Part shown: positions 1 through 64,000 of the stretch, in pieces
Layout: every line of letters begins with the position of its first letter
Position numbering within the stretch: the first letter of the stretch is position 1
Assembly (NCBI RefSeq): GCF_035594765.1
Contig: NC_085846.1
Location: 82,013,190 to 82,077,189 of the forward strand
Length of the DNA stretch: 64,000 bases
Source: Anolis carolinensis
Lineage: Eukaryota
Direction: 5' to 3'
Position numbers and translations under genes: made by a program
Notes under the pieces: model-generated
What the model was told of the DNA's origin: nothing
What the model saw: the letters and a program-made list of their open reading frames with translations, nothing else
Databases searched by the model: none

Positions 1-1496
1 GCCTTACCATATATTTTTTTTTGGTCTAAATGTTCTGAAAAGTTGTGAAGATGTATCGGGAGGGAGAAATTATATTTTAAAAGTTAATAGCGGGTTAGGT
101 TGAGATGTTGCGATCTTTACAGCCTCTGAAATCCGTAGGGCTTAATTTAATCCTTCCTTGAGGCCCATTGATTTTACACCAGCCATGCCTAGTTATATAT
201 AGTGATATAACCCAATGTTTAATAGGCTGTTTTTCTTAAAATATCATACACATTTCTGTACAGTGGGGTATAAAATGTCCAGGTTTCTTCTCTGCCCTCT
301 TCCGAAACAGTTACTACTTTGCTGTATTTTTCCCAGAGATTGAATCACTAGTGATGGAATCATCGAGTGTGCAAATACATAGATCTTTCTTTCATAAACA
401 AATGTTGCCTCCACACCTGAAATAAACGAGCGCATCTTATACATTTCATATAAATAAAATTTGTTTTTTTTAAAAAAAAATCATAAAAAAACAACTAGGC
501 CTTTCAACTTTTCTTCCAGCCTTGTATTGCCTCTCAACATCTCTTTTAAGGCATAAACCCACATCTGTTGAATAAATTAATATACAGATCAATGCAGACT
601 ACATTTTTTATTGCCCAGTGTGGAGGCAAATTGATTGCTTACCACTGCAGAAAGAGTCAGATAAATGTAAATGCTGGTTTCTAATACTCTGAACTTTTGC
701 AAGTATTAGGCAATGCTATTGAATTGAACCAGACTTCTTCCTATGCAATATATATATACAATTACAGCCCTGAATATTTGGATTATATAAGGGTGCCTTC
801 ATTGACTGTTATACTTGTGGAAATTTGGTTTGCTCTTTTTTTTTTTTTTTTGCAAAATGCATTGACTTAATGAGATGCCCTTGACTTTACCTCCCAGTAA
901 ATGTGTCCCTTTGTGGCCCATACCAAAGCGACCCCTTTGAAAACCAGACTTCCTTGCAGGCTGAACCTTAGGCTGCGGTCTTACGCTTGTTTCCCCACAT
1001 AAACCCCGTCTCCAGCCATGGGAAGGAAATGAGTCGCCAGATACTACTAGGAGGGGTTCAGCCAGACAAGAATTCAAGCTGCCAGAGGAACTGGGTTTCA
1101 GATGTAAAGGCACTTCGAATTTTAATGGGACCAGATATCCCAAACCGATCCTCCCTCTCCCTCTTGGCAAGAAAGAAAGTGGAAGGGGAGATAAAAACGA
1201 CTTTGGTAGCCATTTGTCACTTCTCTTGGCAAAGAGAGGCTTTCTCAGAAATGCCTGATGGAAAGCCGCTTCTTAGGGAATTTATCTAGCGGGGAAACGG
1301 GCTTGGCACGCAGTCACATTCTTGCCAACTGACCTCTTGAACATTAAATAAGGCTGCATTAAATTAATGTGGTTGAATATGTTCAAACTGAGGCCTACGG
1401 TGGTATCTTTACACTCAGCATGTTTTTGGAGTCCCATAACAGCTTTTAGATTTTTCCGTCCTCGACGTCACCTTCACTCCAAACAATTCCGCCCAC

Positions 1497-1904
1497 CAGG
1501 CTGTATGGCCATGTACCGGAAGCATTCTCTCCTGAAGTTTCTCCTACATCCTCAGAAGTTGTGAGGCTTGTTGGAAACTAATCAAATGGGGTTTCTATAT
1601 CTGTGGAAGGTTCAGGGTGGGAGAAATAACTCTTGTTTGTTGAAGGCAAGTGTGAATGTTGCAATTAATTACCTTGATTAGCATTGAGAAGCCTTGCAGC
1701 CTCAAAGCCTGACTGATTCCTGTCTGGGGGAATCCTTTGTTGGGAGGTGTTAGTTGGCCCTGATTGTTTAATGTCTGAAATTCTTCTGTTTTCAGACTGT
1801 TATTGTCCTGTTTTTAAGGGGTTTTTTTTAATATTGGTAGCCAGATTTTGTGCATTTCAATGGTTTCTCTGTGTAGTTGTTAGAGTGGTTGTTAGAGTGG
1901 TCCA
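1497..1904 (-). mobile_element. Penelope-like element fragment (terminal repeat plus ORF end)
   Basis: Aligns by eye with the other copies. Hammerhead stem II is deleted. Confidence 0.85.
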
Positions 1905-4900
1905 TCTCCACCTCTCTCTCTCTCTCCCTCCCTCCCTCCCTCTCTCTCTTTGTTGCCTCTCAATTTGCCCACGTCAGACATATAAAGCCTGGTTTAATTA
2001 GCATACAAAGTAACATCCCCTTGATTAACAATTCGGTACCTTTGGGTTCTTCCTGGAAATAGCCAGGGAATAAATCACGCTTCTTCAGCTGGAGGGGAAC
2101 ATAAAAAAAGAAGGAAAAAGTGAATCCATCCTTCCATCTAGCTGCAGGCTGCTGCGCTCTTATGGTTTATTTATCCCTGTCTTGCTTTTATTTGTAATTT
2201 TAACTTTTTGAAAAGCCCAGGTTCATAAAACAGTGCAAACGACTCTATTAACGTAGTTATGATATTTGTCTTGGACCAATAAAGGGATTTAAAAAAAATG
2301 ATATTTTCCACTAAGGCAACTTGCTAGGAAGTTTTAAACTCGCTCGTCCCCCTTGGAAGGCCCAGTTAAGGGGAAAAGATTTCCACGGGGTCCAAATCTT
2401 TGGCACAATTGTGGTTTGCCCTTATTGAGCAACCCCCCCCCCCTTCCCCGCCTTCTTCCCTCTCCAAGCAGGGCTCGTCGTGTTGGCAGGGGCCGAATGA
2501 AAGAGCAGTGATTTCTCATCCTGTGCCCCTGCATTAATAGTCTTAAGCAACGCTATAAAGCCCTGGTTAATGTCCGAGACACATTGTTAAGTGTTTAAAA
2601 TGTGGCCGCTGCACACAATGCACGCCAAAGTAGTTTAGTTGCTCCAGAATTGACCATTATCTTTTATAGTTAAGAATCAAGTGCACATTATTAGTTTTAC
2701 TTCAGTGGCTTTGACGAGGCGAGTTGAAGTTGGCTGGGCTTGGCCTTGTTAGCGATTCAAGAAAGAGCCCCGGAGCTCCTCCTAAACCGATCCCAAGCCA
2801 ACCCCAGGCGTCTTCCTCTTTCTCTCTTCCTGCTTCGTCTTCTTACCATTGACCTCACCAGGCTTTGGATCAGACCCGGAGTGCCTTGACCATCAAAGCC
2901 AGGCGCATTGCCTCCATAAACGCAACAATAAAAGGGAGCCTCACTCAGGGAGGAATGGCTGCTGCCTTTTTGCCCTGCACATTGGCTCCAAGGCACCGCG
3001 GGGGCTCATAAAAGCCACCCCCTCCTCATGGCAGAGGTATTTATTTTGAGTCGAAAACGCCTCCGAGGAAGGAAGGATTTTAAACCTGTTTTTGGAGCCT
3101 AGTTTGCTGGGCCTACCCCTTTCTCTCCTCGAGTTTTCTTCTGCAACTTAAGAAAATTAGGTCGGAGCAAAGATCCAACTGATCTCTCTTCCTGCATCTC
3201 AGCACAATGTGGCTGGAAAGTGGACAAGTAGGGGTCCACCCTGTATGCTTATTTGCCTTTTATGGTGGCCCCATGAATCTCTTAGAGGTTTTTTTTAAGG
3301 CAAGGAAGAATCATATTGGGAATGACTGCACCCACTCTCCGGGGCAATAACTTTTTGGAAATAAATGACAATCATAACCTTATTGAAAAGGGGGAAAAGA
3401 TGTTACATCCTCTGGCAAATGTAAATCCCCATTAACATGTGGAGACCACCTTTTGAAAACCACTAGTCAATAAAAGGATGGTCTTGTTAGAAGTCAACTC
3501 TTTGAGTAAGTGATATTCACAAACATTAATATAAGCACACTGATAAACTGAGAAACCATGTCTTCGGACTGCCAAGGGCAAAGACATGCCACTACGAAAA
3601 TATATTTGGTTGTTTCTTTGAAGTTGCAGTTGTAATTGGAATTGCAGTTGCCCAAAATATATACACTCCCTGAAAACCTCTTAGTTTAAAATATGCACCC
3701 AGAGATTTAAAAAACCAAGACTTCTTTGAAAAATAGCATATTTTGTTTATTCATAAACATCTTGGATTAATTCACTATACAGGCACATTTCTTATTAAAG
3801 TTCAGTTATGGAAAGGATGTAGCTTCTCTCTGTGTTGAGTACACAAGGTATCATTCTTAATTAATAGTCCATTGTCTTTAAGTATAATTGTATTCACTGA
3901 AGTCCATAAGCATACATCTCTATTGAAGTCCTAACATCAACATGCATTCATCTCCACCAAGGTGTAAAGCTAACTCAAATAACAAAATGGAGTCCTGAGT
4001 CTGAACATGCTCAGTACAATCACATGTCTATAACTCCTCCTACACCAAAGAGGTACAATCAAACTGGCAAATCAACATACACATAGAATACAGGTTAGCA
4101 AATATATACATCAATAAACAAAGAGTGAAAGGCTTAGGAGGTTACTAGTTCTTTACTCTGCAATACAGCCTAGCGTTCAAAATCATACAGCATCTGATGC
4201 CTTTAGGATATTTAAGCATTGAGTGATTGTCCACAATATTCACTAATGTTTGTGTGCCTGTTGATATGGGAAATATAGGTCCACAGCAAGGGATGGCAGA
4301 CCTCTGTGCATATGCATCTTTGTGTATATATATTTCTAGATTATCTATATATCACATTGGATGCAGTCATTCTAGTCTTTGTCTGCCTCGCTTTCCAGTT
4401 CTTCCGCTGCTTTGTTTTAAAGGCCTTTCCAGTTTCTATAAATTCGCATTTTATTTCGCTTAGGGGCGATTTCATAGACATTTGGAGTGACCTTCTTGCC
4501 TCAATTTCTTTGCCTCAGGCCAAGAATATCACCCAGAGGGCTGTTGCTGCTGCTAATACTTTCCACCAAGGTTTTTAAAATTGGTCTCTCATTTCACGTT
4601 GTCTTGCTAAACATAAACATCCCACCGAAGAGATGTTTGGTTCTATCTAATCCTTGTTCAGGCAGGCCGCTGAGGCGCTGAACCCCTTTTGTGGGCGGGA
4701 ACCCCAATTTCATTATATTTAAATCTGTATTTATCACGCTAAGCCTACTGATAATAGGGGTTCTATGTCCTCGCCCGTAAAAGGGCTCCTTATATGGTAT
4801 TCATTTTCATGGAAGCGATATGGGCCTCGAAGGAATCTGATAAGAGCTTGTTCTCCACACATTAACACATTGTAAGGTAAGTCGAGCTGAGGAAGTACAA

Positions 4901-5345
4901 ACAGTGTAACCAAAGATTGGGGGGAGAGAGAAAAAGAAAGATTTCCACAGGCTGCTGAAACTTGATTTCCATCTGGTTGGATCTAATATTAAATTCAGTT
5001 AGACACCGAAAGGTTGGACCAATCTTGGGGTAGAAATCTTGGCTGGTAGTGGAGGGAGTGAGAAGGCAATAGGCGGGGAGTTTGCAGGCCTGTTTATGTC
5101 TAGGGTGGGGTGGGCCTTTCTGTAAAGGTTTTATGGAGGCCATACCAAGTTTCAGCAACTTCTTCCAGTCTTCTCAACTTCCGACAGCCAGGAAATTCCG
5201 GAGAGCTGCTCTGTTTTAATATCCCTGAGATGGAAGTGTGTGGCTGATGGGGAAACCCCAAAAGTTTTTTTTCCCCCTGATGTCTTCTGCACACCTCAAA
5301 AGGGTGTATTTAAAACAGGAGGGGATTTTTTTCTTCAAAGGCAAC

Positions 5346-5884
5346 CATATTATTTGAGAACATAGAAATGCTGGACCACTCTAACAACCATCCTATCAGA
5401 CTACACAAAGAAGTCATTGAAATCCATAAGCATGTGGACAATTTCAACGAGGAAACCATGAAAATGAACAAAATCTGACTACCAGTATTTAAAAAAACCT
5501 CTAAAATCAGGACAATAAATAAAGAATACCACTCAGAAAACAGAGGAATTCCAGATATGGATCAATCAGGGTCAACTAACACCTCCCAACAAAGGATTCC
5601 CCCAGGCAGGAAGCAGCCAGATCTTGAAGCTGAAATGTTATTCATTGCTAATCAAGGTGGCCAATTGAAATATTCACGTCTGCTCCAATAGACAAGTTCT
5701 ATCTCCTACCCTGGACCTTTCACAGATATATAAACCCACGTGACTAGTTTCCAACATACCTTATTACCTCTGAGGATGCCTGCCATAGATGCCTGTGGCA
5801 CGTCAGGAGAGAATGCTTCTGGAGCATGGCCGGAAAAGTCACAGCAACCCAGTGATTCTGGCCGTTAAGGACTTCGAGGACACA
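5346..5884 (+). mobile_element. Penelope-like element 3' fragment
   Basis: Encodes ILFENIEMLDHSNNHPIRLHKEVIEIHKHVDNFN (C-terminus of a PLE GIY-YIG endonuclease), followed by the terminal repeat. Hammerhead GAAA is mutated to GGCA. Confidence 0.88.
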
Positions 5885-7253
5885 TTGTTTCTCCTAATTC
5901 GTTTTCTAGGATAGGAACTCTGTAGGAAAGCCAGGGGTCAACCCTGGTCTGGCCTGAGATGGACCATTTTCACCCATTTAGACTTGAGCAGAAGTGAAGC
6001 TACTGCCTCGCTTCGCCTCCCCAGCTCCTTGGCATCCTCAGCGCTTTTGAGGACTTTATGGACGAGGACCCGGGTGCCAAAAAGGAGAGATTTACTACAC
6101 AATATGGAGTTCTTCTAAAGGATATTCGTCCTCTCTTGGGAACAGAGACTGTCAACTAGTTCAGTATTACCAGCGGTAGGGGTGGTTTGGAACGAGAGTG
6201 GCTAAACATGAATTAGAAAGTTGTTTTTTTATGTTATTATTTTCTATTTTTTAAATTAACCATTCCAAAAGGCGCCATTATCGCCTCGACCCATTTGGTC
6301 CGATTTCAACCGATTTCTGGCAAAACAAACAGGAGGGAAACTGGAGCCTTGATTCCTTCAATCTCTCTGCATCTCTCCCCTTTGTTTCATTGCTATCACC
6401 TTGGCCGAAATTACATACTGACTAGCAGAGGATTTTTTAACTAAATATAATATTTTATCGGTGAGGGGAGCTTGCCAATGACTCGGAAGGGATCGAATGA
6501 AAATATTTAAAAATCTGCAGATTCCACGTCCGTTCCATCCAATAGGTGGGGAGAGAAAACAAGGATAGAAAACCCCGGTTAGATTCTCCTTTTTCTATCC
6601 TACATTATTATGAAATAGATTACAACTCTTGCTTTGAGCGAAATAGAGATTACAGCCCAGAAAACTCACAGCAACCCATTACAAATTTAGCTCACAGATT
6701 TCTTTTGACAAAAAGGTCAGCCTTCCCTCCTGAAACTGGAATCCCAGCGATTTCCCTTTCGCCGTCTTCCAGAGGAAGTCTTGGCCCTACTCTGCTGGGA
6801 CTGGTATACCAAGACAGCACCAGCCATGAGTATGATCTTCATTACAGTAGTTGACTTCTCAAGGAGCCTGGCTGACTTTATGATGTCCGTAAACCTTGGC
6901 TGCTGGGGAGAAGGTCAGGTTTGGTTTGGAACTTCCCAGTATCCAATCAGACATAATCACCACTCCATCATCCTCCTAACAGGAAAGTAGGGAAGCATGG
7001 AAGTATCCCGCCGCCTCTCCCGTCAATACCGGGGCTTGGTTGCATTATTAATCTCATCTCTCTGCAAGGAGATGGCGAAAGAGTTGCTGTTGGGGCTACT
7101 GGGATATGCTGGGGCTGGGAAGGGCCCGAAGGAGGAACGGGGTGTTAAAAGGGTCGCTTAGGGATCACTTGATGAGTCAAACATGTCATAATAACACTAA
7201 TGTTCCTTTACCGTTTTCTATGAGCACATATGTTAAAAAGTATATGAATGGTT

Positions 7254-8070
7254 TTGTCCAAGGCTTTCATGGCCGGAATCACTGTGTTGCTGTGAGTTTT
7301 CTGGTGTGTATGGCCATGTTCCAGAAGCATTCTTTCCTGATGTTTTGCCTTTCCTGATGTTTCTATGGCAGGCATCCTCAGAGGTTGTGAGTTTTGTTGG
7401 AAACTAGGCAAGTGAGCTTTATGTATCTGTGGAATATTCAGAGTGGGAGAAAGAACTCTCGTCTGCTTGAGGCAGGTGTGAATGTTGCAACTGGCCACTT
7501 TGAATTAGCATTGAATAGCCTTTCAGCTTCAAGGTCTGGCTGCTTCCTGGGGGGATCCTTTGTTGGGAGGTGTTAGCTGGCCCTCATTGTTTCTTGTCTG
7601 GAATTCCTCTATTTACTGAGTGTTGTTCTTTATTTACGGTGTCTTGATTTTAGAGTCTTTAATACCTCTTTTCTGTTGAAATTGTCCTGGTGGTTGTGGA
7701 TTTCAATGGCTTCTCTGTGTAGTCTGACATGGTGGTTGTTAGAGTGGTTCAGCATTTCTGTGTTCTCAAATAATATACTGTGTCCAGGCTGGTTCATCAA
7801 GTGCTCTGCTATGGCTGACTTCTTTGGTTGAGTTAGCCTGCAATGCCTTTCATGTTCCTTGATTCGGGTTTGGTGGTCCCTATGTAGACTGCATTGTCTA
7901 CAGCTGCATTGTATACATGTACTTCTGCAGAGGTGAGAGAATCCCTCTTGTCCTTTGCTGAACGTAGCATTGTTGGATTTTCTCAGTGGATCTGTAAACA
8001 GTTTGTAGGTTGTGTTTCTTCATCAGCTTCCCTGTGTGATCAGTGGTTCCCTTGATGTATGGTAAGAACA
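7254..8070 (-). mobile_element. Longest Penelope-like copy, ending ~280 bp upstream of the HOXA10 ATG
   Basis: Minus-strand translation FLPYIKGTTDHTGKLMKKHNLQTVYRS...YIGTT...KSAIAEHLMNQPGHSILFENTEML is a decayed GIY-YIG domain, followed by the terminal repeat. Confidence 0.9.
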
Positions 8071-8348
8071 TTGGTTGTCTATTGTTTTTCTCCCTCCTGG
8101 CCTCCTCACCCCCATATGCATAACCCCCTCCCTCGTTTGCAACATCGATTTTACTCTCTCTCACACACATATAAATATATTTATATATATATCTCAAGGA
8201 AATTCAGAAGTGGACCGGAGGAGCCGCTCAGTGCCTACGAAACCAAACGGGGAGGGGTTGTGAGCCAGGGCCGGGTTTCCATTGGCTGCGGGCCCTTGCC
8301 GAGGCGCGGGGGTATCTCGAATCCTATCCAGCATGTTTTGCACAAGAA

Positions 8349-9309
8349 ATGTCAGCCAGAAAGGGCTATCTGCTCTCCTCGCCCAATTGTCCCGCGGCCA
8401 TGGCGTGCTCCTCGGAGAGCCCCGCTGCCAGCTCCTTCCTGGTGGACTCCTTGATCAGCTCGGCTTCGGGAAGAAGGGACGGCGGAGGAGGAGGAGGCGG
8501 TGGAGAAGGAGGAGGCGGTGATGGAGGAGGAGGCGGAGGCGGCGGCGGCTACTATCCCAACAACAGCGGCGTCTACCTGCCTCAGAGCTCCGAGCTGCCC
8601 TACGGCTTGCAGAACTACGGCCTTTTCCCGGTCCTGAGCAAGCGCCAGGAGCAAGGCCCTCCCCCCAGCATGGCCCCGTCCTCCCACCAGTACATGCCGG
8701 GCATGGACGCCTGGCTCGACGGCCCCAGGTCATGCCGCCTGGAAGAACCACAGAGCCCGCAAGCCACTTCCTGCGCCTTCGCTCCCAGCATCAAGGAGGA
8801 GAGTTCCTACTGTCTCTACGACTCGGACAAGGGCCCCAAGGAGGCGGCGGCCACCGACCTGTCCACCTTCCCGAGGCTCAGCTCGGAGGTCTGTGCCATG
8901 AACAACGGGGTGCCCGTGCCAGGCTACTTCCGCCTGTCCCAAGCCTATGGCGCCGCTAAGAGCACCAACAGCACCTCTTCCTCCTCCTCTTCCTCCTCCA
9001 CCTGCAGCAGCGGCTACAACAGCAACCACCACCACCATCCGCACCAGCACCATCGCCAAATGGTTGCCGAGTCCCCTTTCGCCCCGCAGCCTCCAGGGCG
9101 CTTTGAGAGCCCCCCGGTCTTGCCTCCCTCGCTGTCAGTCCCGGATCAAGGCCGAAAAGAAGGCGAAGAGCCCTCCCCGCCCAGCACTTTGGCTTGCGTT
9201 TCCCAAACTGGGGAGGAAGAAGGCCAGGCGTCTTGCTCCTCGGCTGCGGAAGAACTCTCCCCGGCGCCTTCCGAGAGCAACAAGACCTCCCCAGAGAAAG
9301 GGGCCTTAG
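8349..9309 (+). CDS. HOXA10: HOXA10 exon 1 (joined CDS 8349-9309 + 11898-12172, 411 aa)
   Basis: Begins MSARKGYLL...SESPAASSFLVDSLIS and contains IKEESSYCLYD and VPVPGYFRLSQAYG. Phase-1 donor TTA G|gtgagc at 9309/9310. A second in-frame ATG with strong Kozak context lies at 8400. Confidence 0.96.
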
Positions 9310-9480
9310 GTGAGCGAGATCCAATGCCAGAAACGCCACCCCTCCCAAGAGAGAGGGTGAAGGTAGGAAAGACCCCCAAACCTAAGCATCCAGTTCCAAT
9401 CTGCAGAAAGGATGGTCTCAGTTGACCCACTCAAGTTATATTTATATTTGGGCACCAAGATGTAGGGAAAAAGTACTATT

Positions 9481-9714
9481 TGTGTTGTGCTGTTAGTTTT
9501 TCGGGCTGTATGGCTACGTTCCATAAGCATTCTCTCCTGACGTTACGCCCACATCTATGGCAGGCACCCTCAGAGGTTTTGAGGTATATTGGAAACTAAG
9601 CAAGGGAGGTTTATATACCTCTGGAAGGTCCAGGGTGGGAGAAATATGTGGTGAAACGTCAGTAGAGAATGCTTCTGGAACATAGCCATACAACCCGGAA
9701 AACTCACAGCAACC
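9481..9714. mobile_element. Penelope terminal repeat with an inverted partial copy, in the HOXA10 intron
   Basis: Minus arm ~9481-9643 and plus arm ~9646-9714. Target-site duplication AAAAGTACTATT at 9469-9480 and 9715-9726. Confidence 0.85.
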
Positions 9715-10974
9715 AAAAGTACTATTATTTTCAGTTGCTGTGATTGATCTTGAAGGCCACGCTCTGGAGTTTCTAACACAGTCCTGGGCTTCCGGCAAAG
9801 GCTGAAAGCACAAATGCGGAGTTATAAAAAGTTGGAGAAGGAGAGATGGATGAGAGGACAGTGATGGAGAAGTGCCCGAAGAGATAACAGAGATGTTTGT
9901 AGAGCGTCCAAAGTAAGCATGAGGCCAGCGCCAATAAATAAACCCATTAACAGGCTAAGTTCTAGTTTACGATCCTGGATGGCTTAAAAAGGGAGGGGGG
10001 CAGCTGGGTTGAAATTCTCCTTCTGCGAATGACTATCAAATTGACGTTCCTCGCAGCTTAACCAGGCGGATGTAACTTAAGGGCCATCAGAAAGAACGAA
10101 CCAGGTGGTAAAGGAACGACAGGGTCCCTGTTCAGGAACCCATTATTTCAATGAGCCGCTCCAGAGCTGTTGCCTCCTCGCAGTTCCAAGTGGGATGTAG
10201 TGAAAGGTTGTGGATATCCATGCATACATGCAGGCACACAAGGAAATGTCCTTCTCCTTACACAATATTTTTATTTTATTTTATAGTGCAGTAATAAATC
10301 ACAATCTAAAATCTTGCCTTGTCCCATCCTCCTCCCTCCCTTCACCAGTCATAGACTTTGCAAACTACTTACTTACTTCACACCCTCTTAATAATAAATC
10401 ACCACCTATTGTCTTAATTTAATTAATAATAGTTATATATCCTAGTCATTTATTCAAAACCTCATTCTATCCGAGAGTGATTTAAATTTGTTTACTTTAG
10501 CACATATTAGCTGATAAAGGGTTTCCCTGTAACCTCGAACAAAGTCTCTTTTATTTCTCCTCTCTCTAATCTTCTTTTATTAATTCTTCACATAAAGCTA
10601 TTGCCCATAGCTATCCCTCTGTCTGCCTTGCATATTATTTATAGTACACGACACAGTCTGTACTTTTAAAAATAGATCTCTGTATGATTTTATTTTCCTT
10701 TGCCTCTGTGTGTGTGTACTATTCCATCATTAAATTGCCAAATTCCTAAACGTCACCAATACGCAGAGGGGGAAAGCAGACACACTTAGTTTAATTCTAT
10801 AGATGTTGTTTTGTCCCCTTTGTATGAAACGGGTTTGCCTTCCAAGTGAAGTCGTTCCTTCCAAGTGAAGTCGTGTTTATGGGACTGCAGTCCCAGCTGT
10901 GCCCAACATCTGGGCAGAAATACTCACAAAAGGGAGAGACCAAATCCAGATTTAGTATTTAGCTTATTATTATT

Positions 10975-11021
<47 letters not shown>

Positions 11022-11051
11022 ATTTATGATTTAATATTTATTATAATTTAT

Positions 11052-11252
11052 TTTATTATGACACAGCAAACAAGATAGATATGCTGGATTTCGTATCACA
11101 AAATCACAAGTCGAACACTTCCCAAGTGTCTAGGACTGTGTGATGTATTTTCGGATGATGTGTGCAGATCCCAGTAGGGTGGCCTTTTGCAGTTGGCAGA
11201 TCGTAATTTTGTCAATGTCTATCTTTTCCAAATGCCGGCTGAGATCTTTTGG

Positions 11253-11253
<1 letters not shown>
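11052..11253 (-). mobile_element. 5'-truncated R4/Dong-like non-LTR retrotransposon next to a TAA microsatellite, HOXA10 intron
   Basis: Minus-strand peptide PKDLSRHLEKIDIDKITICQLQKATLLGSAHIIRKYITQS* resembles the C-terminus of R4/Dong proteins. It abuts (TTA)n at 11254-11297. Confidence 0.7.
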
Positions 11254-11297
<44 letters not shown>

Positions 11298-11418
11298 CCA
11301 CAAGCCATCTGTTGGAAATAGCAATCTTCTAAGCTTTCACTATTTGTTTGATAATTTATATATTTGCTAACCTTTATTATTTGTATACTCACAAAAAGGG
11401 GAGACCAAGTCCAGATTT

Positions 11419-11567
11419 NNNNNNNNNNNNNNNNNNNNNNNNNNNNNNNNNNNNNNNNNNNNNNNNNNNNNNNNNNNNNNNNNNNNNNNNNNNNNNNNNN
11501 NNNNNNNNNNNNNNNNNNNNNNNNNNNNNNNNNNNNNNNNNNNNNNNNNNNNNNNNNNNNNNNNNNN
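11419..11567. other. Assembly gap in the HOXA10 intron
   Basis: Run of N. Confidence 1.
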
Positions 11568-11897
11568 TTTTTAACTTGAAACAAACGTTTAGAGACCAAA
11601 AGGCCAGGCTGGATGCATTTGGGGCTGCCACTGTCAAAGGCACGGATGTGTATCGGTGTCAACTGCAAAAGCAGGCCGCCTTTTCAGACGAGCAGGAGGA
11701 AACCAAAGTCACTAGTAGGCTGATAACCTTTCCTTGCGTTTTGAGAGCACAGCCTAAAGAGAACAATCTTCAAAGGAGGACTTCTGGTGCCCAGAGACGC
11801 CCTGATCGGATACTCCGTACAATAGTCGCCCATTCGGGGGTCCTGCCAGCCCCTCTGTTCTGCTAGTAACGACCCTTTCTTCCTTCCCCAAAACTAG

Positions 11898-12172
11898 GCA
11901 GCTCCAAAGGGGAGCAGGCAGCCAACTGGCTGACGGCGAAAAGTGGCCGCAAGAAGCGCTGCCCTTACACCAAGCACCAAACCCTGGAGCTGGAGAAGGA
12001 GTTCCTCTTCAACATGTACCTGACTCGCGAGCGTCGCCTAGAGATCAGCCGCTCCGTCCACCTCACGGACAGACAGGTCAAAATCTGGTTTCAGAACCGC
12101 CGGATGAAACTCAAGAAAATGAACCGAGAGAACCGGATTCGGGAGCTCACAGCCAACTTCAATTTCTCCTGA
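11898..12172 (+). CDS. HOXA10: HOXA10 exon 2, homeodomain
   Basis: Acceptor ctag|GC. Translates (G)[90 protein letters not shown]. Confidence 0.98.
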
Positions 12173-14746
12173 TGGACCCTCCAAGGCGCGCCTGGATGAG
12201 CACCAGGACCATGTCCCGCCCTAGCCCAACACTTCCCCGGGCAGGCTTGAAAGCTGCTAGCACCTCCGTGGATTTGAACCTCGCCATCACATTCCCAGCC
12301 TCTCCATTGCCTGATCGTGGTAGATTATTATTATTATTTGGTCGGGATAAAGCCATAAAAAACAGTGCTCGCTATGGGATTTTTTCAGACACCGAGATGT
12401 CCACTGGTCTTTCAGAAAAGTGAGCCAAGCTTATATGGTGGCATAAGTCCACCGCCTTCTCTCTGTGTTATGTCTCACATCTACATAATCCCTTGGAAAA
12501 GGAAAGCAGGACCAGGATCCCTCCAGCTATTTCCCAAGACAGATAAATATCAAAACCTTTGTGTGTATGTATGCAGACAGATGATTCTCTTTGTCACCAA
12601 GATGAGCTCAGGATGTTTGTTCATTCAATTTGAGGCTGAGAGTATGCCACTCCCACGAAAGAAGGAGCTCAGCAAACATTAATTCTTGTCACTGTATCAC
12701 AACAGACTGCATCTTTTCGATGTGGCCATAGTCAATGCCTAATACGATCCTTCTGGTTTTGGTTTTTGCTTCTCTTCGCCTCCTCTTTTGTGCAAAAAAA
12801 TACCCAGACGCTGTGCAAAGCAAACAAACAAACAGTCTGGTTGTCACTTGGGGTCAAGACTGTGTGTCATTTGTCTCTGTGTTCGTCTGTCTCTCACCTC
12901 TCTAAAATTTAGTATCACAGTTTTCAGAGTTTCCGTAGGGGAGGGGGAGCAGTGGAGGAGCAAGATCTCTATTTTCCCCACCCTGTTTGAAAGCTAGGAA
13001 AGGTTTTGTCTTCATTACTGGACAAATCACTACAAAATCTGGCTGTAAGGAATGACTTAATGGTAGATTTTGCTTTGGATACCTCGGGTGTTTCTAGGTA
13101 TCCTTGACAAGCACATTATTAGCAAAAAAAGAGAACAAAAAAAATCCCTCCTACTTTTGGAGGAAAAATAATAGTTATGTTGCTCAATTCATCCAAAGGA
13201 TAAAAGCCTATCCTTCTATGTATATTACTCCTCGGAATGGTTTCCTGATTGTATGAAAAGAGAGGTGATGTCGTATTTCTTTGATACTGTGAAGTGACAT
13301 GCATTGCAAAGGTCAAGCGTGTAGTGCAAAAGGAAGAAATAATAATAATAGTAATAGTAATAATAAGAATAATCTATGAATACAGATGTGTATAAATTTC
13401 TATAAATATTAATATTATTAATAATATTATTATTAAAATGCCAACACGGATGGAAACCAAGTATTCTTGTCATTATCCAGAATGTTAGTTCTCGTCCTTA
13501 CTTTCCAAAATTGAAATGGTCAAAGCTGCTGTGCGTGGGGCTAAAAGGAAAACAGAACACAGGCGCTGTTTATGTTTTCTTGGAAGAATAAAAAAAATGG
13601 AATGAATTTTCACCACCATCTTGGAGGAAAAAAACCCCAAAACCTCGTTTTGTGACTTGTTTATTTCTCAGGGTCCCACTTTTAGATCTCCAAGAACTTT
13701 TACAACAGGCGCATAGTTTGCCGGAGCCCCCTGCAATTACTTGAGGAATCTATTTAAATATTACCTAGACGGTCGTAATGTGTCTGGGTCCTATTGCAAT
13801 GGTGCTCTAAGGTTTGTCGGCTTTTGTTCCGTTTTATGACTTGCTAGTATATCTGGATTGTTGCTGCCTTAGACGAGGGGGTTCCGCTCAGTGAGGAAAC
13901 TCCCTGGGCAGAGCAAGCCTGGAGCTATTTGTTTTGAATGTAACAGATGATCTGCCTGTGTCGGCTGAGTTTTTAACAAAATATGACTTATTCTAACCTG
14001 CTACTTGAATTCAGAAGATCAGTATACAATATCCTGGTTGAAGTGCTGAGCTATTTCCCCTCTTCCAAGACAAAGGGAGACCCCGATGGCTCAAAAGCAA
14101 TCTGAAAAGGTGAGCAGACTTGAATCTGAAGCTCATTTTTCCTGGTCCAGTTTTGCCTCCCTCTCCGCCATGTTTGTTTATTTCTCTTCTATTTGGTGGC
14201 AAGCAAAAATGTGTGTATCAAAGGGGGGGGGGGATCCAGACAAAGGCATGTGGGTTAGGGAGGAGATGGGGGGTAGGAAACAGTCTGGAGGGCCCAAATG
14301 GCCACTCCTGTTTTCTTTTCATCTTCTTTCTCCCCCTCAGACCAGAAATAGACTTTGAACCCCAGCTCCTTGATAGTCTTTCTGTTATTTTTCCAAGAAC
14401 ACTTTGCCCTTCGAAACCTAAAGGCCTATTTGCCTCCCTCTTTCTGTCCTTTTCTTTCCCCCCTTCCTTTCTGATCTGTTTAGAAGCTTCTGCTTTTGAA
14501 AAGGCGTATTTAGAAACAAAGGAATGGAGAGAGATGGCGACTTGTGGTGGGCGAGGAGGAGGAGGAGGGAGAACGAGGAGAATTATGATCACGGTGTTGT
14601 GGTTTTTTTATTTTTAATTCTCTCCTTTTGGGTTGAGTTTTTCCCTCTCTCCTTTCCTTTCCACCCCCCTTCTCCTCCCCTCTTAGCGGGACCCCTTTGG
14701 CTTATGGAAAGCGACTATGGGGAGTCGTTTTAATGAGGAGTCTAAG

Positions 14747-14835
14747 AACTGGTCGGTGATTTAGGTAGTTTCATGTTGTTGGGGCTATGGCTCTCTCTTT
14801 CTCGACAGCACGAAACTGCCTTCATTACTTCAGTT
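14747..14835 (+). ncRNA. MIR196B: miR-196 precursor at the HoxA locus (miR-196b position); mature 5p at 14762-14783
   Basis: TAGGTAGTTTCATGTTGTTGGG with the complementary arm CGACAGCACGAAACTGCCTT, flanked by ACTGGTCGGTGATT and CATTACTTCAGTT. It lies between Hox10 and Hox9. Confidence 0.96.
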
Positions 14836-15199
14836 TCTAATCATCACCCGGGTCTAAATCAGGACCATATCCCCGCCTGGCAACACCGAAGAAATGGGGG
14901 GGGGGGGGTTGTGAAAAAAGAAGGGAACCCCACTATTGCTCCTCTGGAGGGGCGTCAAGTTCCAAAGCCATTGTTTTGACTTCTGTAGGCACTGGGTTTG
15001 AAACTCCATCCTTTCTAGGCTGTCTTTGTTAGAGTCGCCAGCCACATTTCATACTTTCCAGTTTTAAATAAGAGACGAAATGCGGAGTTTTCAAGAAAGG
15101 AATGGAAGAGACATCTAGATTTAGACAGTTGCATTTTTAAACAGATTTCCTTCAAGGTCAGGGGCGTTTTTAGTAGCAGGGGAATGATCTCCCTTCCTT

Positions 15200-15987
15200 G
15201 TGTTGTCGAAAGCTATCATGGCCGGAATCACTGAGTTGCTGTGAGTTTTCTAGTCTGTATGTCCATGTTCCAAAAACATTCTTTCCTGATGCTTCGCCTG
15301 CATCTATGGCAGGCATCCTCAGAGGTTGGGAGGTCTGTTGGAAAGGAAACAATTGGGTTTATATATTTGTGGAAAGTCCGGGTTGGGAGAAAGAATTCTT
15401 TTTTTTTTTTTGAGGCAGGTGTGGATGTTGCATTTGGCCACCTTGATTAGGATTTAAAAGCCTTTTAACTTCAAGGTCTGGCTGCCTACTGCATGGGAAT
15501 CCTTTGTTGGGAAGTGTTATCTTGCCCTGATTGATTCATGTCTGGAATTCCTCTGTCTTCTAAGTGTTGTTCTTTATTTACTGTCCTGATTTGAGAGTTT
15601 TTAAATACTGGTAGCCAGATTTTGTTCACTTTCATGGTTTTTATTTATTTCCAATATTTCTATTCCGCCCTTCTCACCCGAAGGGATTCAGGGTTTCCTC
15701 CTTTCTGTTGAAATTGTCCATAAGCTTGTGGATTTCAATGGCTTCTCTGTGTAGTCTGACATGTTAGAGTGGTCCAGTATTTCTGCGTCCTCAAATAATA
15801 TGCTTCAAACAACCAGGAAATCTTTCTCCCACCCTGAAGATTCCACAGATATATATAAAACCCCTCTTGCCTAGTTTCCAACAGACCTCACAACCTCTGA
15901 GGATGCCTGCCATAGATGCAGGGGAAACGTCAGGAAAGAATGCTTCTGGAACATGGCCATACAGTCCTGAAAACTCACAGCAACCCA
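15200..15987. mobile_element. Penelope-like element (minus body) with an inverted terminal repeat (plus)
   Basis: Body 15200-~15805, inverted repeat ~15806-15987. TSD GATCTCCCTTCCTT at 15186-15199 and 15988-16001. A short LINE-tail fragment is nested at ~15640-15692. Confidence 0.9.
15894..15934 (+). ncRNA. Near-intact hammerhead motif with the G10.1-C11.1 pair broken
   Basis: CCT-CTGAGGA-T-GCCTGC-catagat-GCAGGG-GAAA-CGTC-AGG; the basal pair of stem II is a G.G mismatch. Confidence 0.6.
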
Positions 15988-17017
15988 GATCTCCCTTCCT
16001 TCTTGCAGGGTCCTTTTTTCTTGCAAGGGCTCCTACTGCTTGTCTGGATTGTCATAGCAAGGGAATGCCTCTACCTTTGTGTTGCCCTGCCATTTTCCTT
16101 CCTCCCTCCGCTGGGAAGAAAGCAAAGGAATCTGGGAGCTACCTCCAGCTCGAATTGCAAGCCGCTGCTTCGTTCTCATTATATTTTATTGGGCTATATT
16201 GTGTCTGAGAAGGAGGAAGGGGGGAGGGGGTAAAGCCAGCCAAACACACCCACCCGCCTCTGTCGCCTGGTTTCCAATGGTGGCAAGGCAGCCTTTTTCC
16301 CTGGCTGCATTGCTTCCCTCCTCCACCTCTCCAAGGCACACATATCCTTCAAGGCAGCTCCCAGGCCTCTATAGGAAGGGATTGAGAGTCCGAATGCGAG
16401 AGGGGGCCCTTGCAAGAAAGGAAGGGGAAAGAAGGCGGGAAAACAAGGCCAGGATTTCCCCGCCGCTCGCCCACAAGGCCTCGGTTACGATCATTATTGT
16501 CCTCGGCAGCAGCAAAGGCAGGAACCGCAGCTGCGAGGCGGAGACGCAGAGAGAAGCGAAGGCGCTGCAGAGCCTTGTTTACGCCCGAGACGCGCGTTGT
16601 TTACCGTTCGTGCAAATGAACAAGACCTCTCCGGGGATCCAGGGCGGGGGGGGGGGGATGTGGGGATATCCGCCGTGGGGACTGGTTTCGGCCTTTTCTG
16701 GGAAGAGGGGAAAGGAGGGAGAGCTAGATTCGCACGCCTGTTCGCTAGTGTTTGGAAACTTGTAAGATTGTAAATGGTAACCAGTGGGTTGTGTATATGC
16801 AGATGTATACTTAGAACCAAACCTGGGACACTCAGAAACGTGGAGTTTTTCGGTTTGAATGTGTATGCCTATAGCTGGATTTACACTTCCAGACAATACA
16901 GTTTGAGTTTGAGACCCACATCAGGCAGTCTGAAGTGCACTAAACTACATTATATATGCGTCTTCACTGCCCATAATAATGCATTTCTAATATAAACACC
17001 CCAGCCAGTGTTTCTAA

Positions 17018-17404
17018 AGCCCCTTCCACACAGCTGAATAAAATATCACATTATCTGCTTTGGACTGGAATATGATAGTGCGGACTCAGATATCCCAGTT
17101 CAAAGCAAACATTGAGGGATTTTCTGTCTTGATATTCTGGATTATATGACTGTATGGAAGGGCCCTTAGATAATCCAGTTGAAAGCAGATATTGTGGAAT
17201 TTTCTGACTTGATATTCTGGATTATATGACTGTATGGAAGGGCCCTTAGATAATCCAGTTGAAAGCAGATATTGTGGGATTTTCTGACTTGATATTCTGG
17301 ATTATATGACTGTGTGGAAGGGCCCTTAGATAACCCAGTTCAAAGCAGATATATGGGATTTTCTGCCTTGATCTTCTGGGTTATATGGCTGTGTGGAAGG
17401 GCCC
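17018..17404. mobile_element. PIF/Harbinger-type MITE whose 80-bp end is repeated four times
   Basis: Terminal inverted repeats GCCCCTTCCACACAGC and GCTGTGTGGAAGGGCCC. GGCCCTTAGA recurs at 17161, 17241 and 17321. Confidence 0.75.
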
Positions 17405-17405
17405 T

Positions 17406-17535
17406 GTGTGATTGTTGTGGAGTGATCTGAGTGTCCGACCTACAACTCTAGAAGCCAGGATTTGAATCCCTGCTGGCCATTGACTTTGGGCAAGTCACCC
17501 AGCTTCAGAGGAAGACAAAGGAAAATCCCTCTGGA
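17406..17535 (+). mobile_element. Degenerate tRNA-derived SINE
   Basis: B-box-like GGATTTGAATCCC followed by GACTTTGGGCAAGTCAC. Related copies lie at ~30495-30655 and ~31140-31280. Confidence 0.6.
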
Positions 17536-18123
17536 AGGGCCCTAAACCTGTTGGTATGAACCCACGCGTCAAAAGCTCGGTTTTAAGTGTAAAAGTGTAA
17601 AGATTTTCTAAAATACATACATTCATATGTTCGTCAATCCAACTCAAGTTTAGTTAATACAGACTCCTAATATTGGGTGGTTGTTCCATCATGGATCTGA
17701 AACAATTATTTATTTCTTTGTTTTGAAAAACACCCTTGAAGTCCTTCATAATTTGCAAAGTATGACCTCTGAGCATTATTTCTCCAGCTTTTCAGTAGCT
17801 ATGCTAAAGAAAGATAACACTAAACGCCTGTATCTATGTGTGTTAAGGAAGGAATTCGACATTTCATAGGAATTGGCTTACTTATTAGGCTGAATTCGGG
17901 GGGGGGGGGGGGGGGATATAGCTCGAAAATAATTACTGTAATTTAAAGGTGAATGAAATTTTCCAGTAATATGTCCAGCATAGAATTCAAAGAAAATAGT
18001 GAACGCTAAGAAATTTAAAACTCTCAAGTGTTAAAGTATAAAACTGTAAGGTTGCCAATCTTGCATACTTACCAAGAAGGAAGGCCATGGAAGTTGGTGG
18101 GTCATACACACACACATATACAG

Positions 18124-18155
<32 letters not shown>

Positions 18156-21100
18156 TATACATACAGACACACATATAAGACCCACAAACTTCAGTTGGCT
18201 TTCCTTCTTGGTAAGTATGTGTGTATATAAATATACTATTGAGTAAGTGTGTGGATATGAATATATAGTATTTAGTGTGTGTATACACACACACACTAAT
18301 ATATAAATATACACAGACACTAATATATAGAGATATATATACACACTCAAATATATATATCCACACACTTGCTCAATAGTATATTTATACACACATACAG
18401 ACATGAGAGCTGTGAAGGACTATTAGATGATGTTGAAATTGATATAATATTGTAGAAACCGGAAGGAAATAAGGCTGTTTAAAAGTCTCAGAGTGAGTTG
18501 TTGTAGCTTCTGCAACCGGAAATACGTTTACTTATTACTTGGAAGTCCCAAATATTTGTATTTATGGGTAAGAGGCTATGTGGTAGCCGCTGCCTTAAGA
18601 CAAGACCAGAAATGCATTTACTTAAGGAAAAAAAATTATTTCAGTGAGAATGAAGCTCAGCTATAGACCACGCATTTCTTCCGCTTTCATGCTGTGTCTG
18701 TCCTTATATGAAAATTAATCAAGTTGGAAATATACAAGTCTCCTTGGAAATAACATTTCTGCACAGAATAAAGAAACGCGCAGATTATTTATTATCTTTT
18801 TCTATAATTCCAAACCAACTTTTCTCCCCTCTAGATACTTGAATAGTCTTTGTTCAGGAGCCAGCAACGTTAGGAATACAGAGAGATTATTGTTTTGCTC
18901 CAATGTAGTAAATCGAGCCTGATTCTCCCTAATCAGAAATGAAAAGCTGCTGCCATTTCCGAAGCCAAAAATGCAAAAAAAAAAGAAAACATGGGAGGAA
19001 TCCTGCTGTTAAGATTATTTCTTTCCTTCAAGGAGGAAGGAAGTTCTGTGAACATATTTCACAACAGCTGACTCTCGATTTTAAACAAAAAAAATGACGC
19101 AAGGCTTCCCTCTTTCCAGGAAAGACAAAAAGTAATAACACGATACATGTGTTTTTTGTCTTTTTGTTACTGCTATCTCTATGCAGACATAAATAGTTCC
19201 AATTATCTCACGAAAGTAACCATAGTAGCTACCAAATCCTTATGGGAAACGTTATTTTGCGTGTGTAGGTGGGGTAGATTATTATTAACTCCTGCGCCCT
19301 TTTATTTCTGCTCAGATAAGCGAAATGTTAAGGACTTCTTGTAATCGCCAATATTCTGGTGTTTTTAAGGAAGAAGTGTCTATTCTGTTTTTCTCTTTCG
19401 AGATTGGCCTCTTGGAGCACAAGGAGAAAAGACATTAATTGAGACTAATGAAAAACATGCGCTTTCCACACACGAATCCAATTAACACACGATTCTCCTA
19501 CTATTTGACAGCCTCTAGCTGTTTTAGACACACTGGGTAAAAACAAAACGAAACACTAGAACCCTTTCCTTCTTCTCCCCACTCTTAAGCTCGGTTTTTG
19601 AGTCCCAAAAGCCACAGCTAAAGAAGAAAAGAGAAAACAATAATTAAAAAAAGACAGAAATAAAGCCACAGGAATCCGTGGGAGAAGACAAAGCCTTCAA
19701 ATGTCACAGCCACTGAGTATTTCCCCCATTACTTTAATTCACAACACTGGCCTTGATCGGATAGGGCCATATCATTTTATTGTTGTTGTTGTTGTTCTTA
19801 TTCTGGGGGTGGAGAGACTATAATAACCCTCCGCCTCGTCCCCATATTGCTCCCAGAAGCCCCATAGAAAGTGCCAGGGAAACAATAAGTATTCAGACCT
19901 TCTTGGAGAAGGCGATGCCAGAAAAAGGGGGGAGAAATGCCAAGGGGGGAGCAAGGAGGGCTCTCCAATCCAGACATGGTTCAGGAAGGTTCTCCAGGAG
20001 AAGAGGGGTGGAGGAAGCATTACTAAACCCCCACAATCCAACCCATACATGTATACGCTTCCCCAGCTCTAGCATGGCACTAGTTCTTCCTCTCCAGACA
20101 GAAGGGGTGGCTATGCTTCAAGGAAAGAGGCAGGAAGGCTCACATACCAAGAAGCCCCTCTGCAGTCAACTTGATCGAGGCGGGTGGGTGGGTCTCATGG
20201 TTTGTCCTCCAAACAAACATCCATGTTCTGTCCCTTCTCTCTAGCTGCTCTGTTTCCCCCTTTCCAGTTTCGATTGTTCATTTCTTTCTCCACGTGGATG
20301 AAGAAGCCTCCTTCCTCCAAATATATATATACACTAATAGCATTTGGAAGTACTACACACACATGTAACTAGCTCCCAAAGCTGCGTGTTTGTGCCAGAA
20401 TGTCAACGGATCAGCGAGCAACCCGCTGCTGGAGTTTCCCGGAAGGAGGGGGAAAGAAACACAGCGTTGGAGTGGATCTGGAAGTGTGGGTTCGTGGGAA
20501 GGGCTCCCCGATGTGTCTCCGGCGACCCTTGGCTCTTAAGGTGCCCCATAAAGAGCCCCAAACCCCCCCTCTTTGGGCTCTTTCCCCCCTGCCTTCCTCT
20601 CCCCTCGTCTGTTCCGGCGCGTGAAAGGAAAAGAGGCAGATCCGAGGGAGACAGGCTTCTCTTGGATTTGACTTTTCGCCTGCCAGCCTCCCGATCGCTC
20701 TGAACTCAGCGGCACAGTATTATTTACAGTGCAGCTTCCCAAAGTACAACACAATAGTATAATTTAACCTTTCCAGGCACTCGTAAATTTTTACTGCCGC
20801 GAAACACAGCGATGCAAATGAATATGCTCGTCGTTACTGACTTAATAACAACCCGGTGGCTCCCGAGACAATAACTCCTTATGAAATAGAATAAATATAG
20901 ATTTAAATACAGCACGCCGCCCAATGTTATTTTGCTTTTTTCTTTTCTTTTTTATGGCTTCAATTATTGTATAATTTTATGTGAAGGTCTCCCATCAGTA
21001 AAAAAAAATAAAAAAAATAAAATAAAGGAAGCCTGTCTTAGTTTTTCCCCCCTCTCCTTTCTTGGATTCTCTCCCTTTCCCATTTTTATACAGAACTCCA

Positions 21101-21215
21101 GCCTTTGATGGGATGATTAATTATGATATAAAATAGTCTCTTCTATCAAAGGAGGGTAATACCGGGTTGCTGTGAGTTTTCCGGGCTGTGTGGCCATGTT
21201 CCAGAAGCATTCTCT

Positions 21216-21256
21216 CCTGACGTTTCGCCCAAATCTATGGCAGGCATCATCAGAGG
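21216..21256 (-). ncRNA. Minimal type-I hammerhead ribozyme in a Penelope terminal repeat (core intact)
   Basis: Minus strand reads CCT-CTGATGA-T-GCCTGC-catagat-TTGGGC-GAAA-CGTC-AGG: CUGANGA box, stem II, GAAA, palindromic ACGU stem III, GUC cleavage triplet and stem I CCU/AGG. Confidence 0.8.
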
Positions 21257-21727
21257 TTGCTGATGACTGTTGGAGACTAGGCATATCTGTGGAAGGTCCA
21301 GGGTGGGAGAAAGAACTTTTGTCTGTTGGAGGCAAGTGTGAATGTTTCAATCAATCACCTTGATTAACATTGAAAAGCCTTGCAGTTTCAAAGCATGGGT
21401 GCTTCCTGCCTGGGGAATCCTTTGTTGGGAGGTGTTAGCTGGCCCCGATTGTTTCATGTCTGGAACTTCTCTATTTTCGGAGTGTTTTTCTTTATTTATT
21501 GTCCTGATTTTAGAGTTTTTTAAATACTGGTAGCCAGATTTTGTTCATTTTCATAGTTTCCTCCTTTCTGTTGAAATTGTCCACATTGTGGATTTCAGTG
21601 GCTTCTCTGTCTAGTCTGACATGGTGGTTGTTAGAGTGGTCCAGCATTTCTGTTTACTCAAATAATACGTTGTGTCCAGGCTGGTTTATCAAGTGCTCTG
21701 CTATGGCTGACTTCTCTGGTTGAGTTA

Positions 21728-21864
21728 GGACCCTTCCACACAGCCATATAACCCAGAAAATCCCAAAATATCTGCTTTGAACTGGGATATCTGAGTCCAC
21801 ACTGCCATATATTCCTGTTCAAAGCAGATAATATGAGATTTTATTCAGTTGTGTGGAAGGGGTC
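21728..21864. mobile_element. Harbinger-type MITE nested in the Penelope copy
   Basis: TIRs GGACCCTTCCACAC and GTGTGGAAGGGGTC, with a TTA target duplication at 21725-21727 and 21865-21867. Confidence 0.82.
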
Positions 21865-22199
21865 TTAATCTGCAGTGCCTTTCCTGCTCCTTGATTCGTG
21901 TTTGGGCGCTGTCTTAGTCCCCCCCTCTTCTTTTTTGGATTCTCACCCTTCCCCCCCTTTTTTTTTTGCATAGGACGCCAATCTTTGATGGGATGATTAA
22001 TTATGATACAAAATAGTCCCCTCTTTCAAAGGAGGGTACTCATACCCATCCTCCCCTTTCCCCCTCCCTATAAAAAAAGGAGAAAAACCCTAATGTTTTA
22101 ATCTTATTTGCTGGCCACAAAAACCAAAAGTTTGCTTGTCCTGTCCGACTCGCCCCTTTTACATTAAAAAAACCCTATAAAAATGATGACTCGAAAACA

Positions 22200-22380
22200 C
22201 TGACCCATTAATAGCCTGCGGACTGATTTATACTTTATTGTTCTGCCGCCCGGCCACGTGAGGCGCGGCAGCCAATGAGAAGCCCGGTCCGCCTTCAACT
22301 TATTAGGTGACTGTACTTCTTCGCCAGGACCAAGTTGTGACATGAAATCTGCCGTTTCATAATTTCGCCGGGTCTTTGCC
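22200..22380 (+). promoter_or_regulatory. HOXA9 proximal promoter and 5' leader element
   Basis: TGATTTAT (22224), TTTATTG (22234), E-box CACGTG (22255), CCAAT (22272) and TTATTAGGTGACTGTACTT. Confidence 0.7.
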
Positions 22381-22460
22381 TCTCTCTCCTCCTTCCTTCC
22401 TTCCTTTCTTTCTTTCTCCCCCTTCTCTTCTTTTTCCTCCCTTCCCCTTCCGCCCCGGCG

Positions 22461-23070
22461 ATGACTTCCTCGGGGACGCTGAGTAACTACTACGTGGACT
22501 CCTTCCTGCTCCACGAAGGCGGCGAGGAGCTGGGCCCCTCCGCGGCGCGCTACGGCTCGCTGCCTTTGGGCCAAGTGGGCTCCCGGGTCGCGGCCCCCGA
22601 GCACGCCGACTTCGCCGCCTGCAGCTTCCAGGCCAAGGCCTCCTCCTCGGTCTTCTCGGCCTCCTGGAGCGCCCCGCCGCCGCCGCCTCCGCCGCCGCCT
22701 CCGGGCTCCGGCCACGTCTACCACCCCTACGTGCACCACCCGCCCCCGCTGCCCGCCGCCCCCGACGGCAGCAGGTACCTGCGCTCCTGGCTGGAGCCTC
22801 TGCCCGGCGGCTCCTTGGCCTTCCCCGCCTTGCCGCCGCCCGGCCGGCCTTACGGCATCAAGCCCGAGCCGCTCCCGGCCCGGCGGGGGGACTGTCGCAC
22901 TGCCTTCGAGCCGCACAGCAACGCCCTCCCCCTGACTGACTATGCCTGTGGTTCCCCCCCAGCTGAACGGGAGAAGCCCCCCGGAGACGGGCCGCCCTAC
23001 GCCGAAAGCCACGCCGAGAGCGAGGCCGGAGCCGGAGCAGCAGCAGGGGACAAGAACCACATCGATCCCA
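22461..23070 (+). CDS. HOXA9: HOXA9 exon 1 (joined CDS 22461-23070 + 25757-25995, 282 aa)
   Basis: MTSSGTLSNYYVDSFL, DGSRYLRSWLEP, RPYGIKPEPL and LTDYACGSPP motifs. Donor CCC A|gtaagt. Confidence 0.97.
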
Positions 23071-23262
23071 GTAAGTGGGACCCACTGGCGAAGGGAGAGG
23101 GCGGCAGGGAAGAGCCTCCTTGGACTGGCAGGCGGGGAGGGAGGGAGAGAGAAAGAGTGGGGCTTCAAGGTAGTTTTAAGTGCATTTTCATATCCTTTGC
23201 CCTTGTTTTTGTATGTTTATATATTCATATCAATGCATTTGCTCTGTTTTTAGTTGTGTCAC

Positions 23263-24233
23263 GTTTGGATAGTGCTACACTGCCCCACGATCAGTGTGGA
23301 ACCATCCAGTTCAAGTTGCACTGTATAGTTCTACACTGACCATATAATGCAGTTCAAGCTTCATTGTATATAGTTTCTATACTATGCATATAATGCAGTT
23401 CAAGTTGCATTATATAGTTCTACACTGATCCTATAATACAGTTCAAGCTTCATTGTATATAGTTTCTACACTAAGCATATAATGCAGTTCAAGTTGGATT
23501 ATATAGTTCTACACTGATTCTATAATGCAGTTCAAGCTTCACTGTATATAGTTTCTACACTAAGCATATAATGCAGTTCAAGTTGCATTATATAGTTCTA
23601 CACTAACCCTAAAATGCAGTTCAAGCTGCATTGTATAGTTTCTACACTGACCATATAATGCAGTTCAAGCTGCATTGTATATACTTCTACACTAAGCATA
23701 TAATGCAGTTCAAGTTGCATTATATAGTTCTACACTGACCCAAAATGCAGTTCAAGCTGCACTGTATAGTGTCAACATTGACCATATAATGCAGTTCAAG
23801 CTGTATTGTATAGTTTATTTGTTTATTTACCATACTTGTATCCCACCTTTCTCAACCCCCAAAAGGGACTCAAGGCGGCCTTACAAAGGCAACAATTCAA
23901 TGCTGCCTGTATATCTACACCAATGAGTAAACAAACATTAAAACCAACTAATTAAAATATAACATTCAAACAAGAATTAAAATCACATAATCCAAGTCAT
24001 ATTCCAAGTTTCTACACTGAGCATATAATGCAGTTCAAGCTGCATTGTATAGTTCTACACTGAACACATAATGCAGTTCATTGTATAGTTCTGCACTGAA
24101 CATATAATGCAGTTCAAGTTGCTTTGTATAGTTTCTACACTGAGCATATAATGCATCTCAAGATGCATTGTATAGTTCTACACTGAACACATAATGCAGT
24201 TCAAACTGCATTATAGGGTAGTATGGAACCAGC
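23263..24233. repeat. MITE-derived ~41-42 bp minisatellite in the HOXA9 intron, interrupted by a CR1/L2-like 3' tail (~23814-24008)
   Basis: Unit CTACACTGACCATATAATGCAGTTCAAGCTGCATTGTATAGTT repeated many times. The same core occurs in the MITEs at 44157 and 51236. Confidence 0.85.
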
Positions 24234-24450
24234 TTTTAAGTCCCTCATTGAGTCTCTATGTCGGGAGAAAGGCAGGATACACATAAATAAGTACAAAATG
24301 GTAAATAAGTACAAAATGGTTGAGCTGGCAGGGTGCTGGTGTTGTGGGTGCAGGGAAAGGGGCTGCCACACACACTCCCCCTTAGATTGGCTTAGCTAAG
24401 TGGGATCCATCTTGAGTTATGCGGCATTGGCTGGCTTCCCTCCTGCCTTA

Positions 24451-24451
<1 letters not shown>

Positions 24452-24513
<62 letters not shown>
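24452..24513. repeat. (TAA)n microsatellite, one of many (also ~10965-11020, 11254-11297, 37122-37161, 51151-51205, 51781-51826, 53492-53545)
   Basis: Read directly. Confidence 0.95.
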
Positions 24514-25676
24514 TTGTTATTTGCCTCTCCTCATGGTTGGAGGAGTGATTCAACATAGTTAAACTCACACACAGAAAAAGCAAAATGCCACTGAACTAAA
24601 AGGCATCTCGCCACACACACACACACCCCCCCATCAGGGTGTTTCAGAAGGAGGCGGTAGGCATATCGTCCACAAAATGCAGCAGCTGTGGCGAAGGGCG
24701 AACAGGACATTTCTCTGTGTGCTCTCCCTCCTCATGTTTAGATGCCTGAACCTCCCAAGGCTGGGTCAGGCACAATGAAGCGTGATGGGATGTGTAGTTC
24801 TCCTCTCCAGCTCGCCCTCGGTGGTGACAGTGGGCAGCACAGTGTACACTCATGGCGACAAGCTTCAGTTCTGGAGTGGGATGGGAAAAGAGTTAGTGGG
24901 AGGTAAGGTTTAGTTGGTTGAGAGGGGGGGGGGGAGAAAGAGGGGGAGAGGGCGAGGATGGGGGTCCTGAAGAGCCCAGAAATAGAGAGAGCAGGAGGAA
25001 CAAAACATTGGAGGTGAATCTGATTCCTTTGTGACGAAGCTAGGAAAACCATGAGCGACAAGACTGTTGGGGGTGGGGGTAGGAGGGACATCCGTCCTTT
25101 CATTTACTCCCTTCTTGGTTGGTTGGGATTTTTTTATGTACCTATATAAATAATCTCTCCCCACGAGCTAGATTAACAGTGAGGCAGGCAACCAAAGTCA
25201 GGCTCAGCAGGTTCCTCAGCCAAGCCCTGTAACGTGTGAATGGGTGGGCGTGAGTGTGCCCCCGTTGTCGCCTGAGAAAGCTGGTGACATCACAGGCCGA
25301 AAAATGGGGCCGGGGACAGGAACACTCGTGTTTTTAAAGGGTGTAAAGGAGAGAAGGAGGCAAATCCACAGGGTCCTTCTGGGGTAAAGGAGAGAGGGAG
25401 AGGGAGGCAGAGAGAGGTGGACATGTTGTATGTAAACAGTATGCAAGAGAGAAAGGGAAGAGGGGAGGTAGTAGTAAACCCCCATGGGGGGGGGGGTTAC
25501 TGCAATTCATTCTGCCTGACCTCTCCATGCGTCCATTGTTGGCTGCCCATCCTGTCTGTCTGTCCCAATGAAAGGCATGTCATAAAACGCCCATAGCAGG
25601 GCACTCGGGATGCTTCAGGAGAAGGGGGGCATCTTGCATCCCCATCCAGGCGGGTTGGGGATGCCAGAGTAACGCT

Positions 25677-25677
25677 G

Positions 25678-25716
<39 letters not shown>
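25677..25716. repeat. (GTT)n microsatellite ~40 bp upstream of the HOXA9 exon 2 acceptor
   Basis: Read directly. Confidence 0.95.
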
Positions 25717-25756
25717 CTTTCCCCCTGCTCCAACCTCTGGCCTCCTTGCCTTGCAG

Positions 25757-25995
25757 ACAACCCGGCGGCCAACTGGCTCCACGCGCGCTCCACGCGGAAA
25801 AAGCGCTGCCCTTACACCAAGCACCAAACGCTGGAGTTGGAGAAGGAGTTTTTGTTCAACATGTATCTGACCAGGGACCGACGGTATGAGGTGGCCCGGC
25901 TGCTGAATTTAACCGAGAGACAGGTCAAAATCTGGTTCCAGAACCGGAGGATGAAAATGAAGAAGATCAACAAGGACCGAGTGAAGGAGGACTGA
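25757..25995 (+). CDS. HOXA9: HOXA9 exon 2, homeodomain
   Basis: Acceptor ttgcag|AC. Translates (N)[78 protein letters not shown]. Confidence 0.98.
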
Positions 25996-27525
25996 GTGGG
26001 TCTCGCGTGGCAGGTTCCTCGTGGCTCAGAAACACCCCTCCTCTCCCCCTTTTCACCTACGAATCCCTCCATCTTCCAATGAGACTCTGTCCACTCCAGG
26101 CCTCGCCTGACTCACTTTTTAATTTTTATTTAATTTTTTCATTTTATACAAAAACTACTACTACAACAAAATCCTTTGACGGTTTGTTCTCTTGGCTCTT
26201 GAATGTACCTCGCCAGCGTGCAGGGAGATAAATGGCTGGGACCTGGTGCTATTGAAGAGGTACCACGACTTTAAATCTATCTCTATACCTACAGACAGGG
26301 AAAGAAATAGATCTGATCCCTCATCCTAGGCAAGACAAACACGGGAGGCTGGTTTTGTTGGCTTGACTAAATCTACCTGTCCTTCATTGAAAGAAAAAAA
26401 GAGAAAGAATGAAAGTAAACTACCTTTTTTAATGCACAATTCTTTACGGACTGTATAGGTTAGTCGAAAAATAGTTAATTTTATTTGCTTTTTGCGCGGC
26501 AGGCAGAGAGAGGTCTGCTTTTAATACTTGAACACTGTGTTTTTAATTGTGGTAATTATGTTTGTGACTCGGTTTTTTGTGCTTGGGTGCTGTATCCGAT
26601 GTGGTCCTGTAAGCTAGAATTCAATTTGAACTCAGGTTGTTTAATATAAAGGTTTGCATAAAGGATAGCTCTGTAGTGTACAAACCTTCTCCTTCCCTGC
26701 ATCATTAGCCAGTTAATCTTGAATTGCAATGGGTAGGCTGCAGGGCTGCAATTTGCTCTGTCCCTATCCCAACGAGAGGAAAAAATATGTATATATATCC
26801 ATATACATATGTATATATGAATATATATGGAAGAGGAAAGGGCTCATGGCTCCTTTGACCCATTTGCTTTCGAACCAATCCTTTAAGTGCACACACTTGA
26901 TCTATATATATAGTACAGTCTTCGTCAGTTGTGTATATATCTATATATACATAAATATAATCTATATATTAAAGAAAGAAACCCTTAATTATCGGACTAG
27001 CTTGAATATTGTTTTGCACCCGTGAGCAGTTTTCAGATACCGGAGCTATGCCTATTATGTGGGGGGGAAATAAAGACAAGCAAAGAAAGGCAACTACCTA
27101 TGGTTTACGTTTTAAGTTTAATCAAATCGTTGGATTCTTACTGTAATGAAAGTTTAATTTTATTGATAATAAATTATACGCTCGAAAAACTACCTTTGGT
27201 TATTGTAGATTTGTATCAATTATTAAAAAATAAAAATAGCCCAAAATATATATATCCTGGAAGTTATGTTTATGCTGAAGCTACACTGTATCTTTGCAAT
27301 AGTTACCTCATGGCCTACTGACCAAATAGTTGTGTCCGAATGATATTTAACTCTTTTTTTTGCTAAATAAAATATATATTGATTCTTTTGTATACATATT
27401 TGTGCTGTTTAAGATTATTAAGGACACACTGCGCCACCAAACCCACCCAGAATGATATATATGGCGTCCCTCTTGGAGAACAATAGAAACCTAACCTTGT
27501 TACTTCGAGACAATTTGAAGACTCA

Positions 27526-27670
27526 GGGCCCTTCCACACAGTCACATAACCCAGAATATCAAGGCAGAACATTCCTACAATATCTGTTTTGAGCTGGGTT
27601 ATCTGAGTCCACACTGCCATGTATTCCAGTTCAATAATGTGGAATTTTATTCAGCAGTGTGGAAAAGGTC
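27526..27670. mobile_element. Harbinger-type MITE, same family as 17018 and 21728
   Basis: GGGCCCTTCCACACAG ... CAGTGTGGAAAAGGTC ends and a shared internal sequence. Confidence 0.75.
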
Positions 27671-28208
27671 TCTTTGTCCAGATGTGTATTGGAGAGGGAT
27701 ATTGAACAAGGAGGTTGTGGCCAGCTATGAAGGATGTTCCCAACCCATGACCATTCAGTGACAAGACAGAATCCCATGAGGAAAGAAAGCTGTAGTAGAT
27801 ACTTAGGATAAAACATTGGAAATGATTTATTCCATTCCGGAAGCAGAAGAAGGCTTTCGAAAACAAAATATTGGAAAAACAATGCCATCCAGTTAGCTTC
27901 CCTAGTCAAGATCTGATTTATTTTTTGCCTTCTAGAGACGAAGAAATCTTTGGGGTAGGAAATGCCAGGCTTTAGCTTTATATAGAAAGCAAAACCCTTG
28001 GGGTATGAAATGCCAGTCTTTCCCATTGTGAAAGAAAGCCATTTAGCTCGCTTTCTCTAGTTCCAGTTGTTTCTACTCAACTAATAAACCAGCTGCAGGG
28101 TTATTGGGGTTGTATGTGTGTGTTGTCGAAGGCTAAGTCCAGACTTATATCTGACAATAACAGTCGCCATTTTTTTAAAGTGCTTTGATTTTTAAATAAT
28201 AATAATTT

Positions 28209-28315
28209 TGTGCTGTCGAAGGCTTTCATGGCTGGAATCACTGGGTTGCTGTGCATTTTCCGGGCTGTATGACCAAGCTACAGAAGCATTTTCTCCTGAC
28301 GCTTCACCAACATCT
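28209..28315 (-). mobile_element. Short Penelope terminal fragment
   Basis: Family terminus TGTGCTGTCGAAGGCTTTCATGG, flanked by a duplicated TAATAATAATTTTGT. Confidence 0.8.
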
Positions 28316-29485
28316 AATAATAATTTTGTTTATGTGGTTGCTGTTAGCCCTGTTTCTGAAATGGTGTTATTTTCGTACATGGCTTGGGATTGGGAATAAA
28401 CCGACAGCAAATACAAGGAAATATCTTTGGGGTGAAAGAGTTGGTTGAAGCTGTTGAAGAACAAAAGGAATGGCAGGAAGTCTGTCTCAGTCTCACTGGC
28501 TCAGCCATAGAAGAGTCTGGCGTCGGGGAAAACACCACTTTGAGTTGGATTTGGGGTGTCGTTTGGGGTGGGCTGAGGGAAGATAAAGGGGCTGGCTGGC
28601 TATTTCTGCCCAACAGTGTGTTTCTTCTGCAGCTTCCGCAGAATGAATGCCTTGGTTTATTTTAAAAGCGTGGAGGGAGAAAGAGAGAGAGAGAGAGAGA
28701 AAATATAACACCCCAAGCCAACCCACTTCCAGCTAACAAGCCTTGGCTGAAGATGCTATTAGGAAAAATTCAGAGCCATAGAGTGCCATAAAAGAAAATG
28801 ACGGCTGTAACCGTTTATGGGGTGTAAAATACTGGAGGGTTTAAAGACAAGAACTCTGGTTTTACGTTGGAATATCCAGAAAGGAGTGTGATAGGGTTTT
28901 TTTTTTCCAAAGGGGAGGGGTTGTTGTTTCCCCTTTCTGGTCAGAGGTGTTCAATTAGTTCAAAAAGGAACTAGTTTTCGTCTAGCTAATTTTTTTTTAG
29001 AGGAAGAAAGAGGAAGGGGCTGGTTGTTAAGGGGGAGAAGGGACCCCTAATTTATGCCTGGCCCCATGGTTTGGGATGTTGGGACGCCCTCTGTTGTTGC
29101 AGACGGTGGGGACTTCAAAGAACCGGCCTCAGAAGCGTGTAATAAATGCCGGGTCTGCAAACTGTCTGGAATTCGGCCCTTAATGAGTTTACAACTGTCC
29201 AGCCACAATTAAGATTTCTCGACAAAAGCCCCCTTTCATTTGTTTTGTCTGGCTGTTTCAGATAAAGCGGGTCTGCGGAAATAGCTCGCTTTTATTAGCC
29301 CCGCTCTCTTTCCTCTGAAATGTAGGACGTTTATCTTTAATGAATTTGCCGCTGGAACCTTTAGCAAAAAAATAATAATGGCTACTGCAAGGCAAGGCAG
29401 ATTATTCAATGCATTTGCAGCGTGGTTGGTATTAGAAATATGGGCTCCTCGGCTTGGTTTTATGGCTTGTAATGACTACAATGTA

Positions 29486-29500
29486 ACAGCAGATGGCACT
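29486..29500 (+). promoter_or_regulatory. CTCF motif between HOXA9 and HOXA7 (C7|9-type boundary candidate)
   Basis: ACAGCAGATGGCACT, same orientation as the HOXA6/A5 site, at the end of a repeat-free block (~28760-29560). Confidence 0.6.
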
Positions 29501-29781
29501 GTTGGTCCATGAAAACAAGACGGATTCCGCCATGAAAGCAAAGGGACGGATTCTAAAATGTCGACTTTAAAAAACCAGTACATGCGGTTGAGAAACCAGT
29601 GGCTCGATTTTAACAAAGGAGGGAAGGAATGACTGTAAATATGTGCTCTGGTACCTAAATGGCTGCGTCCACAGTTAATTATATTGGGTTTAATCTATCT
29701 GTGGTTGTAGTCACCCATTGTGCTAAATTCTGAGGATGTTACTTTCTGAAATTTCAGTGGTTAAACTATTTTTATTTGATA

Positions 29782-30219
29782 TGTAGTCAAAGGCTTTCTT
29801 GGCCGGAATCTTGCTGTGAGTTTTCCGGGTGCTATGGCCATGTTCCAATAGCATTCTTTCCTGACGTTTCGCCCACATCTATGGCAGGCATCCTCAGAGG
29901 TTGTGAGATATATTGGAAACTAGGCAAGGGAGGATTCTATATCTGTGGAAAGTCCAAGGTGGGAGAAAGAACTTTTGTCTGTTGGAGGCTAGCGTGAATG
30001 CTGCAATTAATCACCTTGATTAGCATTGAAAAGGCTTGCAGCTTCAAAGCCTGGCTGATTCCTGCCTAGGGCTATCCTTTGTTAGGAGGTGTTCACTGAC
30101 CCTGATTGTTTCCTGTCTAGAATGCCCCTGTCTTCTGGGTGTTGTGTTTTATTTACTGTCCTGATTTTAGAGTTTTTTAAATATTGGTAGCCAGATTTTG
30201 TTCATTTTCATTTTTTCCT
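29782..30219 (-). mobile_element. Penelope-like element fragment carrying an intact hammerhead
   Basis: Colinear with the other copies. Confidence 0.88.
29860..29900 (-). ncRNA. Minimal type-I hammerhead ribozyme in a Penelope terminal repeat (matches family consensus)
   Basis: Minus strand reads CCT-CTGAGGA-T-GCCTGC-catagat-GTGGGC-GAAA-CGTC-AGG. Confidence 0.82.
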
Positions 30220-30494
30220 ATCTTTTCTCGAATATTTGCCATTGTTTAGGTGAAAACTAATGAACCCTACCCTCAACAAGCAATTTCAAGCTTGTGTGCA
30301 TATTAGCATATATGGTGATACCTTGGCAGATATGTATCTGCCTATCTACATATTGTGTAAACATGGTATAAAATATATTAATCTTGGCACAATGATTGAA
30401 CTAGGAGTGGCTTAAGCTCTCTGTGTGTGTGTGCATCAGCTAACAAACCTTGCTGTTGTATACCTTTAATTTGTTTCCGATCATGGTGACTCTA

Positions 30495-30655
30495 AGGCAA
30501 TCCTATCACAGGAGTTTCTTGGCCTGGTTTGTTCAGAGGGAAGGTTGCTTGCTTTTGCCTTCCTCTGAGGCTGGGAGAGTGTGACTTGCCCAAGGTCACC
30601 TTAGCTGAGTGTGGATCATAACTTCTTGAGTCCTTTTTCAACGCTCAAACATGTT
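30495..30655 (-). mobile_element. SINE fragment
   Basis: GTGTGACTTGCCCAAGGTCACC and TTGCCTTCCTCTGAGGCTG are the reverse complement of the SINE at 17406. Confidence 0.6.
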
Positions 30656-31139
30656 GGCTCCTTATGAGATATCTAATAAGGTTATATTTTAATAATTTAA
30701 ACTAAAATGAAAAATTATTATCAGATTAAGTAACCCATGGTTAATTTAATTGGCTAATTGGTATGGCTAATCTATATCCCCATGTAAGTATATAAAAACA
30801 GATACATATATCTACAACGGATATGATGGCTGAGCCTGTAGTGTGAGTCACAGATGTCTGGCATTGAACACATTGGAATTTACTTCCAAGCAAAGCGCAC
30901 AAGATTGTATTGGAAAAGTGCAAACCTAGTATGTTTACTTGCTTCCCAAGAACTATGTGCATGGAATAAAACAAACATTAAACCTTACTGAAAACATATG
31001 AGCACTTTTACGGCTGGGGTTCTTTAGGCCCCTGATAACTATTATTACTGATAACTGATAATTTTACATGCAAGTGTTCTCTATTGTAACAAAACCCAAT
31101 AAAGCTGATTCCTTTATTAGGAACAGATATCTCCCTTCA

Positions 31140-31483
31140 AGGCCAGTATGGTGCAATGATTTGAGTGTTGGACTAGGATTTATCCAACACTGGGAAACCC
31201 ATTGGGTGGCTTTAGGAAAGTCACACTCTCTCTTGCCTTTAAAGGAAAACAAGGGCAAAACCCATCTGAACAAAACCCAAGGCTCCTTTCTACACTGTAG
31301 AATTGATGCAGTTAGATACCACTCTAACTGTCCTGATGCTATGAAATCATGGGATTTGTGGTTTGACAAGGTCTTTCTGCCTTCTCTGCCAAAGAATTCT
31401 GGTTTTCCTCTCAACTACAAATCCCAGCACTGAGCCATGGGAGTTAGTGATGTCAAACACATTCAGTCTATAAGGTAGATGCA
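31140..31483. mobile_element. SINE fragment followed by a MITE-like element (31281-31483)
   Basis: SINE-like GGAAAGTCACACTCTCTC. The MITE has TCTACAC...GTAGA ends and an internal inverted GGGATTTGTGGTT/AACTACAAATCCC. Confidence 0.5.
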
Positions 31484-34400
31484 ATTGCAATAATAATATT
31501 CATAATAATATATTATTTAATAATAAAAAGTATTATTATTGAATATTAAATTATTATTATTGCATATTAAATTATTATTGAATAATAAAAATATTATTTA
31601 ATAATAAATTATTATCATTTAAGTAATACTTATTAATAATTAAATAATTATTATATAAATTATCATTTCAATTGAATTATTATTAAATTTTTACCTGCCT
31701 CTCCTCGTGGCTCGGTTACAGCATTAATAAAATATAATAAATGACTAATATAAGTCAGAAAGGGCTTGAAGACACACAATAACAACACCTTCCTCCATGG
31801 CAATGCAGCAAGCAAGCCAGCTTTGTTTTTTTAAGGGGGGCATTGTCTGGGCCAGCTTAAATATGTATTTTCCATTTTTTGATGACTGCCCCGTCTACAT
31901 GCGTTTTCCTCCTGTTCTGAGGCTTATTCTGAAAGGACTCTCTTTTCGCTCAACCCAAAGGGAGGCTTCCCGGCGAAGCAGCAAAGGCTGCGGATTTTGC
32001 TTTGTTTTTTTTTAATCTGAGCTTTATTTACCGGCGGCCGAGATTCTCCAGCAGATGTTAGCGCTGCAATAAAAGGCTCCGCTCGCTTCCTGAGCCGTTT
32101 TGGCTCTGTGGGACTCGGTTTAATTATATTGTGCAGATGCTCGGAGTCTGATGCACCGCGGGACTGAAATGCCTCTGCAAATCCATTCTGGAGCTCTTCC
32201 CTGATCTTTATTTACGGTTTCTCTGATCAAAAATTAATATCTCTTTGGCTGGCTCCATCCATTCTCACGTGACCCAAGATACACAAACATTCATCCCGAA
32301 GGCAGATGAATGGAATGAGATGGTTTTTTATTTTTTATTATTTTTTTAGTAATTGGCCTTCTAAATGGCTGCAGGAGTGAATGTGATGCATCAACATTAG
32401 AGTCAAGGAAATAATATTATTACTGGAGACGCACCAACAGGCTGCATCTCCTTTGGCAAAGAAAGGACGGTGCACAGGGATCCAATCGACCTATTTGTAT
32501 TGAATTGGGCAAGGAATTTGGTTTTGTTAACCAAGAAGAGTGCGAGAGAGAGGAGGATATCGATCACATCCAATTTAAAAATAAAAATGATTGTAAACTA
32601 CATATAGGATGGAACTTACCTGTGTTTAATATATAACCCTACTGGGGCATAGAATTTATATGCACAAATTAAGCTCCATAATAGGCTCCATAATGTAATT
32701 CTTGCTTTGAGGGTGTGCTTGCACTTTTAATGTTACTTAGTGATGTTATTCTAGGTCTTCGTGCGGAAGCTTTTAATACAACTCACTGATATTACCCTCA
32801 ACTATTTTAGACCAGTTAAGTCATTCATATAGCTGTTTGAGTAGAAGGTTCAATGTATATTGAAGACAACAAACTGATCAAATGCCATAGCATTTTTTAT
32901 TGAGAAACACCAGGAAGCATAAAATAAAATAATGTCTATCCCGGAAACATTTTATTTCAAATCAAAGAGCATTACTGAAGGAATTGAGAGTACAGTGGGA
33001 AAATGTAACCTGGGGATTATAAAACCTTTGTTTTTTTTAATAATCACACCAAGAAAATTACACATAAACAATGCAATAATTTGAAATAAATATGAGTTGA
33101 AGGTGGAGAGAGAACAGGGGGTCCATTAAAACCAAGCAATATGGGAGATTCATCATTATTCCTATAGCATTGGCGTTGGGATAGTCAAAACAGTCTTTCC
33201 TACTATGATTATTCTGGAACTAAGAATCTTTATTTTATGATTAGGGTCTTACTGGAAAGTGAGATTCTCTGAGCGATGCTAGGTTGCAGGTTTCATTATA
33301 AAACCCTACATTGTAGATCACTAGTGCGAAATTTACTAAATTCCTATGCTTGCTAGAGGTATTGTTGGCGAAAATGTGAGTTTTTGTGTTTCAAAGCGTG
33401 ATCCAAACAGAACCAAGAGACAAACACTTTAAAATACCGGCAGTTGAGATGATCTTTCAAGAAAGAAGGTTTAGATCTCGGCCTAAAATACAGTTGCATT
33501 TAACTGTGCCTCCGAAAGACTATACAACGCCATATCAGTACCCAAGTCTAGACTATTGGTTGTGTTTACTGATAGTTTCTTCTTGCATCTTACCTTGGTG
33601 CCACCAGTGAGGCTATTTTATTGTTTCAATGAGGTTTAAGTCAGCTTCTGCAATCGCATCTCAGGACTTTTTCAGAGGAAAAATGTGATATGTGGAATTG
33701 ATATCCCGAGTTCACTATTTCTTTAGTCCCCTTGGATAAGAGTATCCACCGGCCTTATAAACAAAGGAAAGGCAACAAAGGAGAGATGCTTCTGTTGACG
33801 CCCAGAATGGAAAACACTTCTGCCTCTAGTCAAGAAAACTATTATTGTTGTTGCCATTATTTTTATATGCCTTTGGACAGCTCCATTTGGACAAGGCCTT
33901 CTCTCTGTCTTTTCCGAGGTATAGTTATGGGGTAGGGGGCAAAATTCAGATCTTGCCTTCCAAATAAGAATGAAGGACTCCAATGATATTACCCTCCAAC
34001 CCTCAGATTTCTAGCTTTGCAAAGAGTGGATGAAAGTAGTCCACACCTAGATATATACCGTGTTCCCATTTCCTTGCTTTCTCATTTTCTTGGGATGCTC
34101 AAAATCTATTTCCTAATGTCCGACTGGCTTTTTTGAGTGTCTTGCAATGATAGACATTTGGGAACTGATAGGGGAGTATCATTGAGGGCCCCATTTATCC
34201 TCTCCCCCTTCTCTCTGCCTCCAGTCTCCTCTCTGAACCCCTTTCCCATGCCTTTACCAGAACTGCACCCTCGCCAACCAAGGGTCGGTGCGAAATATCC
34301 CCAAGGCACAACTTTGAACGGGTGAGAAGAACCTCTTTGTACACACAGGATACCAAATTCTATCATTTAGAGGGAGAATTTCCGGGGGCAATTCCATTGT

Positions 34401-34834
34401 CTCTCTTCCCGTTTATGATGTGCAATATAAGCAGGGCAGTAAAAGCTGTCTTTTCCCGAAAACTCCCTCCTCGTCTGAAGGACGGAAACTCGTTTTATGA
34501 TCCGTTTCAAGGCAGGATCCGGACGTAACCTCCTCAATGGGATCTGGGCTCCTTATTGCAGGGCTGAGCGTTTACAAAGGCAGGAGCCGGGATGTGTGTG
34601 GGGGGGGGGGACCCCATATCCTGGTCAAAACAACCCCAAAAAAGGTGTTGAGGAAAAGAAAACGAAAACGAGGGAAAGAAACGGGTCCAAAATGCATCCC
34701 AAGGCCCTTTTATTCCCCACTGAAAGAATTCCAGTTTTTATGAAAACAGGTGCTGAAAGTCCCTTGGTTTTATTGTTACTTTCCACCTCATTGTGTGTGT
34801 ATACCTCATTATCTATTAAAACTTGTGTGTCTAT

Positions 34835-35620
34835 GTAAGTACATTAAATCAAGGGTAATGTTCTGATGAGAGAAAAATGCATGCACATACCAAACCAGTT
34901 GCAAAATAAGAGGAATAATAATAATATATTGTATATGTATTTTTCCATGGCTATGTATATGTGTGAGGCTATGTATATGAATTCAAGGGTAGTGTTCTGA
35001 TAATGGAAATTTACTTACAAAGCAAACCGGTTGTCAAATAAGAAGAATAATAATCTCCTGTTGTGTGTGTATGTTTGGGTGTGTATATTATATGCCTCTC
35101 CATGTCTATATACATTCACATGAAATCAAGGGTAGTGTTCTGAAAATGGAAAATCCATGTACAAAGCAAACCAGTTGCCAAATAAGAGGAATAATAATCT
35201 CCTATTGTGTGTGTGTTTGGGTGTATGTTTATATTCCTTTCCATGTTTATGTACATTCACATGAAATCAAGGATAGTGTTCTGATAATGGAAAATTCACC
35301 TACAAAGCAAACTAATTGCCAAATAAGAGGAATAATAATCTCCCATTGAGTGTATGTGTTTGGGTGTGTGTATATTATATGCCTCTCCATGTCTATGTAC
35401 ATTCACATGAAATCAAGGGTAGTGTTCTCAGGGGTGAAAATGTCATGCAAGAGGAAAGAAACTGCAACATAAGGGGCGAAATAATCACTCCCTCCATTGT
35501 ATATGTGTATATATACATCCATGTCTACTGATACACATGTAATCCAGCCTCATGTTCTGAGGGATGAGATATTCCTGCTCAAGGAAAACCAGCTGCAAAA
35601 GAAAAGGAATAATAACACTG
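34835..35620. repeat. ~135-145 bp tandem repeat, about 6 units, plus a dispersed unit at ~35930-36050
   Basis: AAATCAAGGGTAGTGTTCTG...AAACCAGTTGCCAAATAAGAGGAATAATAAT recurs near 34846, 34980, 35123, 35264, 35410 and 35540. Confidence 0.85.
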
Positions 35621-36667
35621 GCTCACACACATTTTGCTGCCTCAAATGTTAGCACTGTTTCCGAGACTATTTGACGTGCTGATTCCAAAAATGGCACTGA
35701 TTTCCCCCTATGAGATACAGAACATATGCCATATACCAGTCTTCATTTGCTCACCCATAGGAAATCATGATAACCATATCCAAGAAACTAGACTGCGATT
35801 TTCTGAACCAATGCCTCAAATAACCCCAGAAACAGACAAAAAGAAAACCCAACCAAGAACATTTTATGTTGTGCTGTGTAATCCCTCCCCCACTGTATAT
35901 GCATACCTCTATGTGTGTGTATATGCGTGTGCTTCTCTGTACATCTGCATGACATCAAGAGGAGTGTTCTGGGGGGTCAAAATGCACGCATGTGGAAAGA
36001 TCTTGCAAGGCAAGGCAAACCAGCTGCAGAATAAGAGGCATGGTAACAACCACGGGGATCTCTTGATCTAATCCTTCTTGGAAGGAGAGGATCTGGAGGA
36101 ATGAGACATGCGTTCTCGCCCTTTTGTGAGGAGAGGCGCTGAAAGATGTCTGTCTTAACACTCCTCTCTCAGAACTTTCTTCTCTTTCTTGTGTTTTGTT
36201 TTTTAAAAACAGCAGAGCAATTATCAACACAAGGAGACTGATGAAAGAGCATTTCTTTCCTAAGCCTTCACTCACCCCGCCTGGCACGCCAATCTCCCAA
36301 TAAATCTAAGAACAAATTTGCAAGCCGCTTATATAAGCAACCACTCCATCCATAGATATGTATAGATCTACATGAAACGACTTTTTAATAGGCATGCATG
36401 TTGTTGGCGGGCTTCCTCCAGGAAAAACCAACCCACGCAGGGTTTGCAGAGTGTTTCCCACTTCATTGCAGCCTAGAAGTAGACCAAGAGAGAGAGAAAA
36501 GGCAAGTATGTGCTGGTGGCATGGGTTCTTGTGTGGACTTCGCGTGTTTACACTCACACATGTATCAAGGGGGGAGGCAAAATAACGCGGAACTGCAGCC
36601 CCCATCTTCCACAGGGGTCTGGATTGTGAAATGCCAATAATATAGGTCTTATTGTTATTGCTGTTAT

Positions 36668-36789
36668 TGAGGATGCCTGCCATAGATGTAGGTGAAACGT
36701 CAGGAGAGAATGCTCCTGGAATATGGCCATACAGCCCGGAAACTCATAGCAACCCAGTCATACCGGCCATGAAAGCCTTAGACAACACA
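36668..36789 (+). mobile_element. Penelope terminal fragment truncated inside the hammerhead core
   Basis: Starts at TGAGGATGCCTGCC (C3 and the 5' strand of stem I are lost) and ends GACAACACA. Confidence 0.85.
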
Positions 36790-37118
36790 TTGCTGTTGTT
36801 GTTAAAATTATGTGTTCATTGCTGGGTTATTTTTTATGGAAGGGTTTTATAGCCAAATGTCTGTTGTAGCTTAGCTTGGCCATTCCCTCCCCCTCCCAAT
36901 CCCATCTCCAGACTATAGAATAGCCAATAATAATAATACCACATATGTGGGGCTGATGGGGTAATTTGCAGGGGTGATAAGGAAATATGATGTATACATT
37001 CAGTTTTATCATGTTTATTTACTGTATCGTTTTGTCTTATTTTAACTTACTACATAGAGTGTAATCAAGTCTTATCAAGCCTTATTGTTTGGTTTGGTAT
37101 TGAGGTGTGGCCTAAGAC

Positions 37119-37163
<45 letters not shown>

Positions 37164-37244
37164 AATGTCTCAAGACATGGAAAATCAGAGTAGAGTGGTG
37201 AGGGGACTTCTCCCTGCTCAGAACTATACAGAAAGTACCTAATT

Positions 37245-38310
37245 CTACTTTCTGTACAGTTCTGAGTGGGGAGACGTTCTCTACCCACTAAGAAAATAGC
37301 AAACATAAAATAATATTAAAAGGAGGGGTTAAAGAAGAGGACAAAAATCAAGGTTTCAATGTGTTGTGGCAGGCTTTCATGGCCGGAATCACTGGGTTGC
37401 TGTGAGTTTTCCGAGCTATATGGCTATGTTCTAGAAGCATTATCTTCTGAAGTTTTGCCCATAGCTATGGCAGGCATCCTCAGAGGTTGTGAGGTATGCT
37501 GGAAACTAGGCAAGGGAAGTTTATATATCTGTGGAAGGTACAAGGTGGGAGAGAGAACTCTTGTCTGTTGGAGGCAAGTGTGAATGTTGCATGCAAATCT
37601 ACTTTCTGTACAATTCTGAATGGGGAGAAGTCCCCTACCCACTAAGAAAATAGCAAACATTTAATAGTATTAAAAGGAGGGATTACAGAAGAGAACAAAA
37701 ATCTAGGTTTCAGTTTCGAAGTCCTGGTTTTTGAAGTTTATTAGGGGAGCCCAAGCAAATAGAACTGGGGAGGGGAAATGGAGAAAAAATGGTAAAAATA
37801 TATAAAAGAAAGGTGTTGTTGAAGGCTTTCACAGCCGGAATCACTGGGTTGCTGTGAGTTTTCCCTTGTGTATGACCATATTCCAGGAGCATTCCCTCCT
37901 GACGTTTTACCCACATCTATGGCAGGCATCCTCAGAGGTTTTGAGGTATATTGGAAGCTAGGCAAGGGAAGTTTATATATTTGTGGAAGGTCCAAGATGG
38001 GAGAAAGAACTCTTATCTGTTGGAGGCAAGTGTGAATGTTGCAATTGGACTTTCTGTACAATTCTGAATGGGGAGAAGTGCCATACCCACTAAGAAAATA
38101 GCAAAAATAAAATAGTAATAAAAGGAGGGGCTGAAGAAGACGACAAAAATCAAGGTTAGAGTTTCCAAGGTGTTGTCGAAGGCTTTCACAGCAAGAATCA
38201 CCGGGTTGCTGTGAGTTTTCCGGGCTGTATGGCCATGTTCCAGAAGCAAATGTCAGAAGAAGACGCATATGGAACATGGCTATACAATCAGGAAAACTCA
38301 CAACAACCCA
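37245..38310. mobile_element. Three tandem units of a ~115-bp unique flank plus a Penelope terminal repeat, upstream of HOXA7
   Basis: Flank CTACTTTCTGTACA...AATCAAGGTT at 37245, 37599 and 38049. PLE repeats at 37360-37591, 37813-38048 and 38170-38310, the last with an inverted end. Confidence 0.87.
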
Positions 38311-38539
38311 AAAAAGGGAAGGGTGAAAGGACACAAATCCAAGTTTCTAAGCGCGGGTTTTGAGTTTCCTAGGGGAGAGCCTTCCTCCCCTCCTCCGCGC
38401 GGGTGGGCGCTTGACGCGGGTTGAGACCCCTTCCTTGCCTTTGAATTTGCGACTCCCCTTCGAGGTCCACGCGAGGTCCTCTCCCTCTCTCTCCCTCTCT
38501 CTCTCCCACCTGTGATGCGGGGCGGAGATTGGAGGACGG

Positions 38540-38709
38540 GGTCATATGACGCGTCACGTGGTGGCGGCGGCTCCTTCCACCCCCACCCTCCCCCACAAGA
38601 AAATGGGGTTTGGTGTAAATCTGGGGGTGTAATGTTATCATATATCACGCTACCTCGTAAAACCGACACCGAAGCCTACCGGACCACAAATCACCACCGG
38701 CGGAAAATT
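38540..38709 (+). promoter_or_regulatory. HOXA7 promoter and leader
   Basis: TGACGCGTCACGTGG, GGTGTAAATCTGGGGGTGTAATGTTATCATATATCAC and CTCGTAAAA directly upstream of the ATG. Confidence 0.65.
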
Positions 38710-39142
38710 ATGAGCTCTTCGTATTATGTGAACGCGCTTTTTAGCAAGTACACGGCGGCGGGGGCGGCTTCGTTGTTCCCCAATGCGGCGGAGCCCACGG
38801 CTTGCTCCTTCGCCACCGGCTCGGCCCGCAGCGGCGGCGGCTATGGGGCCGGGCCGGGCGCCTTCGCCTCCTCCATGCCGGCCTTGTACAACGTCAACAG
38901 CAGCCTCTACGCCAGCCCCTTCTCCTCCGCCTCCGCCTCCTCCGCCGCCGGGTACAGCCTGGGCTCCGACGCCTACAACCTGCCCAGCTGCGCCGCCGCC
39001 GCCGCCTTCGACCACAGCCTCCCCGTCCTCTGCAGCAGCAGCGGCGACCTCGGCCCCAAGGGCTGCGAGAAAGCCGAGGGTGGCCACCTGCACGGCCAGG
39101 CCGAGAGCAATTTCCGCATCTACCCCTGGATGAGGTCTTCAG
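38710..39142 (+). CDS. HOXA7: HOXA7 exon 1 (joined CDS 38710-39142 + 41223-41554, 254 aa)
   Basis: MSSSYYVNALFSKYTA start and hexapeptide region NFRIYPWMRSS. Donor TCA G|gtagga. Confidence 0.97.
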
Positions 39143-39782
39143 GTAGGAGGAAACCTGCCCAGGGAGGGAGAGAGGGGAGGGGAGGGGCGGGGGAAGGCCA
39201 GCAAAGTTCTCCCAAGGAAGGAAAGAAGGAAGGAGAAAGAGAAAAGGGAGGGAGAGAGAGAGAGAGGGCGCGCCCGCCTCCTCTCTTTTAATTAGAACCG
39301 AGGCGCCATTGCCTCCAAAGCCCGTGGCATTGTATGTAAATGAGCCCCATAAAACTTTTTATAGCCCAATTAATGGGTTCTAGCCTCGTAAATTTATTTC
39401 ACTCACTTTGTTATGGAATGGGAGCCCTGAGGTTGGAGGTTTTTTCAATCCTCCTTCTGATATTTTTTAAATCCACTCCCTACTTTTCGATGTCCCCAAA
39501 AGGTAGGAAAAGGTGCCCCCTGGCACGCATAGACTGTTAGTAAAGACTGAGAAGCACTGGAAGGAGTAGAAGCGGGTTGCTTTGTTTTGGAAGGTTAGGC
39601 ATATTTGAGTCGACCCCTATTCCTGGACTCATGACTCATGCATTCCTGGAGCAAAAATGTGTGACCTTGTCTTTTTATGCCATTGAAAAATATATCTCCC
39701 TTTGTCCAAAAGCATGGGAAAGAAAGGTACATCCGACTGCATTCTTTGTGACTGGATCTGCACTGCCAAATAATGCATTCTG

Positions 39783-40214
39783 TGGTCAGTGTAGACCCAC
39801 ACAATGCAGCTCAAATTATATTCAAGCCAATATTTTCTAAAGGAGGAGTAAAAATGGTATTTTAGCTTCTAGGAGCCACAGTTCTGAGTTCTGGGTGGTG
39901 TCTGTCCACCTTTAATCTTCCTTGGAAGTCTGGAATGTGAAATACCACCCTATCAGCCTTCCCAGTCATTTTCCTAGCATTAGCAATATTACTATTATAT
40001 GGTCAGTGTAGACCCACACAATGCAGCTCAAATTATATTGAAGCCAATATGGTCTAAAGAAGGAGTAAATATGGTATTTTAGCTGCTAGGAGCCACAGTG
40101 CTGAGTTCTTGGTGGTGTCTGTCCACCTTTCATCTTCCTTGGAAGTCTGGAATGTGAAGTACCACCCTCTAAGTCTTTCCAGTCGTTTTCCTAGCATTAG
40201 CAGTATTAGTATTA
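39783..40214. repeat. ~217-bp direct duplication in the HOXA7 intron
   Basis: TGGTCAGTGTAGACCCACACAATGCAGCTC...CCTAGCATTAGCA starts at 39783 and again at 40000. Confidence 0.88.
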
Positions 40215-40432
40215 AAATTATGTGTTGAAACTCGAAGGTCTACCCCAAATCTTCTTTTGGGGAGCTTTAGACAAGTTCAGACTGTGAAGGTAAACACACT
40301 GAGGTCTCTGTAGGCAAAGAGATTTCAAGGTGACTTCAACCTGGGACTAAATCCCATTGAATCCCAATAGTATCAGCTTGAGAGTCAGGAAGCAGTAGGT
40401 TGCATTGGAGGAAGTGGGGGCTGAAATAGATC

Positions 40433-40959
40433 TGTTGTCGAAGGCTTTCATGGTCGGAATCACTGGGTTGCTCTGAGTTCTCCGGGCGGTATGGCCATGT
40501 TCCTGAAGCATTCTCTCCTGACGTTTCCTCCACATCTATGGCAGGCATCCTCAGAGGTTGTGAGGTCTATTGGAAACTAGACTAGGGAGGTTTATATATC
40601 TGTGGAAAGCCCACAACCCTGTTCTGTTGGAGGCAGGTGTGAATGCTACAATTAAACATCTTGATTAGCATTGAAAAGCCTTGCAGTTTCAAGGCCTGGC
40701 TGATTCTTGCTTGGGGGAATCCTTTGTTGGGAGGTGTTAACTTGCCCTGATTGTTTAATGTCTGGAACTCCTGTTTTCAGAGTGTTGTTCTTTATTTACT
40801 GTCCTGATTTTAGAGCTTTTTAATACTGGTCGCCAGATTTTGTTCATTTTTATGGTTTCCTCACAACCTCTGAAGATGCCTGCCATAGTTGTGGGTGAGA
40901 TGTCAGGAGAAAATGCTTCTGGAACATGGCCATATAATCTGGAAAATTTACTGCACCCA
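40433..40959. mobile_element. Penelope-like element with an inverted terminal repeat, in the HOXA7 intron
   Basis: Minus body to ~40860, plus arm 40859-40959. TSD CTGAAATAGATCT at 40421-40433 and 40960-40972. Confidence 0.9.
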
Positions 40960-41209
40960 CTGAAATAGATCTCTTGATATCCTGAGTGACATTTAACTCA
41001 GGAAAACCAACTTTCCTGTAGACTTGTAGAAGATAACCCTGGGAGATCTGTGTGCTGCTTCTCTAAAAATGTCTTTGTCCTTGGAAGGGGCAAGGAAGTG
41101 GTGTCCAAGCAGGGAATGACAGGACATGGCTTGCAAATTCCGAGCATTGCTTCAGCCAGATCGCAATGTTTCCGGCTCCTTTAACTTTCTCCTTTCCTCC
41201 TCTTCCTAA

Positions 41210-41554
<345 letters not shown>

Positions 41555-43204
41555 CCCGTTGGGGTGTCCTTCTCCCAGGAGCAGCCGGTTCTCTGGTTCT
41601 CCGCTCTCCTGTATGCACGTGACAGTTGTAAAATCCCCCTGAAACGAACCATGAAAAATACAAGAGACCCTTCTAATGGCCATATAAGGAGGCGGGAGTG
41701 GGGGGTGGCTGGAGAGTCTTTTTAATCCCCCTTTCCCCTTTCATCCTAGGCTGAAGTAGGTTCTCCATGGACTGCTATGCTGTCACTGTTTTTTTCCCCT
41801 TCTTCTTGTGACTGGATCGCTCGATAAGATTTTTACTGATATTTGTGACAGGAAATATATATATAAATATATGTATATATAAAAGAGAGGTCCTTACTTG
41901 CACAGAAAGGGGTGGGGGTGGGGAGAGAAGTCCCACATAATGTATCTTATCCTTCCAGATAGAAACTACCTGACTATACATTAGTCCCAATCAATCCCGA
42001 AGGGAGAAGTGCATTAGGTTCATACTCAAACTACCTAATTCGAGGCTGTATTTCCAGCTCCTGTGTTGTTGCTATTTTTTTTTCTGTGTGTTTATTCAAA
42101 TAACCTGGAAAAGGGGTAGCGGGAGAAATACTTGAGAGAAAAAAGTGAATAAACCACTAGACTACAATGTTTCCTACTACCTATGTTCAAGACTACCTAT
42201 TCTCGAGCTCCGCCTACCTATCTCCCATACGATGCTGTATTTTATTAATGCGGGAGGGGGGTTCAGGGAGGGTTGGGAAGGGAAGATGACAGGGAAGTGG
42301 CTTGTTTGTAGAACTGAATAGTAGAGAAGGAGGCTTCCAAGGAAGTGGCCAGGCCTCCCTAGTTCGAATATAGTATTTCACGTGGAGTATTATTGCTAGG
42401 TCTAATTTAAAAGTTTCTTTTTAAAAATAAAATAAAATAAAATAAAATAATATATTTATTCCATGCTAAGCGAGAAGCGGTCCTCACAAGTCTGCGCTAG
42501 TCCGCATTTTCGCATTGCAGTGATTGTACAAAGCGGCTCCATCTTTTCTTTTGCCATTGACGTCCTTGATGGCCAAATTGATATTTCATTTTTGAGTCTT
42601 TAATTCCATGTAAGTAATAACAGGAGGAACAAGAAAAGGGAGCATTTCTGTAGGTGGCTGTGTATGTACCCTCATCCTTTCCTTGCTCCTATTGTTTTCA
42701 GAATGCATTAGATAGGAAAACGCAGCTACAGTTAGTTAACGTCGTTTAATTACTACATCTTGCTCACCAGAAGGAAACTTTTGCCTCTTGTTGTCTGGCA
42801 ACGCATTTTATAATATACTATATTCCTTATCAGTTGAAATAGTCTACCCGCCAACCAGGGAAGTTCATATAATACACTATATTCCTAATGGATGAAATAG
42901 TCTACTCTCCAACCAGGAAAGTACACGCTTTTAAGGGGCCACAAGACTCCTTTGCTGTTTGTGCTTCAAGTTGCAGCATGAGGCAATATTTTTTGGGAAG
43001 AGGTCTGTTTTTTTTTTTAAACTGTTTGGAAAAAATAAAGATAACACTTCTGTAGAAATCAATCCCACTTTTACAATTTGAGCTATGCTTTATTCATGAA
43101 TTGTACAACATGGGTCTGATTTTCCGTTGTGTTCATTGTGAACATTGGGGTATTTCGTGTGAAAATGAGGGGAGGAGGGTGCGGTCAATGTGTTCTATGT
43201 TATT

Positions 43205-43396
43205 CAGAAATAAAAAAAAATACTTGTTGACAATGAATCCTCTTGTGTGTGTGTTTGGACTCAAAAGATATACATAAACAACCAAATGCTAAGTTCTCAG
43301 CACAGAAATAAAAATACTTGTTGACAATTGATCCTCTTGTGTGTGTATTTGGACTCAAAAAATATACATAAACAACTAAATGCTAAGTTCTCAGCA
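43205..43396. repeat. ~98-bp tandem duplication containing AATAAA, downstream of HOXA7
   Basis: CAGAAATAAAA...TACTTGTTGACAAT...AAATGCTAAGTTCTCAGCA occurs twice. Confidence 0.85.
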
Positions 43397-43569
43397 AATC
43401 GTTCAATCATAGAGTTGAAAGAGACCACAATAAACCAGAATCCACAGCTACCCTAATATTTAGTTTGACACATTCGCATTCCCACACTATATGCATAAAC
43501 CGCCCTTTCTGTTGACATCCATGCCAGCACTGACCAAATATTAGAAATCGATTGGGTGATAACAAAAGA

Positions 43570-44037
43570 AATGGCGGCTTTGGTACAAAGAGAGGGAATG
43601 GGAAATTACAGGAAAATAAAGGAAGCAATAATTGAGTGCACACAAGCTATGATAGTACATTAGGATGGAAAGACAAATCAAAGTGGACAATAAACAAATT
43701 GTATCAGAATATGGTGGATCAAATGGAATTCGAAATTATGGGTGTAAAATCAAATTAATCAAGAGAAGTTGAAGAAAGATGGAAGATGGTCAAGAATTAT
43801 ATTATGAATAAGTCTAGAGGTCAGGCCGTAAGAAATAGGATACAAATATTATATAGTATCTAAATCTATAAAGATTGTTTCAAAAAGGATTATTATGTAA
43901 AAAAAATCCTCACGGTGGTGGGAATGTATATGTCCTAAAATTAATATAGATATTAAAAATTTAATATATATATTAAAAATTTAATATATATATTAAAAAT
44001 TTAATATATATATTAAAATTTAATATATATATTAAAA
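43570..44037 (+). mobile_element. L1-like LINE 3' end with an AT-rich tandem tail
   Basis: Decayed peptide LGWKDKSKWTINKLYQNMVDQMEFEIM...RWKMVKNYI resembles the end of a squamate L1 ORF2. The tail is (AAATTTAATATATATATTA)n. Confidence 0.55.
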
Positions 44038-44156
44038 AGAGCATCCACAGCTACCAAAGCTATTCGCGGCTTTGACTACGTTGGCAAAGAAGGCCAACAC
44101 AATCCTGTTTTTCCAGGATAATTTGCCTAGGAGTTCAACTTAAGTGTGAAGCTTTG

Positions 44157-44243
44157 AGTCTGGTTTTACACTGCCACATAATGTCAGTACAGAACCATAT
44201 ACAATACAGTTCAGACTGCATTATATGATAATGTAGAACCAGC
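44157..44243. mobile_element. Short MITE of the CTACACTG family
   Basis: Inverted ends CTGGTTTTACACTG ... AATGTAGAACCAG. Confidence 0.6.
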
Positions 44244-44869
44244 TTGAGAAATCTATGAAATGATCCACTTGCTAAGTACAATTCCAAGCCAGGAGGCCTC
44301 TCTTTAGGATAACAAGGGCAAAGAGATAAACAAATTTCCGAATTTGAATCGCCTGCAGCTAATTCCTTAGTAAATCTACATTCTGTTCTAAGAGATCCAC
44401 TTGAGCGAGAATAGGACGTGGCCACAAACTGGTCTTCCAAAGGGACAAACTGAGATGTTGGGTTGAGCTGCCTTTTCCGAGGCTTTGGCGGAAATCCGCA
44501 TTTAGGGAGGGAGAAAAGCGAGGGAGGGCCAATACGAAATTCCCCGCATTCAAATCCAGGAATAAGGGCGGATTTAACGACACTATATTGGGCGTTTCAG
44601 AGCCCTCAGAAAGATGGTTTGAAAGATCTTATGCTGGAATACTTCCCAAATGTTATCCCATGAAACATTTTCTTATTTTTGAAAGAAGGGAGGAGGGGAA
44701 ATAGGCCAACACTGGGGTGGTTTCGGAATTAAATGGTAATAACCGGTCTAAAAGGGAAAGCTAGTGCTAAGGCTGCCTTGAAGGGAAGAAGAAAAGCAAA
44801 AGAAGCAGGCAGAGAAAGCTCAGTCCAAACTGTGGGTCTTTTAAAACACACACACAGAACCCAGGGCTG

Positions 44870-45075
44870 GTAAAATGGCGCCTCTGGAAGTCCTGCCTCT
44901 TTCTTAGTGATGAGGAAAGGGTCATAAATCCGTTGTTGTTTATGAAAATTTACAACTTTGCAATACAACTTTACGAGGGCTTCCTGTTCTCCATTGGTTG
45001 CCGATGGTCATGTGGATGGGAACCGTGAACATGAACTTTTTTATAATTTCCCTGGCGAGAATAGAGCGGCATTCT
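44870..45075 (+). promoter_or_regulatory. Conserved-type non-coding element or distal promoter between HOXA7 and HOXA6
   Basis: YY1-like AAAATGGCG, GTCATAAA, TTTATG, TTTACAAC, TTTACGA, inverted CCAAT (ATTGG), GTCATGTG and TTTTATAA, all in repeat-free sequence. Confidence 0.6.
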
Positions 45076-47629
45076 TTTGCTCGGCTCGGTCCTGCTTCGG
45101 ATCTCTCTGCCTTTCAGTCCTCTCCTTCAAACCCCCCCCTCTTTTTTTTCTCTGCGCCCCTCCATACAGCCCCCCTCCCCGGTTTTCATTCGTCCTTTGT
45201 AAGTCAATAGGGAGCCGCGGACGGGATGGAGGTCCAGTCTGCAGCCTCGCATGGTCTTGGATGGCCTTTTCCAGCCCCTCCGTCGGAAGGTGTGGCATCT
45301 TGGATTCAAAGCCCTGGAGTGGCACGTTTTTCCTGGCGAATTTCCTGCTTCTTCTGGCACCAAAACGAGGGCGATCCGTCTGGAGGCGGCCAGAAGAGAC
45401 AGCTGTCAAAGGGAGCGAAGGGATCCCCTCAAAGCAGACCCTGAAGGTGAGAAAGGCAGGCAACACAGGCATGAATGAACACAGGCGAACCTTGTGATAG
45501 TATCAGGCAGGGATAGTACACTGGAGCAGAACAGCCTTTATAACTAAGACACATGCCTATAGATATGTATTTATACGTATTGGACTTAGAATATATCATT
45601 GCAATCGATCCACCCTCATTTTCTATGCTATCTTTAACCTGCCTGACTTTGGAAAAAAAATAACCTTCTAATGAACCTATACCGGTAGTTATTCCATCTT
45701 AACATTGCATTTGTTCGACAGTAGGTTGTACATTTATTTATTACTGGGTTGTTTATTTTTTTAAAGAAACAGTCACATTTAACGCTCCTTTCTTAGAATC
45801 ATCAAATTGAAATGTTTATATATTCGTGCGCATTATTTGTTTGCCTTTTCGGTATTTATTTGCAATGGATTTTTATTATTATTTTTAAAAAGACCACTGA
45901 AGTGATGGGTGCAAAGAACTAGACGGCGCCTCACCTTGTTTTGAGTTTCCAGTCGATGATTGATTATTCTAATCTCAGTTTGTGAGTTAGAGGGCTTGGT
46001 CGTCAGAGGTATACTGGTGTCATTTATACTGCCTAGCGACTGGGAAATAATATTGTGGCCTTTTAACAGCTCTATTCATTCATGATGTAAAAGCCTTAAC
46101 TGCATTACAAAATATGGCGCTTTTTTCGAAGGGGGAAAAATAGATGAATGAACTAATAGGCCGTGTTTATATATATATGAAATATAGATGCCGTGAAAGC
46201 GCGTCGTTTTTTCATGTGATCCTTCCATTTTGTGTTGCTTTTCTAGAAAATGGTTTCCTAGGACGAAAACACTTAAACCCTTCCCTTGTTGAAATTACCC
46301 ATTCTGTTTGCTAAGATAAGATGGAGTTGCTTTGGTTGTCCATAAACGATTGGGGTTTCCTCCGAGCGAGAGGATAAAGAATTGCGGGGCATTGCATTGC
46401 AGTGTGTGCTTGACTGCAACTGCAGAGAATGTCGGATTATTTATGGTCAAGCAGAGGAGCCGACTCAGTGCTGCCACAGTGTGGCCGACGGTGGTACTGG
46501 GCTCAGAGAGGGAAATACCAAACCCTGCGGGTGATCTGTCCCTTTAAAAAAAAAACTCTCTCTGTTTAACATTAATAACAGCACCCATAACAAAACAAAA
46601 CTGGTTTTAATTGGCCTCCGGAAATTACATCCTGTCTGGTTATGTCAAGATTGAAAAGATGTGTGGAGGAGACGTTGGGGAAGGTGGGAACTGGAAGCTA
46701 TTTTTCTTTGAACCCATATTTTATATGGAATGGGATGTTTGGACTCGAGCCGCGCCGACCCTGGTTGCTAATACACGTTCCCTCTAAACAAGGGCTAGGA
46801 TTGCGAAGGTCTGTTTGGATTAGCCTCGGCACGCGAAAGGTGGTTCTCTGTTACCTCTCTCCACAAGAGTGGGATTTGCAAGTGGATTTATACCTTCGGG
46901 GGAAAGGGGCTTTTCAGCTTAAGAGGGGAGCGGCCCCTCCGCACCTGTATTCTAACTTTGTTTGACTTATGGGGTCGGATGAATGGAAACCGGGGTTTTT
47001 TCAGGGGGAGGGCATAAGGGGAGTGCGAGAGGGAGGGAGAGCCCTCCGCCTGTTAAAGTGGTAGTAGCCCTACATTTGGAAACCGGACTGGATAATATTT
47101 GGAAAGAATTCGCTAGCTGTGCCTGGTTTTGTCTGAACAGGACTTTTCTGGCTCTCTCCCTTCAGGACCTATGTGTGTTTCTGAGCATTCTGGATTTATC
47201 TGAAGTCTTGGGAGAAAGTGCTATGGAGTAGATGACCAAAACTAGCCAACTAATACATTCATTGATGAATATTTGTTGGGGAATCTGAGCTATTAGACTC
47301 AAAATAACCCTCAGTTGGGATGATTCCACCATAAATATAGCAGAGTACTAGACGTAAACTTCATAACCAGCCTAAACTTAAGTGTGGTGTGAAACCGAAC
47401 AGTATTATTCATTAATTGGATGGCAATTGAGGGTTTTTTTGCGCTGCGTTTGGAGAAGCCAAGAGGTCCAGTATTTTCCTACTATATATTCCAATATATT
47501 TCTCTGTTTCTCAGTAAGAACGAAACCAATCCAGAGCAGCGAAATTTCTTCCTACTTGATTTGTATTTACAAGAGCTTTGCTCACGCTTCAGAGTTTGCT
47601 AGCTGCTCCTATTTATAATAATGGTCTGG

Positions 47630-47985
47630 ACGTGGCATTTGCCTGATTAAAATGAACTGGAAGCTAGCCAGGCTATGAAAGTACTGGCCATGAAGCAGGG
47701 GAAAAAGTTATCTATATACGTGAGGACCCACAGATTTCACCAAGGACTTTACATTTACTGAGATTGATTATTGTTGTTTTATACCTTTAGCTATTGCTAT
47801 ATTTTACTGATTTTAACCAGGGGGTTTTGTAAAGCGAGATATTTATGTTGGCTGTTATTGTTTTATGTTATTGTTTCTGCAATGTTTGTATTTTGTGTGT
47901 TTGAACTTTTGAGTGCTTTGTAAGCCGCCCCAGTCCCTCTGGGAAATGGTGGCGGATATAAATTAAGATTATTATTATTATTATT
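47630..47985 (+). mobile_element. CR1/L2-like LINE 3' tail
   Basis: T-rich 3'UTR ending GTAAGCCGCCCCAGTCCC...GGCGGATATAAAT followed by (TTA)n. Confidence 0.55.
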
Positions 47986-49392
47986 TACCTATAACGTCAA
48001 ACCAAGCACTATCTCCCCCTTTAAGGATTAAATGTAGGTTAATATTTACTAAAGCTAGTTTTTGAAACTTTCCCTTCCACTTGGGTCTCTCCTGTTTTGT
48101 TATTCTTTTACAGCATCTAGCGAAAGTTATTTATATGGGTTCTTAGGAATGGTTCCTGTTTGTTTTTTTTTGCTTCTATATCCACCCCAGCCCCATACTT
48201 TCAATTGCATTTATAGGTGACCCTTTGAGGGGCGATGGGCGAATTTCTTTAGAGTGAGAAACAAGATCATTGTTGGAGGCAATCGAGAGCTCGGTGTGAA
48301 ACTCCAGTTAAGGGACACAAACAATGCCCACAATTAGAAATTTAGGGAGGGTTAAGAGAGAAGAAAGAGCGGGGATGTTTTAACTCACTGCTGTTTTATA
48401 GATACCGCAATCACACTCCGGAAATGAAACATAGCAGTTTACAAGAGGCACAAAACCGATGGCTTTTCGGGCCTAGGGAGAGCCAGTTAGTCCTTTGGAG
48501 CCCATGAAAAGCCCAGGCCCCAAAGAGGCCAGTGTGAAAAGTCTCTGAACAATTGACCAAAAAGGAAAGTGAGATTCAACCTTTTGCAGTGCACATTTAT
48601 TTGGAAGCAAGGCCCAATTAACTCTGGGTGTGTACACACAAAACACAGCCTTGTACTGCTGAAATTCATGGGATCTTTCTGACTTGGCCTGTAGTACTCT
48701 CCTCACTTCAACTCTAGATCCAGTAGTATATTGTGAAATTATGACCAGGATTAGAAAACAAATAAAAACCTCTTGCCTGTCTAAAAATTAAATTCACATT
48801 CTATAACCATGAAGGTAACAATAGCTATTCTATAACCATGGAAAGTTGTTGATTAAATAAGTAATATTTTTACTAATTCTTGAGATGCTTGGCTCTGTTG
48901 TTTTTCATCATCTAAATCCAGATACTCATAGGCCAGAAATGTGCCTATCTTACTATTGAGATAAAATACCAATTAACAGAAACATGGAGGGGTTTTTTTT
49001 TTAAACTAAGACAATCTGGGCTCTTCGAAGCAACTGATAAGCGCCTTGATCTTATTCAGATACCTTTGAAGCACAGGCTTGGCCAACAAATGAACAGAGG
49101 TAACAGCAAACACCACAACAGTGTGGAGAGACACCACTTCCTGTCTGGTTCGTGATCTACCGATCAAACGATCGAGTTCAGCTTTAAGAGATAAGCTTAG
49201 CCTCGGAAGGGTTGCAAAAGGCAACAAGAGATCAGTTCCGCTTCCTTGTTGATCCAGAAAACTAAGCGCAGCTGGACGTTACACTTCGCTCCTTATATTC
49301 CGGTGGGAAACAATTTCAGATTGTTTAAAGGGTTCAAGGAAGAGGAGCCCGCCTCCTGGAATCAGGCCTGGTTGAGGAAGGGAGGCACTGGA

Positions 49393-49714
49393 TGTGTTGT
49401 CGAAGGCTTTCATGGCCGGAATCACTGGGTTGCTGTGAGTTTTCCTAGGCTGTATGGTCATGTTTCAGAAGCATTCTCTCCTGACACTTCACACTATAGC
49501 AGGCATCTTAAGAGATTGTGAGGTCTGTTGGAAACTGGGCAACATTCACCCTGCCTCAAACAGACAAGAGTTCCTTCTCCCATCCTGGACATTCCACAGA
49601 GATATAAATCCCACTTGCATCGTTTCCAACAGACCTCACAACCTCTGCCATAGATGCAGGCGGAACGTCAGGAGAAAATGCTTCTGGAACATGGCCATAC
49701 CGCCCGGAAAACTC
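49393..49714. mobile_element. Inverted pair of Penelope terminal repeats ~690 bp upstream of HOXA6
   Basis: Minus arm 49393-~49541 and plus arm ~49542-49714. Both hammerheads are damaged. Confidence 0.85.
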
Positions 49715-50399
49715 TAAAAACCCGTAACCAGGTTGGAAATCTTCCTATTCAAGAACAGCGAAAGCTCCACAACTTAAAAGAGGCCAAACAAGGACATTGG
49801 CGGGTCCTGATGCTTTTCCTATGTGTGGATCTTGGGAGGTGAAGGGCTGGAGAAGGGAGGATTTCCTTAGGGACGCTGGTTTGTGCCTCACTTTGTAAAA
49901 GGATTTCCTTCCGGATGGAAGGTGCTCCTTGCTCTCTCGGCAGCCCTCCCTGGGTGTGTTGACTTATTTCCAGCCCCGTCTCCTTCCCAGACACGCAGAC
50001 ATGTGCACCCCCCCTCCCCAGTTCTCCTCCAGGAGCGACCCTGCTCCTCTCCCCTCCCCTCCCCGTTCCTTGGGCATCTTCGCCGCCCCATCGCTCCCGC
50101 AACTAACTCCTCCTTTGGGCGACCATTGGCACCGCGCTGCCCCATCCATCTGCCGGGCTCCGGAGGTGGGGAGGGTGTTGTTTGTAACTTTGCTGCCTCG
50201 GTGGCGGCGGATCCCAGGGGAGAAGGCCCTCCGCCGCTCTCTCATTGGACGCCCGGCCGTCAGCTGGTGCTATTTGCTGCTGTCGCTTTTGGCGCTCGGC
50301 CATCCAGAAACAAACCCCTCGCATGACTACTAATAGTTATATAGCCAGATGTACTAATACACAACAAATCACGGGTATTCCGGGACCTGGGGAGCTTCC

Positions 50400-50841
50400 A
50401 TGAGTTCCTATTTCGTGAATCCCCCTTTCCCGGGGAGCTTGCCCAATGGGCCCGAGACTCCCTTCCTGGGGCAGCTGCCCCTCTACCCGGCGGGCTACGA
50501 GGCGCTGAGGCACTTCCCCACCTCCTATGGGTCCGGAAGCTTGCCGGACAAGACCTACTCCTCCCCTTGCTTCTACCAGCAGTCCAGCAACACCACAGTC
50601 ATCTCCTGCAACGACTATGGCGCCTCGTGCTTCTACTCGGAGAAGGAGCTGGGCGGGGGCGCTTCCTCCTCGCCCAAGCCCCGGGCCCACCACCCAGGGG
50701 ACTACCTGCCCTGCTTCGCCAACGCCAACCAGCCCTACAAGCCCGAGGCAGGCCCCCACAAAACCCTCAGCGAGGAAGGCAGCGACCGGAAGTACGCCAA
50801 CCCTGTTTATCCCTGGATGCAAAGGATGAACTCCTGCGCGG
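50400..50841 (+). CDS. HOXA6: HOXA6 exon 1 (joined CDS 50400-50841 + 53149-53405, 232 aa)
   Basis: [15 protein letters not shown]...FLGQLPLY...[13 protein letters not shown]. Donor GCG G|gtaagt. Confidence 0.96.
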
Positions 50842-51148
50842 GTAAGTCAGTCAATGGGACGCTCCCAAAGGGGGGTGGAGTAGAGAGAGGGGGGTGGGGA
50901 ACTGGGGTGCAAGGATTATAGTGGGGGGGGGGGGAGAACTTTATTTTGGTCAATGGGAAGCAATGGCACCTGCAAGCCAAGGGTAACCTGAGATAGTCTC
51001 TCACGTTCTGCCTTAACCTGACACTTCAGTGGCCAAGAAAAATGACTTTATGAGCATTGCCTCAAGTCTTTACAAGCCAATCAAGGTTGCAACAATTAAG
51101 ACATTTGCTTGGAAGCAAGTCCTAGGAAACTATCTGATGATGATAATG

Positions 51149-51207
<59 letters not shown>

Positions 51208-51235
51208 ACATAAAGGTTGTAATGGCTAAACCATA

Positions 51236-51618
51236 GGCTGGATTTACACTGCCATATAATGCAGCTTAAATTGCATAATATGGTCAGTGTAGGCACATTT
51301 GCAGCACTTCAATGGAGCTCAAGCTGCATTATATGGGTCTATCTACACTGACACCAGGAGATACAGAGCCAGCCTTAAGAAATGGGGCCATAAAGTGGAG
51401 CCCACGACATGCCAGTATGTAGAAGAGCAAACCACAGACCACCTATTACAATGCAGTCTGAGCCCTGCCACGTCCACAATAGCAACACCAGAGGCACTCC
51501 ATTGGACAGCTGCTGGTCAAAGAACATTTAGTATAATGCCAAGTTTTTAACTTTGCTTGTGTTTTTAAATGCATTACAACTGTACCCTCGGTTCGTTTCT
51601 GACACAATAAATAAATAA

Positions 51619-51654
<36 letters not shown>

Positions 51655-51716
51655 ACAAATCTACACTGACCATATAATGCAGTTCAAACTGAATTTCTGG
51701 CAGTATAGATCCAGCC
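51236..51716. mobile_element. Harbinger-type MITE in the HOXA6 intron, carrying a nested LINE
   Basis: TIRs GGCTGGATTTACACTGCCA and TGGCAGTATAGATCCAGCC. Confidence 0.75.
51353..51658 (+). mobile_element. Ingi/Vingi-like LINE 3' end
   Basis: Peptide LKKWGHKVEPTTCQYVEEQTTDHLLQCSLSP is a decayed CCHC knuckle. Tail is (TAAA)n(GATA)n. TSD ATCTACACTGAC (12 bp) at 51341-51352 and 51659-51670. Confidence 0.7.
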
Positions 51717-51778
51717 TTACTTGGAAGCAAGTGCCAAGAACATTTTAAAATAAGGGATACTTCAAAAGCAGTCGATTT

Positions 51779-51830
<52 letters not shown>

Positions 51831-53123
51831 CTCAAAGACGTGCCTCCTTCCCTTGGTCTCAAAGACTGATGTGTAGGAATATGTCCTCTGTATCGACTGC
51901 TCAATATGTTTGTGAGACATTCTCTCTCCCCCCCTCCCTTCACTCACTCATTAGTGTATAAGTATTAGCTATTGAATGCACGTTTTCCAGTAATATGTGC
52001 GCAGACACAAATCATCTCCCAGGGACAGAGGGGACGGGAAGAGAGGAGACTTGATCAATTGCCAAACTCCCATTGATTTCATTGCGCCAAAATGTTACCC
52101 TTTGTCTTTCTTAAAGTGGAAGTTTGCAGCAGGAAAGGAAAATACAGTGTCCAGTTTTAAATCCCAGTAACATTCGCACATCATTTTAAAAAATACTAAT
52201 AAAAAATAAAATACAGCTTTTTCAAGAAAAAAATAGAAGGGGAGCCACTTTGTAGTCATTGCAAGATTTTGGAATGAACTACAATGTTTTAAGGTTTCAT
52301 TGAAAAAATAATAATTTAAATTACTGATTACATACCTTAATTTCTATCCTAAATCAGAAAGAAAGAAATATCCCTTATTTTAAAATGTTCCTGGAACTTG
52401 CTTCCAAGTAAGTCTGGAACTACACTGCAGTTTGAACTGCATTATATGGTCAGTGTAGATAGACCCATATAATGCAGCTTGAGTTACACTGAACTGCTCT
52501 AAATGTGTCTACACATTTATCATGCAATTTAAGAAAGAAAGAAAGAAGCAAGCTTACAGCAAAAATCCACTTACTCGGAAGCAGATTTGACTGAAACTCG
52601 AGGAACCAGCATATATAAATATGCCTTAGAATCTAATGTCAAATTTCTGAAGTTAGAAGCTTCGTATATCAGGACTTGGATCCCAAGTAAAGTTAATGGC
52701 TTTTGACCCATACTTATTTCAAAGGAGAGTTAAGCAATGCCCTGCCTGAGAGCAATTTCTATTGAAGAGCAATGGAGCTTCAGTGTTTAAATTTGGTTGG
52801 ATCATGCCCAATGACTATAGGTGTTTGTGGTTACCACACAAAGAGGTAGAAAGTAGCCACATGGTCGTATGCTCCATGTGTACATGTGCCTTATTTGTGT
52901 ACTATTATGGAAGGAATGCAAGGATTGCACAGGAGATGATATTGTGTTTCTCAATGTTTTGTATTCAATATTCTGCTACCAGATTATAATGACTGGGAAA
53001 TAATTAATTCTGGAAATTAGACTCAGGGATGAGGCTGTATGTGTCTTATGCAAGGAGGAGGCTGAACAAAGCAAACAGGTCTCTTGATGTTTTTTCCCTA
53101 GCTCGAAGGCCTGCTCCTATTGA

Positions 53124-53405
<282 letters not shown>

Positions 53406-53491
53406 AATCATGCTTTTCAAAAAAGTTGCCACCTCTTTCCCCTTTCCCATGCCTCTCGGTTATGTTCCTCCTTCCAGTACAATCCTCTGCA

Positions 53492-53545
<54 letters not shown>

Positions 53546-55176
53546 TTCAGCCTAAGGACTCTCAAAGGCTTGATGAAAATATATGCCTATTTATAGCTCT
53601 CTATATATTTGCAATTAACTGTGAAATCTTGTCTAGAGCATTATTGACTGTAAAAGTGCGTGATGTACATAGTCGGGTCTACAACGTATAGGGTGTTTGG
53701 AGTCTAGATTTTTTTTTTTTTACAAAATGCATTCAGTGTTCAACATTTGAAAGTCAGCAGTTGGACGGTTTGGCTTCTAGAAACACATAAAAGGCCAGTA
53801 GGTTCAAAGGGAAACCTCCAATTTCTAGAGAGACGAGTTCTCCAGCCTCTTATTTATGACTCTGCTGCTAACTAGGGATAGACTTATTGTTGCTTATTGT
53901 TCTCCCCCTTTTCATCTCAGACCAAAAACCCATTTATTCCCGCAATTTCAGCTGATTTCAAGGTGGCTTATTTAAATAAGTTGCCTGCCGCCATGGCAAC
54001 TTTAAGGAATTATAAATGTTATGGATTGGGAAGCGGGAAAGATATAATTATTTGCAGGTATAATTTGAATCTAGAATTAGAGACAACACTTCTCCCTCTC
54101 CCAATAAAAGGGGAGGGGACATTTCAGCACCTTTTTTGTTGGATGGAGCTGTTGATATGAATAATTAAGAGATTCAAAATTTAAAAAAATACTCCCAAGT
54201 CTTGCCTTTCTTCCCCACAGTCAAACTACAGGGTGGAAAAAATATTTTAAAATTGGAGGGAGTATATCTGCAGGCCAGCAGTGAGTGAGTAAAATAATTA
54301 TGCATCATAGAGGTTTTTCCTCCCCTTTGGACACTGTTAAATTCCAGTCTCAGTGCTTTTCAAAATCTAAATCCAGCCATGATAATGATGAAAAAGGGTA
54401 GAAGGCGGCACACGACGTGGTGTTAATCCCCAGTACAGTGCAAATGTATGTTCGTATGAGTGTTTGGCGTCCATTATGTATATGTCTATGTATATATAGA
54501 AACCTGAAAAAATCTTTTATTGATGCTATGAAATCTTGACCGCTGGGGCCACGGCTCTGGATATAAATAAAAGCGATAGAATGACTTCTCTTCTCTTCAA
54601 AAGACCATCCTCAACTTATATTTATGCGAGAAAAGACCTCCTGGTGCCCACCCGTGCATAAAATAACTGGATTTTTAAAAAGACAATATCTTTCAAATTC
54701 TACTACAGGAAAGCTCAATGGAAGGGGAATTTAACATTGGTACTGGTTTTAAAACACAGATGGCGGGTGTTTCTGGGAGAATAGCACAGCAATTGTTGCT
54801 AGGCGGGAAGGATTTCATTCTCTCTCCTGATTTAAATCATTAGCCGTCTTCTCCAACCTATATATATGTCTTTGGCCTGGAGGAGACGGCGAATGCATTG
54901 ATTTGTATTTTTATTTTGCTTTTAAATATTTTTAAGGAAGATCCTCAAATATTTATTTAAAAATATAGGTTTTTTTTTCTCAAAAGGGTGACTATTTTCT
55001 TTCCCTGGGCTTCTGCCTCCTTGCTGGTTTTCCGATGGGGAGCCGATAGCCCTTCACAATTGGTACACAGTAATGGCACTGCGAGGGCGATGCCATAATT
55101 TTGCTATAATGGGCTGTAACCTCGATTCGACCCCGCCAGCAGCAGCAGCAGAGCCCGTTCGGCGGGTCGGGAAGCC

Positions 55177-55208
55177 TGCAGTGGCGCCTGTCCTCCAGCA
55201 GGTGGCGC
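55177..55208 (+). promoter_or_regulatory. CTCF site between HOXA6 and HOXA5 (C5|6-type boundary)
   Basis: Consensus core CCAGCAGGTGGCGC at 55195-55208 with an upstream TGCAGT module, in a CpG-rich segment. Confidence 0.78.
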
Positions 55209-55289
55209 GCGAGGCCGGCTGACGCTGGGGAGCCGGGGCCGGGCGCGAGCGCCGTGCGCGCGCCTCCCCCCTCCTTCCTCGCCCCCCTT

Positions 55290-55485
55290 NNNNNNNNNNN
55301 NNNNNNNNNNNNNNNNNNNNNNNNNNNNNNNNNNNNNNNNNNNNNNNNNNNNNNNNNNNNNNNNNNNNNNNNNNNNNNNNNNNNNNNNNNNNNNNNNNNN
55401 NNNNNNNNNNNNNNNNNNNNNNNNNNNNNNNNNNNNNNNNNNNNNNNNNNNNNNNNNNNNNNNNNNNNNNNNNNNNNNNNNNNNN
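55290..55485. other. Assembly gap over the HOXA5 proximal promoter and 5'UTR
   Basis: Run of N. Confidence 1.
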
Positions 55486-55594
55486 AAGAGAGCCACAAAT
55501 CAAGCCCCCCAATTTCCACCGATCTTTTTAAAAAAATTATTCCACTACCATCACCCCAACCAACCAAGCAACCCAACAACAACAACGACAACAA

Positions 55595-56261
55595 ATGAGC
55601 TCTTATTTTGTAAACTCCTTTTGCGGTCGCTACCCCAATGGCCCGGAGTACCCGTTACATAATTATGGAGATGCCAGTGCCGTGAGCGAGCAATTCAGGG
55701 AATCCGCTGCCATGCATTCCGGCAGGTATGGCAACAGCGGGGGCTACGGCTACAATGGCATGGACCTCAGCGTCAGCCGCTCGGCTTCCGGCCACTTTGG
55801 AGCAGCGGGGCCCTCGGAGAGGACGAGGGGCAGCTACCCCGCCAACGCCAACGCCTCCTCTTCCTCCTCCTCCGCGGCCAACACCCCCGAGGCCAGGTAT
55901 GCCAACCGGGCGGCGGCGGCTGCGGCAGCAGTGGGCACCCACTCGCCACACTCGCCTGACCCGCTGCCCTGCGCTGCTGCCGCCGCAGCCCCCTCGCCAG
56001 CCAACGGCAGCAGCGTGAAAAACTCCACCGCCAACTCGACCGGCGCTTCCTCTACTTCCAGCAGCACCAGCAGCAGCGCCAGCGCCAACAACAGCCATGG
56101 CAGCGGCGGCAGAGAAGGGCTCAGCGCCTCGCCGGGCACAGAAGAGGCTCCTCCGGCCGGCAGCGAGCAAGCCAACCCCCAACAGAGCGACCAAAGCCCG
56201 GCCCCACAGCCGCCACAGCCCCAGATCTACCCCTGGATGAGAAAGCTCCACATAAGCCATG
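55595..56261 (+). CDS. HOXA5: HOXA5 exon 1 (joined CDS 55595-56261 + 57626-57876, 305 aa)
   Basis: [19 protein letters not shown] start, [10 protein letters not shown] and [15 protein letters not shown]. Donor CAT G|gtaatc. Confidence 0.97.
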
Positions 56262-56411
56262 GTAATCATACTAATAATAATACTACTAATAAAGCATGCT
56301 CAGAGATACTCCAGAAAGCCGCCTGTCTTGACTATAGGGATCTTGGAGGGAGACAGAATGGAAAGAGAGGGGAGGGGAGGGTGTGGAGATTGCCTAGAGG
56401 CACACACTTTG

Positions 56412-56866
56412 AAAATAGATATGGAGCATAGGGTTGTCTAGACGCATACATTGCTTGCAAACCCTTCTCCAGAAAGTCTTGGAATGTAGGGTGTGTTTGT
56501 TTGTACATGGGGTCTATCTTGGGAAAAAGAGTATGAAGATTCAGTAAAGAACTAGAAGAGGTCAGGCCAGAGTGAGGGAGCTGCTTCGAAGAACTCTTTG
56601 CTCGCAAAATAGATGTGGAGGATGGGATGGGTGGGTGCAGCATAGGGTTGTCACAGTCTAGACGCACACATTTGGCATGCAAAGAGAGAAGGCTGCTCTT
56701 CAAATCTTCTCCAGAAAGCCTTGGAATGTGGGATGTGTGTGTGTGTGTGTGGAGGGGTGTGTTGTTGTTTGTACACGGGTCTATCCTGGGAAAAAGAGTG
56801 TAAGGATCCAGTAGAGAACTAGAAGAGGTCAGGCCAGAGAGTGAGGGAGCTGCTTCGAAGAACTCT
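56412..56866. repeat. ~190-260 bp direct duplication in the HOXA5 intron
   Basis: AAAATAGAT..GGAG...TCTAGACGCA...GAGGGAGCTGCTTCGAAGAACTCT at 56412-56598 and 56606-56866. Confidence 0.85.
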
Positions 56867-57504
56867 TCCTTCCCCAAGTCTCCAGAACTGTGCTGAAATG
56901 GTGGGCACGGAGGGGAGAGAGAGGAGAGACAGAGGGAAAAGGTCTTGAATAGTGAGTGTCAGCCTCTGTAATTTATGACGAGGACCGTCCAGTGAAAAAC
57001 ACCGTTACTAATTATATCAAAAAAGAAGTTGAGCAATTTGTGTGTGAGTGTGTGTGTGAAGTGGGGGGAGAAGAAATTAACTAGGAGGGAAGGAAGTCAG
57101 TCAAGGGGAAAAACTTGCAGGGAGAGAGACTGGGGGGATACAAATAATACCAGACGTCAGTCTGGCAGTCCTGGAAACTATTCCCATTGCAATCTAAAGT
57201 CCCAAATAAAGTGTCCAGAAGCTGTGGATTGCCCTCCCCTGAGCTTCTGGACTCGAAAAAATATTATTACAGGACTTTGAAAGGCTAAAGGGTGGAGTTA
57301 AGGCTGTTGTGGACCCAAAAGAAAATGAAATGTGGGGGGTACAGAAGAAATGCTTCCTCGCTTTTGCTTGAAATTCATACAAAAGAATGGGAGGACTGGG
57401 GAAAACTATTGAAAAATCCAAAGTGATGGAAATTATTTAAGGAAAAGGAAGGAGGGCTATGGAAGGGAGGTGAGAAGGAGGTACTTGTTGAGTCTCTTTC
57501 CTAA

Positions 57505-57876
<372 letters not shown>

Positions 57877-59041
57877 AAGAGGGACCCCGGATTTGCCCCA
57901 ACTAAACCCAAAAACAAAACCAAGTACTGAGCAGTATTATATGAGCTGACTCTGCGTGGAATGTCAGTTGTCTGTCTGTCTGTCTCTCTCTCTGCCTCTC
58001 TCTCTCTCTTTCTCTCGCGTTGACTTGCTCCAACTTCCCCGGGAGAGGGGAAAACGCTCCCTAGTCCATCTTTTAATCATGAGCCTGTTTTAATTGAGCT
58101 TTCCCAGCGCGGGTTACCAGTAGATCTGCTTCTTTGTCTTGAATGGCTTTGTCTTGAAGAAGAAGAAGAAAAAATAATAATAATATGTAGATGTTTTAAC
58201 TTATTTATATAAAGCGAGTGGTGTTACTTGAAGTAACTGTAAAAAGGAGGGGGGAGACTACACACTCACCAAAAAAAAAAAAAAAAAACCCAGTAAGGGA
58301 GAGCCATCGACTCCCTTCTTCCTTCCTCCCCCCTCCCTCTCTTTCTCCCCCACCCCTGTTTCCACCCCCATGTTTCTCTGTGTGTTGCACTCGCTGTGCT
58401 TAACTGTGCATGTGTGTTCAAAAAAATAATAAAAAAGTGTCGGTGTCTGTATAGCTCCAAGCTGTGGCCAAGATTTCCAATCCAAACCTACCTATCTTAA
58501 TTCCTGTTGTCATTAATGGCTGTTGTAGAGGTGAAATGATGAAATACAAAAACGGAACTGTGTCCTAACTTGTAGTGAATATAGTGAATCTGTGACGAAA
58601 ACTGTGATCCCAGACAGTATGTCCTTGCTGTGCCTTTGTATATGACTCCTTTTTTGCACGAACTCTCGAAAAAGTGGCTTTTTCTTAAGCGCAGCTTCAG
58701 TAATGTATAGGGTGCTTTCTTTCTTGCTTTCCTTCTCTCTCTTTCTTGTGGATAAAGTTACACATTGAGTCAAAGTCTGGCTGGCTGTCTGAGCAAAAAA
58801 AATAATGTGATCGGCCTTTTAAAAATGTTTTGTTTTTTTTTAAAAAAAGAACTGACTGGAAAAATAAACTTTCTATTGTAAGGGTTTCCCCCATTTCTTT
58901 GTGCCCAGATCCCCCTTTCCTGGTTGGTACTCTAAGGTACCTCAAGATGACCTCCTTTAGTAGTCTCATTAGATCAAAGTTGAGAAGAAACTAAGCTTTT
59001 CCCAACTAAAAGGGTGGGAATTGCCCTACATTTCTCTGGAT

Positions 59042-59139
59042 TGGGTTGCTGTGAGTTTTCCAGAAGGAACATGGCCTTACAGCCCGGAAAACTCACAGTA
59101 GCCCAGTGATTCCAGCCATGAAAACCTTCGACAACACAT
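59042..59139. mobile_element. Small palindromic Penelope terminal fragment
   Basis: GGGTTGCTGTGAGTTTTCC is inverted against GGAAAACTCACAGTAGCCC. TSD is approximately TTTCTCTGGATT. Confidence 0.8.
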
Positions 59140-59678
59140 TTTCTCTGGATTACTGAGTTCCTCTTAATGCAGAAGGTTGTTATGATCCTTTGGTTCCTCT
59201 TAATGCATAAGGTTATTAAGATCCTTTGGTTCATCTTAATCCAGAAGGTTGCTAAAACCCGTTGCCAGTTCCCTTTCTTGAGGAAGAGTCCCAACATCTC
59301 TTCTCTGCCACATGGAAAACTCTTGTTTACTTCAACAACAACAACAGCAACAACAACACCTCTAGAACCTGCTTTAACTTTCTCTAGGTTTATCGTTCTA
59401 AGTAACTTAGCATACTGGTGCTGGGACAAGGTCTGGAGAGACTTTGGAGTCTGTAGACAACATCCAATGTGAGAGCAAACACCTACTTCCTCCTCAAACA
59501 CTCTTTAAAAACTATTAGGAATATTTCCTTTTAGACATACCAATAATTTATTTTTTGCCAGAGCAAATCTTGCTAGAAACGTAGCTGTTACTTACCTCCC
59601 TTGGGCTTGAATGGCTAAGGTTGTTGAGCTTCTAAGAGCAACTAAAGATCTGCACATTTAGAGACCGGTAACACTGAT

Positions 59679-59810
59679 NNNNNNNNNNNNNNNNNNNNNN
59701 NNNNNNNNNNNNNNNNNNNNNNNNNNNNNNNNNNNNNNNNNNNNNNNNNNNNNNNNNNNNNNNNNNNNNNNNNNNNNNNNNNNNNNNNNNNNNNNNNNNN
59801 NNNNNNNNNN
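59679..59810. other. Assembly gap
   Basis: Run of N. Confidence 1.
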
Positions 59811-59945
59811 GCTCACTGGCTATAAAATGTCACGTGACGCCATTAAAGTAAGTTTTATGGTTTTGGGGAGTTGTCATCCAACATTATATACCACATAACA
59901 TATAATCGCACTGACGCTGGACTTCATTTGACTCTTTTGCAGGCT
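59811..59945 (+). promoter_or_regulatory. Motif block downstream of HOXA5 (enhancer or distal promoter candidate)
   Basis: TATAAAA, palindromic GTCACGTGAC, CCATTAAA and Cdx-type TTTTATGG. Its 5' part runs into an assembly gap. Confidence 0.6.
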
Positions 59946-60385
59946 ACGTGTGCCTCCTGGTCATTCAAATTATCAGGTTTAGGTACAGAAGTTATCTGTT
60001 CCCCCAAGTTCTCACAAATGCTCTGTGAAAAAAAATGGCGAGCAAGTTAAGGTAAGTTTTCTTTTGTGCACAAGTTGTTTGAAGTTTCTTTGTACAATGG
60101 AGAAGGCAGCTGTGAATGGCTTGGTCCAGGCTGCTTGAACGACCAGGTTTTGAGCCGTAGATCAACCTTTCTTAAGAGACGAGATTTAGAAAGAAGGGAA
60201 GTGTTTCCTTCCACTTCTTAACTTCTAAACGTCCAGCATTTATAGTGATATGTAAATAAATATAGATATATCCAAGTTAGGCACAATAAGCGGCTTTAGC
60301 AGAGGTGGATTTTGAGGCCTAACTGTAATTAGGTTGACTACAGAGAAATGATAAAGACTTAGTTGCTTGTTGTGTTTCTTGAAGG

Positions 60386-60432
<47 letters not shown>

Positions 60433-63400
60433 CAGCAAAAACAAACTATGGGTCCAGCTATATGTTATTTCACGAGTGGACAACTTGATCTTTCTGAGGG
60501 CAATAATTTCCTAAGATAAGTTAATAAGAAGGAGTTTACTCCTTGTGTACCTCAGGATTCAACATTCTCTATCCAGACAAAGTAGCCATGTATATCTTTG
60601 GGTGTGTATGTAGTTTATAACATGTACATTATACACAAGGATGTTATTGTGGATTCTCGGCTATCTCAAACCTGTGTTTCCTCTAATTGTTTCTTCTCTC
60701 CCACCACCTTCCAGCAAACTAATTGGGTGCAAACTTTTATCAGGAGATTCTACTCAGTGTTTGAAAGTAGCAAAGGCAGTTGAGGTTTATAGGCTATAGT
60801 AAATAACCCTACTTATACAGATATCTTTTCTTTCCCTTTTCTTTTTTCTTTTTTCTTTTTACTGTCTTGGAATTGCAGGGTAGGCCCCAGCTGCCTGTTT
60901 ATTTCCAGCATTCCTTTTTATTTAAGTAGACTCTTCTCACTAGAGTGTGATTACTCAGCAATAAAGTTTATGGCCGGATTTAACTTTAGGTCTTTGAATT
61001 TCCAGGGTTGAAAGAAAGCATGAAAGAGCATCTCCTTTTTTTTCTGCTGGGCTTCTTTCCTCTTTCTTTCTTCCTTGCTTTCTTTGTAGTGTCTGATCTT
61101 GGAAATATTTACTCACACCAGCTTTACTGGGGACGGGTAATGTGTTTGGAGCCTATAGTAACCATAAGAGAATCCATGGAGAGAATAAAAGTTGCGGTGA
61201 TCAAATCCAGCTCTTTTAAAAGAGAAGTTGCCTGTCTAGTGAGTTGTTTTTCAAATAGATTGAAGTGGTCCAACAATAAATGCACCAGGTTTTGAAGAGG
61301 CTCTATTTCCTAACTTTTTAAAACAAGAATTCAGCTGTTAGTTTGCAGATTCTACAAGATTCCTTCTGGCCTTAATACTTGAGCTTTGGTTTCCAAAAGA
61401 AAAAGTTTTCTTTCATTTGAAAGGGTTGGATGTTGGATTTTATTGCCTTCTAGCATTTTTCTCGGTTAAGGTGCAATAGTATACCCACTTGTGTAAGACT
61501 AAGTCCAATTGAATTCAATGGAAGTCATTTTAGGGACGGATTTTGCAGAACATAGATAAATCTTCAGTGGTTTGTGGTGTGTGTATATATTATAGCTTTG
61601 TAAATAGAAATATATTTCTATCTGCAAGTTTATTCTTCTTGTAGATAGAAAGAGATTAGATGATAAAGGAAAGGTTTTTTTTTTTTACATTTAGATGTCT
61701 TTCTCGAGGATGTAGAAACTTGTAGGATTTCTGGAGCGCCTCATTGTAGCCGCATGTATATACTATTAAACAAGTTCTGAACGCATTACAATGAACTCTA
61801 TGAAACCTGAAAGGATGGATCATTTTCACAATGGCTGCATTTCCGTTGTTAATATACATTTCTGTACTATTTGTCTGTGTTTGAGGATTATATTTATAGA
61901 AGGAAAACCAGAATAGGAACAAAAATCTTCAGACTCTTTGTCCAAGTTTCCCCGTTAGTTTCTCATGCCAAAGGAAAGTATTAATATTCTATAGGTTTAT
62001 GACAGCAAAATAGCTTATTGAAAAAGTAAATCAGAGTTTAGTTAAAGGTGAAGTCTAATAAAGGCACATTCTAGTTTTATGTACCAGAAGAATTCTTTTG
62101 AGTTGCAACATCAGTTAGAAAGTAAATCCTTTAGAATCCAAGGGGAATTTTTTCCAAAGAAAATGTCATAAACGTTGAGGTGTAAAACTGTTTCCTCTTA
62201 AATGGAATGGACTTAAAGAAGTATGCATTTTATTGGGGTTGGACTAAAGATGTTGAGCTTTCCTTGTCTTGAGTGTGGAAAAGGGCCCTATTGAAGGATA
62301 CTCTACCGAAGCAGTTGGATCAAGTTCTAAATAAAGATTTCCAAGGAGTAAAATAATGGTGATCCTGGCTCCGTTTGATAATAGTGCCTTATCCTCAGTT
62401 TTAAATTAATCTCACCTTAGCTATCTACCTATCTCTCCAACTAATTACCCAGCCATTTAATGACTAAATTACTGACTGGATAGAAGATGTTAAGAGAAAG
62501 GATAGAGAAGTACATAAAGGAAATCGTCACCAGTAGGGCTGCTCTAGCCTAGCCATGTCTACTCAGAAGTAAATCCAACACATCCCAGAAAATATATAAT
62601 CTTGCAAACTCTGTTTTAATATTTCACATACCAAAACAAATCCACTCAAGCCCAAAGGGAAATTTATGAGATGTAAGGATAACGTCTTCCTCCCAACCCC
62701 AAACTCTTGCTATTTTAAATATTCCTCATTTCCGAACACACCCAGGCAAATAGCAACAGAGAAACCACAGATTATTTCATACACTAAAAAAAATGATTAT
62801 TTTTTAGGATGAGCAGATCAGACGGTTGGAAGGGCTGCCCTTAGGGCTGTATTTACTTTCCTGGAGGGGCCTGTGCTTTCCTTTCCTTAAATAATCACCA
62901 GTGATCTTTTGAGGACTAAGAATCCTTCACTGGCTCATCTGTAAGCAGAAGGAAGCTTATAACAAGGCAAGTGTTTGTGTATATAGCAAAGAAGCTCTTC
63001 ACTTTCTTTAAAGCCTAAAATGGCTTTGAAAGAGTCACATGATGGGTAGGTTTGTGAAGCATGATGGGAAAATTATTAATCTCATTGTACAAAACAAGTG
63101 TGGTATTGCTGGAATTTCAAGTATTATCTATAGAATATGAAGCATCACAATGTTTAATGGAGATGCCTGGTTTGAATTCCTGGATTAGACCATTTTTGTT
63201 TTTCTTTTGAAAGAAAGAATAGGCTTGTTTTCTCCTCCTAATCTATATAATCCAGTTTTTTTCATTTCTAGTAACTTTGATCACCAAACATCAATTTTTA
63301 TACACAAACACTCACTTGTCTGGGATTTCTTTCTCCCTCCCTATCCAGGACCTCTCTACGACCACAGGGTTATGGCTTTGTCGCTTAGGGAGATGCAAAC

Positions 63401-64000
63401 AATGCAGAGAAAGGCCACAATATTTTCAGAAAGTGGGTTCCTTTTCCAGGAAGGGCATATGGAGCCTGTCCCTTCTTCTCCTCTAACCCCACCCAACTAA
63501 TCCGAAATGGCTTTTCAATAATAATAATATTTGTTATGAAGGTTCTTCGGTAATTATTGCAGTTTTGTGAAACAGTCCTTGCTGGAGGTGAAGTCTGTCT
63601 CGGGGATAATAAATGGGAGCCCGTGCAGTTCATTGCCAGGTTAAGTAAATGCAGAAACTAAGATAAATCTGCAGACCCCAGAACTCGCCAGCAGAGCTCG
63701 CTTTAGACCAAGTTCACAGCCAGCTCGCTTTTCCCTGAGCAAGGTTTAGCAGCCCTTTGGAAGCTTTGACTTTATTAAAGTAATGATGATAATAATAATA
63801 ATAACAACGTTGAAACGACCCATTATTCTCAGTAGTATCTTAAGATGGATAAATAGCCCCACTTTTGCGCCCACTCCACACTCAGAACTTACCCACCTGC
63901 CATGGACACCACATGGACTCCCTTCAGTTTAATCCAATTTCTCCAACGCTTTTTAGCTTTTTGCAAACTGATTTTTAGGTTTCTCTGACAAAAGGTTGGA

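What the first reader, a model, noticed from the sequence alone, without database searches (positions are those of the whole stretch)
21216..29900. Hammerhead ribozymes carried into a Hox cluster by Penelope repeats; two intact copies bracket HOXA9 on the antisense strand
Seen: the dominant repeat contains CCT-CTGANGA-T-GCCTGC-catagat-GYRGGC-GAAA-CGTC-AGG. This is a type-I hammerhead with all core nucleotides, a GUC cleavage site, stem I CCU/AGG (extendable by CUC/GAG across a bulge) and a minimal stem III made of the palindrome ACGU. The 3' strand of stem II differs between copies (GTGGGC at 29871, GCAGGC at 15296 and 49656, GTAGGT at 36688) but still pairs with GCCTGC. Cores are intact at 21216-21256 and 29860-29900, both on the minus strand. 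Established: Penelope-like retroelements carry minimal hammerheads that cleave best as dimers through the palindromic stem III. Inference: antisense RNA across HOXA9 (mammals transcribe HOXA10-AS-type RNAs in this interval) could be cut at these sites, and two such copies on one RNA could form the dimer.
Basis: partly seen in the sequence, partly recalled or inferred. Interest (0 to 1): 0.85.

Follow-up and report, generated by a model that had tools for sequence, protein, structure and literature searches.

The report
Penelope transposon hammerheads flanking lizard HOXA9
The two hammerhead-ribozyme motifs beside HOXA9 are real, but they are the already published ribozyme of a common lizard jumping gene (a Poseidon-type Penelope element), they sit in two broken-off copies of it, and nothing shows that they act on Hox RNAs.

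Summary
Observation confirmed. Complete minimal type-I hammerhead motifs lie on the minus strand at 21216-21256 and 29860-29900. The first is 1.2 kb upstream of the HOXA9 start codon and the second is 3.9 kb downstream of its stop.

They belong to the window's commonest repeat: about 21 fragments, 14 of which cover the motif. This repeat is the 3' end plus unit junction of a Poseidon-type Penelope-like element. The 29860 motif is identical, 41 of 41 bases, to the tandem junction of the published Anolis Poseidon_Ac consensus. The start codon inside the ribozyme, the cut site 26 nt after it, the two classes of 3' end and the ~36-nt tail all match published anatomy.

Twelve of the 14 copies have lost the core, mostly at its two CpGs. 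Neutral decay predicts 0.5-1 intact copy, and 2 are seen.

The functional idea is unsupported:
- Rfam hammerhead models do not score the motifs.
- The active fold is not the predicted fold, as monomer or as dimer.
- The sites are 8.6 kb apart.
- The published element's ribozyme cut only when its own protein was added.

This scan had already noted Penelope hammerheads 97 times in this genome, twice in other Hox clusters. Verdict: an ordinary, known feature.

The parts
21216..21256 (-). Hammerhead motif HH1: CCU-CUGAUGA-U-GCCUGC-CAUAGAU-UUGGGC-GAAA-CGUC-AGG. The predicted cut lies between 21219 and 21218 on the minus strand.
   Evidence: The core is intact. Helix II has 5 pairs (2 G-U) plus one C-U mismatch. 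It differs at 2 of 41 positions from the family majority.
29860..29900 (-). Hammerhead motif HH2: CCU-CUGAGGA-U-GCCUGC-CAUAGAU-GUGGGC-GAAA-CGUC-AGG. The predicted cut lies between 29863 and 29862 on the minus strand.
   Evidence: It is identical, 41/41, to the end-to-start junction of the published Poseidon_Ac consensus.
21161..21728 (-). 5'-truncated Poseidon-type PLE copy that carries HH1. It consists of 3' UTR, the unit junction with the hammerhead, and the first ~85 nt of the next unit's ORF. It has the short 3' end (...CAGCAACCCGGT) abutting ATTA.
   Evidence: Extent; 3' junction; the Poseidon_Ac 3' UTR and ORF-start strings are found in register.
29776..30219 (-). 5'-truncated Poseidon-type PLE copy that carries HH2. 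It has the long 3' end with the ~36-nt tail (GATTCCGGCCAAGAAAGCCTTTGACTACA), followed by AT-rich target DNA.
22461..25995 (+). HOXA9 coding region. Exon 1 starts at ATG 22461, and the homeobox exon ends with the stop at 25993-25995. The two motifs lie on either side of it, on the opposite strand.
   Evidence: ORF list and homeodomain location.
40517..40557 (-). Third copy that still passes a relaxed descriptor, but it has lost the G10.1-C11.1 pair (GUGGAG in place of GUGGGC).
15868..15980 (+). Sense-strand copy 1.1 kb downstream of mir-196. Its core is intact except C11.1 to G. It is listed as an example of the 12 decayed copies.

Best explanation
These are two independent, 5'-truncated insertions of a Poseidon-type Penelope-like retrotransposon in a lizard HOXA cluster.

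Anatomy of each copy. Each copy keeps the element's last few hundred bases of 3' UTR, the junction to the next tandem unit, and the first ~85 or ~120 nt of that unit's ORF. The published element starts reverse transcription in that part of the ORF.

Where the ribozyme sits. The element's own minimal hammerhead straddles the unit junction. C3 to G8 are the last bases of one unit. The AUG of the next unit is A9, the unpaired U and G10.1. The cut site is 26 nt after the AUG.

Role in the element. There the motif is a weak ribozyme that depends on dimer formation or on the element's protein, and its role in transposition is unsettled.

Role in the Hox cluster. These copies are most likely fossils. 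They decay neutrally, fastest at the two CpGs of the core. These two happen still to have an intact core, and they have no role in HOXA9 regulation.

Shown: the motif, its family, the anatomy and the decay pattern. Inferred: lack of host function.
For: - Family identity. The published Poseidon_Ac consensus ends ...cctcacaacctctgagg and begins atgcctgccatagatgtgggcgaaacgtcagg, so the junction equals HH2 at 41/41. A 17-nt 3' UTR string and a 30-nt ORF-start string from that record hit 9 and 7 repeat copies in register, against 0.01 and 0 expected.
- Published anatomy matched. [quoted passage not shown] Reverse transcription starts in an AC-rich region of the ORF, with an optional 30-40 bp tail. 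The window copies show exactly two classes of 3' end, with and without a ~36-nt tail.
- Structural hallmarks of PLEs. The copies show variable 5' truncation with a common 3' end and five head-to-head inverted pairs.
- Features of PLE minimal hammerheads. There is an unpaired nt after A9, a G10.1-C11.1 pair, a long helix II, a short helix I and a palindromic ACGU.
- Decay. 12 of 14 copies are broken, and 36% of core CpG positions are changed against 12% of non-CpG core positions. Neutral decay predicts 0.5-1 intact copy against 2 seen.
- No two-sided covariation, and every one of the 500 shuffles reached the observed values.
- Folding. The hammerhead fold scores -2.9 and -7.5 kcal/mol against minimum free energies of -11.8 and -13.7. 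In HH1 the CUGAUGA is locked in an 8-bp hairpin with the upstream GUCAUCAG. The active dimer scores -13.1 against a dimer minimum of -29.1.
- Published tests. The ribozyme showed no cleavage without the element's own protein, and no RNA-seq ends were found at the cut site.
Against: - HH2 has 0 changes in 41 nt although the rest of its copy differs from the majority at 11%. The uncorrected P is 0.0086, about 0.1 after allowing for 12 copies.
- Pooled over the ten copies without deletions, I count 32 of 410 motif positions changed (7.8%, from the rows). That is somewhat less than the 7-18% seen elsewhere in those copies. Constraint in the source elements can explain this, but host-level constraint is not excluded.
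- Several small runs guessed to be RNA hold half or more of the words of 20300-22400, so the region may be transcribed. The strand is unknown.
- Nearest-neighbour folding ignores the tertiary contacts and proteins that real hammerheads use.
- Cleavage was not assayed.
Confidence: 0.87

Rival explanations
1. An antisense Hox RNA is transcribed over one or both sites and is cut there, either as an intramolecular dimer of the two copies or with the help of Penelope protein supplied in trans by active elements. The transposon ribozymes would then process a Hox lncRNA.
For: Both cores are complete and on the same strand. HH2 is letter-perfect against the experimentally cleaving Poseidon_Ac motif. 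Antisense lncRNAs are common in vertebrate Hox clusters, and HOXA10-AS lies between HOXA9 and HOXA10. Runs of unclear type hold much of the HOXA9 upstream region.
Against: No minus-strand RNA was shown. No listed mammalian antisense RNA crosses HOXA9 so as to carry both sites. The sites are 8.6 kb apart and would be joined only by a 4-bp helix. The active folds are far from the predicted minimum. Rfam models give no hit. PLE minimal hammerheads are inactive as monomers and weak as dimers. The Anolis one needs its own protein, and no RNA-seq ends were seen at the cut site. The survival of two intact copies fits chance.
Confidence: 0.05
2. The fragments matter as DNA rather than as ribozymes. 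The retained junction region of a PLE (the pseudo-LTR) carries the element's internal promoter. The copies could then start minus-strand transcription, or act as regulatory or chromatin elements near HOXA9, with the hammerhead a passenger.
For: PLE pseudo-LTRs are reported to hold the promoter and transcription start. The copies keep exactly this region. TE load in Anolis Hox clusters has been discussed in relation to Hox expression.
Against: The copies are about 9-18% diverged from the family majority. Nothing distinguishes these two copies from the other ~19 fragments in the window.
Confidence: 0.06
3. A chance look-alike: the motif is not a hammerhead at all, only a string that resembles the core.
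For: Rfam hammerhead covariance models do not score it even on 121-nt stretches at E up to 10. There is no two-sided covariation within the window.
Against: The same 41-mer is the experimentally tested hammerhead of Poseidon_Ac. There, C3G and G8C abolish cleavage and the double mutant restores it. The motif has every feature that defines PLE minimal hammerheads. The descriptor finds none in shuffles.
Confidence: 0.02

Closest known systems
Hammerhead of Poseidon_Ac / PAc, the Poseidon-clade Penelope-like element of Anolis carolinensis (Arkhipova 2006 Repbase entry; Frangieh et al. 2024, PMC11167929)
   Same: The HH2 41-mer is identical to the junction of tandem Poseidon_Ac units, and HH1 differs at 2 nt. 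Also shared: the start codon at A9-U-G10.1, the cut site 26 nt after the AUG, the homologous 3' UTR, 3' ends in the AC-rich part of the ORF, and the ~36-nt tail.
   Different: The window copies belong to an older, diverged relative. After codon ~20 they read ..GGAAAACTCACAGCAACCC, against ..gaaagacatacaacaaccc in Poseidon_Ac, and they differ from their own majority at 7-18%. They are short fragments without the RT-endonuclease ORF, and they lie singly rather than in tandem.
Minimal hammerheads of metazoan Penelope-like elements (Cervera and de la Pena 2014, PMC4209133; Lunse et al. 2017, as cited in PMC6765202)
   Same: Type I with no real helix III, a palindrome at 15.1-16.1 (ACGU), an unpaired nt between A9 and 10.1, a G10.1-C11.1 pair, a 6-bp helix II and a short helix I. 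They are dispersed as single motifs from truncated elements, and some lie as pairs on opposite strands.
   Different: Helix I here is only 3 contiguous pairs, against 4-5 described. That paper named turtles and snakes among reptiles, not lizards.
Non-LTR retrozymes (tandem hammerhead repeats giving circular RNAs; de la Pena lab 2020, PMC7229834; Li et al. 2026 preprint)
   Same: Hammerheads related to PLE pseudo-LTRs, in vertebrate genomes that also hold PLEs.
   Different: Retrozymes are head-to-tail arrays a few hundred nt apart, so that two ribozymes excise a unit. Here two separate insertions lie 8.6 kb apart with a gene between them, and no unit is defined by them.
Transposon invasion of squamate Hox clusters (Feiner 2019, PMC6791295, and work cited there)
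   Same: A lizard HOXA cluster with intergenic regions expanded by transposable elements. In this window about 21 PLE fragments lie between HOXA10 and HOXA5.
   Different: That paper does not mention Penelope elements, hammerheads or antisense RNA (0 occurrences each).

Membership tests
PLE minimal hammerhead (min-HHR) | Catalytic core C3 U4 G5 A6 N7 G8 A9 ... G12 A13 A14 A15.1 ... U16.1 H17 | tested here: met
   All positions are present in HH1 and HH2. They are absent or changed in the 12 other copies.
PLE minimal hammerhead (min-HHR) | Unpaired nucleotide between A9 and 10.1, and a G10.1-C11.1 closing pair | tested here: met
   The sequence reads CUGANGA-U-G...C-GAAA in both copies. The feature is described.
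PLE minimal hammerhead (min-HHR) | Long helix II (6-8 bp) | tested here: met
   HH2 has 6 pairs (2 G-U). HH1 has 5 pairs plus a C-U mismatch.
PLE minimal hammerhead (min-HHR) | Short helix I of 4-5 bp | tested here: inconclusive
   There are only 3 contiguous pairs (CCU/AGG). An extension across a 4x1 loop is 3 bp in the family majority but 2 bp in each intact copy.
PLE minimal hammerhead (min-HHR) | No helix III hairpin; palindromic 15.1-16.1 that allows a dimer | tested here: met
   ACGU is present in both copies. The dimer is not the predicted minimum-energy form.
PLE minimal hammerhead (min-HHR) | Self-cleavage after H17 | not testable with these tools
   This needs a bench assay. The identical Poseidon_Ac motif cut only with the element's protein added.
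Rfam hammerhead families (type I, II, III, HH9, HH10 covariance models) | Score at or above the family's gathering threshold | tested here: not met
   There was no hammerhead hit at gathering score or at E up to 10, on the whole window or on 121-nt stretches around each site. A plausible reason, from my own knowledge and not tested here, is that these models were built on hammerheads that have a helix III hairpin, which this motif lacks.
Poseidon-type Penelope-like element (fragment of) | Sequence homology to a described PLE across the 3' UTR, the junction and the ORF start | tested here: met
   HH2 matches the Poseidon_Ac junction at 41/41. The 17-nt and 30-nt strings of that record are found in 9 and 7 copies in register.
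Poseidon-type Penelope-like element (fragment of) | Variable 5' truncation, common 3' end, optional 30-40 bp tail, adjacent inverted 5'-truncated copy | tested here: met
   5' ends fall at several positions and all 3' ends fall in two classes about 36 nt apart. Head-to-head pairs lie at 9644/9650, 15800/15821, 38248/38248, 40862/40864 and 49541/49541. The hallmarks are described.
Poseidon-type Penelope-like element (fragment of) | ORF with reverse transcriptase and GIY-YIG endonuclease | not testable with these tools
   The window holds only fragments of 570 bp or less. The source element in this genome cannot be fetched with the collections on hand.
Non-LTR retrozyme | Head-to-tail tandem units, each with a hammerhead, that yield a unit-length excised or circular RNA | tested here: not met
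   The two intact motifs are in separate insertions 8.6 kb apart with different 5' and 3' ends.

The most novel reading that the evidence does not exclude
A minus-strand Hox RNA that runs over 21216-21256 or 29860-29900 is cut at the transposon's hammerhead when Poseidon protein from active elements is present. Transposon activity would then be coupled to the processing of an antisense RNA next to HOXA9 in lizards.
Probability: 0.04. Interest if true: 0.75.

Novelty: already known. Interest (0 to 1): 0.15.

Why it matters
If the ribozymes cut a Hox antisense RNA, that would be a rare case of a transposon-borne catalytic RNA wired into a developmental gene cluster, and a new link between transposon activity and body patterning in squamates. 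As the evidence stands, it is a clean example of something already described. Lizard genomes are full of Penelope fragments, each of which carries a decaying copy of the element's minimal hammerhead. Hox clusters of anole-like lizards have taken up many such fragments. The practical value is as a filter for the scan. This motif string, with the 3' UTR upstream and the ORF start downstream, marks a Poseidon-type junction fragment and need not be followed up each time.

Tried and rejected
- Rfam scans at gathering score and at E up to 10, on the whole window and on 121-nt stretches, gave no hammerhead hit. The only hit near HH1 was a meaningless 11-bit Fluoride match.
- Covariation test on 14 copies: no pair changed on both sides, and all 500 shuffles reached the observed values. 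The GUGGGC and GCAGGC variants are one-sided changes between wobble and Watson-Crick pairs, probably marks of subfamilies.
- RNA evidence: the look-up of sequencing runs listed no holder on record as RNA.
After that, no query, pattern or term holding those letters was sent to any search tool. Local scripts still read the whole window file. I could therefore not test strand, ends or level of any RNA.
- Lunse et al. 2017 (PMC5785218) is not held. I cite it only through the review PMC6765202.
- A search of the supplements of PMC11167929 for the motif string found nothing, because the GenBank file breaks the sequence into blocks of ten. Reading the file solved it.
- A full alignment of window copies to Poseidon_Ac was left out.
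- No consensus of the element was built beyond what DNA alignment prints for the ~100-nt stretch.
- Orientation bias of the copies (about 10 minus to 4-5 plus insertion events) was considered as a sign of selection. I dropped it as not significant.


Full report
**Setting**

The window is a HOXA cluster on the + strand.
- HOXA10 exon 1 starts at 8349.
- mir-196 lies at 14753-14831 (Rfam 78.7 bits).
- HOXA9 exon 1 starts at ATG 22461, and its homeobox exon ends with the stop at 25993-25995.
- HOXA7 starts at about 38710, HOXA6 at 50400 and HOXA5 at 55595.

Three N runs (11419-11567, 55290-55485, 59679-59810) were left alone. Earlier notes of this scan call the genome a lizard.

**The observation**

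Read on the minus strand, 21256-21216 is CCUCUGAUGAUGCCUGCCAUAGAUUUGGGCGAAACGUCAGG. On the same strand, 29900-29860 is CCUCUGAGGAUGCCUGCCAUAGAUGUGGGCGAAACGUCAGG.
- A strict pattern for the two core boxes matches only these two places, with none in 100 shuffles.
- A descriptor I wrote for minimal hammerheads finds these two and one weak third site at 40517-40557. It finds none in 50 shuffles or in the reversed sequence.

The two sites flank HOXA9 on the opposite strand. One is 1.2 kb upstream of the ATG and the other 3.9 kb downstream of the stop.

Small corrections:
- The CUC/GAG extension of helix I is complete in the family majority but is only 2 bp in each of these two copies.
- Helix II of the first copy has a C-U mismatch.

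**What the repeat is**

The motif lies in the window's commonest repeat, with about 21 fragments at 72-98% identity to the copy used as query. The copies share a 3' end and are cut off at different 5' positions. Five of them meet a second, inverted, 5'-truncated copy head to head: at 9644/9650, 15800/15821, 38248, 40862/40864 and 49541. Craig et al. 2021 list these as hallmarks of Penelope-like elements.

The decisive link is a published record. The Repbase consensus of Poseidon_Ac from Anolis carolinensis is given as a supplement of Frangieh et al. 2024. It ends ...cctcacaacctctgagg and begins atgcctgccatagatgtgggcgaaacgtcagg. Joined as in a tandem, these give exactly the 41-mer at 29860-29900. 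The 21216 copy differs at two positions.

A 17-nt string of that record's 3' UTR and a 30-nt string of its ORF start occur in 9 and 7 of the window's copies. They lie in register, upstream and downstream of the motif.

The published anatomy also fits:
[quoted passage not shown] Here the AUG is A9, the unpaired U and G10.1.
- The cut site is 26 nt after the start codon, and I count the same here.
- Reverse transcription starts in an AC-rich part of the ORF.
- A 30-40 bp tail is optional.

The window copies end in just two ways: at ...CAGCAACCC, or about 36 nt further at ...GACAACACA. The copy with HH1 (21161 to about 21728) has the short end next to ATTA. The copy with HH2 (about 29776 to 30219) has the tail, followed by AT-rich DNA.

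Each copy is therefore a fragment made of 3' UTR, the unit junction with the hammerhead, and the first codons of the next unit. After about codon 20 the window family departs from Poseidon_Ac, so it is an older relative and not that family itself.

**Is the motif a member of the known ribozyme class?**

Cervera and de la Pena 2014 define the metazoan PLE minimal hammerhead as follows:
- the core;
- an unpaired base after A9;
- a G10.1-C11.1 pair;
- a long helix II;
- a short helix I;
- no helix III, but a palindrome.

All of these are met here, except that helix I is shorter (3 contiguous pairs) than the 4-5 they describe.

The Rfam hammerhead models do not score either site, even on 121-nt stretches at E up to 10. 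A plausible reason, from my own knowledge and untested here, is that those models were built on hammerheads with a helix III hairpin, which this motif lacks.

**Are these two copies special?**

Of 14 copies that cover the motif, 12 have lost at least one essential position or carry a deletion. The two CpGs of the core (C11.1-G12 and C15.2-G16.2) are hit most. Among core positions, 36% of CpG positions are changed against 12% of the others.
- From the rates in the flanks I expect 0.5 to 1 intact copy in 14, and 2 are seen.
- Against the rest of its own copy (11% changed), HH2 with 0 of 41 changes has P = 0.0086. That is about 0.1 after allowing for 12 copies.
- HH1, with 2 of 41 changes, has P = 0.30.
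- No base pair shows a change on both sides, and shuffles do as well as the real alignment.

Pooled over the ten copies without deletions, the rows add up to 32 of 410 motif positions changed (7.8%). That is a little less than in the rest of those copies. Constraint in the source elements, which the majority-rule comparison cannot separate from decay after insertion, is enough to explain this.

**Would they work?**

Predicted folds do not favour the active form.
- The hammerhead secondary structure scores -2.9 kcal/mol (HH1) and -7.5 (HH2). The minima are -11.8 and -13.7.
- In those minima CUGA pairs with UCAG around the cut site.
- In its 76-nt context, the CUGAUGA of HH1 is locked in an 8-bp hairpin with GUCAUCAG just upstream.
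- Fold z-scores are unremarkable, from -0.3 to -1.7.
- The dimer through ACGU/ACGU with both helices II scores -13.1, against -29.1 for the best predicted dimer.

On a hypothetical single RNA the partners would be 8.6 kb apart.

The literature points the same way:
- PLE minimal hammerheads are inactive as monomers and weak as dimers in vitro.
- The Anolis Poseidon hammerhead showed no cleavage without the element's protein. C3G and G8C abolished cleavage and the double mutant restored it.
- That cleavage was not needed for insertion in vitro.
- No RNA-seq reads began or ended at the cut site.

**Transcription**

I could not test this.
- The look-up of sequencing runs found 20 runs of one organism that hold the HOXA9 upstream stretch, but none is on record as RNA.
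- Some of these runs are small (11-27 million letters) yet hold half the words. That would fit RNA or targeted DNA. Contigs give no strand.
- A review of Hox antisense RNAs lists HOXA10-AS as running from HOXA9 towards HOXA10. It lists no antisense RNA across HOXA9, and it does not mention reptiles or lizards at all.

An RNA that carries both sites would have to start beyond 29900 and run antisense through the whole of HOXA9.

**Verdict**

The feature is already known:
- the very sequence has been published and tested;
- PLE hammerheads in vertebrates have been described since 2014;
- transposon-rich Hox clusters in anoles are on record.

This scan holds 97 earlier notes on Penelope hammerheads in this genome, two of them on other Hox clusters. 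The proposed role in cutting Hox antisense RNA has no support from anything I could compute and some evidence against it. It remains a low-probability idea that stranded RNA and end-mapping data could settle.

Noticed in passing
window 14753-14831 (+): A mir-196 precursor (Rfam RF00256, 78.7 bits, E 6.6e-17) lies between HOXA10 and HOXA9, as mir-196b does in other vertebrates. It fixes the cluster's identity and strand.
   Followed up: partly
window 38200-38309 and 49424-49714: Head-to-head inverted pairs of Penelope fragments form long hairpins. They explain the sub-threshold microRNA-like Rfam hits there: mir-960 on both strands at 38203-38308 and MIR2118 at 49494-49665. If transcribed they would give double-stranded RNA.
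   Followed up: partly
window 37201-37282 (-): A near-perfect hairpin of about 35 bp per arm scores 45 bits on the mir-616 model (E 1e-6, far below that family's gathering score of 100). It lies about 110 bp from a Penelope fragment. Its nature is unknown; it may be a small inverted-repeat element.
   Followed up: no
window 15868-15980 (+): A Penelope fragment lies on the sense strand 1.1 kb downstream of mir-196. Its hammerhead core is intact except C11.1 to G. It is the only near-intact copy that would be read in the ribozyme's orientation by sense Hox or pri-miR-196 transcripts.
   Followed up: partly
window 21033-21158 and 21909-22038: A direct duplication of about 130 bp (79.7% identity) flanks the HH1 Penelope copy together with a second repeat at 21727-21865. 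It may be a long target duplication from the insertion, but this was not resolved.
   Followed up: partly
window 17020-17405, 21727-21865, 27525-27671: Another repeat family forms a tandem array with a period of about 80 bp at 17020-17405. Single related units lie next to the HH1 copy and downstream of HOXA9.
   Followed up: no
window 18031-18400: A long (TG)n/(TA)n microsatellite gives a cluster of spurious microRNA hits: mir-297, mir-5014, mir-3149 and mir-568.
   Followed up: no
window 37741-38334 (-): A 197-aa ORF is made by two Penelope fragments read through in the element's own frame. The peptide that starts inside the hammerhead (MPAIDVG..SG..N..G.W....ENSQQP plus the tail ..DS.CESL.QHL) appears twice. 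It is not a gene. It shows that the tail is coding sequence of the source element.
   Followed up: partly
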